Positions 1 through 19,413 of a stretch of DNA of 19,413 bases are shown here, one piece after another. A program made the translations under genes and the position numbers. The notes below the pieces were generated by a model that saw only the letters and a program-made list of their open reading frames with translations, did no database searches and had not been told where the DNA came from. The stretch lies in the IMG/VR virus record IMGVR_UViG_2645727843_000010, one strand, 5' to 3'. Numbering within the stretch: the first letter of the stretch is position 1; the number at the start of each line of letters is the position of its first letter. The DNA is from a virus (taxonomy: Duplodnaviria > Heunggongvirae > Uroviricota > Caudoviricetes).

Positions 1-318
1 ATGAAAAAGATAGCTGCTATATCATTAATTAGTATTTTTATTATGTCTGGTTGTGCTGTGCATAATGATGAGACAAGTATCGGTAAATTTGGTCTTGCAT
101 ATAAAAGTAATATTCAGCGTAAACTCGATAACCAATACTACACCGAAGCCGAAGCTTCTTTAGCCAGGGGCAGAATATCTGGTGCAGAAAATATAGTAAA
201 AAATGATGCAGCCCATTTCTGTGTTACTCAGGGCAAAAAAATGCAGATAGTTGACCTGAAGACAGAAGGTGCAGGATTACATGGCGTCGCTCGTCTGACA
301 TTCAAATGTGGAGAGTGA
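1..318 (+). CDS. yegR: Small putative lipoprotein, 105 aa, host chromosomal flank
   Basis: ATG at 1, complete ORF. N-terminal hydrophobic segment ending in a lipobox-like ...IMSGC. Sequence matches my recollection of E. coli YegR, which neighbours the ogrK/cyaR/yegQ locus. Symbol is from memory, not searched. Confidence 0.7.
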   Translation: MKKIAAISLISIFIMSGCAVHNDETSIGKFGLAYKSNIQRKLDNQYYTEAEASLARGRISGAENIVKNDAAHFCVTQGKKMQIVDLKTEGAGLHGVARLTFKCGE

Positions 319-380
319 GAATATTTTTTGGTAAGCGTCAAACATGCGCGTTCTGGTTGTGCTTAGCCGGAACCTGTGCG

Positions 381-413
381 AGCACGATGCCGTTACGTGA
401 AAGGCATCGTGCT
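381..413. other. Perfect 11-bp stem / 11-nt loop hairpin (agcacgatgcc-N11-ggcatcgtgct) downstream of yegR, with no U-tract
   Basis: Inverted repeat read directly from sequence. No T-run follows on either strand, so it is not a canonical intrinsic terminator. Confidence 0.4.
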
Positions 414-476
414 ATGAAGGGAGATTCTATCGATGTGGTCAATGGAAGACGGTGACCAGGGATAGGGCTTATGCAT

Positions 477-503
477 AAAAAATAAGCCCGTGTAAGGGAG
501 ATT
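477..503. repeat. attL core, 27 bp AAAAAATAAGCCCGTGTAAGGGAGATT
   Basis: Exact 27-bp copy of the sequence at 17881-17907. It matches the P2 attachment core as I recall it. Confidence 0.85.
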
Positions 504-582
504 TAGGGTGTCACCAGTAGGGGCTTTCAACGGTACTATGCGGGTTTGAGCGGCATAAATTACCACTGAAAGCCCTTAAACG

Positions 583-1596
583 TTACTCTACTGTGGACAC
601 TGTGTGGACACTCTCGGCCTCAGTACCACCTCTTAGCGGATTAAGAGAAATGGCGTCCTGAAGGTACTCTGGCGCAAAATGAGCGTAAACCATAGTTTGC
701 TCAATCCGCGTGTGGCCTAGTATCCGTTGTAGCGTGATAATACTTCCTCCATTAATCATGAAATGAGTGGCAAAGCTGTGCCTTAGTGCATGTGTGGCTT
801 GCCCCGTTGGCAAATCCGGTTTTATTGCTTTCATTGTTCGTCTGAAGCGAGGGTAATCAGCATCAGGGAATAAAAAACCTCGTTTGTTATCCGCGATCAT
901 TTTGGCAACAGCCTCTGAGATCGGGACGGTGCGTGGTTTGTTTGTTTTCGTTTTAACAAACGTGACGCGGTTATGGATGATATTTTCTGCTTTCAAACGA
1001 GCTGCTTCTCCCCAACGTGCTCCTGTACTCAGGCAAAGAATCGCAATCTTTTTATTGTCGCCGTCAAGTGCTGCAAGCAGTAAGGCAATTTCTTCCTGTG
1101 TGAGATAGCCTGTTTCTGGTTTTTCCTCCTTAAGCCTCTTTGTCCCTCTGATAGGGTGCTCACCAAAGAATAACTCCGCTTCAATCAGGGCTGTAAACAT
1201 GCCGCTAATACATGTTAAATCACGATTGATACTCGAAGGTTTAATACCCTGACTTCTTCGGGTGGCGCAGTACTGGCTGATAAGGGATTTCGTGATTTGA
1301 AATGCGCATGGGTCATTCGTTATTTTTGTGAAGATTTCAATTTTTCCAAGATTAGATTTCCCATGCTCTTCGTGTTTACCCTTTAAATCCCACCAGATCT
1401 GTGTCAGTTCCGACAGACGTCGTTTGTCTGTTGGTTTTGATAGCCATTCTTTATTGTGGTGGTTGTACAACGTGTATTTTTCGAAAGCGACAGCTTCGCT
1501 TTTCTTATCAAACTTCCTACGGATGCGTTTTCCATTACGTCCAGTAGGGCGGATGTCCACTTCATATCGACCATCATCGAGTTTTTTGATTGCCAT
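583..1596 (-). CDS. int: P2-type tyrosine integrase, 337 aa
   Basis: ATG (cat at 1594-1596), GGAGGG Shine-Dalgarno 8 nt upstream. C-terminal region has the tyrosine-recombinase residues (...HALRHSFATH...LGHTRIEQTMVYAH...). Near-identical to P2 Int from memory. Confidence 0.95.
   Translation of the reverse strand: MAIKKLDDGRYEVDIRPTGRNGKRIRRKFDKKSEAVAFEKYTLYNHHNKEWLSKPTDKRRLSELTQIWWDLKGKHEEHGKSNLGKIEIFTKITNDPCAFQITKSLISQYCATRRSQGIKPSSINRDLTCISGMFTALIEAELFFGEHPIRGTKRLKEEKPETGYLTQEEIALLLAALDGDNKKIAILCLSTGARWGEAARLKAENIIHNRVTFVKTKTNKPRTVPISEAVAKMIADNKRGFLFPDADYPRFRRTMKAIKPDLPTGQATHALRHSFATHFMINGGSIITLQRILGHTRIEQTMVYAHFAPEYLQDAISLNPLRGGTEAESVHTVSTVE
592..611. promoter_or_regulatory. Putative Int arm-type binding sites on the P' arm: tgtggacac direct repeat, 11-bp spacing
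   Basis: Two copies at 592-600 and 603-611, inside the 3' end of int. A matching pair with the same spacing lies on the P arm at 17822-17840. Confidence 0.45.
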
Positions 1597-1711
1597 CAGA
1601 AAACCCTCCGAGTGGTACTTTTTTTTGCTACTACTAATCGCTTTTTTCGTGGTGGCTGAAATTTAGCCACCAATAGTAGGCACTTGTGATGAATATATTC
1701 ACGATAAATTG

Positions 1712-2011
1712 TTAACCAGTCTTTTGACCGGAGTGGGGCGACGTTGTTTCGTTTTGCCCAAAGTGTGCGAGAGCGGGCGCAATTTGCCCGGCTTCTGGAG
1801 CTACCTGATCAGTCATGAACCACAAAGTATATTTAGTAAATCTAGGATGTTGTAAGACCTTCATTATGGCTTCAACTCCAGCGTTTTTTGACCGGCTCTC
1901 ATAGCTCGAAAGTGAGCTGTAGGCTACACCAGTTAATTCACTGAATTCTTTACGGTTTAACCTTTCAGATTCACGGATTAGCTTCAACTTCTCCGAAACG
2001 TCTATTGACAT
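1712..2011 (-). CDS. C: P2 C-type immunity repressor, 99 aa from the internal ATG
   Basis: The 123-aa ORF in the track starts further upstream; ATG at 2009-2011 gives MSIDVSEKLKLIRESERL..., which matches the P2 C length and C-terminus (...FTKYTLWFMTDQVAPEAGQIAPALAHFGQNETTSPHSGQKTG) as recalled. Confidence 0.85.
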   Translation of the reverse strand: MSIDVSEKLKLIRESERLNRKEFSELTGVAYSSLSSYESRSKNAGVEAIMKVLQHPRFTKYTLWFMTDQVAPEAGQIAPALAHFGQNETTSPHSGQKTG

Positions 2012-2132
2012 AATTACTCCGATTGCGTAATTTCTTGCTGATAGTGTGAAATGTTGTGCTTCTGGAGTTATCCTTTTAGGCAATAATTAGCCATTAGGAG
2101 CCATTAGAAGCACTAAGGGAGAATCGTAGCAG
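2012..2132. promoter_or_regulatory. Divergent early/repressor promoter and operator region between C and cox (Pe/Pc switch), with agccattag direct repeats at 2089-2097 and 2099-2107
   Basis: Position between divergent C and cox. The 9-bp direct repeat is one helical turn apart, start to start. I could not place the -35/-10 hexamers with confidence. Confidence 0.45.
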
Positions 2133-2408
2133 ATGAATAGACAGCTTGTAAGCGTGACTGATGCCGTGCCTTATCAGGAGTTTGCAAAACTCATTGGTAA
2201 AACTCCAAGAGCTGTAAGGGGCATGATTGAGAAAGGGAAATTACCAGTTATTGAGATTACTGACCCTCAGTCAGTATCGGGGCGTGCTGGTGAATATTGG
2301 GTATACCTTCCGGCATGGAATAACGGACTAAAACTGGCTTATGAAAGCCGTCCTAAAGAGATTCGTGACGGCTGGTTGATGTGGTTAGGTCTCGGTGAAC
2401 CACGTTAA
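2133..2408 (+). CDS. cox: Cox excisionase / transcriptional switch protein, 91 aa
   Basis: ATG at 2133, AAGGGAG Shine-Dalgarno upstream. Strong match to P2 Cox as recalled (...PYQEFAKLIGK...GKLPVI...GRAGEYWVYLPAWNNGLKLAYESRPKEIRDGWLMWLGLGEPR). Confidence 0.9.
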   Translation: MNRQLVSVTDAVPYQEFAKLIGKTPRAVRGMIEKGKLPVIEITDPQSVSGRAGEYWVYLPAWNNGLKLAYESRPKEIRDGWLMWLGLGEPR

Positions 2409-2418
2409 GGAGAACCGT

Positions 2419-2589
2419 ATGAATGAGCCTCGTTGTATTGCTCAGTTATTGCGTAACGAAAGCCCCAGGGCGATTGACTTCACCATCACCCATGGTAAGG
2501 GGCGTAAGGGAATCATTATCCGCACCAAAAAACAGAGTCCGTTAAAAAAGGCTCTGACCTTTCTGAAAAGCCGGAGGGTCTGGAAATGA
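2419..2589 (+). CDS. Small early protein, 56 aa, P2 orf78-like
   Basis: ATG at 2419 preceded by AAGGAG. The track ORF at 2395 is longer but lacks a Shine-Dalgarno. Its stop overlaps the B start (ATGA). Confidence 0.55.
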   Translation: MNEPRCIAQLLRNESPRAIDFTITHGKGRKGIIIRTKKQSPLKKALTFLKSRRVWK

Positions 2590-3086
2590 CAGTGATGACG
2601 CTCAATCTCGTTGAAAAACAGCCAGCAGCTATGCGCCGGATAATTGGTAAGCATCTGGCCGTCCCTCGCTGGCAGGAGACATGCGATTATTATAATCAGA
2701 TGATGGAACGCGAACGGCTAACGGTTTGCTTCCATGCGCAGTTAAAACAGCGTCACGCAACGATGCGTTTTGAAGAAATGAACGACGTCGAACGTGAACG
2801 ACTGGTTTGTGCAATTGATGAATTGCGTGGCGCATTCTCAAAACGCCGTCAGGTTGGTGCAAGTGAGTATGCATATATTAGTTTTTTAACAGTCAGTCAG
2901 CGTCGCACTTTATTTATGCATGCCGGATTGACTGAAAAAGAATTCAATCAGCCATACTGGCGAATTAATGAAGAGTCATGTTACTGGCGTGATGCTTTAT
3001 TCCGTGCATTACGTGAACTATTCAGTTTGTTTGAGTATGCACCGACAATTCTGACGTCGGTAAAACCAGAGCAATATCTGCATTAA
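2586..3086 (+). CDS. B: P2 B protein (replication; helicase-loader-like), 166 aa
   Basis: ATG at 2586. Length and position between cox and A match P2 B. Confidence 0.85.
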   Translation: MTVMTLNLVEKQPAAMRRIIGKHLAVPRWQETCDYYNQMMERERLTVCFHAQLKQRHATMRFEEMNDVERERLVCAIDELRGAFSKRRQVGASEYAYISFLTVSQRRTLFMHAGLTEKEFNQPYWRINEESCYWRDALFRALRELFSLFEYAPTILTSVKPEQYLH

Positions 3087-3149
3087 GTAATTAACCAGAG
3101 TTTTTAACGCACTTAATCGTGCGGGGCTTCTTTTTGCCTGGAGAAAGTC

Positions 3150-3374
3150 ATGCATACAGTTTCTGAAAATCAGTGCGGTAAATACGCATTACTGCTGCAA
3201 CAGGCCAGAACCGAAGCACAGGCTGATGCTGCGACGCGCTTTTCTTCTCATCTTGACGCCATGATTCGCCATATCACAAAGGCGGAGTTATCCCGCGTGG
3301 AGATAGTCGAGCTGCTCAGTCAGGAGTCGGAAAAATTTCACAATATCGGATTGTCTCGCGGGGAGGTGCTTTGA
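3150..3374 (+). CDS. Hypothetical early protein, 74 aa, P2 orf80-like
   Basis: ATG at 3150 with GGAGAAAG upstream; synteny. Confidence 0.6.
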
Positions 3375-3676
3375 TGTCCTGTTCTCATTCAGTTGTATTA
3401 CTGAATAACGCCTTAAAAATCGCCGTTATGAAAAATGGCGATTTGTCTCTTATTCAACTTTGTCTTGATAAAGAAAAACGCGACATAACTGAATCTGTTA
3501 TCGCGATTTATCAGAATGAATTAAACCTCCTGTCTGATGTGGTCAATTTACTTGTTAAACGCGCTGTATTTCACAAGCAAATTTCCTCCGTGGATGAACT
3601 GACAAAATTAACGACAGAAATCGCCAGCTATTGCGCTGATGAATTTAAGAAACTGAACGACAAAAGGAACTGGTAA
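3374..3676 (+). CDS. Hypothetical early protein, 100 aa, P2 orf81-like
   Basis: ATG at 3374 overlaps the upstream stop (TGATG); the track start at 3371 is TTG. Confidence 0.6.
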   Translation: MSCSHSVVLLNNALKIAVMKNGDLSLIQLCLDKEKRDITESVIAIYQNELNLLSDVVNLLVKRAVFHKQISSVDELTKLTTEIASYCADEFKKLNDKRNW

Positions 3677-3900
3677 TGCCGGACAACGTAGATTTCATTC
3701 AGGAACAACAGGCTGAATTACTGGAGCGCCAGATTAACGCGGCAAGGGTAAAACATTGCGGTGTTTCTGCGCTGGTTTGCGAAGAGTGTGACGCGCCAAT
3801 ACCTGCTGCCCGTCGTGCGGCTTATCCGTCAGCCACGCGTTGTGTTTCCTGTCAGTCAGTCTTTGAAGCAAAAAACAAACATTACCGGAGAATGGCATGA
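3676..3900 (+). CDS. TraR/DksA-family C4 zinc-finger protein, 74 aa, P2 orf82-like
   Basis: CxxC...CxxC motif (CEECDAPIP...RCVSCQ) typical of the TraR/DksA zinc finger. Start overlaps the upstream stop (TAATG). Confidence 0.7.
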   Translation: MPDNVDFIQEQQAELLERQINAARVKHCGVSALVCEECDAPIPAARRAAYPSATRCVSCQSVFEAKNKHYRRMA

Positions 3901-4172
3901 GTATTCGTATCGAAATTGGCGAACGTTATGTCGTTACCAGTGACAGCTTTCAGTTTATTCTCCACGAGAAAAAGAGAGCGGAAAGCGGTAAAAACGCCGG
4001 TCAGGAATGGCTGGCGGTGGTTGGTTATTATCCGAAATTAAGCCAGCTCGTTTCCGGCCTGATGCATCACGATATTCTGACCGGAAGCGCAAAGTCTTTT
4101 GCTGATTTAAACGCGCAGGTTGAGCAACTCAGCAAGCGTTGTTCAGAGGCTTTTGGCTCATATGGCCGTTAA
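3897..4172 (+). CDS. Hypothetical early protein, 91 aa, P2 orf83-like
   Basis: ATG at 3897 overlaps the upstream stop (ATGA); 3' end overlaps the A start by 11 nt. Confidence 0.6.
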   Translation: MSIRIEIGERYVVTSDSFQFILHEKKRAESGKNAGQEWLAVVGYYPKLSQLVSGLMHHDILTGSAKSFADLNAQVEQLSKRCSEAFGSYGR

Positions 4173-6447
4173 AGCCTCCGGGCGTTTTGTCCCTCCGTCA
4201 GCATTTGCCGCAGGCACCGGTAAGGCGTTTACCGGTGCTTATGCATGGAACGCGCCACGCGAGGCTGTCGGGCGCGAAAGACCCCTTACACGTGACGAGA
4301 TGCGTCAGGTGCAAGGTGTTTTATCCACGATTAACCGCCTGCCTTACTTTTTGCGCTCGCTGTTTACTTCACGCTATGACTACATCCGGCGCAATAAAAG
4401 CCCGGTGCACGGGTTTTATTTCCTCACATCCACTTTTCAGCGTCGTTTATGGCCGCGCATTGAGCGTGTGAATCAGCGCCATGAAATGAACACCGACGCG
4501 TCGTTACTGTTTCTGGCAGAGCGTGACCACTATGCGCGCCTGCCGGGAATGAATGACAAGGAGCTGAAAAAGTTTGCTGCCCGTATCTCATCGCAGCTTT
4601 TCATGATGTATGAGGAACTCAGCGATGCCTGGGTGGATGCGCATGGCGAAAAAGAATCGCTGTTTACGGATGAGGCGCAGGCTCACCTGTATGGTCATGT
4701 TGCTGGCGCTGCACGTGCTTTCAATATTTCCCCTCTCTACTGGAAAAAATACCGTAAAGGGCAGATGACCACGAGGCAGGCATATTCTGCCATTGCCCGT
4801 CTGTTTAACGATGAGTGGTGGACTCATCAGCTTAAAGGCCAGCGTATGCGCTGGCATGAGGCGTTACTGATAGCTGTCGGGGAAGTCAATAAAGACCGTT
4901 CTCCTTATGCCAGTAAACATGCCATTCGTGATGTGTGTGCACGCCGCCAGGCAAATCTGGAATTTCTTAAATCGTGTGACCTTGAAAACAGGGAAACCGG
5001 CGAGCGCATCGACCTTATCAGTAAGGTGATGGGAAGTATTTCTAATCCTGAAATTCGCCGGATGGAGCTGATGAACACCATTGCCGGTATTGAGCGTTAC
5101 GCCGCTGCAGAGGGTGATGTGGGGATGTTTATCACGCTGACCGCGCCGTCAAAGTATCACCCGACACGTCAGGTCGGAAAAGGCGAAAGTAAAACCGTGC
5201 AGCTTAATCACGGCTGGAACGATGAGGCATTTAATCCAAAGGATGCGCAGCGTTATCTCTGCCGTATCTGGAGCCTGATGCGCACGGCATTCAAGGATAA
5301 TGATTTACAGGTCTACGGTTTGCGTGTTGTTGAACCACACCACGACGGAACGCCGCACTGGCATATGATGCTTTTTTGTAATCCACGCCAGCGTAACCAG
5401 ATTATTGAAATCATGCGTCGCTATGCGCTCAAAGAGGATGGCGACGAAAGAGGAGCCGCGCGAAACCGTTTTCAGGCAAAACACCTTAATCGGGGCGGTG
5501 CTGCGGGGTATATCGCGAAATACATCTCAAAAAACATCGACGGCTATGCACTGGATGGTCAGCTCGATAACGATACCGGCAGACCTCTGAAAGATACTGC
5601 CGCGGCTGTTACTGCATGGGCGTCAACGTGGCGCATCCCGCAATTTAAAACGGTTGGTCTGCCGACAATGGGGGCTTACCGTGAACTACGCAAATTGCCT
5701 CGCGGCGTCAGCATTGCTGATGAGTTTGACGAACGCGTCGAGGCTGCACGCGCTGCCGCAGACAGTGGCGATTTTGCGTTGTATATCAGTGCGCAGGGTG
5801 GGGCAAATGTTCCGCGCGATTGCCAGACTGTCAGAGTCGCCCGTAGCCCGTCGGATGAAGTTAACGAGTACGAGGAAGAAGTCGAGAGAGTGGTCGGCAT
5901 TTACGCGCCACATCTCGGCGCGCGTCATATTCATATCACCAGAACGACGGACTGGCGCATTGTGCCGAAAGTTCCGGTCGTGGAGCCTTTGACTTTAAAA
6001 AGCGGCATCGCCGCGCCTCGGAGTCCTGTCAATAACTGTGGAAAGCTCACCGGTGGTGATACTTCGTTACCGGCTCCCACACCTTCTGAGCACGCCGCAG
6101 CAGTGCTTAATCTGGTTGATGACGGTGTTATTGAATGGAATGAACCGGAGGTCGTGAGGGCGCTCAGGGGTGCATTAAAACACGACCTGAGAACGCCAAA
6201 CCGTCAGCAAAGAAACGGAAGCCCGTTAAAACCACATGAAATTGCACCATCGGCCAGACTGACCCGGTCGGAAAGAATGCAAATTACCCGTATCCGCGTT
6301 GACCTTGCTCAGAACGGTATCAGGCCGCAGCGATGGGAGCTTGAGGCGCTGGCGCGTGGCGCGACCGTAAATTATGACGGGAAAAAATTCACGTATCCGG
6401 TCGCTGATGAGTGGCCGGGATTCTCAACAGTAATGGAGTGGAAATGA
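4162..6447 (+). CDS. A: P2 A protein, rolling-circle replication initiator / nickase, 761 aa
   Basis: The track ORF starts at a TTG at 4120; ATG at 4162 (MAVKASGRF...) gives 761 aa, the P2 A length as recalled. Near-identity to P2 A over the whole length from memory. Confidence 0.95.
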   Translation: MAVKASGRFVPPSAFAAGTGKAFTGAYAWNAPREAVGRERPLTRDEMRQVQGVLSTINRLPYFLRSLFTSRYDYIRRNKSPVHGFYFLTSTFQRRLWPRIERVNQRHEMNTDASLLFLAERDHYARLPGMNDKELKKFAARISSQLFMMYEELSDAWVDAHGEKESLFTDEAQAHLYGHVAGAARAFNISPLYWKKYRKGQMTTRQAYSAIARLFNDEWWTHQLKGQRMRWHEALLIAVGEVNKDRSPYASKHAIRDVCARRQANLEFLKSCDLENRETGERIDLISKVMGSISNPEIRRMELMNTIAGIERYAAAEGDVGMFITLTAPSKYHPTRQVGKGESKTVQLNHGWNDEAFNPKDAQRYLCRIWSLMRTAFKDNDLQVYGLRVVEPHHDGTPHWHMMLFCNPRQRNQIIEIMRRYALKEDGDERGAARNRFQAKHLNRGGAAGYIAKYISKNIDGYALDGQLDNDTGRPLKDTAAAVTAWASTWRIPQFKTVGLPTMGAYRELRKLPRGVSIADEFDERVEAARAAADSGDFALYISAQGGANVPRDCQTVRVARSPSDEVNEYEEEVERVVGIYAPHLGARHIHITRTTDWRIVPKVPVVEPLTLKSGIAAPRSPVNNCGKLTGGDTSLPAPTPSEHAAAVLNLVDDGVIEWNEPEVVRALRGALKHDLRTPNRQQRNGSPLKPHEIAPSARLTRSERMQITRIRVDLAQNGIRPQRWELEALARGATVNYDGKKFTYPVADEWPGFSTVMEWK

Positions 6448-6899
6448 TGGCAAAAATTCACGAGGTAAAGCTGCACGCAAAATATTTTGACCTTGTGCTG
6501 GAAGGAAAGAAACGCGCAGAGTTTCGGAAAAATGACCGTAATTATGAGCGCGGGGACACGTTGATTTTGCATGAATGGGTGCAGGGTGTGTATACGGGGC
6601 GAAAGGTTGAAGCCCGGATAACAGATGTTACTGACTTGTCAGACTGGCTGGAAGATTATGTCTTGCTAAGTATTGAGCTGCTTAATACAGGCGCATATGA
6701 GTTTGTGAACTGGAAAGAACTTAGTGAGCGTGGTCTGGTATTCAGAATTAATCATGAAATTATGCATCAGCTCGGCCTTGCTGTTGTGTATGAACCAGAG
6801 ACGGGGATGTCTGGCGGGGCAGTGGTTGGTGCGGATGGGATATGGAACTATTCAGATGAACAGGTGGAGCGTGCACAGCAAAACGGGTGGCTTGGATAA
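6444..6899 (+). CDS. ASCH/DUF3850-like domain protein, 151 aa, at the P2 orf91 position
   Basis: ATG at 6444 overlaps the A stop (ATGA). The N-terminal ~50 aa (KIHEVKLHAKYFDLVLEGKKRAEFRKNDRNYERGDTLILHEW) resembles the ASCH-like fold. Confidence 0.65.
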   Translation: MMAKIHEVKLHAKYFDLVLEGKKRAEFRKNDRNYERGDTLILHEWVQGVYTGRKVEARITDVTDLSDWLEDYVLLSIELLNTGAYEFVNWKELSERGLVFRINHEIMHQLGLAVVYEPETGMSGGAVVGADGIWNYSDEQVERAQQNGWLG

Positions 6900-7105
6900 T
6901 GCACAGAATACCAGGCGAGATACCGCAGCATAAAACTAAAAATATCAAGCTGATGGCCATTGTTCACCGTCTACAGCAGATTATGGTCAACGAAAATCTG
7001 ACGCCCGATGAGCTGGTCGGGTGTGCCGAAATAGTCCGGGATAATTACGTATGGCTTAACTATATCGGTCAGCCCAGCGCTGCACCGCCACCACGCAGAC
7101 GATAG
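6899..7105 (+). CDS. Hypothetical small protein, 68 aa
   Basis: ATG at 6899 overlaps the upstream stop (TAATG); the track start at 6887 is GTG. No recognisable domain. Lies at the backbone/cargo boundary. Confidence 0.35.
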   Translation: MHRIPGEIPQHKTKNIKLMAIVHRLQQIMVNENLTPDELVGCAEIVRDNYVWLNYIGQPSAAPPPRRR

Positions 7106-7294
7106 AGAACGCAGCCAGCTCAGGATTGGCGGGGGATAGAATAACGAGCATAGTGATGCGATTAGACAAACAGACTGACTGGTACACTTAGGATGGTTAT
7201 AGTGGTTTCTAAGTGCTTTAGCGATACATCTGGTGGACTGTTTTACCAACCTCAGAGTTAGCTGAATTTTTAACAAAATACCATTTTGATAGAT

Positions 7295-7322
7295 TTGCCT
7301 AATTTATTAATTAAACTATACT
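7295..7322 (+). promoter_or_regulatory. Candidate sigma70 promoter for the 78-aa / membrane-protein operon (-35 ttgcct, 16-bp spacer, -10 tatact)
   Basis: Hexamers read from sequence in the AT-rich intergenic region about 90 nt upstream of the 7414 start. Weak -35. Confidence 0.3.
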
Positions 7323-7413
7323 GGACTTATACACAGTGTTCTGTTAGTTGTTAGGTTGGTAAGATATTGTGAGGAGGTGATTACTATCTTGGCATCAATC
7401 AAGTGGAGGTTAA

Positions 7414-7650
7414 ATGATGAATATATTTGAACGTATTATAGGTAAAGCTGCTATTGAAAAGGAAAGAGAACTGGCGAGGAGGCTTGAAGCATCTGGAACA
7501 AACACTGTTGAGGTGGTAGGTCGAGGCGCGATTATCACGTCTAAAGAAGACTTGGCAAGCTCAGATACAGTAAAATTGATGAAAATTAAAGCAAGAAAAA
7601 TAGTTTCTGAGCAGGTAAAGCAAGAAGAAAAAATGGCTAAAGGGAATTAA
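7414..7650 (+). CDS. Hypothetical small charged protein, 78 aa, first gene of a two-gene cargo operon
   Basis: ATG at 7414 with GGAGG 5 nt upstream. K/E-rich and hydrophilic. Stop is 2 nt before the next ATG. Confidence 0.6.
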   Translation: MMNIFERIIGKAAIEKERELARRLEASGTNTVEVVGRGAIITSKEDLASSDTVKLMKIKARKIVSEQVKQEEKMAKGN

Positions 7651-7652
7651 TA

Positions 7653-8414
7653 ATGTTTGCTTTATTAATTATTCCATTACTTGTGAGTGGTTATATTGTA
7701 TTAACCACTCATCCTTATCATTTCTATAGATTACACCGTTATGATGGGCAGTTGTTATATATGAAGTCAGCCGCCTTTGGTCTGTGGTGTTTTATATGGA
7801 CATTGATTATAGCTTACTTAATAAAATGGATATGTCCGAGCTTCCATCCTGTCACGATGGTTCGGGAACAATTAGATCTCAAACTTAGTGACAATGGTAC
7901 TGAAAGAATCATAGGATGGATGATTTTACTTTCATGTGGAACGATATTTTTGGCTTGGATATGGAGTGTCGGTGCTAGATATTTGGTTATATATAGAGCT
8001 AAAATTATAAATTATATCCAAGGGGTAAAGGCTGCCAATATTGATTATGAGAATCTTGTCATGCTAAGGATGAGGCAAGAGCTTATTAATGATAATCCAA
8101 TGGATGAAATATTTTTTGATTCGTTAGTTGATAGACGTTCAATACTTATTACGTTGCAAAATAAAAAGACATATGTAGGAATTGTTAACGCATTAGGTGA
8201 GCCTAACGAGAAAGAAGGACCTAACCAGTATGTTTCAATCTATCCTATTATCTCTGGGTATAGAGATAAGGATTCATTGAAAGTAATCTTGGTGAATGAA
8301 TATAGAGAGCTTGAGGATGCTGATACTAGTATCATCTTTCCACTAAAAGAAATTTCGCAAGTTTCTTGGTTTGATATGGATATTCATAAAATAGTTGAAA
8401 ATAATAAGGTGTAG
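7653..8414 (+). CDS. Hypothetical membrane protein, 253 aa: three predicted N-terminal TM helices plus a ~145-aa soluble C-terminal domain
   Basis: ATG at 7653. Hydrophobic segments at about residues 1-19, 41-63 and 87-109. AT-rich codon usage unlike the phage backbone. No family recognised. Confidence 0.75.
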   Translation: MFALLIIPLLVSGYIVLTTHPYHFYRLHRYDGQLLYMKSAAFGLWCFIWTLIIAYLIKWICPSFHPVTMVREQLDLKLSDNGTERIIGWMILLSCGTIFLAWIWSVGARYLVIYRAKIINYIQGVKAANIDYENLVMLRMRQELINDNPMDEIFFDSLVDRRSILITLQNKKTYVGIVNALGEPNEKEGPNQYVSIYPIISGYRDKDSLKVILVNEYRELEDADTSIIFPLKEISQVSWFDMDIHKIVENNKV

Positions 8415-8417
8415 TAA

Positions 8418-8442
8418 ATGGTCACCTATAAAAGGTGACCAT
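8418..8442. terminator. Bidirectional hairpin between convergent cassettes (atggtcacct-ataaa-aggtgaccat)
   Basis: Perfect 10-bp stem with 5-nt loop, between the stop at 8414 (+) and the stop at 8448 (-); T/A-rich flanks on both sides. Confidence 0.6.
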
Positions 8443-8447
8443 AATGC

Positions 8448-10712
8448 TTATTTTTGACGAATCCTGATTTTTGGTTGTTCACGAACAACAATATCAGTTT
8501 CTTTCCAACCAAGATTATTTATTTCAACCTCGGCTTCGTTGTAGACTGTAGTAGAATTGGCAAGAGATCTTAACGTAATAGCCAATACAGCACGTTGAGG
8601 TGAAGATAGAGGCTCTTGCTCTGCTCGTCTCTGAACATCAAGTTTAAGTCTCCATTGCTCCCCATTTATACCTTGCGGAAATTGTTTTCTATAAACTTTG
8701 ACTGGAGACCATTTGAAGCCATTTTCTATCAGTACCTTTTCAAATAATTCACTCTTTTCTTTTATTTGTGGAATTTTTCCGCTATGTATCCATTTAGCGT
8801 TAACTGGATCATAAGTGTAAGTCCCGAATGACACATCCACATTAGAACGGCAATATTCAGATGGGTAGTCATAATCAAGCGGTGGAGAATAAACGAGTGT
8901 CATAATAATTTCACCTGTGAATTTTCCATCCTCAGTACGTAATGACTGTGGTATTACAAATGGCGTTCTACTGAATTCAATACCTTCTCGGGTATCTATT
9001 TCAAATAGAAATGTAATCTCATTTTTATTGCAACCAATAATATCATTTATATGATCGCTTGGGCGTCCAAATCCTTGATAATTAAACGCATAATGCTCCG
9101 TTTTGGCTGGTGAGTTTTTTAACGCAGAATGAATTAATAGTGCCTTGATACGTTCAGGCGATGGTGAAATAGAACCATTAACATCTAGTTCATGCCACAG
9201 TGATGCCGCTAAACTTGAGATTAACGGTGCTGATAAACTTGTGCCAATACTTTCGCAAAGAGCATTGTCCTCGCCAATAGCTATGATTCCGGTATGTTCA
9301 CAGTTTAATTTACTGTCACAATTACCTCCAAAGTGATTTATCTCTGGTTTGGGTATAAAGGCTGGGCCGGGACCTCTTCTAGAAAAAGATGAAGGTTCAA
9401 ATCTTTTGACCACAGAGTCAGACGATTCTAAATGGGCAACTGAGCCAACAGTTAATGAACGAACAGAATCTGCGGGGGCTGATATTCTGTCATGCCCACC
9501 TAATTCTTGAGGAGGCCAGGTTCGTTGAGGATCATAAATGTAGTTGCCGGATGCTACGACGAAAAGACAATCATGCTCATCATGAAGTGCATTTAAAAAA
9601 TGCCCCAATTCAGAGAAGCTGTCTTCAGAACATGGGGATTGACAACCTAATGACAGATTCCATACACGTACTTCTGGATAGGTGGTCACAGCCTCTCGGA
9701 TAGCTTTCATTAATTGTGGCAATTTGAGCGTACCATCTTTGGGAAAGGCTGCAACATCAACAATTTCAGCTTGGCATTGAGGAAAACCAGCATAGTTATT
9801 CAACCATCTTCCATTAATTGCTAAACTTGCAACCATGTTCCCATGAGAATAGTCGTGTTCTCCTTTTACTAAATCTAAACTATCCCAAATCCATGGCCTA
9901 AGTATGTTGTTATTGGGATCGACTCCGCTATCTATAATTCCGAGTAGTGGATAATGTTTATCCTCTTGAGGTAAGGGAAAATCATCTAGGTCTAGAGTTT
10001 CAGCAGGAATATATTGCGATACTGTATGAGTAAGACCAAATGTTGGCATAGGTTCTAATTTTCGTATGCCAATAAAACTTGCCAGTTGGGCGATGTTATC
10101 ATTCCCTTTTACTTCATATATACTCAAATCTGAACTGATATCATACTTTTTGGGTTTTTGTATTCCTAGTTCATCTGCAAATTCCATTAATTCTTTGTCG
10201 ATACTGCGGTTAGTTGTTCTATCTTTATGGTCAAAGAGTTTCAGAAGAAAACTATCTGATTTATTTTTATCTATAACATCATGGTTAAGACTAAAAGGTT
10301 CGATCTTTTCAATTACAGCAATATGTACTGTTCCATTATGAGAATTAGTGCTATTTTCAATTTTTTTGCGAAGTTGTGCTAACCCTTTTTCAGTAACACT
10401 TATAAGTAATTCTCCAAAATTATCACTGCCTATTACGGGACATGTATTATCACCTAATAGGCTTGATGGGCGATGTGACTTAGCAAGAGCTTTTTCATGA
10501 AGAGTAACTCTAGCCACCGCCGGTATATTGGGCCATTTTTTAAATGAGCTCTGGAAAAAATTTTTAACGTCATCGACTTCTTGTTTGAGTCTATTTTTTA
10601 GACTAGTTGTTACTGTTCGGATAGGTTGTTTCTTTCCGAAATTATATGTTTTTTCAGTAAAATCTTGAGGTGTCGCCTCAATTATTTTTATTGGTCTTTC
10701 TTTGTTACTCAT
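8448..10712 (-). CDS. Subtilisin-like serine protease (peptidase S8), 754 aa; IetS-like
   Basis: Catalytic motifs in canonical order: Asp (GIIDSGVD), His (YSHGNMVASLA), oxyanion Asn (VVASGN), Ser (GTSLSAPLISS). ATG overlaps the upstream ATPase stop (ATGA). Confidence 0.9.
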   Translation of the reverse strand: MSNKERPIKIIEATPQDFTEKTYNFGKKQPIRTVTTSLKNRLKQEVDDVKNFFQSSFKKWPNIPAVARVTLHEKALAKSHRPSSLLGDNTCPVIGSDNFGELLISVTEKGLAQLRKKIENSTNSHNGTVHIAVIEKIEPFSLNHDVIDKNKSDSFLLKLFDHKDRTTNRSIDKELMEFADELGIQKPKKYDISSDLSIYEVKGNDNIAQLASFIGIRKLEPMPTFGLTHTVSQYIPAETLDLDDFPLPQEDKHYPLLGIIDSGVDPNNNILRPWIWDSLDLVKGEHDYSHGNMVASLAINGRWLNNYAGFPQCQAEIVDVAAFPKDGTLKLPQLMKAIREAVTTYPEVRVWNLSLGCQSPCSEDSFSELGHFLNALHDEHDCLFVVASGNYIYDPQRTWPPQELGGHDRISAPADSVRSLTVGSVAHLESSDSVVKRFEPSSFSRRGPGPAFIPKPEINHFGGNCDSKLNCEHTGIIAIGEDNALCESIGTSLSAPLISSLAASLWHELDVNGSISPSPERIKALLIHSALKNSPAKTEHYAFNYQGFGRPSDHINDIIGCNKNEITFLFEIDTREGIEFSRTPFVIPQSLRTEDGKFTGEIIMTLVYSPPLDYDYPSEYCRSNVDVSFGTYTYDPVNAKWIHSGKIPQIKEKSELFEKVLIENGFKWSPVKVYRKQFPQGINGEQWRLKLDVQRRAEQEPLSSPQRAVLAITLRSLANSTTVYNEAEVEINNLGWKETDIVVREQPKIRIRQK

Positions 10713-11872
10713 AATATCTCTCTATAATTCTTAGTTAGCCTTGACACTTTAGCATTTGAAAGCCCTAGTATTTTTGCTATCTTTCGTATTGTAAATCTTT
10801 TGGGATTGTATTCTCTGAGAGTGGTCACAATCTTTATAAGTAAATTATCTTCTTCATCAAATGTAACTCCCTTCGCTTCTAAGATAGCCTCGACTAAAAA
10901 TCGGGTATCGATTTGTTTATTATTGTAAACCAGAGCATGTCGCTCAGATCTTAAGCAGCATTGTTCTATAAATGAGCAGTTTAGCCCTGATGATATTTCC
11001 GCAAGGTCATCAACAAAATCGTCATATGTAGCTTTTATGTTTGAATATTGTTCAAATAGTTGTTTTCTGACTTCAAAATCAGGCAATCCAATAGATATTC
11101 TATACTCAAAGCGCCTCCAAACTGCGCTATCTAGAAGATTTTCATGATTACTTGCAGCAATCAATATTGTTTCTTCAGGTAGATTGTCAATATTTTGCAA
11201 TAAAGAAACCACCACCCTCTTCAGTTCACCTAACTCATGCTGATCATCTCTAGCCTTTGCTAGAGAATCTAGTTCATCTAGAAATAAAACACATGGTGCT
11301 TTACTTGCATACTCAAATAGCTGCCTGATATTTTTAGAAGTAGACCCCAGATATGATGAGACTAAGGAGTCACATCTTGCAGTAAGAAGCGGTAAATTTA
11401 GACAGGATGCAATATATTTTGATGTCAAGGTTTTACCACAACCTGGTGGCCCATATAAAATCATAGAGGATGTCACGCCAAGACCGGCATCCTTTAATTC
11501 TTTAGCTCGTTCAGTGAAAGTCAAAAATTCTTTAATTTTTTTCAGAGTGCTATCTTTCAACAATGGGAGTTGAATTTCAGAAGACGGTTGAGTTACGTCT
11601 GCTAAATCAAATTTAGTTTCTTTATCTACAGGTAATGTATCAAGACGTTCAAAAATAGGTGATGTACTGCGTGATACTTTCTGCAAGTTAAACGTGTTTT
11701 TATCTTGAATACTACCTCTAATGGCTGAAGCAAGCTCAGGCAGCCCCATAGAATCATAGGAACGCGCGAGTTTCGAAGCCTGCCGAACAAAAGCAACTTT
11801 ATCCCCTTTGAGTCCAAGACTGATAAGCTGCGAAAGTATCTCGTTTGTGGTCATTTGTGATACAAACCTCAT
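10709..11872 (-). CDS. Classical AAA+ ATPase, 387 aa; IetA-like
   Basis: Walker A (GPPGCGKT), Walker B (VLFLDELD), sensor-1 Asn (IAASN), arginine fingers (AVWRRF). No strong Shine-Dalgarno seen, so the start is less certain (alternative Met 6 codons in). Confidence 0.88.
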   Translation of the reverse strand: MRFVSQMTTNEILSQLISLGLKGDKVAFVRQASKLARSYDSMGLPELASAIRGSIQDKNTFNLQKVSRSTSPIFERLDTLPVDKETKFDLADVTQPSSEIQLPLLKDSTLKKIKEFLTFTERAKELKDAGLGVTSSMILYGPPGCGKTLTSKYIASCLNLPLLTARCDSLVSSYLGSTSKNIRQLFEYASKAPCVLFLDELDSLAKARDDQHELGELKRVVVSLLQNIDNLPEETILIAASNHENLLDSAVWRRFEYRISIGLPDFEVRKQLFEQYSNIKATYDDFVDDLAEISSGLNCSFIEQCCLRSERHALVYNNKQIDTRFLVEAILEAKGVTFDEEDNLLIKIVTTLREYNPKRFTIRKIAKILGLSNAKVSRLTKNYREIL

Positions 11873-12113
11873 TAATCTGTTGTCTAAATGGCTTATAGGT
11901 GAGACAAATTTCTATTTTAATGTAGTTTATATGTATTTTGGTGAAACGAACACTATGTTTTACATAAATCTTTCAGGTTTGGAGTTCTTGGAGGGCATAG
12001 AGTTGCATCAATTTGCATTCTAATTAGACTTTTTTATTGCTATCGTATTCTACATGTGACTAGGTCTGCCCTTCCTGATGCGTTTGCATTAAAACCTCCC
12101 CATGAAGCGGGCG

Positions 12114-12132
12114 GGCGAGGCGGGGAAAGCAC
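12114..12132. other. Putative cos cohesive-end sequence ggcgaggcggggaaagcac
   Basis: Matches the P2 19-nt cohesive end as I recall it. Sits in a GC-rich block just downstream of Q, where P2 has cos. Confidence 0.55.
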
Positions 12133-12274
12133 TGCGCGCTGGCGGTGGTGCGGATTTTATTTTTTCAGCGTCTGAGCGCGTCGTGACGGCGCTTAGTCTG
12201 CCCGTTGAGGCGTTGGTGTGTCTGCGGGGTGTTTTGTGCGGTGGTGAGCGTGTGAGGGGGTGATGACGGGGTGT

Positions 12275-12296
12275 AAAAAAGCCGCCCGCAGGCGGC
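12275..12296 (-). terminator. Rho-independent terminator after Q (GCCGCC-TGCG-GGCGGC then T6 on the minus strand)
   Basis: GC stem plus a U-tract immediately 3' of the Q stop. Confidence 0.7.
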
Positions 12297-12301
12297 GATG
12301 T

Positions 12302-13336
12302 TCAGCCGTTGTCAGTGTCCAGTGAGTAGTTTTTAAATCGGATGACCTCCTGACCGAGCCAGCCGTTTATCTCGCGGATCCTGTCCTGTAACGGGATAAG
12401 CTCATTGCGGACAAAGACCTTTGCCACTTTCTCAATATCACCCAGCGACCCGACGTTCTCCGGCTTGCCCCCCATCAACTGAAAGGGGATGCGATGCGCG
12501 TCCAGCAGGTCAGCGGCGCTGGCTTTTTTGATATTAAAAAAATCGTCCTTCGTTGCCACTTCACTGAGCGGGATAATTTTAATGCCGTCGGCTTTCCCCT
12601 GTGGGGCATAGAGAAACAGATTTTTAAAGTTATTGCGGCCTTTCGACTTAACCATGTTTTCGCGAAGCATTTCGATATCGTTGCGATCCTGCACGGCATC
12701 GGTGACGTACATGATGTATCCGGCATGAGCGCCGTTTTCGTAATACTTGCGGCGGAACAGCGTGGCCGACTCATTCAGCCAGGCAGAGTTAAGGGCGCTG
12801 AGATATTCCGGCAGGCCGTACAGCTCCTGATTAATATCCGGCTCCAGCAGGTGAAACACGGAGCCGGGCGCGAAAGGTGTCGGCTCATGGAAGGACGGCA
12901 CCCACCAGTAAACATCCTCTTCCACGCCACGGCGGGTATATTTTGCCGGTGAGGTTTCCAGTCTGATGACCTTACCGGTGGTGCTGTAACGCTTTTCCAG
13001 AAACGCATTACCGAACACCAGAAAATCCAGCACAAAGCGGCTGAAATCCTGCTGAGAAAGCCACGGGTGCGGGATAAACGTTGAAGCCAGAATATTGCGT
13101 TTGACGTAAATCGGTGAGCTGTGATGCACGGCAGCACGCAGGCTTTTTGCCAGACCGGTAAAGCTGACCGGTGGCTCATACCATCTGCCGTTACTGATGC
13201 ACTCGACATAATCCAGAATGTCACGGCGGTCGAGTACCGGCACCGGCTCACCAAAGGTGAATGCCTCCATTTTCGGGGCGCTGGCGGTCATTTTTTTTGC
13301 CGCAGGTTGCGGTGTTTTCCCTTTTTTCTTGCTCAT
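12302..13336 (-). CDS. Q: Portal vertex protein, 344 aa
   Basis: ATG (cat at 13334-13336). Length equals P2 Q as recalled; strong recognition. Start overlaps the P stop. Confidence 0.95.
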   Translation of the reverse strand: MSKKKGKTPQPAAKKMTASAPKMEAFTFGEPVPVLDRRDILDYVECISNGRWYEPPVSFTGLAKSLRAAVHHSSPIYVKRNILASTFIPHPWLSQQDFSRFVLDFLVFGNAFLEKRYSTTGKVIRLETSPAKYTRRGVEEDVYWWVPSFHEPTPFAPGSVFHLLEPDINQELYGLPEYLSALNSAWLNESATLFRRKYYENGAHAGYIMYVTDAVQDRNDIEMLRENMVKSKGRNNFKNLFLYAPQGKADGIKIIPLSEVATKDDFFNIKKASAADLLDAHRIPFQLMGGKPENVGSLGDIEKVAKVFVRNELIPLQDRIREINGWLGQEVIRFKNYSLDTDNG

Positions 13337-15108
13337 CAGTAAAACTCCAGAATGGTGGATGTCAGCGGGGTGCTGATACCGGCGGTGAGTGGCTCATTTA
13401 ACAGGGCGTGCATGGTCGCCCAGGCGAGGTCGGCGTGGCTGGCTTCCTCGCTGCGGCTGGCCTCATAGGTGGCACTGCGTCCGCTGCTGGTCATGGTCTT
13501 GCGGATAGCCATAAACGAGCTGGTGATGTCGGTGGCGCTGACGTCGTATTCCAGACAGCCACGGCGGATGACGTCTTTTGCCTTGAGCACCATTGCGGTT
13601 TTCATTTCCGGCGTGTAGCGGATGTCGCGCGCGGCGGGATAGAACGAGCGCACGAGCTGGAACACGCCGACACCGAGGCCGGTGGCATCAATACCGATGT
13701 ATTCGACGTTGTATTTTTCGGTGAGTTTGCGGATGGATTCCGCCTGAGTGGCAAAGTCCATGCCTTTCCACTGGTGACGCTCAAGTATTCTGAATTTGCC
13801 ACCGGCCACCACCGGCGGTGCCAGCACCACGCATCCGGCACTGTCGCCACGGTGTGACGGGTCGTAACCAATCCAGACCGGGCGGGAGCCGAACGGATTC
13901 GCGGCAAACGGCGCATAGTCTTCCCATTCTTCCAGCGTGTCGACCATGCAGCGTTGCAGCTCCTCGAACGGGAATACCGACGCCTTGTCGTCAACAAATT
14001 CACACATGAACAGGTTTTTAAAATCGTCGGCGCTGTTTTCACGTTTGAGCTGCTCAATGTCGAACAGCGTGCAGCCACCTTTCAGGGCGTCCTCAATGGT
14101 GACAATCTGCCGCCACTGGCCGTCCGCACAGAGAAGCCCACCGGCAAGGGCGTTATGACTGACGTCGATTTCCACGCGTTCGGCGGCGCTGGCGCGTCCC
14201 CGGTTGAACAGTTCACCTGACCAGAACGGGTAGGCGTCGTGCGCCAGCGTGGACGGGGTGGAGAAATAGGTCGAACGCAGGTGACTCTGTGAGGCCATAC
14301 CTGATGCCACCTTACGCAGTACCTGAAAATTCGGGATCCAGAAAATCTCGTCGACGTACAGGTCGCCGTTATGGCTCTGTGCGGTGTTGGAGTTGGTGCC
14401 GAGAAAAATCAGTTTTGCGCCGTTATTGCCCAGGACAATCGGGTCACCGGTCAGGTCAACGTCAACCAGCCGGGCAAAGGCGATGATGTATTCACGGAAC
14501 ACATACGCCTGCGTTTTACTGGCCGACAGAAAAATCTGGTTATGGCCGGTTTTCAGGGCGCGCAGCAGCGCCTCGCGGGAAAAATAAAACGTTGCGCCAA
14601 TCTGGCGGGATTTCAGGATATCGCGGATGCGGTGCTCAAGCCCGGCGCGATACCAGTGCAACTGATAGTCGAAAGACTGCTCAAAGAAAATCTGCTCCAG
14701 CTTTTCGATGGCCTCGTCACTGAAAAAATTCTTTTTCGGTTTGCGACGCCCGCCTTTGTTGCGGTTAGCGACGTTCGGATTAAGGTCTGCCTCGTTGCCG
14801 GTCTGACTGTAGCGGTTGACCCGTGCCAGTCGTTCAATCTGGCGTCCCAGCAGGTCAATTTCCTTGAAGTCACCGCCGGTTTTCTGCGGTTTGATGATGA
14901 GCTGGGTCAGCCGCGCTTCCAGACTCATTTCGACACGGCTGATGGGGGCAACGCTGTCCCAGCCGTCGCGCTGTTTCCAGCTCTGCACCGTCGGGCGTTT
15001 CATCTGCAACATGGCGGCAATCTGCGGCACGGAAAACCCCTGCCAGTACAGCAGCGCCGCCTGACGACGCGGGTCGTGCAAAAGAGTGGTGTCTGTGGTG
15101 ATGGTCAT
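13336..15108 (-). CDS. P: Terminase large subunit (ATPase/nuclease), 590 aa from the internal ATG
   Basis: The track ORF extends 10 codons upstream; ATG at 15106-15108 (MTITTDTTLLHDPRRQAALLYWQG...) gives the P2 P length as recalled. Confidence 0.92.
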   Translation of the reverse strand: MTITTDTTLLHDPRRQAALLYWQGFSVPQIAAMLQMKRPTVQSWKQRDGWDSVAPISRVEMSLEARLTQLIIKPQKTGGDFKEIDLLGRQIERLARVNRYSQTGNEADLNPNVANRNKGGRRKPKKNFFSDEAIEKLEQIFFEQSFDYQLHWYRAGLEHRIRDILKSRQIGATFYFSREALLRALKTGHNQIFLSASKTQAYVFREYIIAFARLVDVDLTGDPIVLGNNGAKLIFLGTNSNTAQSHNGDLYVDEIFWIPNFQVLRKVASGMASQSHLRSTYFSTPSTLAHDAYPFWSGELFNRGRASAAERVEIDVSHNALAGGLLCADGQWRQIVTIEDALKGGCTLFDIEQLKRENSADDFKNLFMCEFVDDKASVFPFEELQRCMVDTLEEWEDYAPFAANPFGSRPVWIGYDPSHRGDSAGCVVLAPPVVAGGKFRILERHQWKGMDFATQAESIRKLTEKYNVEYIGIDATGLGVGVFQLVRSFYPAARDIRYTPEMKTAMVLKAKDVIRRGCLEYDVSATDITSSFMAIRKTMTSSGRSATYEASRSEEASHADLAWATMHALLNEPLTAGISTPLTSTILEFY

Positions 15109-15281
15109 GAATACCTCGCCGTGATGAATACACGGCAAGGCTACTGAGTCGCGTCCCGCGATTCGCTAAGGTGCTGTTGTGTCAGTGATAAGCCATCCGG
15201 GACTGATGGCGGAGGATGCGCATCGTCGGGAAACTGATGCCGACATGTGACTCCTCTAATCACTATTCAGGACTCCTGACA
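15109..15281. promoter_or_regulatory. Divergent P / O intergenic region; expected site of Ogr-dependent late promoters
   Basis: Position only. I scanned for a TGT-N12-ACA dyad and did not find a clean match. Confidence 0.3.
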
Positions 15282-16316
15282 ATGGCAAAAAAAGTCTCAA
15301 AATTCTTTCGTATCGGCGTTGAAGGTGACACCTGTGACGGGCGTGTCATCAGTGCGCAGGATATTCAGGAAATGGCCGAAACCTTTGACCCGCGTGTCTA
15401 TGGTTGCCGTATTAACCTGGAACATCTGCGCGGCATCCTGCCTGACGGTATTTTTAAGCGTTATGGCGATGTGGCCGAACTGAAGGCCGAAAAGATTGAC
15501 GATGATTCGGCGCTGAAAGGCAAATGGGCGCTGTTTGCGAAAATCACCCCGACCGATGACCTTATCGCGATGAACAAGGCCGCGCAGAAGGTCTACACCT
15601 CAATGGAAATTCAGCCGAACTTTGCCAACACCGGCAAATGTTATCTGGTGGGTCTGGCCGTCACCGATGACCCGGCAAGCCTCGGCACGGAATACCTGGA
15701 ATTCTGCCGCACGGCAAAACACAACCCCCTGAACCGCTTCAAATTAAGCCCTGAAAACCTGATTTCAGTGGCAACGCCTGTTGAGCTGGAATTTGAAGAC
15801 CTGCCTGAAACCGTGTTCACCGCCCTGACCGAAAAGGTGAAGTCCATTTTAGGGATGTTTGTTTTTATGCGCCAGACGCTGCCGCACCAGACCATGCAGC
15901 GTGAATCGGATTATCGCTGGCCGTCAAATTCCCGTATTGGTAAACGGGATGCCTATCAGTTTCTCGGTGTGGGTGAGGAAAACATGACGCTTGCCGGTGT
16001 GCTTTATCCCGAACTGACCGGCGGAAAGCTGACGATGACCACGCTCAGGCTGATGGCAGAGGAAGGCCGGGCGTGGCCGTTGCTGGATGGCACCGGCATG
16101 ATTTACGGCATGTATGTCATCAGCAAGGTGAGTGAAACAGGGAGTATTTTCTTTGCAGACGGCACACCCCGGAAAATTGATTTTACGCTGTCACTCACCC
16201 GCGTTGATGAATCACTGGCCGCGCTTTATGGCGATATCGGTAAACAGGCGGAATCGCTCATCGGTAAGGCTGGCAGTATGGCGACCAAATTCACGGGTAT
16301 GACGGGGGCGGGATAA
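15282..16316 (+). CDS. O: Chimeric ORF, 344 aa: N-terminal 189 aa of capsid scaffold/protease O fused in frame to about 155 aa of tail protein U; deletion junction near 15848
   Basis: ATG at 15282 (MAKKVSKFFRIGVEGDTCDG... is the P2 O N-terminus). After ...TEKVKSI the sequence switches to LGMFVFMRQTLPHQTMQRESDYRWPSNSRIGKRD..., which is P2 gpU-like. The track ORF begins 22 codons upstream without a Shine-Dalgarno. Confidence 0.85.
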   Translation: MAKKVSKFFRIGVEGDTCDGRVISAQDIQEMAETFDPRVYGCRINLEHLRGILPDGIFKRYGDVAELKAEKIDDDSALKGKWALFAKITPTDDLIAMNKAAQKVYTSMEIQPNFANTGKCYLVGLAVTDDPASLGTEYLEFCRTAKHNPLNRFKLSPENLISVATPVELEFEDLPETVFTALTEKVKSILGMFVFMRQTLPHQTMQRESDYRWPSNSRIGKRDAYQFLGVGEENMTLAGVLYPELTGGKLTMTTLRLMAEEGRAWPLLDGTGMIYGMYVISKVSETGSIFFADGTPRKIDFTLSLTRVDESLAALYGDIGKQAESLIGKAGSMATKFTGMTGAG

Positions 16317-17479
16317 TGCTGGATGCGCTGACATTTGATGCAGGCAGTACGCTGACGCCGGATTACATGCTGATGCTCGACAGCAGGGATATTACCGGCA
16401 ATATCAGCGACCGTCTGATGAGCATGACCCTGACGGATAACCGGGGCTTTGAGGCTGACCAGCTTGATATTGAACTGAACGATGCCGACGGGCAGGTCGG
16501 GCTGCCGGTTCGTGGCGCTGTCCTGACGGTTTATATCGGCTGGAAAGGTTTTGCCCTGGTATGCAAAGGGAAATTTACCGTTGATGAGGTTGAACACCGG
16601 GGCGCTCCGGATGTGGTCACCATCCGCGCCCGGAGTGCAGATTTTCGCGGGACGCTCAATTCCCGCCGGGAAGGCTCCTGGCATGACACCACGCTCGGTG
16701 CGATTGTTGAGGCGATAGCCTCCCGTAACAGGCTGGAAGCCAGTGTCGCTCCGTCACTGGCCGGAATTAAAATCCCGCACATCGACCAGTCGCAGGAGTC
16801 TGATGCGAAATTCCTGACCCGTCTTGCAGAACGCAACGGCGGTGAGGTCTCGGTAAAAATGGGAAAACTGTTGTTTCTCAAAGCGGGGCAGGGGGTGACG
16901 GCCAGCGGTAAAAAAATCCCGCAGGTCACCATAACCCGCAGCGACGGCGACCGCCACCATTTTGCGATTGCTGACCGTGGAGCCTATACCGGCGTAACGG
17001 CAAAGTGGCTTCACACCAAAGACCCGAAGCCGCAAAAGCAGAAGGTAAAACTGAAACGCAAAAAGAAAGAAAAACACCTGCGCGCACTGGAGCACCCGAA
17101 AGCGAAACCAGTCACGCAGAAGAAAGCGCCAAAAGTACCGGAAGCGCGCGAAGGTGAATACATGGCCGGTGAGGCTGACAACGTTTTTGCCCTGACCACG
17201 GTATATGCCACGAAAGCACAGGCCATGCGTGCTGCTCAGGCGAAGTGGGACAAACTGCAACGGGGCGTTGCGGAGTTCTCCATCATCCTGGCTACCGGTC
17301 GTGCAGATATTTACACGGAAACACCGGTCAGAGTGTCAGGCTTTAAGCGCGTCATAGACGAGCAGGACTGGACAATCACTAAGGTGACACATTTTCTGAA
17401 TAATAGCGGCTTCACGACGTCCCTGGAGCTTGAGGTCAGGCTTTCTGATGTGGAGTACGAAACAGAAGATGATGAGTGA
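16316..17479 (+). CDS. D: Tail protein D, 387 aa
   Basis: ATG overlaps the upstream stop (TAATG). Length and sequence match P2 gpD as recalled. Confidence 0.92.
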   Translation: MLDALTFDAGSTLTPDYMLMLDSRDITGNISDRLMSMTLTDNRGFEADQLDIELNDADGQVGLPVRGAVLTVYIGWKGFALVCKGKFTVDEVEHRGAPDVVTIRARSADFRGTLNSRREGSWHDTTLGAIVEAIASRNRLEASVAPSLAGIKIPHIDQSQESDAKFLTRLAERNGGEVSVKMGKLLFLKAGQGVTASGKKIPQVTITRSDGDRHHFAIADRGAYTGVTAKWLHTKDPKPQKQKVKLKRKKKEKHLRALEHPKAKPVTQKKAPKVPEAREGEYMAGEADNVFALTTVYATKAQAMRAAQAKWDKLQRGVAEFSIILATGRADIYTETPVRVSGFKRVIDEQDWTITKVTHFLNNSGFTTSLELEVRLSDVEYETEDDE

Positions 17480-17560
17480 TGTTTTTATTTTATCTATTTG
17501 TTTTATAAGGGTAAATTAACTAAAATGGCACCATCAACAAAACCGGAAGAGGTGCTCGCG

Positions 17561-17779
17561 ATGTTTCATTGTCCTTTATGCCAGCATGCCGCACATGCGC
17601 GTACAAGCCGCTATATCACTGACACGACAAAAGAGCGTTATCACCAGTGTCAGAACGTGAATTGCAGCGCCACGTTCATCACTTATGAGTCGGTACAGCG
17701 ATACATCGTGAAGCCGGGAGAAGTCCACGCCGTAAGACCGCACCCGTTGCCGTCAGGGCAGCAAATTATGTGGATGTAA
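17561..17779 (+). CDS. ogr: Ogr late-gene transcription activator, zinc finger, 72 aa
   Basis: ATG at 17561 (MFHCPLCQHAAHARTSRYITDTTKERYHQCQNVNCSATF...), four-Cys zinc finger. The track ORF starts at an upstream TTG. Matches P2 Ogr / E. coli OgrK length from memory. Confidence 0.95.
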   Translation: MFHCPLCQHAAHARTSRYITDTTKERYHQCQNVNCSATFITYESVQRYIVKPGEVHAVRPHPLPSGQQIMWM

Positions 17780-17792
17780 TTACAAACAGGAA

Positions 17793-17816
17793 GCCCCTCA
17801 GTCGAGGGGCTTTTTT
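17793..17816 (+). terminator. Rho-independent terminator after ogr (gcccctc-agtc-gaggggc then T6)
   Basis: Perfect 7-bp GC stem followed by TTTTTT. Confidence 0.8.
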
Positions 17817-17879
17817 GTCGATGTGGTCAATGTGTGGACGTGACCAGAAATAAATCCTTTTATTTCATTGTATTACGCG

Positions 17880-17967
17880 TAAAAAATAAGCCCGTGTAAG
17901 GGAGATTACACAGGCTAAGGAGGTGGTTCCTGGTACAGCTAGCATTTTATGGGTTATGTTTTTCAGC
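17880..17967 (-). ncRNA. cyaR: CyaR (RyeE) Hfq-dependent sRNA
   Basis: Reverse complement reads GCTGAAAAACATAACCCATAAAATGCTAGCTGTACCAGGAACCACCTCCTTAGCCTGTGTAATCTCCCTTACACGGGCTTATTTTTT, which matches CyaR as I recall it, including the CCACCTCC anti-Shine-Dalgarno region and the terminator hairpin plus U-tract. Ends are within about 2 nt. Confidence 0.88.
17881..17907. repeat. attR core, 27 bp, identical to 477-503; also the 3'-terminal 27 nt of cyaR
   Basis: Exact repeat read from sequence. Confidence 0.85.
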
Positions 17968-18002
17968 GAAACGGATGATAACCTTAATAAATGCAGCTGT
18001 AT

Positions 18003-18018
18003 GTGATCGGTTTCTAAG
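18003..18018. promoter_or_regulatory. Putative CRP site upstream of cyaR (TGTGA-N6-TCTAA)
   Basis: One consensus half-site and one weak half-site, centred about 43 nt upstream of the inferred CyaR 5' end, close to a class II position. cyaR is known to be CRP-activated. Confidence 0.5.
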
Positions 18019-18051
18019 AATTTTCCATCCGGGAAAAATAATCGAAATTAA

Positions 18052-19413
18052 TCACTTACCGTGGGGATTACGCGTGGTTTCCCCGGAGAAATTACGCATC
18101 AGCAGCGCGTAATTGAGCTCAAGATCCTGCGGGACCGGGAGCCACACAGTATAACCATCGCCTGGTGCTATCGGCATAGCTTCGCCTTTGGCGTTTTCCA
18201 TGTGCTCAAGGGTAAAATTAATGTTGCCTTGCGGCGTCATCAGCTCAAGGCTGTCGCCAACGGAGAATTTATTTTTCACCGCTACCGCCGCGAGGTCCCC
18301 CTTGCGCTCACCGGTAAACTCACCAACAAACTGCTGGCGGTCAGAAACTGAATAACCGTATTCGTAGTTCTGATAATCGTCGTGAGTATGACGACGCAGG
18401 AAACCTTCGGTATAGCCACGATGCGCCAGACCTTCCAGAGTTTCCAGCAGGCTGGTATCGAACGGTTTTCCCGCAGCGGCGTCATCGATAGCTTTGCGGT
18501 AAACCTGTGCGGTGCGTGCACAATAGTAGAAAGATTTGGTACGACCTTCGATTTTCAGCGAATGCACGCCCATTTTGGTCAGGCGTTCTACATGGGCGAT
18601 GGCGCGCAGATCTTTCGAGTTCATGATGTAAGTGCCGTGCTCATCTTCAAACGCGGTCATATACTCGCCCGGACGCTGGGCCTCTTCGATCATAAACACT
18701 TTGTCGGTTGGTGCGCCGATACCCAGCGTCGGCTCAACATTTTGCACCGGAATCGGCTCGTACTTGTGTACGATGTTGCCAACATCATCTTCTTTCCCTT
18801 CCTGGACGTTGTACTCCCAGCGGCAGGCGTTGGTGCAGGTGCCCTGGTTCGGGTCGCGCTTGTTGATATAGCCAGAGAGCAGGCAGCGACCGGAGTAGGC
18901 CATGCACAGCGCGCCGTGAACGAAGATCTCGATCTCCATATCCGGCACCTGATTGCGGATCTCTTCAATCTCTTCCAGCGACAGCTCGCGAGAGAGGATC
19001 ACGCGGGTCAGGCCCATTTGCTGCCAGAATTTCACCGTCGCCCAGTTCACGGCGTTAGCCTGCACCGAAAGGTGGATCGGCATTTCAGGGAAGTGCTCAC
19101 GCACCAGCATAATCAGCCCTGGATCGGACATAATCAGCGCATCCGGCCCCATTTCCACCACCGGTTTCAGGTCACGGATAAAGGTTTTCAGCTTGGCGTT
19201 GTGCGGTGCAATGTTGACCACGACATAAAACTTTTTCCCCAGCGCGTGGGCTTCATTGATGCCGAGCTGAAGATTTTCGTGGTTGAATTCGTTGTTGCGC
19301 ACACGCAGGGAATAACGCGGCTGGCCCGCATAAACAGCATCTGCGCCATAAGCGAAAGCGTAACGCATATTTTTCAGCGTTCCCGCCGGGGAAAGGAGTT
19401 CCGGTTTAAACAT
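18052..19413 (-). CDS. yegQ: Peptidase U32-family protein (YegQ/TrhP-like), 453 aa, host chromosomal flank
   Basis: Complete ORF whose ATG is the last 3 nt of the window. Sequence recognised as E. coli YegQ from memory; adjacent to cyaR as in E. coli. Confidence 0.88.
   Translation of the reverse strand: MFKPELLSPAGTLKNMRYAFAYGADAVYAGQPRYSLRVRNNEFNHENLQLGINEAHALGKKFYVVVNIAPHNAKLKTFIRDLKPVVEMGPDALIMSDPGLIMLVREHFPEMPIHLSVQANAVNWATVKFWQQMGLTRVILSRELSLEEIEEIRNQVPDMEIEIFVHGALCMAYSGRCLLSGYINKRDPNQGTCTNACRWEYNVQEGKEDDVGNIVHKYEPIPVQNVEPTLGIGAPTDKVFMIEEAQRPGEYMTAFEDEHGTYIMNSKDLRAIAHVERLTKMGVHSLKIEGRTKSFYYCARTAQVYRKAIDDAAAGKPFDTSLLETLEGLAHRGYTEGFLRRHTHDDYQNYEYGYSVSDRQQFVGEFTGERKGDLAAVAVKNKFSVGDSLELMTPQGNINFTLEHMENAKGEAMPIAPGDGYTVWLPVPQDLELNYALLMRNFSGETTRNPHGK

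Follow-up and report, generated by a model that had tools for sequence, protein, structure and literature searches.

The DNA between yegR and the attL core at the left end of the window (the whole stretch of DNA that was analysed, 19,413 nt) is neither ordinary host DNA nor a recent scar. Positions 319-476 probably form the right end of a fossil, ~0.8 kb in length, that was left by a P2/186-like prophage and has become fixed in E. coli. The fossil is species-wide and of a well-known type; no earlier description of it was found in the literature searched, a body of papers that did not include the 1992 paper on P2 attachment sites. Its presence would explain why the classical P2 attachment site looks phage-like on its bacterial side: the attB of E. 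coli is itself flanked by what an earlier lysogeny left behind.

The history that we infer begins with a single ancestral integration. A P2-like phage carrying yegR in the cargo position beside cos would have entered the 3' end of cyaR after the lineage of Escherichia sp. E1V33 split off and before the radiation of E. coli. Deletions would have taken everything from int to A, the early block, and everything from cos to ogr, the late block. Left behind would be, next to yegS, a decayed attL core and some P' sequence, then yegR itself, a portion of the cos-left region and a P arm that leads into the attR core. That core would have been kept intact because it is the CyaR terminator, and would in this way still serve as attB, while the adjoining P arm drifted, losing its second Int repeat and having its A+T-rich segment shortened. 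Present-day P2-like phages, the window's defective one among them, would integrate into the fossil's right core, and each attL that they form there would therefore read fossil-P, O, P'.

The present P2-like element occupies 17.4 kb between 27-nt repeats, and portal and terminase genes are also found within it (Table 1). The element is defective, the capsid-to-tail block from N to T having been lost, since a single ORF fuses gpO to gpU. Its IetS/IetA anti-phage defence pair lies directly left of cos, a cargo position and the one proposed for yegR in the ancient element. At the right end, the CyaR RNA matches Rfam family RF00112 (100.7 bits, E = 1.9e-19, 17884-17969 on the minus strand), and yegQ/trhP follows cyaR. 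We take the attachment site at cyaR to be locI of the P2 literature and presumably the site that P2 prefers. It is clearly usable: ~668 genomes have an attL bearing a P' arm like that of the window. The cyaR RNA has been described as the insertion site of P2-type prophages, with "ogr-D'" there in K-12 (E. coli W genome paper, PMC3032704).

Table 1. Features of the left flank, of the present P2-like element and of its attachment sites, in window coordinates
Feature	Position	Strand	Remarks
yegR	1-318	+	105-aa lipoprotein gene; PF27694 YegR (precomputed for its matches), phrog_21109
Spacer from yegR to attL core	319-476		158 nt
Relic of region left of cos (right end of mature P2/186-like genome)	323-382	+	Profile match, positions 58-117
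Hairpin	381-391/403-413		Perfect 11-bp stem, 11-nt loop
10-mer aagggagatt	417-426	+	Equals last 10 nt of the 27-nt core
Decayed P arm of ancient P2-like attP	427-476	+	One intact arm-type Int site, a degenerate second, A+T-rich part ~16 nt shorter
attL core of present prophage	477-503	+	27 nt, AAAAAATAAGCCCGTGTAAGGGAGATT; identical to 17881-17907; duplicates the 3' portion of the CyaR terminator
P' arm of present element	504-612	+	Two arm-type Int sites, 592-599 and 603-610 (reading and motif search)
int	583-1596	minus	PF24624 and PF00589
IetA/IetS anti-phage defence pair	8448-11872	minus	IetS, 754-aa subtilase; IetA, 387-aa AAA ATPase
cos of present element	~12075-12122
gpO-gpU fusion ORF	15216-16316	+	366 aa; N-terminal gpO (scaffold protease, PF05929 positions 1-185) joined to gpU (PF06995)
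D	16316-17479		Gene of present element
ogr	17498-17779		PF04606
ogr terminator hairpin	~17787-17815	+
Intact P arm of present element	within 17787-17880, after the ogr terminator	+	Arm sites 17822-17829 and 17833-17840, then A+T-rich segment
attR core and complete cyaR sRNA gene	17881-17969	minus	Live attachment site

The case for phage ancestry starts with the 50 nt that abut the core. The original prediction had listed a hairpin, a 10-nt copy of the core's 3' end, a 15-mer and a 7-mer in this flank, and direct reading finds all four in place. The 15-mer, tcgatgtggtcaatg, at 430-444 is identical to 17818-17832 and the 7-mer tgaccag at 453-459 to 17841-17847, with the same 8-nt spacing between them in both copies. 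Within the 15-mer lies an intact arm-type Int site, TGTGGTCA, at 434-441; the second arm-type repeat, which reads TGTGGACG in the phage, has become GAAGACGG in the flank and is degenerate, as had been claimed. The pairwise alignment proposed as a check bears the relationship out: in a global alignment of 427-476 with 17816-17880, 39 of 48 columns are identical and none of 2000 shuffles does as well; the local alignment of 380-476 with 17780-17880 scores 38, which none of 1000 shuffles reaches. The homology runs up to the core itself (ttatgcat in the flank, ttacgcgt in the phage), a point absent from the original prediction. When the whole relic is compared with the whole prophage (blastn, word size 7), the P arm is the sole significant match (E = 0.003); other 10- to 12-mers common to the two were set aside as chance at that search size. 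The motif TGTGGWCR, expected 1.85 times in the window, occurs nine times and marks the P' arm, the P arm and the flank. Positions 427-476 can also be aligned with P arms from nine further genera, all belonging to P2-like prophages at cyaR (10 P arms in total), colinearly, abutting the core and in the same orientation, as is expected of a sequence descended from one. Thus the left junction is a decayed P-O-P' rather than a clean B-O-P', as originally proposed: a genuine but decayed P2-type P arm abuts the core in attL.

The arm is decayed by the measure of a functional one, which has two TGTGGWCR direct repeats ~11 nt apart and, between the arm sites and the core, the A+T-rich segment gaaataaatccttttatttca, thought to be an IHF site, with phage-like spacing. 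In the flank only 434-441 is intact, and the common allele is short by ~16 nt in the A+T-rich part. An intermediate condition is seen in the allele of JNE112863 (L094), in which 12 extra nucleotides, tcaatccgtctc, stand between window positions 463 and 464 and align to the A+T-rich part of the P arm. This type of allele, found in ~230 of 5424 genomes, is identical to the P arm, apart from substitutions, at 46 of 60 columns (0/2000 shuffles as good). Some strains have the phage-type ttacgcgt adjoining the core. It was considered as a footprint of lysogeny and rejected: it occurs at empty as well as occupied sites and is an ordinary polymorphism. Further decayed P-arm-like sequences, ggtcaatgacggcagttgtggaca and gagatggtcagtgcgtacag among them, stand in the 60 nt beside the cyaR core at two other loci (L056 and L061); such fossils may be common at cyaR across genera.

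Between the cos-left relic and the P arm matters are less clear. The hairpin at 381-413 folds at -21.1 kcal/mol (z = -3.8; 0/200 shuffles as stable), and across seven E. coli alleles its stem is kept and its loop varies. It was rejected as a Rho-independent terminator: neither strand has a T run, and a terminator scan of 1-700 came back empty. The hairpin and the 10-mer, the latter originally proposed as a partial copy of the core, can be assigned to neither P arm, core nor cos. The stretch 383-429 has no significant similarity to the P arm, nor to the last 49 nt before cos, for which 520 of 2000 shuffles are as good. Because 383-429 matches nothing significantly, the right-hand deletion junction can be placed only somewhere within it.

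The 10-mer at 417-426 may be chance (p ~0.003), it may, as far as its sequence goes, be the decayed tail of an ogr terminator (it aligns loosely with the descending arm and T run of phage ogr terminators), or it may be a middle-core remnant from a second, nested lysogeny. The last of these would amount to a different history for the flank, in which a second P2-like phage integrated into the right core of the yegR element and then lost everything between the end of its attL core and its P arm. This nested history is unlikely. In its favour, the 10-mer is the exact 3' end of the core and lies 3 nt ahead of the P arm; exact core matches of at least 10 nt arise in 13 of 5000 shuffles of 319-429, which makes the 10-mer moderately unlikely by chance; and the ggcatcgtgct to its left is, by eye, loosely like the core's gcccgtgt. 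Against this, two extra events are needed, the 17 nt left of the 10-mer match the core poorly (15/27 ungapped over 400-426, by eye), the 10-mer also aligns with a decayed ogr terminator tail, and phylogroup A alleles match at only 8 of 10 positions (K-12 and BL21 have aaggaggatt in place of the 10-mer).

The same seven divergent alleles are invariant over 427-452, and neighbouring positions vary. The invariance of 430-452 could hint at constraint rather than pure drift, and this raises the question whether the fossil arm is under selection, TGTGGTCA binding the arm-binding domain of P2 Int and so making this a preferred attB, or affecting excision from attL. One arm-type site is, after all, intact, and the P2 literature gives the cyaR site (locI) as the preferred one. 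The sequence makes such a role distinctly improbable: an invariant run of ~30 nt at ~10% variable sites has a P of only ~0.03-0.05, the arm no longer has its second repeat or its A+T-rich segment, a 12-nt indel makes its distance from the core differ among alleles, and the attB of a tyrosine integrase normally needs the core only. The arm is most likely inert, because its second repeat is lost, its A+T-rich part is truncated and its spacing differs between alleles.

How widely the flank is distributed decides what kind of relic it is. An artificial empty site, made by joining 300-503 of the window to 17908-18110, was searched in 5426 complete E. coli genomes and gave single-piece matches of 100% identity in many E. 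coli strains (407/407; H41-H46). Strain E2865 (L002) provides an example: the identical flank runs straight into a complete cyaR, with no prophage. The flank as such (query 200-503 of the window, at least 80% coverage) is present in 5388 of the 5426 genomes, and its alleles span diverse phylogroups. The flank is intrinsic to the E. coli attB, not strain-specific, since strains with an empty site and nearly all genomes carry it. An empty-site strain with the same flank had been named as the observation that would make the similarity intrinsic to attB instead of a phage remnant. That observation was made, but it does not choose between the two, which is a false choice because the flank of the E. 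coli attB is itself a fixed phage fossil, as the outgroups, the decayed attL and the cos-left homology described below indicate.

These counts also bear on the proposal, put forward originally, of an older P2-like remnant peculiar to this strain or lineage, similar to that of K-12, into which the present element integrated or with which it recombined. The P-arm homology on which it was based is real, K-12 proves that P2 remnants occur at the locus, and phage ancestry of the flank stands; the age and strain-specific distribution do not. With a 100% identical flank at unoccupied cyaR sites and in almost every genome, a strain-specific remnant is refuted. The likeness drawn to the ogrK remnant of K-12 likewise fails: K-12 has the flank too (93.7% identity), immediately to the left of its own D'-ogrK remnant. 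K-12 thus holds two separate generations of P2 relics side by side.

If the flank is common property of E. coli, its origin has to be sought outside the species. The yegQ-cyaR neighbourhood was taken from 80 enterobacterial species, and cyaR, including its terminator, is conserved in all 80 loci. In E1V33 (L005) and ~50 other enterobacterial species the cyaR terminator lies ~85-130 nt from the start of yegS, and in E1V33 and most of the 80 loci there is no yegR and nothing like 319-476 between yegS and cyaR. Genera with the short spacer include Klebsiella, Kosakonia, Trabulsiella (T. odontotermitis), Citrobacter (C. amalonaticus) and, with many species, Enterobacter. Since these outgroups have neither yegR nor its flanks, both were inserted in the E. 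coli lineage, precisely at the integration site of P2-like phages. The close outgroup without yegR is E1V33 alone, in a sample that lacks E. fergusonii, E. marmotae and E. ruysiae, and a loss of yegR in E1V33 is argued against by the more distant genera only. At six of the loci (L004, L063, L069, L073, L077 and L079, mainly Enterobacter) a different integrated element abuts the cyaR core; its ORF ends ...gagaaggc directly at the core, and it has no P2-type P arm. One of these records, L004, names Enterobacter hormaechei, but in YegQ and cyaR it is 100% identical to E. coli.

The left boundary of the insertion can be located next to yegS. The B arm, ...gtcagaacaggatgaaagtcg.gagg, is common to E. 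coli and E1V33; the core comes next in E1V33, where E. coli carries aaaaagtcagttcaagtatggaggatt instead. This sequence agrees with the core in 18 of 27 positions (binomial P ~9e-5), or in 13 of 22 when the leading A run is left out. The ~30 nt that follow align, in the same register, with P' as found in the present element and in the E. albertii relic described below. The strength of this evidence depends on the fixed register; in a free local alignment the left boundary reaches p ~0.01-0.02. The direct repeats of the relic are accordingly unequal: the right core copy is perfect, and the left, 18/27 in fixed register, is weak in free alignment.

A further segment of probable phage origin lies just downstream of yegR. 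The ~165 nt that precede the cos nick are conserved across Peduoviridae. A weak match of the flank to phage 186 (E = 0.5), with which it shares the 14-mer CGTTCTGGTTGTGC, prompted a test of this region, in which a profile built from 11 Peduoviridae right ends was used in a 2-Mb search. In a scan of viral contigs for CGTTCTGGTTGTGC itself, the only extended matches were E. coli prophage contigs that include the yegR flank, and the rest were random 14-mers. The profile match of the short allele found in the window has E = 0.096. A 174-bp indel right after the yegR stop (after window position 324) distinguishes it from a longer allele, common in E. coli and represented by L001 (1626-1799) and JJ1887 (L093), in which the match extends from position 45 to 117, with E = 1.1e-4 and 8e-5, respectively. 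Because the homology is extended (from profile position 58 back to 45), the longer allele is probably ancestral and the window allele a deletion. In E. coli 47 nt remain unmatched after the cos-left homology, and in the phages 49 nt separate the corresponding point from the nick; given the shuffle result for 383-429, a junction at cos is not claimed for E. coli. Taken together, the segment is missing from the orthologous site in relatives and its interior is phage-derived, the P arm being accompanied by the cos-left match of the long allele, with no phage protein gene left.

Transfer in the opposite direction has also to be considered. Phages are known to gain att-flanking DNA by aberrant excision, and on this general precedent an ancestor of P2 might have taken up the E. 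coli B arm, which would then be the source of the phage's P arm. This is very unlikely to be the explanation. The P arm, with both arm repeats and the A+T-rich segment, is found in P2-like cyaR prophages of Trabulsiella, Citrobacter, Huaxiibacter, Scandinavium, Enterobacter and others, genera in which the host flank lacks the sequence; the phage copy is complete, with repeats that match those of the P' arm, and the host copy is degenerate; and aberrant excision leaves the cos-left and P' relics in the host flank unexplained. Least credible is the idea that native host DNA, by chance or through its composition, came to look like this without any phage ancestry: the sequence is indeed intrinsic to attB in all E. 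coli, but no shuffle in either series attains the P-arm score, the match is colinear, correctly oriented, adjacent to the core and holds against the P arms of the nine other genera, the whole yegR segment is missing in the outgroups, and the cos-left and attL + P' homologies are independent of it.

What yegR contributes is chiefly its position. YegR is almost confined to E. coli and Shigella, with homologs of 47-81% identity at unrelated loci in other bacteria (L084, L087, L090 and L098), the neighbourhoods of which comprise an IS-rich island by an MFS transporter, the vicinity of a UDG gene, and glutaminase, nitroreductase and ivy genes; scattered loci of this kind are consistent with a small mobile cargo gene. 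Candidate orthologs from sister species did not survive inspection: of the variants of 76-88% identity, two (L096, L097) come from apparently error-prone E. coli assemblies with fragmented genes, and the others (L090, L098) are homologs at a different locus. A comparison of YegR and the flank with 50,697 phage records placed no yegR homolog inside any phage genome; the matches were confined to records that include the host flank (ON470606, AY639599), plus the weak one to 186. The lipoprotein has been detected in the O157 proteome (PMC3210124), and a yegR knockout had no chemostat phenotype (PMC3708739). The literature searched, with the 1992 attachment-site paper outside it, does not link yegR to a prophage relic. 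Its position makes yegR a likely cargo gene (moron) of the ancient P2-like prophage, and the one that survived.

Several consequences follow if the fossil is what it seems. It gives yegR an origin, likely as phage cargo that has outlived its prophage, as cdtABC has in E. albertii. Predictors of prophage boundaries and att callers may misplace attL in P2 lysogens at cyaR, where P-arm-like and core-like repeats stand on the host side. More generally, no new mechanism is involved, and prophage decay can be traced to an extreme degree through non-coding att and cos signatures.

The closest parallels are two relics at the same site. In E. albertii NBRC 107761 (L006, 6533-9990) cdtABC lies inside a P2-like relic between cyaR and yegS, the order being yegS, a well-kept attL with P', cdtCBA, the cos-left region, an apparent IS transposase-gene fragment, a partial P arm, the core and cyaR. 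The cos-left homology ends there 14 nt after the nick, so as to include 14 nt of cohesive end; the transposase-gene fragment at the junction is putative and was judged by eye. In bacterium BS0013 (L065, 6533-9204) a 2.6-kb relic consists of a WapI-like immunity gene, cos-left homology that stops 3 nt before the cos nick, a terminator, P arm and core. In both, cargo on the cos side survives and the early and late blocks of the phage are lost. The E. albertii relic shares with the yegR fossil its site between yegS and cyaR and its order of attL, P', cargo, cos-left, P arm and core; it differs in its cargo, a toxin operon, in its near-intact attL and P', and in the apparent IS fragment at the deletion junction. 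It suggests a younger, independent event, since attL and P' are still nearly intact. The two relics provide hints of deletions anchored at cos. Terminase might cut the cos of a chromosomal prophage, after which the late-gene arm would disappear as far as the att P arm. That cargo-only relics arise recurrently by this route or, as a second possibility, that the fossil Int site binds Int and biases the choice of attB, is a speculation that we consider unlikely to be right. Cdt-V is carried by P2-like prophages in E. coli O157 (Svab et al. 2013, as cited in PMC5136569). The cdt-bearing P2-like prophages and remnants resemble the yegR fossil in that cargo by cos is retained while phage genes go.

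K-12 offers the nearest relative by place. Its D'-ogrK (yegZ-ogrK) P2 remnant at the cyaR site (locI) was reportedly described by Barreiro and Haggard-Ljungquist in 1992. To the right of the flank K-12 has a truncated core, D'-ogrK, an intact P arm and the attR core; in BW25113 (L003, 1683-1700) the attL core is cut after ...aagcccgtgta and fused to the 3' portion of gene D. Because the core is truncated and joined to D, the deletion behind the K-12 remnant began inside the core. The remnant has in common with the yegR fossil the att site, the phage family and its nature as a deletion derivative that keeps the attR-side P arm by an intact core. It is recent and lineage-specific, with recognisable phage genes, an intact P arm and a start within a truncated attL core, whereas the yegR fossil is older, nearly species-wide, and without any phage gene, consisting of cargo and non-coding fragments only. 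The truncated D and the ogr that stand between the yegR flank and cyaR in K-12 are absent from 319-476, and the D and ogr of the window belong to the present element. E. coli HS-01 (L099, 480-830) has a shortened remnant of the K-12 type, ~333 nt long, with many substitutions and small deletions and an odd G/T-rich composition, which reflects either extreme decay or an artefact of assembly.

The P arm of P2 attP is reported to consist of two arm-type Int repeats and an IHF site (Yu and Haggard-Ljungquist, 1993). The flank resembles it in sequence, in orientation, in adjacency to the core and in one intact arm-type repeat, and departs from it in the degenerate second repeat, the truncated A+T-rich part and the altered spacing. 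The class to which the fossil belongs is that of the "grounded" or domesticated prophages. In these (reviewed in PMC6379469) as in the yegR fossil, deletions erode the prophage while a single gene, useful or neutral, is kept and becomes fixed in the host species. The fossil is an extreme case, being reduced to ~0.8 kb and recognisable only by the non-coding homology of its att, P-arm and cos-left sequences, and it is still the flank of an active attB.

Follow-up and report, generated by a model that had tools for sequence, protein, structure and literature searches.

What occupies the AT-rich segment that lies next to cos in this P2-like prophage, and do the two gene cassettes within it act as one system or as two? 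We examined these questions in the window, the entire 19,413-nt stretch of Caudoviricetes DNA analyzed here (IMG/VR record IMGVR_UViG_2645727843_000010), and in homologous loci.

A foreign island in the cos-proximal hotspot

The base composition of the segment sets it apart from its surroundings, as a reading of the sequence alone had described. Its GC content is 0.365, compared with 0.459–0.557 in all 92 windows of the same size outside it, and its four genes have GC3 values of 0.25–0.30 versus 0.47–0.72 for backbone genes; by both measures it is foreign to the backbone. The same reading placed its limits at 7106–12060. The segment stands, but each end must be moved by ~13–20 bp because blastn comparison with other P2-like prophages shows that the backbone stops at 7118 and restarts at 12079–12085. 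The variable island, to which no strand is assigned, spans 7119–12078 (4,960 bp).

The left backbone shoulder (6411–7105, plus strand) was defined by Pfam and PHROG matches. It consists of an ASCH/DUF3850+DUF7415 gene with two alternative starts (6411 or 6447, ending at 6899) followed by an ORF of 68–72 aa (6887 or 6899 to 7105) that corresponds to phrog_11386. This shoulder is 95–96% conserved in other P2-like prophages as far as 7118, and left-side homology to phage P2 itself ends at 6667. On the right, the backbone includes the P2-type cos 19-mer GGCGAGGCGGGGAAAGCAC (12114–12132, plus strand), where the alignment to linear P2 stops exactly at 12132 and at the annotated cosR, and the portal gene Q (12302–13336, minus strand).

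The island is thus positioned between replication gene A, together with orf91/ASCH, and cos with portal gene Q. This gpA–gpQ locus has been defined as an anti-phage hotspot in which ietAS is among the common occupants in the P2 family (Rousset et al. 2022). The earlier proposals that the segment lies in this hotspot and stands in place of tin and old are both supported: the flanks (gpA, orf91/ASCH, cos and portal Q) are those of the published locus, and phage P2 carries tin and old at the same site. Of 5,426 complete E. coli genomes, 2,154 have the flanks and 12 the island. Because the flanks are so much more widespread than what they enclose, we conclude that 7119–12078 is exchangeable cargo in the defense hotspot that lies near cos, between gpA and gpQ, in a P2-like prophage, and not backbone conserved in most P2-like phages. 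Elsewhere the locus is a near-empty site or holds a methyltransferase and an ATPase, ParB and a methyltransferase, or tin/old. Nothing essential differs from the hotspot as published, which shows the same pattern of low-GC variable cargo inside conserved flanks; the island is simply a rarer occupant. Its exact four-protein arrangement already appears in Table S5A of Rousset et al. 2022, and the ietAS tabulated there as common in the hotspot is not the variant found in the island.

Two convergent cassettes and a shared hairpin

The four genes form two convergent cassettes, one on the plus strand (7414–7650 and 7653–8414) and one on the minus strand (8448–10712 and 10709–11854). Both this layout and the palindrome between the cassettes had been recognized from the sequence alone, and both are upheld here. 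The palindrome, ATGGTCACCT-ATAAA-AGGTGACCAT (8418–8442, no strand), lies in the 33-nt gap separating the convergent stop codons and has a perfect 10-bp stem and a 5-nt loop. The two strands give folding z-scores of −4.8 and −5.5, and none of 200 shuffled sequences folds as well. Hairpins of unrelated sequence fill the same gap in eight of nine homologous blocks. The U-tracts are weak, with the plus-strand run beginning 8 nt past the stem and only 3 U on the minus strand. The hairpin is likely a bidirectional terminator common to both cassettes.

The minus-strand cassette is a divergent IetAS

The first gene of the minus-strand cassette (10709–11854) encodes a 381-aa AAA+ ATPase that matches Pfam AAA and PADLOC IetA PDLC02196 (E = 9e-132, 438 bits); RefSeq annotation and alignment A5 place its start at 11854, not 11872. 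It lies immediately upstream of, and overlaps by 4 nt (10709–10712), a same-strand gene (8448–10712) for a 754-aa S8 subtilase that matches Pfam Peptidase_S8 and, over its full length (residues 1–747 of 749), PADLOC IetS PDLC02197 (E = 1e-273, 908 bits). At the level of motifs, the catalytic elements of both proteins are intact: Walker A (GPPGCGKT) and Walker B (LDELD) in the ATPase, and the Asp (IIDSGV, from residue 259), His (HGNMV, from 290) and Ser (GTSLSAP, from 490) motifs in the protease. Judged by these profile matches, motifs, gene order and overlap, all of which it shares with IetAS/IteAS, the cassette is a member of the IetAS family (Gao_Iet / IteAS), although not an equivalog by the NCBI threshold. 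Because the scores against NCBIfam IteA (387 bits) and IteS (782 bits) fall under the equivalog cut-offs of 510 and 900, we assign the island genes to a divergent lineage. The closest plasmid IteS is 44% identical to the island IetS.

IetAS is described in the literature as a toxin-antitoxin-like abortive-infection system that is set off by a phage protein, and phage resistance through ATPase-neutralized protease toxicity is known for other IetAS systems. In published assays ietAS is active alone. Canonical IetAS has no membrane module and is found in an ICE and on plasmids without the plus-strand pair, whereas the island lineage has, in every case, a two-gene module convergent to it.

A small protein paired with a membrane protein

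The first gene of this module (7414–7650, plus strand) encodes a charged 78-aa protein (phrog_37504) and is separated by 2 nt from the second (7653–8414, plus strand), which encodes a 253-aa membrane protein. The small ORF is a conserved partner, lying directly upstream of the large gene in 117 of 131 loci. Neither protein has a match in Pfam, PADLOC or NCBIfam, and these annotations provide no link between the pair and defense. The 78-aa protein is predicted, with low confidence (AF2 pLDDT 72, pTM 0.33), to form a helix, a beta-hairpin with a VVGRG turn, and a second helix; its family motif is RVVGRGxxxIxPxE...AxxIV. The 253-aa protein has three transmembrane (TM) helices (~2–20, 42–62 and 87–110) and a cytoplasmic C-terminal domain (~164–239) that superposes on Sm/Hfq structures as a five-stranded bent beta-barrel. 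Its identity to the small beta-barrels of Sm/Hfq/LSm and WYL proteins is only 7–19%, and, unlike them, this one is joined to three TM helices. MscS-type channels likewise combine three TM helices with an Sm-like beta domain.

The pair belongs to a large family, with ~2,550 clusters at 50% identity in prophages across the Proteobacteria. IetAS is missing from more than 100 loci that carry the pair, and these lie in accessory-gene slots of prophages, including the integrase–att junction, the ejection/immI region of P22-like prophages and the hotspot of the P2-like phage SEN5. In Pseudomonas, copies of the pair are located among housekeeping genes.

With its two tightly coupled genes and the small one leading, the operon has the layout of a type II toxin-antitoxin system. 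We considered whether the 78-aa protein is a type II antitoxin with a DNA-binding fold (AbrB/MazE, RHH, HTH or Phd) and rejected this, as a 30-member profile gave no Pfam or PDB-sequence match. The 253-aa protein was similarly rejected as a homolog of P22 SieA: tblastn over 50,697 phage records returned no P22 match, and SieA types A–C (~160–200 aa, 3–4 TM, FxRYPxEAxxFNK motif) are unlike it in length and motif. P22 SieA itself has 162–164 aa, a different motif and no sequence similarity to the 253-aa protein, yet the pair lies in the neighborhood of sieA in P22-like prophages. What the pair does share with the two-component modules of prophages that couple a sensor to a membrane effector for abortive infection or exclusion, such as RexAB, Kiwa KwaAB and P22 SieA, is an accessory location and an inner-membrane protein that crosses the membrane several times, in some cases alongside a soluble partner; RexAB and KwaAB have no known sequence similarity to it.

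The pair and its IetAS lineage are inherited together

Every intact pair at least 54% identical to that of the island sits convergent to the island IetAS lineage; the only exceptions are degraded copies in Arsenophonus. The four-gene convergent block was found in P2/186-like prophages of E. coli, Enterobacter, Citrobacter, Scandinavium, Rahnella and Yersinia, and also in a lambdoid prophage of E. coli, an IS-flanked island of Pectobacterium and an integrative element of Providencia. Adjacency, orientation and a spacing of 24–48 nt are retained down to ~50–55% amino-acid identity in mobile elements of four or more unrelated kinds. Across 36 locus pairs, the pairwise identities calculated for each of the four proteins are correlated (r = 0.92–0.99), and all 15 complete E. 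coli genomes with the island IetAS lineage also have the pair. The four genes are strictly co-inherited, and their co-divergence may reflect a single ancestral juxtaposition that was later moved as a block. The four proteins had already been listed in the hotspot (Rousset et al. 2022); what is new is the fixed association of the membrane pair with this IetAS lineage.

One system or two

We consider it probable that this hotspot cargo is a coherent four-gene cassette in which a known IetAS system is joined by a membrane-acting anti-phage pair. We envision two convergent operons with a common hairpin terminator. The ietA–ietS operon is transcribed away from cos, as old/tin is in P2; in this known abortive-infection/toxin-antitoxin system the protease IetS is the toxic effector, and the ATPase IetA holds it back until a phage protein acts as trigger. 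In the second operon, the soluble 78-aa protein is translationally coupled to the three-TM inner-membrane protein with its cytoplasmic Sm-like tail. This pair could constitute a membrane-acting anti-phage or exclusion module in which the small protein serves as regulator or antitoxin and the 253-aa protein as an oligomeric effector acting by membrane damage or gating, and in the island lineage it would work together with IetAS. We infer the anti-phage role of the pair, and likewise any biochemical coupling to the protease. The two modules are separable, each being found alone, and the convergent cassettes are not co-transcribed.

These last observations bear on two alternatives that differ in how closely the modules are thought to interact. 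It is quite possible, if somewhat short of an even chance, that IetAS and the pair are independent systems that merely travel together without molecular interaction, with IetAS acting alone, the pair serving as an autonomous superinfection-exclusion, abortive-infection or toxin-antitoxin module, and the linkage reflecting the mobility of whole cassettes, perhaps with an additive or synergistic benefit. Both modules occur alone many times, each has its own candidate promoter region with a likely terminator in between, and recombination within the conserved flanks exchanges hotspot cargo as intact units; moreover, in the literature defense systems often co-localize and synergize without direct contact. 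Simple co-travel is harder to reconcile with an arrangement so well preserved across divergent elements when hotspot cargo is otherwise reshuffled into 1,650 arrangements, and with the lack of any intact close pair (at least 54% identical) without IetAS. At the other extreme, strict co-inheritance, congruent divergence and complete co-occurrence in E. coli would fit a single integrated four-component IetAS variant, in which IetS, on sensing phage, cleaves the 78-aa protein or a linker of the membrane protein and thereby frees an Sm-ring membrane effector that depolarizes the cell. Abortive-infection systems commonly end in transmembrane effectors, and a precedent exists in ietHAS (NAR 2026), an IetAS with an added SNF2 helicase that is required and modulates toxicity. 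The island would be another IetAS lineage with a recruited extra component; however, ietHAS carries its extra gene, a helicase, within the same operon, whereas the island has a small protein and a three-TM/Sm-like protein in a separate convergent operon. The two cassettes of the island are convergent rather than a single operon, we identified no cleavage site for IetS, and most of the pair family occurs without IetAS, which means that the pair must have its own trigger. We regard a single integrated system as doubtful.

A further possibility is that the pair is not anti-phage at all and instead serves as an addiction module for the cargo or prophage, or as a membrane protein of lysogenic conversion that benefits the host in another way. 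A small gene followed after a short gap by a larger, possibly toxic gene resembles a toxin-antitoxin locus, ietAS itself was originally discovered as a plasmid stabilizer, and the Pseudomonas copies among housekeeping genes would suit such a role. However, the pair is found preferentially in prophage slots typical of exclusion or defense genes, including two different occupants of the P2-family hotspot, and the small protein lacks a recognizable antitoxin DNA-binding domain; we find this explanation unlikely.

Among these readings we favor the coherent cassette of IetAS and a membrane-acting pair. A bolder version, which we offer tentatively and hold to be improbable rather than probable, is that the VVGRG protein and its three-TM/Sm-ring partner were recruited as an IetS-controlled membrane effector or sensor arm, making the island a four-component IetAS variant. 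If true, the stand-alone pairs would be a new family of modules that act at the membrane against phages or in exclusion.

Intergenic regions and candidate promoters

The sequence-only reading had also drawn attention to two AT-rich intergenic stretches as possible sites of further small genes or RNAs. Both stretches exist, but the one on the right is 11855–12078 rather than 11873–12060 because ietA starts at 11854 and not 11872. Their lengths, 295 nt for the left one (7119–7413) and 224 nt for the right, are unusual for a phage genome in being so great, each has short conserved blocks, and mechanical ORFs can be drawn at 6971–7276 (minus strand) and 11808–12023 (plus strand). Against extra small proteins or regulatory RNAs, an Rfam search of both regions returned nothing at E ≤ 1, RNA folding is unremarkable (MFE z-scores of −0.19 and, for 11855–12078, −0.58), alignments A4 and A5 contain no conserved ORF in either region, and RefSeq annotates nothing there. 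Positions 7119–7270 are unconserved even in 80%-identical islands of Enterobacter and Citrobacter, and indels break the intergenic ORFs. Additional genes or RNAs are thus very improbable, and what is conserved lies where promoters would be expected.

Upstream of the pair, a scan identified a promoter-like site on the plus strand (7295–7340), with TTGCCT, a 16-nt spacer and TATACT (7295–7322) overlapping a block at 7315–7340 (ACTATACTGGACTTATACACAGTGTT). This block is near-identical in the Enterobacter and Citrobacter copies, with one or two substitutions, and the remainder of the upstream region is ~50% diverged (alignment A4). We propose 7295–7340 as a candidate promoter/operator of the two-gene module. 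Upstream of ietA (11855–12078, minus strand), the conserved blocks in alignment A5 comprise a Shine-Dalgarno GAGG (block 11852–11870), a −10-like element TATAAACT (11924–11931), GTGTTCGTTTCACCAAAA (11936–11953) and a tandem ATGCAA motif (12003–12018), which together could form the ietA promoter/operator. Like that of old–tin in P2, this candidate cargo promoter adjoins cos and points leftward.

A catalogued hotspot cargo with an unnamed half

The reading of this island as cargo in the anti-phage hotspot of P2-like prophages, put forward from the sequence alone, is confirmed, and at that level the island is already catalogued. What is new here is that the "hypothetical" half of the cargo, a plus-strand pair of genes for a 78-aa small protein and a 253-aa membrane protein, represents a widespread family that lacks a Pfam domain and has a defined architecture, and that this pair and one lineage of the IetAS (or IteAS) system form a stable four-gene unit.

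The island occupies 7119-12078. To its left lies a P2-type early region with integrase, C, cox, B and replication gene A (A at 4120-6447), followed by an ASCH/DUF3850 gene and a small ORF; to its right are the P2 cos 19-mer (12114-12132) and then portal gene Q, terminase gene P and the rest of the head region. The drop in GC content that had been noticed was borne out: a sliding profile has a sharp trough at about 7200-12000, and the GC content of 7119-12078 is 0.365, against 0.459-0.557 in all 92 same-size windows elsewhere. Third codon positions follow suit, with GC3 of 0.25-0.30 in the four island genes and 0.47-0.72 in backbone genes. Backbone matches to other P2-like prophages end at 7118 and resume at 12079-12085, with unrelated contents in between. 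When 6400-12400 was compared by megablast with 5,426 complete E. coli genomes, the flanks were found in 2,154 and the whole island in only 12. Elsewhere the same flanks enclose 280 bp with a 54-aa ORF, a cytosine methyltransferase and an ATPase, ParB and a methyltransferase, or, in P2 itself, tin and old; no copy of the island was found among the sequenced phages of the INPHARED set. Conserved flanks and variable contents, together with the hotspot definition of Rousset et al. (2022), in whose count the locus has 1,650 arrangements, support the assignment. Their Table S5A already holds WP_021570510, WP_000457800, WP_000066157 and WP_000210436, the four proteins encoded here, and in their curated table ietAS is the seventh commonest occupant, in a variant other than that of the island. 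A literature search by the four protein accessions gave no match beyond these tables.

The existence of the island thus stands as first described, but its exact coordinates do not: the edges shift by 13-20 bp, and the right intergenic region is 11855-12078. P2 homology itself ends at 6667, within the ASCH/orf91 gene, whereas in most E. coli P2-like prophages the match runs on to 7118; a semi-variable shoulder with no counterpart in P2 is therefore formed by the DUF7415 extension at the C terminus of the ASCH protein and by a 68-aa ORF (6899-7105, phrog_11386).

Two convergent cassettes and their candidate control regions

The predicted ORFs, together with what RefSeq annotates in an identical E. 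coli prophage, give four genes, those of the 78-aa (7414-7650) and 253-aa (7653-8414) proteins on the plus strand, and ietS (754 aa, 8448-10712) and ietA (381 aa, 10709-11854) on the minus strand. The proposed layout of two convergent cassettes split by a palindrome therefore holds. The palindrome, at 8418-8442 in the 33-nt gap between the convergent stop codons, has a perfect 10-bp stem and a 5-nt loop, and on either strand its fold is far more stable than those of shuffled sequence (z of -4.8 and -5.5). In eight of nine homologous blocks the same gap holds hairpins of unrelated sequence, some flanked by textbook A- and T-runs; beside the copy described here the U-tracts are weak. The recurrence of a hairpin between the stops supports a conserved role as a bidirectional terminator.

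The 754-aa protein matches the PADLOC IetS model from end to end (E 1e-273) as well as Pfam Peptidase_S8; for the 381-aa protein the matches are IetA (E 9e-132) and Pfam AAA. Both Walker motifs (A and B) and the subtilase Asp, His and Ser motifs are intact at the motif level. Both proteins score below the NCBI equivalog cut-offs (782 against 900 for IteS, 387 against 510 for IteA), which is why RefSeq names them only "S8 family peptidase" and "AAA family ATPase"; the nearest plasmid IteS is 44% identical. The longest ORF would start ietA at an ATG at 11872 (387 aa), which is probably not the true start: in RefSeq, as in the orthologues from Enterobacter and Citrobacter, the gene begins with the ATG at 11854, 12 nt past a conserved GAGG.

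The observed set is hotspot cargo with an IetAS intact at the motif level, a conserved pair, a separate promoter-like region for each, and a probable terminator that the two share. In the left region (7119-7413) conservation with 80%-identical Enterobacter and Citrobacter islands is confined to about 7271-7413. Here a 26-nt block (7315-7340) is nearly invariant, with one or two substitutions across the three sequences amid diverged surroundings, and a promoter-like site, TTGCCT-16-TATACT, overlaps it. Conserved blocks of the right region comprise a Shine-Dalgarno sequence, the -10-like TATAAACT, an adjacent 18-mer and a tandem ATGCAA motif; the candidate ietA promoter lies about 190 nt from cos and would fire leftward, like the old-tin promoter of P2. 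The suggestion that these AT-rich stretches might harbour further small genes or RNAs was not upheld, since checks of Rfam, RNA folding, repeats and ORFs gave no Rfam match, unusual folding energy, notable repeat or conserved ORF in either region.

A conserved two-gene module

Neither protein of the pair has a functional match in PADLOC, Pfam, NCBIfam or PHROGs; they fall into PHROG families 37504 and 3630, neither of which has an assigned function. The 253-aa protein has three hydrophobic helices (about 2-20, 42-62 and 87-110), and its charge distribution fits a predicted topology with the N terminus outside and the C terminus inside. Its best conserved stretch is the first cytoplasmic loop, RLHRYDGQLLYMK. 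An exhaustive profile search places it in a family of 2,550 clusters (50% identity) when E is limited to 1e-3, or 1,212 when it is limited to 1e-10, nearly all of whose members are 240-310 aa long and none of which carries a Pfam domain or a name. Foldseek gave no significant whole-chain match in BFVD. Homology to P22 SieA was considered and rejected.

An ORF of 59-115 aa ends a few bases from the start of the membrane-protein gene in 117 of 131 fetched loci, and the small proteins share a core motif, RVVGRGxxxIxPxE...AxxIV; on these grounds we regard the pair as a conserved, translationally coupled two-gene module. A 30-member profile of the small proteins matched nothing in Pfam or PDB sequences beyond chance. 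The idea of an AbrB/MazE identity, suggested by the VVGRGxxxIP motif, was dropped because the best PDB match (E 0.01 over 26 residues) is at chance level. The structure model of the 78-aa protein, a helix, a hairpin and a second helix, has low global confidence, as is to be expected if it takes up its fold on binding a partner. Clustering of all neighbours within 4 kb across the 131 loci revealed no third conserved partner, only phage backbone (integrase, gpA, portal, terminase and ejection proteins).

The pair and IetAS travel together

Across all fetched loci, every intact membrane-protein homologue at least 54% identical to ours has convergent IetS and IetA genes 24-48 nt away, and none of those below 50% identity does. 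Among close relatives, IetAS is missing only from frameshifted copies in Arsenophonus, insect endosymbionts in which the membrane-protein gene lies in fragments (loci L006, L008 and L069); either decay once the partner cassette was lost or genome erosion in general would fit these. The four-gene block is present in P2-like prophages of E. coli, Enterobacter, Citrobacter, Scandinavium and Rahnella, a 186-like prophage of Yersinia, an IS-flanked chromosomal island of Pectobacterium, an integrase/ParB/RepB element of Providencia and an E. coli lambdoid prophage (locus L002, NRZ103545, 6446-11285), where it lies between the ydaU/ydaV replication genes and DUF1367/DUF1364 in a nin-region-like setting. 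Over nine loci, protein identities of the membrane protein and IetS correlate at 0.99, and every pairing of the four proteins at 0.92 or above. The four identities rise and fall together, so neither cassette has been swapped independently of the other, and all four genes are passed on together. Searches of the literature that can be searched turned up no description of this association.

With the lambdoid site, the cassette has two kinds of phage hotspot; a hok/gef toxin gene directly adjoins the block there.

What the pair might do

Pairs also occur without IetAS. Seventeen complete E. coli genomes have a pair of 48% identity in a lambdoid prophage, placed between integrase and attachment site; in two of the loci fetched (L132 and L133, from strains SA186 and ST95-32) it occupies 6000-7070, between the integrase and host glaH at the extreme end of a ymfK/yfdPQR-type prophage. 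P22-like prophages carry the pair in the ejection-protein/immI neighbourhood, the home of sieA. In the P2-like Salmonella phage SEN5 (NC_028701.2, 2923-3944; locus L146), of another Peduoviridae genus, a divergent pair of 58 aa and 281 aa, overlapping by 1 nt, sits in the same gpA-cos hotspot beside a DNA methyltransferase. Pseudomonas has it as a small insertion amid housekeeping genes, and 70 IMG/VR viral contigs carry it. These stand-alone positions are classic slots for accessory genes with which prophages act against competing phages, and they provide the main argument, an indirect one, for an exclusion or defence role of the pair. The membrane protein would use its Sm-like domain to form an oligomer embedded in the membrane, which may either block entry or collapse the membrane, with the small protein as its putative regulator.

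We lean, tentatively, towards the pair being a second, complementary layer beside IetAS. According to the literature, IetAS was originally discovered as a plasmid-stabilising toxin-antitoxin system, in which the protease is the toxin and the ATPase its antitoxin, and acts as an abortive infection defence in which a single phage protein can be the trigger: sensing of that protein frees the toxic IetS from restraint by IetA, and the cell is killed or arrested. Direct wiring of the pair to the IetS protease is a more doubtful reading. The 15 complete E. coli genomes with this IetAS lineage are exactly the 15 with a close pair, and in the helicase-bearing variant, ietHAS, a third component was recently shown to be necessary; canonical iteAS occurs without the pair in an ICE and on plasmids, and no co-occurrence of IetS and the pair was found on plasmids. 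A non-defence role, such as addiction, seems to us less likely than either.

Retention of the pair next to IetAS through about 45% sequence divergence, and through moves among unrelated mobile elements, offers a concrete handle on the mechanism of IetAS. The pair is common, Pfam-less and found in prophage slots of exclusion and defence genes, so that once its role is shown, thousands of hypothetical proteins would gain an annotation, probably along with the addition of a new membrane-based immunity or exclusion module. Should it prove to be unrelated baggage, the island would be just one more catalogued occupant of a known hotspot.

Placement of the prophage

Two terminator-like backbone hairpins lie to the right of the island, one immediately right of cos (12135-12152, plus strand), the other GC-rich with a T-run, just 3' of the portal gene stop (12281-12296, minus strand). 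In length and content the whole stretch is identical to a second IMG/VR contig, IMGVR_UViG_2695420394_000006 (19,413 bp), and E. coli DCE7 carries an identical prophage integrated beside pflA and ycaD. In many complete E. coli chromosomes the prophage lies at record position 2239 (megablast hits H7, H9, H13-H15, H17-H20 and H23-H25). In both chromosomes inspected gpA is the first gene of the record, at 1-2286, and it looks as if an assembly-rotation tool took this P2 replication endonuclease for the chromosomal replication initiator.

Follow-up and report, generated by a model that had tools for sequence, protein, structure and literature searches.

The window, by which we mean the whole stretch of 19,413 nucleotides that was analysed, is a P2-like prophage and is identical to the IMG/VR contig IMGVR_UViG_2695420394_000006. 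Backbone genes for the integrase, C/Cox, gpA, a DUF3850/ASCH protein, the portal protein Q and the terminase could be read in it. DNA homology of this backbone to the P2 family stops at position 7118, and we thus regard the stretch from 7119 to just before Q as cargo. An earlier reading of the DNA, made from the sequence alone, had placed a pair of genes in AT-rich cargo at the old/tin hotspot of P2, and composition and position agree with this placement: GC content is 0.32-0.42 over 7001-12000, compared to more than 0.5 in the backbone, and the pair lies between gpA and gpQ. The features of the locus are given below in window coordinates.

4120-6447: gpA
6411-6899: DUF3850/ASCH gene
7119-12290: AT-rich cargo between the gpA/orf91-like backbone and portal gene Q, housing a four-gene cassette; the right edge (~12290) is approximate
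7295-7322, plus strand: candidate sigma-70 promoter, TTGCCT, 16 nt spacer, TATACT (consensus scan, 9/12 matches)
7319-7338, plus strand: palindrome resembling a LexA (SOS) box, TACTGGACTTATACACAGTG, overlapping the -10 hexamer
7405-7409, plus strand: Shine-Dalgarno GGAGG of the small gene, read directly, 4 nt before the ATG at 7414 and 7 nt before the ATG at 7417
7414-7650, plus strand: small gene, 78-aa soluble charged protein (AlphaFold2 pLDDT 71; dN/dS ~0.05)
7653-8414, plus strand: membrane gene, 253-aa inner-membrane protein (AlphaFold2 pLDDT 78; dN/dS 0.03-0.05)
7653-7976, plus strand: N-terminal membrane region, three hydrophobic helices (aa 1-19, about 39-60, 86-108) and a highly conserved cytoplasmic loop, RLHRYDGQLLYMK (hydropathy, charges, model, invariant residues)
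8097-8372, plus strand: predicted cytoplasmic Sm/Hfq-like domain, aa ~149-240, a single helix and then a bent beta-barrel of five to six strands
8418-8442, no strand assigned: hairpin between the converging membrane gene and ietS (-19.4 kcal/mol, z -4.4)
8448-10712, minus strand: ietS, S8 subtilase-type peptidase (PADLOC IetS, E 1.1e-273, profile 1-747 of 749; Pfam Peptidase_S8)
10709-11872, minus strand: ietA, AAA+ ATPase (PADLOC IetA, E 9.1e-132; Pfam AAA)
12302-13336, minus strand: portal gene Q

The stop codon of the small gene (7648-7650) and the next ATG (7653) are separated by a gap of 2 nt, and the two open reading frames, their coupling, the Shine-Dalgarno and the closing hairpin are all where the sequence-only reading had put them. 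None of 200 shuffles folded as well as the hairpin (0/200), which is probably a bidirectional terminator. The candidate promoter fared less well: it does match the consensus, but such sites are no more frequent in the sequence than in shuffles (9 found, 6.6 expected), so that it stands as a consensus match only. The site is part of the DNA that moves together with the cassette described below. For both genes dN/dS was 0.03-0.07 in three comparisons (with the Enterobacter relative, with the Pectobacterium relative, and between the Scandinavium and Salmonella copies), indicating that both reading frames are truly coding and under strong purifying selection.

Predicted folds and families of the two proteins

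Hydropathy of the 253-aa protein revealed three hydrophobic segments (aa 1-19, about 39-60 and 86-104), and the distribution of charges supports an N-out, C-in topology in which the first loop is cytoplasmic, as is the C-terminal domain. Three helices and a cytoplasmic C-terminal domain had also been proposed by the sequence-only reading. In the AlphaFold2 model, helices at 3-19, 32-60 and 83-123 are followed by two short helices and then by a helix and beta-barrel at about 149-240. This last part has the N-terminal helix and strongly bent five-stranded barrel that characterize the Sm fold. Conservation peaks in the first membrane helix, in the cytoplasmic loop, and in barrel motifs such as K.Y.G, EP.E and SGYR.KD. 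The large protein is hence modelled as being anchored in the inner membrane by three helices at its N-terminus, with an Sm/Hfq-like barrel on the cytoplasmic side.

This resemblance was confined to the predicted structure. No match of the membrane protein to Pfam LSM, Hfq or WYL was found at E <= 0.1, and neither the sequence family nor the ligand-binding pocket of WYL domains was found in it. It thereby differs from Hfq/Sm/LSm proteins and from WYL-domain proteins (DriD, BrxR, CapW), as it also does in having the domain tethered by three helices. We found no full-length structural relative: Foldseek against BFVD returned only Sm-like domains, at E values of 3e-3 or worse, and a sequence-profile search of the PDB returned nothing. 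A hit to the STM3941 family (NCBIfam NF041635; 16.1 bits, E 0.0078) was rejected, being below the curated cut-off of 40 bits. The family to which the protein belongs is nevertheless large, with 241 word-index matches and 2,595 cluster representatives (50% identity) at E <= 1e-3, nearly all of them 240-340 aa in length and unchanged in layout. Those word-index matches that carry a name from their source are all labelled hypothetical or uncharacterised, and fifty distant members of the family had no common Pfam domain. One member is fused to the C-terminal DNA-binding domain of H-NS, and the C-terminal tails vary across the family, many being basic and others acidic or carrying an extra membrane helix.

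The 78-aa protein is predicted, with modest model confidence, to be a cytoplasmic protein in which a helix and a beta-hairpin, whose turn carries an invariant V.VVGRG, are followed by further helices. Its family comprised 194 matches and had no counterpart in Pfam, and the model resembles no solved fold. We considered whether the VVGRG hairpin might represent an AbrB/MazE-type antitoxin fold, and dropped this idea given the single hairpin of the model and the lack of a Pfam match.

Neither protein of the pair has a family in Pfam or, above cut-off, in NCBIfam, and PADLOC-DB v2.0.0 gave zero matches at E <= 0.1 for either of them or for five diverse relatives. To this extent the sequence-only reading, which recognised no family for either protein, was right. 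Both do belong to PHROGs families, however: the 78-aa protein matches phrog_37504 over its full length (E 3.2e-53, 1-78 of 78) and the 253-aa protein matches phrog_3630 (E 3.3e-86, 1-252 of 274), each annotated as 'unknown function'. A match of the membrane protein to a housekeeping transporter, which the same reading had named as grounds against its proposal, did not emerge from the family and structure searches.

Distribution of the pair and its linkage to IetAS

We surveyed 120 fetched loci from genomes, viral contigs and phage records, some of them redundant; many stem from one phage lineage and are thus non-independent observations. Of the 115 loci with enough sequence, 104 have a relative of the small gene immediately before the membrane gene and in the same orientation, so that the homologues do co-occur as a pair. 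Among the remaining distant loci, six of the eight inspected had a small coupled upstream reading frame with the hairpin-plus-helix pattern. The pair spans Gamma-, Beta- and Alphaproteobacteria and a spirochaete, and as a two-gene unit it extends from Enterobacteria to Pseudomonas, Lautropia, Novosphingobium, Asticcacaulis and Turneriella. It is a genuine, conserved two-gene module.

Within Enterobacteria, the pair occupies the gpA-gpQ hotspot of P2, often as the last cargo before Q, and P2 hotspots in which it is the only or last cargo there include L091, L094, L099 and L116. Lambdoid phages, Cronobacter phiES15 among them, carry it between int and attP, and one P4-like island carries it together with AlpA and a P4-type integrase. 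Adjacency to an integrase was rejected as a general rule, as it holds in the lambdoid subclade only. Many of the copies outside Enterobacteria have housekeeping genes as neighbours, and no integrase is encoded within 8 kb of them. The Pseudomonas oryzihabitans group has one conserved site for the pair, adjoining an aminotransferase gene, which is atypical of defence genes, while other neighbours of the pair vary widely. In 30 loci lacking a nearby integrase, only a few of 131 neighbours matched PADLOC, two CBASS cyclases among them. The pair thus recurs at accessory sites of P2, P4-like and lambdoid elements, but enrichment in defence islands, which had been proposed as a check on the pair, is weak outside phages.

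The two proteins had been encountered before. In their survey of the P2 gpA-gpQ hotspot, Rousset et al. (2022; PMC9122126) described 1,650 arrangements in E. coli with fast turnover; such hotspots often hold several systems, and the tested cargo is largely anti-phage (PMC9122126). Both exact sequences of the pair are entered in their Table S5B as 'system 57', counted 75 times in P2-like prophages of E. coli, with no domains and the note '2 TM in protein 1' (PMC9122126). The same table lists a distant single-gene relative of the membrane protein as 'system 43' (PMC9122126). System 57 is a catalogue entry only, carrying no link to IetAS; the peptides of the pair are absent from the tables of cloned systems in that paper, and there is no sign of cloning or testing there. 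We also saw no sign of kinship with the 'Peptidase + TM' construct of Rousset et al., judged by the pair's absence from those tables, or with the validated '2TM + 1TM + TIR' system of phage AC1, whose sequences differ. Searches of the literature by accession, and for IetAS and Sm-like/Hfq-like domains together with defence, returned no functional study of the pair; a membrane-tethered Sm/Hfq-like domain appeared neither there nor among the defence families of PADLOC. The claim that this was the most likely undescribed system in the window thus needs correction, the pair being already catalogued. The finding is genuine, but it is less 'undescribed' than the sequence-only reading supposed. The count of two membrane segments in the catalogue stands beside the three that we obtained by hydropathy.

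The sequence-only reading had also noted a second defence-like cassette next to the pair. This is bona fide IetAS, with the gene for the IetS protease adjacent to that for the IetA ATPase (8448-11872), but it is not separate, as the pair proves to be half of a four-gene unit. IetAS, consisting of the AAA+ ATPase IetA and the S8 protease IetS, was reportedly the subject of work by Gao et al. in 2020. Among loci whose membrane protein is at least 55% identical to that of the window, IetS converges on the pair from 25-49 nt downstream and is followed by IetA in 18 of 22; the four others are Arsenophonus copies with frameshifts and a contig that is cut short, and every intact relative has IetS. 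Among 83 loci that are more distant and extend at least 2.5 kb downstream, none has IetS. Identities to the window for the small protein, membrane protein, IetS and IetA were 89/88/90/84 in Enterobacter, 72/76/78/66 in Pectobacterium, 52/59/63/55 in Yersinia, and 54/55/60/55 in Salmonella, Scandinavium and L075. At the level of sequence, the four cassette proteins can be seen to diverge in lockstep.

Further support for a common history comes from one cassette variant that occurs in three contexts, namely a P2 hotspot (L005), a P4-like integrase island (L067/L068) and another viral contig (L075). When L075 was compared by blastn with L005 and with L067, the homologous stretch covered only ~4.7 kb, starting about 110 nt before the small gene and ending shortly after the ietA start; between L005 and L067 it reaches further upstream. 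Of 5,426 complete E. coli genomes, 12 carry the pair and the same 12 carry this IetAS, the two being adjacent. Likewise, the pair accompanies IetS in 7/7 viral loci in which IetS is at least 60% identical, as compared to 1/58 in which it is at most 43% identical. Judged by these comparisons, the pair forms one arm of a mobile four-gene cassette of ~4.7 kb, convergent on ietS and ietA, which is inherited and transferred as a unit among P2 hotspots, the P4-like integrase island and other sites. Operon-based searches would miss this link to IetAS, because the pair is on the opposite strand.

A similar arrangement was observed in one deep branch (L158), where identity falls to 34% for IetS and to 26% for the membrane protein (E 7e-9); the geometry is convergent and the 3' ends overlap. 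A 69-aa reading frame precedes the membrane gene there, whose hhalign comparison to the small protein (E 0.35) lacks statistical support. Other distant IetAS loci, including those of Dongshaea, Acidovorax, plasmids, phage 683R6 and 57 of 58 viral loci (IetS at most 43% identical), carried no relative of the pair at all. We thus rejected the notion that the pair is a component of canonical IetAS; it would be at most a lineage-specific accessory. With IetS at none of the 83 distant pairs and no pair at 57 of the 58 distant IetAS loci, neither needs the other. The pair family is autonomous in general, but is stably coupled to IetAS in at least one lineage and probably two.

The mechanism of IetAS is unknown, with a protease that behaves as a toxin and an ATPase that behaves as an antitoxin (Liu et al., 2026; PMC13069673). 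Elsewhere it has acquired the helicase IetH as an essential extra module (PMC13069673), which offers a precedent for the recruitment of modules by IetAS. The locus described here looks similarly like IetAS with a gained and co-inherited extra module. It differs from ietHAS in that this module is a two-gene membrane/Sm pair rather than a helicase, is convergent instead of belonging to the same operon, and is widespread without IetAS.

A LexA-like site upstream of the pair

The palindrome at 7319-7338 is the sole TACTG-N10-CAGT site in the window, where 0.07 would be expected. LexA boxes have the form CTG-N10-CAG, with the consensus TACTGTATATATATACAGTA. The site agrees with this consensus at 15 of 20 positions and keeps both CTG and CAG. 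A box-like site is conserved in three other genera: it is retained in L002 and L003 (Enterobacter, Citrobacter), and its counterpart in Pectobacterium (L063) is TACTGTTTTTATAAACAGTT, amid intergenic DNA that has otherwise diverged. The Yersinia copy (59%) has only a degenerate box-like stretch, and in the subclade at 55% identity the palindrome is another one. We considered whether the box might be left over from a 186-type p95/tum backbone promoter. This was ruled out by the end of P2-family homology at 7118, upstream of the box, which assigns it to the cargo. SOS control of the pair through LexA is plausible, and would be limited to this sublineage.

Possible functions of the pair

We tentatively favour the reading that the pair is a membrane module for phage defence or exclusion, that is, a sensor or effector gated by the small protein and recruited by IetAS, and give it somewhat less than an even chance. 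Rings of six or seven subunits are the usual assembly of Sm-type domains, so that the membrane protein, extrapolating from its predicted fold, would probably form a ring of Sm-like domains gathering 18-21 membrane helices. In MscS, three membrane helices likewise precede a cytoplasmic Sm-like beta domain, which oligomerises there as a heptamer, and this likeness underlies the idea of a ring or pore; MS_channel domains, and a pore-lining third helix directly before the beta domain, were not found in the membrane protein. The small protein, again going by the modelled fold, would probably dock on the cytoplasmic ring and either keep it inactive or report a trigger. Upon infection or DNA damage, the complex might then alter membrane permeability or block the entry of DNA. 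In lineages linked to IetAS, the pair may act as an added sensor or effector arm of the protease/ATPase, for instance if IetS removes the small protein, and in the sublineage of the window its expression may be LexA-controlled. The bolder form of this proposal envisages a new membrane immune component, an Sm ring gated by the hairpin protein, with IetS acting through the ring, for example by cleaving the gatekeeper; we consider it improbable.

Alternatively, and closer to the sequence-only reading, which had pointed to abortive-infection or toxin-type defence modules, the pair could be a self-sufficient module for abortive infection or superinfection exclusion, with IetAS as a neighbour through co-selection in the hotspot and no mechanistic link between them. 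Such independence would fit the many lineages in which the pair stands alone (L091, L094, L099 and L116, the lambdoid int-attP intervals and the chromosomal sites), the working of IetAS elsewhere as a two-gene system, and the frequency with which several systems share a P2 hotspot (PMC9122126). Mere co-selection, however, sits poorly with an arrangement that persists in lockstep down to 55% protein identity despite the fast turnover of these hotspots, moves between contexts as four genes, and recurs in the deep branch L158. We regard it as unlikely. That the pair has a role outside conflict altogether, as a membrane-tethered Sm/Hfq-like binder of nucleic acid or ligand, joined by a small partner, which temperate phages adopted for an SOS, envelope or phage-life-cycle role, seems to us improbable. 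The Sm/Hfq fold of the cytoplasmic domain, the H-NS fusion, the many basic C-terminal tails and the LexA-box-like site over the promoter in the closest sublineage would all suit such a role, as would the many copies that lie beside housekeeping genes with no integrase nearby. Yet the tails are inconsistent across the family (basic, acidic, or an extra membrane helix) and the LexA-like box is confined to one sublineage, whereas the pair is tightly coupled to IetAS and turns up repeatedly in accessory hotspots of phages, where most of the cargo that has been tested acts against phages.

An addiction module, comprising a membrane toxin and a small labile antitoxin that stabilise the element or cassette with no antiviral role, appears quite improbable. 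A small upstream gene translationally coupled to a larger gene for a membrane protein is what one would look for in such a module, many mobile elements carry the pair, and the original description of IetAS, as cited in PMC13069673, was of a toxin-antitoxin system that stabilises plasmids. The layout of the pair can also be compared to that of SpoIISA/SpoIISB or CptA/CptB. In SpoIISA/SpoIISB of Bacillus subtilis, and similarly in CptA/CptB, a membrane toxin with three transmembrane helices and a cytoplasmic domain is paired with a small protein antitoxin. SpoIISA/SpoIISB and the pair share a membrane protein of ~250 aa whose N-terminal part has three helices and whose C-terminal domain is cytoplasmic, together with a soluble partner of 56-88 aa. 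The pair differs in lacking a match to Pfam SpoIISA_toxin, in a domain that is Sm-like rather than GAF-like, and in the order of its genes, with the small one first. Lambda RexAB and Kiwa (KwaAB) resemble it as phage- or island-borne membrane proteins with a cytoplasmic partner, thought to act at the membrane; the pair differs from them in its sizes and folds, in that its soluble partner is the small one, and in having no PADLOC match.

On the favoured reading of a defence or exclusion module recruited by IetAS, we consider the pair a good candidate for a new phage-defence component. Its family is very large, is unannotated in Pfam, NCBIfam and PADLOC, and recurs in P2-like, P4-like and lambdoid accessory hotspots. 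IetAS is a validated anti-phage system, and a conserved membrane module that is transferred along with it provides a concrete hypothesis on the target or input of the protease/ATPase. Were IetS to act through the ring, this would provide a first mechanistic handle on IetAS and reveal a widespread effector or sensor family of more than 2,500 sequence clusters. Activity of the pair, either alone or with IetAS, would add a new type of effector or sensor. It would also mean that convergently transcribed neighbours, which operon-based searches miss, can form one system. The coupling to IetAS, which is the most interesting aspect of the locus, falls outside the coordinates of the pair (7414-8414).

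The cargo boundary and the upstream palindromes

Homology to the P2 backbone stops at position 7118 of the window. The segment immediately before this point is part of the conserved backbone and lies outside the cargo. A single promoter-like site was found upstream of the pair of small and membrane-protein genes, and its -10 element is overlapped by a palindrome resembling a LexA (SOS) box, which occurs once in the window. The features concerned are as follows.

Window 6411-7118: DUF3850/ASCH and DUF7415 gene (P2 orf91-like), followed by a small ORF; both conserved P2 backbone
Window 7319-7338: LexA box-like palindrome TACTGGACTTATACACAGTG; overlaps the -10 of the candidate promoter
L005 7700-7760, L067 5700-5760, L075 5700-5760: palindrome TACTATAT(A/G)TAGTG; precedes the small gene
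L158 (IMGVR_UViG_2937525446_000001) 2392-6779: deep-branch repeat of the four-gene geometry

The LexA-like palindrome is kept in copies from Enterobacter, Citrobacter and Pectobacterium. In the subclade whose membrane protein is 55% identical to that of the window (L005, L067 and L075), another conserved palindrome lies 5' of the small gene in place of the LexA-like box, and this replacement suggests that these copies answer to a different regulator.

Distant relatives in hotspots and on a deep branch

A survey of P2 hotspots lists, as system 43, a single gene of 260 aa with 93 occurrences, annotated '2 TM' (Rousset et al., 2022, PMC9122126, Table S5B). Its product, in which the motifs SRKVYIGYV and SGYRDKDTL occur, is distantly related to the membrane protein. 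The related copies in the phages Klebsiella ST15-OXA48phi14.1 and Salmonella SEN5 have a small ORF upstream that is absent from Table S5B. In the former, a P2-like phage (L061, 4783-7492), the distant pair shares its hotspot with a 69-aa ORF and a defence protein of the bacterial SEFIR type (PADLOC bSEFIR, E 7e-103), both of which follow it.

At the deep-branch locus L158, IetA and IetS (34% identity) converge on a gene whose 294-aa product is distantly related to the membrane protein (26% identity); a 69-aa ORF lies ahead of that gene. Where the two convergent arms meet, they overlap at their 3' ends by ~26 nt, and the gene of a CI/LexA-like repressor adjoins the arrangement.

C-terminal variation within the family takes the form of basic tails, acidic tails or an additional membrane helix. 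One 322-aa relative, P0300, ends in a DNA-binding domain of the H-NS type (Pfam Histone_HNS, E 1.2e-9).

Chromosomal, decaying and broken copies

Among Pseudomonas species of the oryzihabitans group, the pair occupies a single conserved chromosomal site with no integrase within 8 kb (L021-L029, L032, L041, L044), and its inheritance there therefore looks vertical; an aminotransferase gene adjoins the pair in eight species.

The same prophage as in the window is present in E. coli E302 (NZ_AP022362.1, 1801789-1820939), where gpA is split by an ISEc12 (IS21-family) insertion and the terminase is frameshifted. This prophage is therefore decaying, yet all four cargo genes are intact. In Arsenophonus, Sodalis and Phlomobacter endosymbionts, the membrane-protein gene is itself split into 2-3 ORFs (L004, L006, L039, L042, L051, L052, L055), and these copies are probably pseudogenes.

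What the first reader, a model, noticed from the sequence alone, without database searches (positions are those of the whole stretch)
8448..11872. AAA+ ATPase plus S8 subtilase pair resembling the IetA/IetS defence system
A classical AAA+ ATPase and a subtilisin-like protease with an intact Asp/His/Ser triad are translationally coupled (4-nt ATGA overlap), ATPase first, on the minus strand. This architecture matches the Iet system described among anti-phage systems (ATPase IetA, S8 peptidase IetS). Its mechanism is, to my knowledge, not resolved, and its presence as prophage hotspot cargo supports a role in inter-phage competition.
Basis: partly seen in the sequence, partly recalled or inferred. 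Interest (0 to 1): 0.7.

Follow-up and report, generated by a model that had tools for sequence, protein, structure and literature searches.

The report
IetAS anti-phage pair in P2 prophage
The two genes are a real, intact copy of the already described IetA/IetS (ATPase plus subtilisin-type protease) anti-phage toxin-antitoxin system, carried as cargo in the known defence hotspot of a P2-like E. coli prophage; this makes it an ordinary new member of a known family whose mechanism is still unsolved.

Summary
On the minus strand, a 381/387-aa classical AAA+ ATPase (10709-11854/11872) is followed by a 754-aa S8 subtilase (8448-10712), joined by an ATGA overlap. The catalytic residues are intact and invariant across homologues.

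Both proteins match the PADLOC IetA and IetS models over their full length (438 and 908 bits). The pair lies in a low-GC block between gpA and the cos site/portal gene gpQ of a P2-like prophage. That is the defence hotspot in which Rousset et al. 2022 already listed ietAS.

This copy is a divergent enterobacterial sub-clade:
- IetS is about 43% identical to proteins NCBI names IteS.
- Both proteins score below the NCBIfam equivalog cut-offs, so RefSeq names them generically.
- IetA is 33.5% identical to the common P2-hotspot variant.
- I found no experimental test of this sub-clade.

The mechanism is inferred from the literature and predicted structures. IetA is an unfoldase-type AAA+ protein with a probable C-terminal HTH. 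It is thought to restrain a cytoplasmic pro-subtilase-like IetS until infection, after which proteolysis aborts the infection.

In passing: a convergent two-gene cassette (78 aa plus a 253-aa membrane protein) has diverged in lockstep with this IetAS sub-clade. It travels with it in both P2-like and lambdoid prophages, but it also occurs alone elsewhere.

Novelty is low and interest is modest.

The parts
10709..11872 (-). ietA: classical-clade AAA+ ATPase, the antitoxin-like component. The longest ORF is 387 aa; the probable start is the ATG at 11854 (381 aa). Predicted layout: N-terminal three-helix bundle, a disordered linker, the conserved motif LPVDxE(T/S)(K/R)(F/L)xLAD, the AAA+ core, and a probable C-terminal HTH.
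   Evidence: PADLOC IetA 438 bits, full length. Pfam AAA 110 bits. NCBIfam IteA 387 bits, cut-off 510. Motifs invariant in 40 homologues. AF2 model pLDDT 83.6. Foldseek top hits are p97 D2, Vps4, proteasomal Rpt/PAN and FtsH. The C-terminal tail gives many sub-threshold HTH hits. Start codon.
8448..10712 (-). ietS: cytoplasmic S8 subtilase, the toxin/effector, 754 aa. Catalytic residues D261, H290, N390, S492. Predicted layout: N-terminal domain (about 1-140), a beta-alpha-beta-beta-alpha-beta module (154-221) resembling a subtilase prodomain, the S8 core (255-560), and a C-terminal beta-sandwich (565-740).
10709..10712 (-). ATGA overlap of the ietA stop codon and the ietS start codon, consistent with translational coupling.
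   Evidence: Sequence read directly.
8418..8442 (.). A 10-bp-stem hairpin (ATGGTCACCT...AGGTGACCAT) in the 33-nt gap between the convergent ietS and 253-aa genes. It is a candidate bidirectional terminator.
   Evidence: Terminator-like hit; sequence.
7653..8414 (+). A 253-aa membrane protein of unknown function, convergent with ietS. It has three hydrophobic segments (1-21, 39-64, 85-108) and a conserved soluble C-terminal domain. It is part of a separate two-gene cassette that travels with this IetAS sub-clade.
   Evidence: No Pfam, PADLOC or NCBIfam hit. phrog_3630 290 bits, unknown function. Identical sequence is listed as protein 1 of 'system 57' in Rousset Table S5B. Hydropathy. Linkage and independence.
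7414..7650 (+). A 78-aa soluble protein of unknown function, the upstream partner of the 253-aa membrane protein.
   Evidence: phrog_37504 179 bits. Listed in Rousset Table S5B system 57. Orthologues are 54-90% identical next to the membrane protein in other loci.
7300..12040 (.). Low-GC cargo block (36.3% GC, against 47.4% to the left and 54.2% to the right). It holds both cassettes.
   Evidence: Composition.
12114..12132 (+). GGCGAGGCGGGGAAAGCAC, an exact match to the 19-nt cohesive-end (cos) sequence of phage P2. The P2 sequence is recalled from my own knowledge. It marks the right edge of the hotspot.
   Evidence: Exact pattern match. Rousset et al. describe the hotspot as adjacent to cos.
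4120..6447 (+). gpA-type replication endonuclease, the left flank of the P2 hotspot.
   Evidence: ORF. RefSeq annotates the 99%-identical gene as 'replication endonuclease'. Pfam Phage_GPA in the Rahnella homologue.
12302..13336 (-). gpQ portal protein, the right flank of the P2 hotspot.
   Evidence: RefSeq annotates the 99%-identical gene as 'phage portal protein'.

Best explanation
The locus is a complete, apparently functional IetAS (Gao_Iet) cassette. IetAS is a two-gene, toxin-antitoxin-like anti-phage system. Here it is carried as accessory cargo in the gpA-gpQ (cos-proximal) defence hotspot of a P2-like E. coli prophage.

Shown here:
- Family membership of both proteins.
- Intact catalytic motifs.
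- Operon architecture.
- Hotspot location.
- Foreign base composition.

Taken from the literature on other family members:
- IetS is the toxic protease and IetA neutralises it.
- The protease active site is needed for defence.
- A Bacillus homologue acts by abortive infection and becomes toxic when one phage protein is expressed.

Inferred for this copy (about 50% confidence for the whole chain):
1. IetA assembles as a Vps4/Cdc48-type hexameric unfoldase, with intact pore loops, arginine fingers and Walker motifs.
2. Using ATP, IetA keeps the cytoplasmic subtilase IetS latent. It does this either by holding or remodelling IetS, or by keeping a prodomain-like module engaged.
3. IetA's probable C-terminal HTH represses the operon, as typical antitoxins do.
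4. Infection removes this restraint. Either a phage protein acts on IetA, or IetA is lost after host shut-off.
5. IetS then cleaves cellular and/or phage proteins, and the cell stops growing before phage progeny are completed.
6. This protects the lysogen population, and with it the prophage, from competing phages.
For: Family membership and motifs:
- Full-length, very high-scoring matches to IetA and IetS profiles (438 and 908 bits; the best NCBIfam hits are IteA and IteS).
- D261/H290/N390/S492 and the Walker A/B, sensor-1 and arginine-finger residues are invariant; the pore-loop aromatic position varies Y/F/L.

Architecture and location:
- ietA is followed by ietS with an ATGA overlap.
- The same gene order holds in 38 of 39 viral loci with upstream sequence.
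- The pair lies in a 36% GC block between gpA and cos/gpQ.
- The same pair at 99.7% identity or more is present in only 12 of 5,426 complete E. coli genomes, always on the chromosome. This is an accessory-gene distribution.
- ietAS is listed among the P2-hotspot systems by Rousset et al..

Predicted structures:
- IetA resembles protein-unfoldase AAA+ modules: p97 D2, Vps4, Rpt/PAN and FtsH.
- IetS has no signal peptide.
- The IetA tail gives HTH hits.

Literature:
- Toxin-antitoxin roles, the failure to clone ietA mutants, and the requirement for protease activity (PMC13069673).
- Abortive infection and a phage-protein trigger in a B. cereus homologue (bioRxiv 10.1101/2022.08.27.505566).
- Anti-phage tests of an E. 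coli ietAS (bioRxiv 10.1101/2022.08.21.504612).
Against: - No experiment exists for this sub-clade. Its IetS is only about 43% identical to proteins NCBI names IteS, and both proteins fall below the NCBIfam equivalog cut-offs.
- Its IetA is 33.5% identical to the common P2-hotspot variant. The ECOR52 cloning primers of Wu et al. do not match the window.
- Pairwise similarity of IetS to the founding pTiC58 protease is marginal (E 1e-3).
- The prodomain-like module has no sequence match to Inhibitor_I9 or any other Pfam family. That step therefore rests on a predicted fold topology only.
- The HTH hits of this copy are all below the Pfam gathering thresholds.
- How an AAA+ ATPase neutralises a subtilase is not known for any member of the family.
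- The ECOR52 system gave only limited protection on its own.
Confidence: 0.85

Rival explanations
1. The cassette serves mainly as an addiction (post-segregational killing) module that stabilises the prophage in the lysogen, as the founding IetAS does for the Ti plasmid pTiC58. On this view any anti-phage effect is secondary.
For: - IetAS was first described as a plasmid-stabilising toxin-antitoxin system (Yamamoto et al. 2009, as cited in PMC13069673).
- The window's IetA is clearly homologous to pTiC58 IetA from residue 1 (28% identity, E 2e-35).
- In strain E302 the surrounding prophage is decayed, with an IS21 insertion in gpA and many frameshifts, while ietAS stays intact.
Against: - The gpA-gpQ site is a documented reservoir of anti-phage systems.
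- Homologues protect against phage and behave as abortive-infection systems.
- The two roles are not mutually exclusive.
Confidence: 0.2
2. The functional unit is the whole four-gene low-GC block. On this view the convergent 78-aa and 253-aa membrane proteins are accessory components or an effector module coupled to IetAS in this sub-clade, comparable to the helicase acquired by ietHAS.
For: - All loci holding an IetS 58% or more identical also hold the pair, in the same convergent arrangement.
- The four proteins diverge in lockstep. Identities for IetA/IetS/membrane protein/small protein are 84/90/88/89, 65/78/76/76, 55/60/56/54, 54/58/54/55 and 56/60/55/58%. Phage backbone identity does not track these values.
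- The block occurs in P2-like prophages of six genera and also in a lambdoid prophage, between the replication genes and the Q/lysis genes.
- In complete E. coli genomes the two cassettes co-occur 12 of 12 times.
Against: - The pair occurs without IetAS in many prophages at 43-48% identity. Some of these are in P2 hotspots directly beside gpQ, others lie next to integrases.
- 36 more distant IetAS loci in viral contigs, and three genomic ones, lack the pair.
- The pair is transcribed convergently, as a separate unit with a hairpin between the two.
- Canonical two-gene IetAS is sufficient for defence in published tests.
- Co-transfer of tightly abutting cassettes can explain the shared history without any functional link.
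Confidence: 0.15
3. IetA and IetS form a processive two-component ATP-dependent protease, as ClpX-ClpP or PAN-proteasome do. It would unfold and destroy specific phage proteins directly, without killing the cell.
For: - IetA has intact pore loops.
- Its closest structural relatives are the unfoldases of proteolytic machines: Rpt/PAN, FtsH and Cdc48.
Against: - Subtilases are open, non-compartmentalised proteases, and none is known to dock on an AAA+ ring (general knowledge).
- IetS is toxic when IetA is inactivated.
- The Bacillus homologue shows culture collapse at high multiplicity of infection and trigger-dependent toxicity.
Confidence: 0.08
4. The pair is a housekeeping protease/chaperone pair of the host and has nothing to do with phage.
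For: The only support is the generic RefSeq names, 'AAA family ATPase' and 'S8 family peptidase'.
Against: - It is present in 12 of 5,426 complete E. coli genomes.
- It lies inside a prophage hotspot with foreign GC content.
- Its best profile matches are the defence families.
- FtsH, Clp and proteasome ATPase models score far below their cut-offs.
Confidence: 0.01

Closest known systems
IetAS / Gao_Iet anti-phage system (Gao et al. 2020; PADLOC 'ietAS'; NCBIfam NF042959 IteA and NF042956 IteS)
   Same: - A two-gene operon with an AAA+ ATPase first and an S8 peptidase second.
- Full-length matches to the family profiles.
- The same conserved motifs.
- A cytoplasmic protease.
- Located on a mobile element.
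   Different: - This is a divergent enterobacterial sub-clade. IetS is about 43% identical to proteins NCBI names IteS.
- Both proteins score below the NCBIfam equivalog cut-offs.
- I found no experimental test of this sub-clade.
- It is always accompanied by a convergent two-gene cassette that canonical loci lack.
ietAS variant listed as system 7 of the E. coli P2 gpA-gpQ hotspot (Rousset et al. 2022, Table S5B; 400 occurrences)
   Same: - The same hotspot in the same phage family.
- The same domain pair (Peptidase_S8 | AAA).
- IetA also ends in an HTH; in that variant the tail passes the Pfam HTH_50 threshold.
   Different: - IetA is only 33.5% identical over 370 residues.
- The window's variant is much rarer, at 12 of 5,426 complete genomes.
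Founding IetA/IetS toxin-antitoxin pair of Agrobacterium Ti plasmid pTiC58 (NC_003065: 97873-98859 and 98863-101373; Yamamoto et al. 2009)
   Same: - The same gene order and tight spacing.
- IetA is homologous from the N-terminus through the AAA+ module (28% identity, E 2e-35).
- Both pairs hit the PADLOC Iet models.
   Different: - pTiC58 IetA (328 aa) lacks the C-terminal HTH extension.
- pTiC58 IetS (836 aa) is barely alignable pairwise (E 1e-3, around the catalytic Ser only). It matches other IetS sub-models best.
- It sits on a plasmid and its described role is plasmid stability.
ietHAS (Liu-DS4; Liu et al. 2026, PMC13069673)
   Same: An IetAS core plus additional linked gene(s). It sets the precedent that IetAS can recruit accessory components.
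   Different: ietHAS has a co-directional SNF2-family helicase that is required for defence. The window has no helicase. Its linked genes are a convergent small protein plus a membrane protein, and these also exist on their own.

Membership tests
IetAS (Gao_Iet) defence system | An AAA+ ATPase that matches the IetA family profile over its full length | tested here: met
   PADLOC PDLC02196: E 9.1e-132, 438 bits, residues 9-382 on model positions 3-370 of 374. phrog_3757: 429 bits.
IetAS (Gao_Iet) defence system | An S8 peptidase that matches the IetS family profile over its full length | tested here: met
   PADLOC PDLC02197: E 1.1e-273, 908 bits, residues 1-747 on model positions 1-747 of 749. 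phrog_3964: 813 bits.
IetAS (Gao_Iet) defence system | The two genes are adjacent on one strand, with ietA upstream of ietS | tested here: met
   ATGA overlap at 10709-10712. The same order holds in 38 of 39 viral loci with upstream sequence and in all genomic loci examined.
IetAS (Gao_Iet) defence system | Intact catalytic residues: the protease Asp/His/Ser triad, and the ATPase Walker A/B motifs and arginine fingers | tested here: met
   IetS D261, H290, N390, S492. IetA K147, D199/E200, N242, R253/R254 (387-aa numbering). All are invariant across 40-42 homologues.
IetAS (Gao_Iet) defence system | Scores above the NCBIfam equivalog cut-offs (IteA 510 bits, IteS 900 bits) | tested here: not met
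   387 and 782 bits. The alignments are full length and these are the best hits. The shortfall marks a divergent sub-clade, not a different family, and explains the generic RefSeq product names.
IetAS (Gao_Iet) defence system | Homology to the founding pTiC58 IetA and IetS | tested here: inconclusive
   IetA is clearly homologous (28% identity, E 2e-35). IetS shows only marginal pairwise similarity (E 1e-3), but both IetS proteins hit PADLOC IetS models PDLC02197 and PDLC02198.
IetAS (Gao_Iet) defence system | Protection against phage that depends on the protease active site | not testable with these tools
   Reported for other members only (PMC13069673 citing Gao 2020; bioRxiv 10.1101/2022.08.21.504612). 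I found no test of this sub-clade.
IetAS (Gao_Iet) defence system | Toxin-antitoxin behaviour: IetS is toxic unless active IetA is present | not testable with these tools
   Known from pTiC58 and ietHAS. The original papers by Yamamoto 2009 and Gao 2020 are not held in the library.
P2-like phage gpA-gpQ defence hotspot cargo (Rousset et al. 2022) | Located between the replication gene gpA and the portal gene gpQ, next to cos | tested here: met
   gpA 4120-6447, cargo 7300-12040, cos 12114-12132, gpQ 12302-13336.
P2-like phage gpA-gpQ defence hotspot cargo (Rousset et al. 2022) | Variable accessory content with a composition unlike the phage backbone | tested here: met
   36.3% GC against 47.4% and 54.2% in the flanks. 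Other P2-like phages carry only the two-gene cassette, or other cargo, at this site.
ietHAS (IetAS with an SNF2 helicase) | An additional SNF2/DrmD-like helicase gene in the operon | tested here: not met
   No such ORF lies between 7100 and 12300. The neighbouring proteins have no helicase, Pfam or PADLOC hit.
Housekeeping AAA+ proteases (FtsH, Lon, ClpXP, proteasome/PAN) | An AAA+ module partnered with an M41, S16, S14 or T1 compartmentalised peptidase, conserved in the core genome | tested here: not met
   The partner is an S8 subtilase. FtsH, PAN and ClpX models score 23-103 bits against cut-offs of 359-1008. The pair is present in 12 of 5,426 E. coli genomes.

The most novel reading that the evidence does not exclude
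In this enterobacterial sub-clade the unit of selection may be a four-gene module: IetA and IetS plus the convergent 78-aa protein and 253-aa membrane protein. The membrane pair could be a second effector or a regulator that is functionally coupled to the IetS protease, for example released or activated by cleavage. That would parallel the way proteases arm pore-forming proteins in other bacterial immune systems.

The evidence that leaves this open:
- The four proteins diverge in lockstep.
- The block occurs in both P2-like and lambdoid prophages.
- The two cassettes co-occur 12 of 12 times in complete E. coli genomes.

The evidence that makes it unlikely:
- Each cassette also exists alone in more distant lineages.
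Probability: 0.15. Interest if true: 0.6.

Novelty: new member of a known kind. Interest (0 to 1): 0.3.

Why it matters
IetAS is widespread. PADLOC detected it in 1,979 E. coli genomes in the data set of Wu et al. and in 35 of 79 porcine ETEC strains. Its mechanism was still described as unknown in 2026.

This copy adds no new kind of system. It does provide three useful things:
- A native E. coli, phage-borne, compact sub-clade with a high-confidence predicted structure for both proteins.
- Concrete hypotheses to test: an unfoldase-type IetA with an HTH tail, a prodomain-like module in IetS, and conserved candidate interface motifs.
- A natural experiment on whether an adjacent membrane-protein cassette cooperates with IetAS.

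It also shows that the current NCBIfam cut-offs leave this sub-clade unnamed in RefSeq.

Tried and rejected
- **Primary papers not held.** I could not read Gao et al. 2020 (PMC7985843) or Yamamoto et al. 2009 (PMC2704731). Their findings are cited second-hand through PMC13069673.
- **No phage-record match.** Megablast of the pair against 50,697 GenBank phage records found nothing. The element is known only as a prophage or IMG/VR contig.
- **No solved structure.** A PDB sequence search gave no IetA or IetS structure, only generic subtilases (E about 5e-4) and generic AAA+ proteins.
- **No sequence support for a prodomain.** I looked for an Inhibitor_I9 prodomain or any other Pfam domain in the IetS N- and C-terminal regions across 42 homologues. 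None was found.
- **Not the tested ECOR52 system.** The cloning primers of Wu et al. do not match the window.
- **Pair as an obligate IetAS accessory.** I tested this idea and rejected it as a general rule, because the pair occurs alone in many prophages and most IetAS loci lack it.
- **A corrected reading.** I first read the Pectobacterium and Enterobacter loci as non-P2 contexts. They contain gpA, portal and integrase fragments and are decayed P2-like prophages. The truly different context is the lambdoid prophage L030.
- **Promoter scan uninformative.** It found 19 sites against 16.9 expected by chance.
- **Housekeeping reading rejected.** See the rival explanations.

Full report
**What is at the coordinates**

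The window is an IMG/VR contig, UViG_2695420394_000006, 19,413 bp (locus L029). It has the gene order of a P2-like prophage: integrase, a Cox-type early region, the gpA replication endonuclease (4120-6447, +), then a gap, then the portal gene gpQ (12302-13336, -), the terminase gene gpP (13336-15138, -), and the scaffold and capsid genes.

The junction reads ATATTATGAGTAAC. The upstream stop TGA and the downstream start ATG therefore share the four bases ATGA at 10709-10712.

One refinement concerns the ATPase start. It probably begins at the second ATG, 11854, giving 381 aa. That start is used by RefSeq and by an identical database protein seen on 690 contigs (P0121). All aligned homologues begin there too, and it corresponds to position 1 of the PADLOC profile.

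**What the proteins are**

The upstream protein is a classical-clade AAA+ ATPase.
- Pfam PF00004 scores 110 bits.
- Its closest solved relatives by sequence are VCP/Cdc48 D2, AFG2 and Rix7 (E about 1e-48 to 1e-50).
- Its closest relatives by predicted fold are p97 D2, Vps4, the proteasomal Rpt/PAN ATPases and FtsH (model pLDDT 83.6).
- In 381-aa numbering, Walker A (GPPGCGKT, K141), Walker B (D193/E194), sensor-1 N236 and the WRRF arginines (R247/R248) are invariant in 40 homologues that go down to 39% identity.
- The pore-loop-1 motif S-S-(Y/F/L)-L-G and a highly conserved pore-loop-2 region (ARDDQHELGELKRVV) are also present.

These are the hallmarks of a substrate-threading unfoldase rather than a switch-type ATPase.

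The predicted structure adds further parts:
- an N-terminal three-helix bundle;
- a disordered linker (residues 53-70);
- a conserved motif LPVDxE(T/S)(K/R)(F/L)xLAD;
- three C-terminal helices (335-380).

The sequence of those C-terminal helices (FTIRKIAKILGLSNAKVSRL) gives many weak hits to helix-turn-helix families. HTH_28 is the best at E 7e-4, and all are below the gathering thresholds.

The downstream protein is an S8 subtilase.
- Pfam PF00082 scores 85 bits.
- D261, H290 and S492, plus the oxyanion asparagine N390, are invariant in 42 homologues.
- It has no hydrophobic segment or signal peptide, so it should be cytoplasmic.

Its AlphaFold model is confident (pLDDT 89.5, pTM 0.91). It shows four parts:
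- an N-terminal alpha/beta domain (about 1-140);
- a beta-alpha-beta-beta-alpha-beta module (154-221) immediately before the catalytic domain;
- the subtilase core (255-560);
- a C-terminal beta-sandwich (565-740).

- KP-43, a subtilase with a C-terminal beta-domain.
- ProN-Tk-SP.
- Unprocessed pro-subtilisin E, with 318 residues aligned. That is more than the roughly 275 residues I recall for mature subtilisin.
- CspB.

This suggests, but does not prove, that IetS carries a prodomain-like module. No Pfam family, including Inhibitor_I9, matches the N- or C-terminal regions in any of the 42 homologues.

**Is it IetAS?**

- Against PADLOC-DB, the ATPase matches IetA model PDLC02196 at E 9e-132 over essentially the whole model.
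- The protease matches IetS model PDLC02197 at E 1e-273, residues 1-747 on 1-747 of 749 positions.
- Against NCBIfam, the best hits are 'anti-phage ATPase IteA' (387 bits) and 'S8 family anti-phage peptidase IteS' (782 bits). Both align over the full length, but both fall below the strict equivalog cut-offs of 510 and 900 bits.

The NCBIfam shortfall explains why RefSeq calls the 99.7-99.9% identical genes in 12 E. coli genomes merely 'AAA family ATPase' and 'S8 family peptidase'.

Proteins that NCBI does name IteS, from Microbulbifer and Dongshaea, are about 43% identical to the window's IetS.

I also fetched the founding pair from the Ti plasmid pTiC58, at NC_003065 97873-98859 and 98863-101373.
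- The two IetA proteins align from residue 1 through the AAA+ module (28% identity, E 2e-35). The plasmid protein lacks the C-terminal HTH extension.
- The two IetS proteins are barely alignable pairwise (E 1e-3, around the catalytic serine). Both do hit PADLOC IetS models.

In 43 IMG/VR contigs that encode an IetS relative, an IetA gene lies immediately upstream on the same strand in 38 of the 39 loci that have upstream sequence.

The membership verdict is clear. This is a member of the IetAS family, in a divergent enterobacterial sub-clade.

**Context**

The pair sits in a 4.7-kb block of 36% GC, between flanks of 47% and 54% GC. To the right, at 12114-12132, is GGCGAGGCGGGGAAAGCAC. From my own knowledge this is the 19-nt cohesive end of P2.

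The gpA-gpQ, cos-proximal interval is exactly the P2 'hotspot of antiviral systems' of Rousset et al. 2022 (PMC9122126). Their Table S5B lists 'Peptidase_S8 | AAA ... ietAS (Gao et al, 2020)' as system 7, with 400 occurrences.

That common variant is a different sub-clade. Its IetA is 33.5% identical to the window's. The window's variant is rare, at 12 of 5,426 complete E. coli genomes, all chromosomal. It is absent from deposited phage genomes. The ietAS tested by Wu et al., from ECOR52, is not this one either, because their primers do not match the window.

**How it most likely works**

Nothing here is measured for this copy. The model combines the literature on other members with the anatomy described above.

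The published facts I could read are these:
- IetAS was first found as a plasmid-stabilising toxin-antitoxin pair, with the protease as toxin and the ATPase as antitoxin.
- ietA mutants could not be constructed.
- The protease active site is required for defence.
[quoted passage not shown] 2026, PMC13069673).
- A B. cereus ietAS behaves as an abortive-infection system, and it becomes toxic when the SPbeta protein YosG is expressed (bioRxiv 10.1101/2022.08.27.505566).
- An E. coli ietAS gave limited protection alone but synergised with Zorya II (bioRxiv 10.1101/2022.08.21.504612).

From these facts and the anatomy I commit to the following model:
1. IetA forms a Vps4/Cdc48-like hexamer.
2. The hexamer uses ATP to keep cytoplasmic IetS latent, by holding or remodelling it or by keeping its prodomain-like module engaged.
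3. IetA probably also represses the operon through its HTH tail.
4. Infection disables or titrates IetA, either through a phage protein or through loss of a labile antitoxin after host shut-off.
5. Freed IetS degrades essential proteins.
6. The infected lysogen arrests before the competing phage matures.

I put about 0.95 on the identity of the locus as IetAS hotspot cargo, and about 0.5 on this mechanistic chain.

The rivals are as follows:
- A mainly prophage-stabilising addiction role (0.2; this is not exclusive of defence).
- A four-gene composite system (0.15).
- A processive AAA+-fed protease that destroys phage proteins without killing the cell (0.08).
- A housekeeping pair (0.01).

**The neighbouring cassette**

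Two genes run convergently with ietS and are separated from it by a 33-nt gap holding a 10-bp-stem hairpin (8418-8442). One encodes a 78-aa soluble protein (7414-7650). The other encodes a 253-aa protein with three N-terminal hydrophobic segments (7653-8414).

Neither has a Pfam, PADLOC or NCBIfam hit. Both match PHROGs of unknown function. Rousset et al. list the identical pair separately as 'system 57', with 75 occurrences.

In this sub-clade the pair is tightly linked to IetAS.
- The two cassettes co-occur in 12 of 12 complete E. coli genomes.
- Every locus with an IetS 58% or more identical also has the pair in the same arrangement. These loci come from Enterobacter, Citrobacter, Scandinavium, Rahnella and Pectobacterium.
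- The four proteins diverge in lockstep, as shown below.

| Locus | IetA | IetS | Membrane protein | Small protein |
|---|---|---|---|---|
| L013 | 84% | 90% | 88% | 89% |
| L005 | 65% | 78% | 76% | 76% |
| L007 | 55% | 60% | 56% | 54% |
| L009 | 54% | 58% | 54% | 55% |
| L030 | 56% | 60% | 55% | 58% |

- Phage backbone identity does not track these values.
- Most of these loci are P2-like hotspots or decayed P2-like prophages.
- One locus, L030, is a lambdoid prophage. There the block lies between the replication genes and the antiterminator-Q and lysis genes.

Against a functional link:
- Homologues of the pair at 43-48% identity occur without any IetAS. Some lie in P2 hotspots directly beside gpQ, and others lie next to integrases at prophage ends.
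- 36 more distant viral IetAS loci and three genomic ones lack the pair.

The simplest reading is two autonomous cassettes that abut so tightly that they have been exchanged together. Functional cooperation is not excluded, and I give it as the novel case.

**Verdict**

The system, its family profiles and its occurrence in the P2 hotspot are all published. The novelty is therefore that of a new, divergent and untested member of a known kind.

Interest is modest, at 0.3. The open question is how an AAA+ ATPase and a subtilase produce immunity, and it belongs to the family as a whole rather than to this locus. This compact, native E. coli copy, its confident models and its travelling companion cassette do offer concrete experiments.

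Noticed in passing
window 7414-8414 (+); also L005, L007, L009, L013-L015, L030 and the solo copies L016-L019, L033-L053: A convergent two-gene cassette of unknown function (a 78-aa protein plus a 253-aa protein with three hydrophobic segments) is always linked to this IetAS sub-clade. It diverges in lockstep with IetAS (54-90% identity) in P2-like prophages and in one lambdoid prophage. More distant homologues (43-48%) occur alone, either beside gpQ or next to integrases. Rousset 2022 lists it as untested 'system 57'.
   Followed up: yes
window 12114-12132: An exact copy of the 19-nt P2 cohesive-end sequence GGCGAGGCGGGGAAAGCAC, about 75 bp right of the low-GC cargo block. The P2 sequence is recalled from my own knowledge. 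It places the cargo directly next to cos, as in the published hotspot.
   Followed up: partly
window 10709-11872; NCBIfam NF042959 and NF042956: The NCBIfam equivalog cut-offs (510 and 900 bits) exclude this sub-clade (387 and 782 bits). RefSeq therefore labels all 12 E. coli copies only 'AAA family ATPase' and 'S8 family peptidase'. NCBI also spells the names IteA/IteS rather than IetA/IetS.
   Followed up: yes
window 11854 vs 11872: The longest ORF starts at 11872. Homologues, RefSeq and the profile alignment all point to the ATG at 11854, which has a GAGG 12 nt upstream. IetA is then 381 aa.
   Followed up: yes
IetA residues about 75-90 (381-aa numbering) and IetS residues 75-100: Two short motifs outside the catalytic domains are strongly conserved. 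One is LPVDxE(T/S)(K/R)(F/L)xLAD in the IetA linker, with D77, L84 and D86 invariant. The other is ALAKSHRP...P92...G100 in a lower-confidence loop of the IetS N-terminal domain. They are candidate interface, pseudosubstrate or processing sites.
   Followed up: no
window 6411-6899 (+) and 6887-7105 (+): Directly after gpA lie a 162-aa ASCH/DUF3850 plus DUF7415 protein and a 72-aa protein (phrog_11386). They have backbone-like GC content. Within the fetched loci they were detected only in the E. coli copies (94-100% identical). They appear to be P2-lineage accessory genes rather than part of the low-GC cargo.
   Followed up: partly
L001 (E. coli E302, NZ_AP022362.1 1799937-1827361): In this strain the same prophage is decaying. 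An IS21-family ISEc12 element splits gpA, and the terminase, head-completion, tail and baseplate genes are frameshifted. All four cargo genes remain intact.
   Followed up: no
L030 (IMGVR_UViG_2737471838_000003) 6753-11339: The four-gene block also sits in a lambdoid prophage. It lies between the DnaC-like replication gene with YdaT and repressor genes on one side, and the DUF1367, antiterminator-Q-like (DUF1133), holin and lysozyme genes on the other. The block has therefore moved between unrelated phage backbones as a unit.
   Followed up: partly

Follow-up and report, generated by a model that had tools for sequence, protein, structure and literature searches.

The window analysed here, by which we mean the whole stretch of 19,413 nucleotides in IMG/VR virus record IMGVR_UViG_2645727843_000010, contains a P2-like prophage together with the E. 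coli chromosome on either side of it. The left flank (1–475) corresponds to yegR and the right flank (17950–19413) to yegQ, both of which were found in essentially all E. coli genomes. Intact att repeats of 27–28 nt bound the prophage inside the window, so that an integrase and direct att cores are present at the known P2 attachment locus (yegR/yegQ). Because yegR and yegQ border the element within the window, the P2 genes that it lacks do not lie just outside, as the earlier note on this sequence had allowed they might. The features of the element are as follows.

477–503: attL core, 27 nt, identical to the attR core and corresponding to the P2 attP core (24356–24382)
583–1596, minus strand: integrase, 337 aa, full length, 99.7% identity to P2 Int (tblastn)
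1712–2011, minus strand: C-type repressor of the immunity switch, 65% identity to P2 C
2133–2408, plus strand: cox, 84% identity to P2; the immunity switch region spans 1712–2408
2419–6447, plus strand: early/replication operon with orf78, B, orf80–83 and A (A at 4162–6447), full length (tblastn)
Within 6444–8414, plus strand: orf91-like gene (DUF3850/ASCH + DUF7415) of the cos-proximal hotspot
6899–7105, 7414–7650 and 7653–8414, plus strand: three small ORFs of unknown function in the cos-proximal hotspot
8448–10712, minus strand: IetS, S8 peptidase (PADLOC, Pfam)
10709–11854, minus strand: IetA, AAA ATPase (PADLOC, Pfam); the IetS and IetA pair replaces P2 old/tin
12085–12153: cos region, with the 19-nt cohesive-end sequence at 12114–12132; corresponds to P2 33546–33593 and P2 1 onward
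12302–13336, minus strand: portal Q, full length, 98.8% identity (tblastn)
13336–15108, minus strand: large terminase P, full length, 100% identity (tblastn)
15170–15200 (approximate to ~2 nt): Ogr/delta activator binding site serving both divergent late promoters, P_P and P_O, conserved, equal to P2 3057–3087
15282–16316, plus strand: O'::'U chimeric ORF, 344 aa
15849–15850: deletion junction, with TT as the sole exact microhomology
16316–17479, plus strand: gpD, full length, 98.7% identity
17561–17779, plus strand: ogr late activator, 72 aa, 100% identity to P2
17881–17907: attR core, identical to the attL core

Comparison with the P2 genome (blastn, NC_001895) resolved the element into five segments that are collinear with P2, at 95.8–98.1% identity. 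These are 476–1841 (P2 24355–25720; att, int and part of C), 2155–6667 (P2 26027–30539; cox to A and part of orf91), 12085–12132 (P2 33546–33593; right cos end), 12114–15853 (P2 1–3738; left cos end, Q, P and O codons 1–190) and 15849–17907 (P2 22324–24382; U from codon 5, D, ogr and the attP core), with a single junction from mid-O to the start of U. When 41 P2 proteins were searched against the window by tblastn, 17 were matched at 65–100% identity, and Q, P, D, ogr, int, C (65%), cox, orf78, B, orf80–83 and A proved to be full length and stop-free. No tblastn match in any frame of the window was obtained for N, M, L, X, Y, K, lysA, lysB, R, S and orf30, nor for V, W, J, I, H, G, fun(Z), FI, FII, E and T. 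The entire N-to-T block of 22 P2 genes is absent from the window, and P2 tin and old likewise gave no tblastn match there. The classes of gene lost are capsid, small terminase (M), head completion, lysis and nearly all of tail and baseplate. With these genes gone the element cannot make virions; it lacks the complete morphogenesis and lysis module of a functional phage, both O and U are truncated, and it is a defective derivative. The earlier note had described the integrase, immunity switch, replication genes, cos, Q, P, D and ogr as retained, everything between O and U in P2 as missing along with the terminase small subunit gene, and a single deletion as the cause; the blastn and tblastn results agree with this description throughout.

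The translation of the ORF at the junction is a 344-aa protein in which residues 1–189 of P2 gpO are followed in frame by residues 5–159 of gpU, reading ...KVKSI/LGMF... across the join (slash). The earlier note had placed the fusion of the N-terminal 189 residues of gpO to U, from about its fifth residue, at ...KSI/LGMF... near 15848, and protein alignment and tblastn reproduced its motif, coordinates and residue numbers exactly. In Pfam searches, Phage_GPO matched ORF residues 6–191 (E 3.8e-87) over profile positions 1–185 of 268, the C-terminal third of the model being missing from the fusion, and Phage_P2_GpU matched residues 191–310 (E 2.5e-43) over the full profile. Against P2, O residues 1–191 showed 99.5% identity and U residues 5–159 showed 97.4%, with zero stops (tblastn); with E values of 1e-131 and 4e-103, these matches are far stronger than chance would give. 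The C-terminal part is therefore genuinely U-like, at 97% identity to gpU, which disposes of one of the two objections that the earlier note had foreseen. The overlap of the U stop with the D start in P2 is kept at the boundary of the fusion with gpD, where the gpD start overlaps the fusion stop. The label of this 344-aa protein at NCBI is “GPO family capsid scaffolding protein”, yet the protein is a deletion chimera.

To resolve the join at the nucleotide level, we aligned it to P2 and to the nearest alleles of each side, namely the O allele of E. coli D5 (one mismatch in 304 nt) and the U allele of Ecol_224 (identical over 302 nt). The O allele reads ...AAGTCCATTTT up to the break and continues with TGGCCGC, the U allele reads ...CTCGCGTT and continues with AGGGATG, and the window reads ...AAGTCCATTTTAGGGATG. 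The junction sequence is CCATTTT/AGGGATG at 15849–15851, in which exact microhomology is confined to the 2 nt TT at 15849–15850; a TTWGG 5-mer is imperfect. The endpoints on P2, which the earlier note had proposed to map together with any microhomology, are thus fixed, and the exact microhomology amounts to just these 2 nt. Since by calculation about 16% of random joins are expected to share at least 2 bases, the join is effectively blunt and illegitimate. In these alignments the junction showed no repeat or recombinase site beyond TT/TTWGG, and we rejected homologous or site-specific recombination on this ground. The O–U deletion would have arisen by illegitimate recombination of the replication-slippage or end-joining type. 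Measured on P2 the deleted interval is 3736–22325 (18,590 bp); measured on the full-length prophage of SC480, which occupies the same locus and has the same IetAS cargo, it is 16,616 bp (L010 15844–32459), and the true size depends on the content of the G-FI hotspot in the ancestor. One collinear junction is most simply explained by a single event, and successive nested deletions are also possible. A random join has a prior of ~1/3 of being in frame, which is not significant alone.

The deletion allele is real, inherited and rare. An exact-protein look-up returned the identical 344-aa protein on 11 contigs, comprising NCBI isolates (CTT76018.1, CTU54900.1, EIX1640044.1 and HHZ6532121.1), one Logan run and two ENA metagenomes. 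Four distinct places were returned for the fusion protein (L002, L003, L004 and L005). L002, a 138-kb contig of GCA_001283665.1, shows 5 substitutions relative to the window over 14.1 kb, and L003 (Logan SRR18080539) differs from L002 by 1 substitution in 19.7 kb; L004 and L005 are short ENA metagenome contigs, each with substitutions of its own. At least two carriers lie at the same chromosomal site, and the two on long contigs have near-identical flanks. The junction itself was searched for in 5,426 complete E. coli genomes, among JGI metagenome contigs and in GTDB species-representative genomes, each time with no match; in IMG/VR it matched the window alone, listed there as UViG 2695420394_000006, so that all carriers come from the exact-protein look-up. 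The population comparison suggested in the earlier note therefore shows a shared but scarce allele, which we take to have been inherited vertically in a small E. coli lineage. That the junction is an assembly artefact, or that a rearrangement has moved the missing block elsewhere in the genome, is scarcely credible. The same junction and identical product recur in independent NCBI, Logan and ENA assemblies with their own SNPs, which rules out misassembly; the junction offers no repeat to mislead an assembler, and chromosomal genes flank both att sites.

The chimera, of 38 kDa, keeps gpO up to residue 189, including S107 as well as D19 and H48, which we take to be catalytic residues of gpO; gpO is reported to cleave itself at the 141/142 site. 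In gpO, residues 1–141 form the protease (S107A being protease-deficient), residues 142–194 a middle part with an uncertain role and residues 195–284 the scaffolding domain (PMC7552001). The fusion accordingly retains the protease domain and most of 142–194, and the entire scaffolding domain is missing. For the U part, a solved structure exists for one relative only, the pyocin R2 “ripcord” PA0626 (6u5b), whose GpU-like region occupies residues 159–286 of 290. Because the F-operon promoter is gone with the deletion, any transcription of O'::'U and D would come from P_O and would need Ogr or delta. A chimera with an acquired function can be imagined on this basis, in which the Ogr or delta of an incoming P2-like phage or P4 would activate P_O in trans and the hybrid would poison baseplate or capsid maturation. 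P_O and the activator site are intact, D19, H48 and S107 are kept, the GpU domain is complete but for 4 residues, and the ~158-aa N-terminal extension of PA0626 indicates that an N-terminal addition need not block assembly; the fusion is also in frame, and its only SNP among the carriers is synonymous. We nevertheless consider such a function very unlikely, given that one random join in three is in frame, that the allele is young and rare, and that other O fusions have many partners and breakpoints, some of them out of frame (P0027, P0064). The chimeric protein is most likely a functionless by-product.

These other O fusions were recovered by searching the chimera against 5.8 billion protein clusters, a search that is biased to in-frame products and yields approximate breakpoints. 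They include O(1–201)::S (P0020, 14 members), O(1–208)::T C-terminus (P0018), O(1–275)::J (P0023 and P0024), O(~1–185)::D C-terminus from a more distant P2-like phage (P0072) and O(1–208)::P, which contains terminase sequence (P0021). P lies on the opposite strand in P2, so the last of these implies an inversion. P0027 and P0064 are out-of-frame truncations of O. We also considered O residue ~189 as a recombination hotspot and rejected it, as the other fusions break at ~185, 201, 208 and 275. Judged from these cluster sequences, deletion beginning in O recurs as a route of decay, and its endpoints are scattered.

The total divergence of the carriers is just 1–9 SNPs, and all 8 coding substitutions among them are synonymous, with a single SNP, also synonymous, in the fusion ORF. 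Taken alone, 8 of 8 synonymous changes would be unlikely under neutrality and would point to purifying selection, acting since the deletion, on Q, P, O::U, D and ogr. We did not accept purifying selection from this count of 8 synonymous to 0 non-synonymous changes, because at most of the 8 SNP sites both alleles also circulate in other P2-like phages (P2, DCE7 or SC480) and the five differences between the window and L002 cluster in 13208–17668. Import of pre-filtered variants by recombination with functional P2-like relatives is an adequate alternative, explaining the SNP pattern equally well.

The gene order and att core of the element are those of P2 and of the SC480 and BS74R-D prophages, and its ogr and P are identical to those of P2 at the protein level. 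Taken over all retained P2 segments, nucleotide identity is 96.7–98.1%. Its cos shows 2 mismatches in 48 nt against P2 33546–33593. Relative to P2 and SC480, the element lacks the 16.6–18.6 kb from mid-O to the start of U, and its repressor/operator region differs from both: over window 1842–2154, blastn aligned neither P2 nor the SC480 prophage. On this sequence divergence the element is probably heteroimmune to both. Where P2 has old/tin, the element has IetAS, which the SC480 prophage carries as the same cargo in the same position.

IetA and IetS are adjacent on the minus strand with overlapping ORFs, and their Pfam domains are AAA and Peptidase_S8, respectively. Their PADLOC matches are near complete, covering profile positions 1–747 of 749 for IetS (E 1.1e-273) and 3–370 of 374 for IetA (E 9.1e-132). 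The adjacency of an IetA AAA ATPase and an IetS S8 subtilase-like peptidase places the pair in IetAS, a predicted defence system. The 5.7-kb stretch 6600–12300, which holds IetAS and cos, occurs at 99.2–100% identity in 12 complete genomes, among them one with a prophage that has a different integrase and lies at another site, beside pflA. The P2 cos-proximal position between gpA and gpQ (A/orf91 to Q; old/tin) is a documented defence hotspot (PMC9122126), and defective P2-like elements are common and keep nearly identical defence genes (PMC13586616). The sharing of 6600–12300 across sites fits both the published rapid exchange of hotspot cargo and this latter pattern.

The earlier note had taken the retention of cos, P and Q as a sign either of a domesticated defence carrier or of an element that a helper could mobilise. 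All three lie left of the O breakpoint and were spared by the geometry of the deletion, and no selective explanation of their presence is needed. Of the two proposals the first stays plausible, IetAS being intact, while mobilisation gained no positive evidence. Under the first, the remnant would persist for the benefit that IetAS, and maybe the hotspot ORFs, bring to the host, with the loss of lytic and structural genes having removed the risk of host killing. Such domestication would complement prophage decay, and we hold it to be possible but rather doubtful. Besides the intact IetS and IetA with their near-full-length PADLOC matches, the 6600–12300 DNA is 100% identical to that of a functional-looking prophage at another att site, and L003 has lost A and kept IetAS; the location in the old/tin hotspot (PMC9122126) points the same way, as does the report that defective P2-like elements whose defence genes are nearly identical are common (PMC13586616). 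Against this stands the youth of the allele: with carriers only 1–9 SNPs apart, an intact IetAS is expected without selection, and int, cox, A, P and Q are equally intact in the window. The lineage is also rare, with no representative in 5,426 complete genomes.

Under the second proposal the element would behave as a helper-dependent satellite: once derepressed, an excised circle of 17,404 bp would replicate with its own A and origin and be packaged from cos in the capsids of a P2-like helper, either co-resident or superinfecting. It could be packaged as a dimer of 2 x 17,404 = 34,808 bp, near the 34,872 bp of three P4 genomes, a load that a head of P2 size accepts, if inefficiently, as three P4 genomes (PMC6893505). 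The element has intact int, cox, B, A, cos, P and Q as well as both att cores. Its repressor, 65% identical to that of P2, would leave a P2 helper unrepressed. Transduction of the element together with IetAS by a heteroimmune P2-like helper could follow, and the element would then be a satellite “in statu nascendi” descended from the lineage of its helper. We judge both the satellite-like behaviour and this transduction improbable. A tblastn search with 13 P4 proteins revealed no homologues of sid, psu, epsilon or alpha, only ogr matching delta, and no gene known here would derepress the element upon helper infection. L003 has lost most of A and, as inferred from the P2 annotation, the origin. 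Both long-contig carriers sit at one locus with near-identical flanks, and IMG/VR gave the window only, JGI metagenome contigs and GTDB representatives none, so that the horizontal spread expected of a satellite is not seen in this small sampling; the presence of cos, P and Q follows from where the deletion lies.

P4-like satellites resemble the element in being small, cos-bearing and integrative, in having no capsid or tail genes and in encoding an activator of the Ogr/Delta type, and the first 26 nt of P4 match window 12114–12139 at 96%. The combination of cos, an integrase of its own and no structural genes follows trivially here from deletion in a phage of the helper type. P4 carries sid, psu, epsilon and alpha, none of which has a homologue in the element, and the P4-like satellites are an independent conserved family, whereas the element derives from the helper type itself by a recent deletion. 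A further parallel is Sp13 of E. coli O157 Sakai, a P2-like prophage that is without most morphogenetic genes and keeps integration and early functions (PMC2669165). Its excision, replication and low-level packaging have been published (PMC2669165), an example of such an element keeping these abilities. Sp13 is reported to be missing genes for packaging in addition to those for the head, and to have a gene resembling P4 epsilon (PMC2669165). Its deletion is different from the one described here, as no complete E. coli genome searched has the junction of the element.

In our interpretation, the element is very probably a P2-like prophage that suffered one internal deletion and is undergoing ordinary decay in a small clonal E. 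coli lineage. A P2-like (Peduovirus) prophage would have integrated between yegR and yegQ of E. coli and then lost its interior in a single deletion, probably while resident, since a genome deprived of its capsid and tail genes has no means of spreading alone. The break would have joined O codon 189 to U codon 5 by illegitimate recombination; with O and U on the same strand and the join happening to be in frame, the 344-aa chimeric ORF would result. Transcription of O'::'U and D would now start at P_O and run to the ogr terminator. The remnant would since have been passed on vertically in a small E. coli lineage, still decaying and still with an intact IetAS. Precedents exist both for P2-like prophages without morphogenesis genes, namely Sp13 (PMC2669165), and for defective P2-like elements with defence genes (PMC13586616). 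The latter share with the element intact defence genes despite lost phage functions. They are mostly pseudogenised in mobility and replication, whereas the element has one clean large deletion and no pseudogenes among its retained genes. The element is a further instance of a well-known kind, the decay of P2-like prophages; ordinary decay fits all the data, with neither a new mechanism nor a new kind of element.

That decay continues in this lineage is evident from L003, which carries a second deletion equivalent to window 4413–6577 (2.2 kb). This deletion removes most of A, fusing A1–82 to the orf91-like gene by joining A codon 82 to codon 46 of the latter, in frame and with a 6-nt GGTGCA overlap. 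As the nick site of the origin lies inside A according to the P2 annotation, the origin was presumably lost in L003 too. Both deletions of this lineage are in frame, an outcome with a chance of ~1/9.

The prophage decay inferred here can be followed across states of the yegR–yegQ site. The site is empty in NZ_CP062895.1, whose right flank is identical, and is occupied by a full-length P2-like prophage in SC480 (NZ_LR778153.1) and BS74R-D (NZ_CP063332.1). It holds the O–U deleted form in the window and L002, and the form with both O–U and A deleted in L003. Many unrelated complete genomes share the 8.4-kb right flank at 100% identity, which makes it uninformative for the relatedness of the carriers. 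The series, from empty through intact and half-deleted to loss of replication and finally the D'–ogrK relic of K-12, is a tidy illustration of prophage decay, and the window provides a base-resolved, cleanly mapped case of a temperate phage turning into a grounded remnant. The presence of IetAS in a dead phage at yegR–yegQ also illustrates the retention of defence systems. The cryptic remnant of K-12 (D' + ogrK) shares the yegR/yegQ site, and both it and the element arose by deletion in a P2-like prophage. The K-12 relic consists of the last 213 nt of D, ogrK and attR, which equals the loss of window 495–17266, whereas the element keeps 17.4 kb with int, immunity, replication, cos, Q, P and defence genes. 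The right end of the K-12 remnant (3' D, ogr, attR and CyaR) is 99.2% identical to the window.

Independent gpO chimeras were identified in public data, comprising O::T, O::S, O::P, O::J and O::D fusions (P0018, P0020, P0021, P0023, P0024 and P0072, proteins from the cluster search with the O::U fusion as query), and their breakpoints in O were scattered. P2-like prophages thus seem to decay commonly through internal deletions starting in O. In the O::P chimera the partner is terminase sequence, and an inversion is implied. Among relatives of gpU, only the pyocin R2 “ripcord” PA0626 has a solved structure (PDB 6u5b chain h; compared with window 15849–16313). In PA0626, which is 290 aa long, the GpU-like part makes up the C-terminal 128 residues; GpU domains with N-terminal extensions therefore exist in nature.

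The O::U element in Logan run SRR18080539 (contig L003) contained an additional 2.2 kb deletion, which created a second fusion with a gene of the following composition in the window:
L003 1055–1618: A::orf91-like fusion (window 4162–4412 joined to 6578–6899)
6444–6899, plus strand: orf91 homologue; first 75 residues match P2 (DUF3850/ASCH), followed by DUF7415

In this fusion, A codons 1–82 are joined in frame to codons 46–151 of the orf91-like gene, with a 6-nt GGTGCA overlap at the junction. Most of A, in which the P2 origin nick site is situated, was removed. Both deletions in the O::U lineage preserve the reading frame, for which the chance is about 1 in 9. The DUF7415 domain is missing from P2 orf91; since the match to P2 ends after residue 75, the boundary of the variable hotspot lies inside the orf91-like gene.

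Beyond this boundary, the cos-proximal hotspot carries the following features:
6899–7105, plus strand: small ORF, 68 aa, between the orf91-like gene and IetS
7414–7650, plus strand: small ORF, 78 aa, same interval
7653–8414, plus strand: small ORF, 253 aa, same interval
8448–11854, minus strand: intact IetS/IetA anti-phage pair, in the place of P2 old/tin

The 5.7-kb stretch with IetAS (window 6600–12300) is shared, at 99.2–100% identity, by 12 complete E. coli genomes. Strain DCE7, which is among them, harbours it in a P2-like prophage that adjoins pflA and encodes a different integrase, which shows that the IetAS cargo is exchanged between phage backbones. The three small ORFs (window 6899–8414) accompany the cargo in all 12 genomes. 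Pfam and PADLOC searches returned no match for them, and their PHROG matches were limited to families of unknown function; they may represent a further accessory or defence module.

All eight coding substitutions among the junction-bearing contigs were synonymous:
13208, 14206, 14218, 15079, 16286, 16423, 16558 and 17668: substituted window positions

Five of them, confined to 13208–17668, separate the window from L002 (a GCA_001283665.1 contig), and at most of the eight positions other P2-like phages likewise show the two alleles. The distribution suggests that the differences came from recombination with relatives and not from new mutations.

Neither P2 nor the full-length prophage of strain SC480 at the same site matched the repressor/operator region (window 1842–2154) at the nucleotide level. 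For C, identity to the P2 protein is just 65%, and for Cox it is 84%. Heteroimmunity towards both P2 and the SC480 prophage is probable for this element.

At the right end, the attR core (window 17881–17907) is overlapped by an sRNA gene:
17884–17969, minus strand: CyaR/RyeE sRNA gene (Rfam RF00112, 100.7 bits)

This places the P2 attachment core at the 3′ end of the sRNA gene, which is reconstituted by the prophage end. The D′-ogrK relic of K-12 MG1655 (locus L014, 2318–2830) aligned with window 17267–19413 at 99.2%, and its left breakpoint falls within the attL core (window ~494). The relic thus represents a more decayed form of this type of prophage at the same locus.

Follow-up and report, generated by a model that had tools for sequence, protein, structure and literature searches.

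The right border of the element analysed here raises the question of where a host small RNA gene ends and a prophage begins, and which of the two partners has contributed the bases that they share. The initial annotation of this 19,413-nt stretch of DNA (below, the window) had proposed that a prophage is integrated at the 3' end of cyaR, and this proposal is borne out by a P2-type integrase, a P2 attP, and an attachment core that coincides with the final 27 nt of the gene. We conclude, with a probability of about 0.97, that positions 504–17880 constitute a deleted P2 (Peduovirus) prophage residing at the canonical P2 attachment site at the 3' end of cyaR, between trhP (yegQ) and yegR. No observation speaks against this explanation. 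In the P2 literature, the cyaR-end site goes by the name of locI.

The host partner is well defined. The cyaR gene (ryeE), encoding an Hfq-dependent, CRP-activated sRNA, occupies positions 17881–17967 on the minus strand. The Rfam model CyaR_RyeE (RF00112) matches the same strand at 17884–17969 with 100.7 bits (gathering score, 47), covering model positions 1–85 of 85, and the gene is identical to the annotated K-12 cyaR at 87 of 87 nucleotides, the coordinates having been placed by BLAST of the K-12 locus. The interval assigned to CyaR at the outset, 17880–17967, is correct to within 1 nt; its lower bound required adjustment, as the annotated gene reaches down to 17881. The region upstream of the gene is likewise identical between the window and K-12 (120/120 nt). 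It contains the motif TGTGA-N6-TCTAA at 18002–18017, read from the sequence and centered approximately 42 nt upstream of the cyaR start, which is putatively the CRP site of the cyaR promoter, judging from the consensus and from published CyaR work. Further upstream lies the host gene trhP (yegQ; an open reading frame at 18052–19413, minus strand), annotated as trhP both in K-12 and in NZ_CP135488.

The gene ends in an intrinsic terminator, identified by a terminator scan and by the MFE structure, whose hairpin spans positions 17889–17916 on the minus strand. An 11-bp stem with one U.G pair closes the 6-nt loop UCUCCC, and the hairpin folded alone has a free energy of -15.5 kcal/mol. Its 5' arm runs from 17916 to 17906, the loop from 17905 to 17900, and the 3' arm from 17899 to 17889, after which the U-run begins; the U-tail, i.e., the Hfq-binding 3' end, is thus present on this rho-independent terminator.

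Exactly two copies of the 27-mer AAAAAATAAGCCCGTGTAAGGGAGATT are present in the window, both on the plus strand, at 477–503 and 17881–17907, and no further copy with up to three mismatches was found elsewhere in it. The chance expectation for such a 27-mer, estimated from 200 dinucleotide shuffles, is 0.00. The exact repeat extends to 28 bp (476–503 and 17880–17907) and, if two mismatches are tolerated, to 35 bp. The right-hand copy, the attR core, corresponds to positions 61–87 of the K-12 cyaR, so that the claimed identity of a 27-bp core with the last 27 nt of the gene is exact over its whole length. Of the terminator, it contains the 3' arm with the U-run, the loop, and two of the eleven bases that make up the 5' arm; the remaining nine lie outside the core in unique host DNA. 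The terminator stem had been said to cross the boundary between core and host DNA, and the end of the core at 17907 does fall inside it. The left-hand copy, the attL core, is an orphan duplicate of the last 27 nt of cyaR and is followed by the P2 P' arm, again as had been described. Folding of this orphan was no better than that of shuffled sequences (z = -0.04) and yielded no terminator hairpin; a role of the attL core as the terminator of int was rejected on the same grounds.

The phage side of both junctions is equally recognizable. In P2 (AF063097), the same 27 bases are annotated as the attP core (24356–24382), and an attP rebuilt from the two junctions, with the P arm and the core supplied by the right end and the P' arm by the left one, is approximately 97% identical to the annotated P2 attP and spans all annotated positions of the latter (Int P arm, IHF, Int core, Cox, and Int P' arm). 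The arm-type consensus of P2-type integrases is tgTGGaCa (PMC3448106), and direct repeats fitting it are found on both sides of the core. In the P arm, the Int-binding region at 17818–17845 (plus strand; P2 protein_bind 24293–24320) contains TGTGGTCA at 17822–17829 and TGTGGACG at 17833–17840; in the P' arm, the region at 591–617 (plus strand; P2 protein_bind 24470–24496) contains TGTGGACA twice, at 592–599 and 603–610. Two further sites are predicted by position only: an IHF site of the P arm at 17849–17882, mapped from the P2 protein_bind feature 24324–24357, and a Cox-binding region of the P' arm at 520–593, mapped from the AF063097 protein_bind feature 24399–24472 through the attP alignment.

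The tyrosine integrase gene int (583–1596, minus strand; Pfam Int_N PF24624 and Phage_integrase PF00589) is separated from the attL core by 80 bp, and its product is identical to P2 Int at 336 of 337 residues. It is accompanied by cox (2133–2408, plus strand; Phage_Cox, 143.6 bits), encoding the excision directionality factor and Pc repressor, and, at the opposite end, by the late-gene activator ogr (17561–17779, plus strand; Ogr_Delta, 76.9 bits; P2 ogr 24036–24254), which is convergent with cyaR; gpD was recognized by Pfam as well. Downstream of ogr, a rho-independent terminator that serves both ogr and the F operon is located at 17790–17813 on the plus strand (hairpin scan; P2 annotation 24265–24288), with a predicted fold of -21.8 kcal/mol (z = -3.95). 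Alignment with the P2 genome (AF063097) yields five blocks of 96–98% nucleotide identity, namely att-int-C' (window 476–1841), cox-B-A-orf91' (2155–6667), cos (12085–12132), Q-P-O' (12114–15850), and U-D-ogr-att (15849–17907). Compared with P2, the prophage is missing approximately 18.6 kb (P2 coordinates 3736–22323, from part of O through T), which comprise the genes for the head, for lysis, and for most of the tail. Its immunity region differs as well, positions 1842–2154 of the window having no counterpart in P2, and an IetAS system takes the place of tin/old. The prophage is 17.4 kb long instead of 33.6 kb and is hence unable to form particles by itself.

The left flank of the window is host DNA. 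It contains yegR (1–318, plus strand), an open reading frame that bears this name, at the corresponding position, in the annotations of NZ_CP135488 and K-12 and whose product had no match in a Pfam search, and the B flank of attL (319–476), which in prophage-free E. coli lies directly downstream of cyaR and is contiguous with it at 100% identity. The comparison with an empty site had been named beforehand as decisive. We constructed a synthetic empty site of 803 nt by joining window positions 101–503 to 17908–18307 and searched for it in 5,426 complete E. coli genomes. It was found contiguous and 100% identical in many of them, between yegR and yegQ/trhP, so prophage-free E. coli retain the 27-mer at the 3' end of cyaR; at least 80% of the empty site was covered in one place in 4,562 of the 5,426 genomes.

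The occupied junctions were counted in the same set of genomes. A contiguous attL junction (probe: window 384–623) is present in 814 genomes and a contiguous attR junction (probe: window 17761–18027) in 1,195 (~22%), K-12 included, the latter number being higher because remnants such as that of K-12 keep attR alone. The arrangement ogr-P arm-core-cyaR is thus common, occurring in about one complete E. coli genome in five. In K-12, the left end of the remnant lies inside the attL core, where the equivalent of window position 494 is joined to that of 17267, within gene D, while the attR junction is the same as in the window, with 4 mismatches in 330 nt. The RefSeq record of K-12 annotates the cryptic prophage PR-X so that it overlaps the last 18 nt of cyaR. 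A practical consequence is that annotation pipelines should not cut cyaR short at prophage borders.

Insertion at the end of cyaR is the canonical, published site of P2; it is already known and very common, and for the window itself the significance is small, as this is a textbook P2 lysogen junction. The primary work on P2 attachment is reportedly that of Yu, Bertani and Haggard-Ljungquist in 1989, Yu and Haggard-Ljungquist in 1993, and Sylwan et al. in 2010. The integration of P2 at locI and the K-12 remnant PR-X (ogrK-yegZ) share with the window the 27-bp core, the P and P' arms, Int (at the 336/337 residues given above), cox, ogr, and the host position. In the E. coli W genome paper (PMC3032704, Table 2), "cyaR RNA" is listed as the insertion site both for the P2-type prophages of strains W and B and for the ogr-D' remnant of K-12. 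For P2-type prophages of E. coli W, B, and Crooks, the same table gives rybB as an attachment site, and the sdsR locus is a prophage attachment site in Salmonella (PMC3333887). These two are likewise enterobacterial sRNA loci that serve as recurrent integration hotspots, but they differ from the cyaR case in the sRNA, in the core, and in the integrase specificity.

The likeness to integrases that target tRNA genes, drawn in the initial annotation, also holds. Sites of the tRNA or tmRNA type are used by phage 186 (a tRNA-Ile gene), HP1 (tRNA-Leu), and Fels-2/SopE-phi (ssrA), while P2-type integrases have been described as mostly using intergenic sites, cyaR not being named there (PMC3448106). 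As in those systems, the stretch of att identity in the window starts within a stem-loop of a structured RNA gene and continues to the 3' end of the gene, which is regenerated at one junction and left as an orphan fragment at the other; the crossover may fall within the loop of a symmetric hairpin. The case differs from them in that an Hfq-dependent sRNA is targeted and that the hairpin serves as its transcription terminator and not as an anticodon or T arm. The window is in this respect a clean example of an sRNA terminator used as an attachment site, as other phages use tRNA genes.

The roles of Int, IHF, and Cox are established P2 biology and are reflected in the annotation of the P2 record. 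At this locus, P2 Int, a heterobivalent tyrosine recombinase, would bind the arm-type TGTGGACA repeats of the P and P' arms together with core-type sites, while IHF would bend the P arm. The attB core with its right flank forms the dyad-symmetric CyaR terminator AAGCCCGTGTAA-GGGAGA-TTACACAGGCTT, and the two stem arms most likely represent inverted core-type Int sites, with the loop as the overlap region. Strand exchange would take place inside the 27-bp identity common to attP and attB. Given that the phage copy covers everything from the loop through the end of the U-run, the order P arm-core-cyaR body at attR would rebuild a full-length cyaR, and attL would retain a non-functional orphan of 27 nt. 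Excision would be directed by Cox acting at the sites mapped to 520–593. The gene at attR is indeed unchanged, in agreement with the claim that integration regenerates an intact cyaR.

The two cores of the window are identical and hence uninformative about the crossover point. We therefore scanned IMG/VR for junctions with a degenerate core. In contig 640753023_000011, attL consists of the E. coli flank, GCCCGTGT, and P', and attR of the P arm, GCCTGCGT, and the E. coli cyaR, so that the polymorphic bases of the 3' arm are of the phage type at attR and of the host type at attL. In contig 2713896897_000015, the core alleles are the other way round; the left flank of its attL resembles a P arm, which suggests integration beside a resident remnant. 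In both heteroallelic contigs, the alleles at core positions 13 and 15 go together with the left flank. The exchange therefore falls to the right of position 15, within positions 16–27 (GTAAGGGAGATT), a segment that includes the loop. It also follows from the segregation of core alleles that a lysogen carries phage DNA, in the physical sense, as the U-run and 3' arm of its CyaR terminator. The claim that the phage core supplies the sRNA terminator is, taken literally, correct, the polymorphic 3'-arm bases at attR in the lysogen 640753023_000011 being those of the phage. The first base past the core in attL varies by phage, being T, G, or C in different attL junctions.

The use of this site is not confined to E. 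coli. A scan with the CyaR seed, taking one genome per species, yielded 120 loci from many enterobacterial genera, at which the loop of the CyaR terminator is conserved and the stems are variable. A P2-type P arm directly follows the cyaR U-run in approximately 14 species, in five of them together with ogr; genera and species with such P arms include Citrobacter, Buttiauxella, Scandinavium, Trabulsiella, Enterobacter, Huaxiibacter, E. albertii, and S. enterica diarizonae. Among the IMG/VR junctions, other types of P' arm adjoin cores of the ACGCAGGC type, which corresponds to the cyaR 3' end seen in non-Escherichia genera. The occurrence of P arms after cyaR in many genera, taken together with the variant cores in IMG/VR, indicates that P2-like phages use the site across the family. 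Imperfect CyaR stems, i.e., those with U.G pairs or mismatches, were considered as a mark of overwriting by phages in 118 species and were dropped, since U.G stems are common where yegS directly follows cyaR.

These observations bear on the direction in which the shared sequence has been copied. A reading that adds to the main explanation, and that we hold tentatively at somewhat less than even odds, reverses this direction: the 27-bp match would be due to the present cyaR 3' end of E. coli, together with the flank downstream of it, being the fossil attR of an older P2-like element, and not to the copying of a pristine host gene by the phage. The "empty" site would then be a scar re-used by modern P2. 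Several lines of evidence point this way. Firstly, positions 430–460 of the host flank (TCGATGTGGTCAATGGAAGACGGTGACCAG, plus strand) resemble the Int-site region of a P2-type P arm far beyond chance and can be described as its relic, with one TGTGGTCA arm-type repeat kept: the local alignment to 17818–17848 scores 38, against 16.5 ± 2.1 and a maximum of 28 in 500 shuffles. Secondly, yegS begins 83–125 nt past the CyaR terminator in most Enterobacteriaceae, including Escherichia sp. E1V33, and in E. coli approximately 0.9 kb, comprising the P-arm relic, a hairpin, yegR, and an AT-rich spacer, separates the two genes, the homology of E. coli to E1V33 resuming exactly at the terminator U-run. Thirdly, the 5' arm of E. 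coli is shared by E1V33 and E. albertii, whose 3' arm, ACGCAGGC, is different. Finally, overwriting of the 3' arm, from phage to host, is seen directly in present-day lysogens.

Against this stand the results of the corresponding searches. A degenerate attL core was sought on the yegS side of the yegR segment, where only a T-run proved to be shared, and the search for phage homologues of YegR returned none. Nor did any phage record yield a P arm closely similar to the relic, the only matches to it being two records that include the host flank and a weak match in 186. Further, the P2-type 3' arm (ACACGGGC in E. coli) is also present in Kluyvera and Enterobacter genomes in which yegS adjoins cyaR, and U.G stems are common at unoccupied cyaR-yegS sites, so the E. 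coli allele could be a product of ordinary drift. Repeated rewriting of the CyaR 3' end by P2-like phages, with the E. coli site as a fossil attR, is accordingly a possibility to which we assign slightly less weight than to its negation. If true, it would mean that the last 27 nt of the E. coli CyaR are phage-derived, including the 3' arm of the terminator, which sets Hfq binding and termination efficiency.

Hybrid terminators of host and phage origin were observed in other lysogens. Those of the L116/L021 type have a predicted energy of -15.8 kcal/mol, and that of the L027 type contains a C.A mismatch and reaches -11.6 kcal/mol, compared with -15.5 kcal/mol in the window. Under repeated rewriting, these lysogens may represent the process in action. 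Together with the P-arm relic, such hybrids could matter modestly for the evolution of sRNA 3' ends and for the site choice of P2.

For a P2 lysogen junction of the kind present in the window, we would expect no functional consequence for CyaR, normal expression being inferred from K-12, which has the same junction. The opposite view, that the prophage alters the output of CyaR, either by antisense read-through from ogr and the late operon or through a new downstream context that changes termination and read-through, seems improbable to us. It draws on the convergence of ogr and cyaR, the ogr stop codon being only about 100 nt from the cyaR 3' end. However, a strong annotated terminator, the hairpin of -21.8 kcal/mol described above, follows ogr, and cyaR, its terminator, and 120 nt of its promoter region are all unchanged. 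The concern about transcripts reading from ogr into antisense CyaR is weak, because ogr has this terminator of its own and K-12 shares the junction; moreover, ogr is silent in a repressed P2 lysogen. K-12 is also the strain in which the normal 87-nt CyaR was defined, reportedly on Northern blots, and the same length is given by the K-12 annotation; in effect, the Northern blot called for at the outset already exists for this strain. As to termination, the CyaR terminator was leaky in a reporter, with approximately 41% read-through (PMC9765468), and in the lysogen such read-through would enter P-arm and ogr antisense sequence and not the yegR flank.

The deletion within the prophage leaves an in-frame gpO'-'gpU fusion ORF at 15282–16316. 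The O'-'U junction of this deletion (15849/15850) occurs in none of the 5,426 complete E. coli genomes; in principle, an error in assembling the source contig could have produced it. While the uniqueness of this junction makes an assembly error within the element possible, the idea that the att repeat itself arose by chance, through the target-site duplication of a transposon, or as an artefact of assembly or duplication is refuted by the shuffles (zero matches expected for a 27-mer), by the precise empty sites, by the identity of the repeat with the annotated attP core of P2 and the P2 arm sites on its flanks, and by the presence of the same junctions in 814 (attL) and 1,195 (attR) finished genomes, and a length of 27–28 bp far exceeds that of transposon target duplications in a window that contains no transposase genes.

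Two minor observations remain. The IMG/VR contig IMGVR_UViG_2695420394_000006 differs from the window at five positions over 8219–19413, none of them in the att sequences or in cyaR. The IetAS defence system occupies the cargo position of tin/old, with IetS encoded at 8448–10712 (908 bits) and IetA at 10709–11872 (438 bits).

A P2-type P arm, an Int-binding arm of the phage attachment site, lies directly after the cyaR U-run in approximately 14 of the 118 enterobacterial species sampled, with or without an accompanying ogr gene (loci L141, L154, L168, L174, L181, L189, L193, L195, L199, L205, L210, L224, L233, and L244). The 3' end of cyaR thus serves P2-like phages as an attachment site family-wide.

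In some natural lysogens, the phage copy of the 27-bp att core has other bases at positions 13 and 15 than the host copy. The junctions compared were those of the lysogen contigs L116 and L007 (IMGVR_UViG_640753023_000011) and L083 and L046 (IMGVR_UViG_2713896897_000015), as well as L021, L044, L094, and L027. The CyaR terminators of the core-mismatched lysogens are hybrids, with the 5' arm derived from the host and the 3' arm from the phage. The hybrid terminator of L027 contains a C·A mismatch, and its predicted folding energy is -11.6 kcal/mol, compared with -15.5 kcal/mol for the terminator in the window. Comparison of the junction sequences in these lysogens places the crossover in core positions 16–27.

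A relic of the Int-binding region of the P2 P arm is recognizable in the host sequence that flanks the "empty" attB (window 416–476, chiefly 430–460). It retains one TGTGGTCA repeat and has a similarity score of 38, versus 16.5 ± 2.1 in shuffled sequences. The last 10 nt of the core, AAGGGAGATT, are present again at 417–426. This second copy, together with the P-arm relic, suggests an older, decayed P2-like integration at the "empty" E. coli site. The spacer between yegR and cyaR also holds a perfect 12-bp hairpin, GAGCACGATGCC...GGCATCGTGCTC-like, at 380–412, with a U-tail on neither strand. An 8-bp inverted repeat, GGGCTTAT/ATAAGCCC, at 462–469 and 482–489 spans the boundary between the bacterial flank and the core. 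Both attB and attL have this repeat, and attR lacks it; where CyaR transcription reads through at the empty site, its two arms could base-pair in the resulting RNA.

The distance from the CyaR terminator to the yegS start is 83–125 nt in most Enterobacteriaceae, and in E. coli the two are separated by about 0.9 kb containing yegR. When window 1–476 was compared with Escherichia sp. E1V33 (L155, 2380–2640) and with locus L002 (2596–3400), homology between E. coli and E1V33 was seen to restart exactly at the T-run of the terminator. Neither Pfam nor a search for phage homologues yielded a match for yegR.

The left end of the ogrK-yegZ remnant in E. coli K-12 falls inside the attL core (window 494 / 17267 versus K-12 locus 4313–4315). 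Core positions 1–18 are retained there and fused to gene D with a 3-bp overlap, which identifies the remnant as the product of a deletion extending from inside attL into D.

The prophage in the window has itself lost a block of genes. Alignment to P2 shows that P2 coordinates 3736–22323 (~18.6 kb), comprising the head, lysis, and most tail genes, are missing, and that gpO (residues 1–~190) is joined in frame to gpU in a single ORF (15282–16316, junction 15849/15850; Pfam Phage_GPO and GpU). The junction had no match in any of 5,426 complete E. coli genomes, and therefore is either strain-specific or an assembly artifact.

The cargo hotspot that houses tin/old in P2 is taken up in this prophage by the defence pair IetAS, which PADLOC detected at 8448–11872 on the minus strand (IetS, 754 aa, 908 bits; IetA, 387 aa, 438 bits). 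Family searches gave no match for the neighbouring ORFs 7414–7650 and 7653–8414, and assigned ORF 6411–6899 to the ASCH/DUF3850 proteins. In the alignment to P2, window 1842–2154 has no nucleotide match; this segment takes in the part of C, the repressor gene, that encodes the N-terminus (the C ORF has a Pfam HTH_3 match), the region of the Pe/Pc operators, and the beginning of cox. The immunity specificity of this prophage probably differs from that of P2. Finally, the IMG/VR contig IMGVR_UViG_2695420394_000006, compared over window 8219–19413, shows five differences from the window, at 13208, 15079, 16286, 16423, and 17668.
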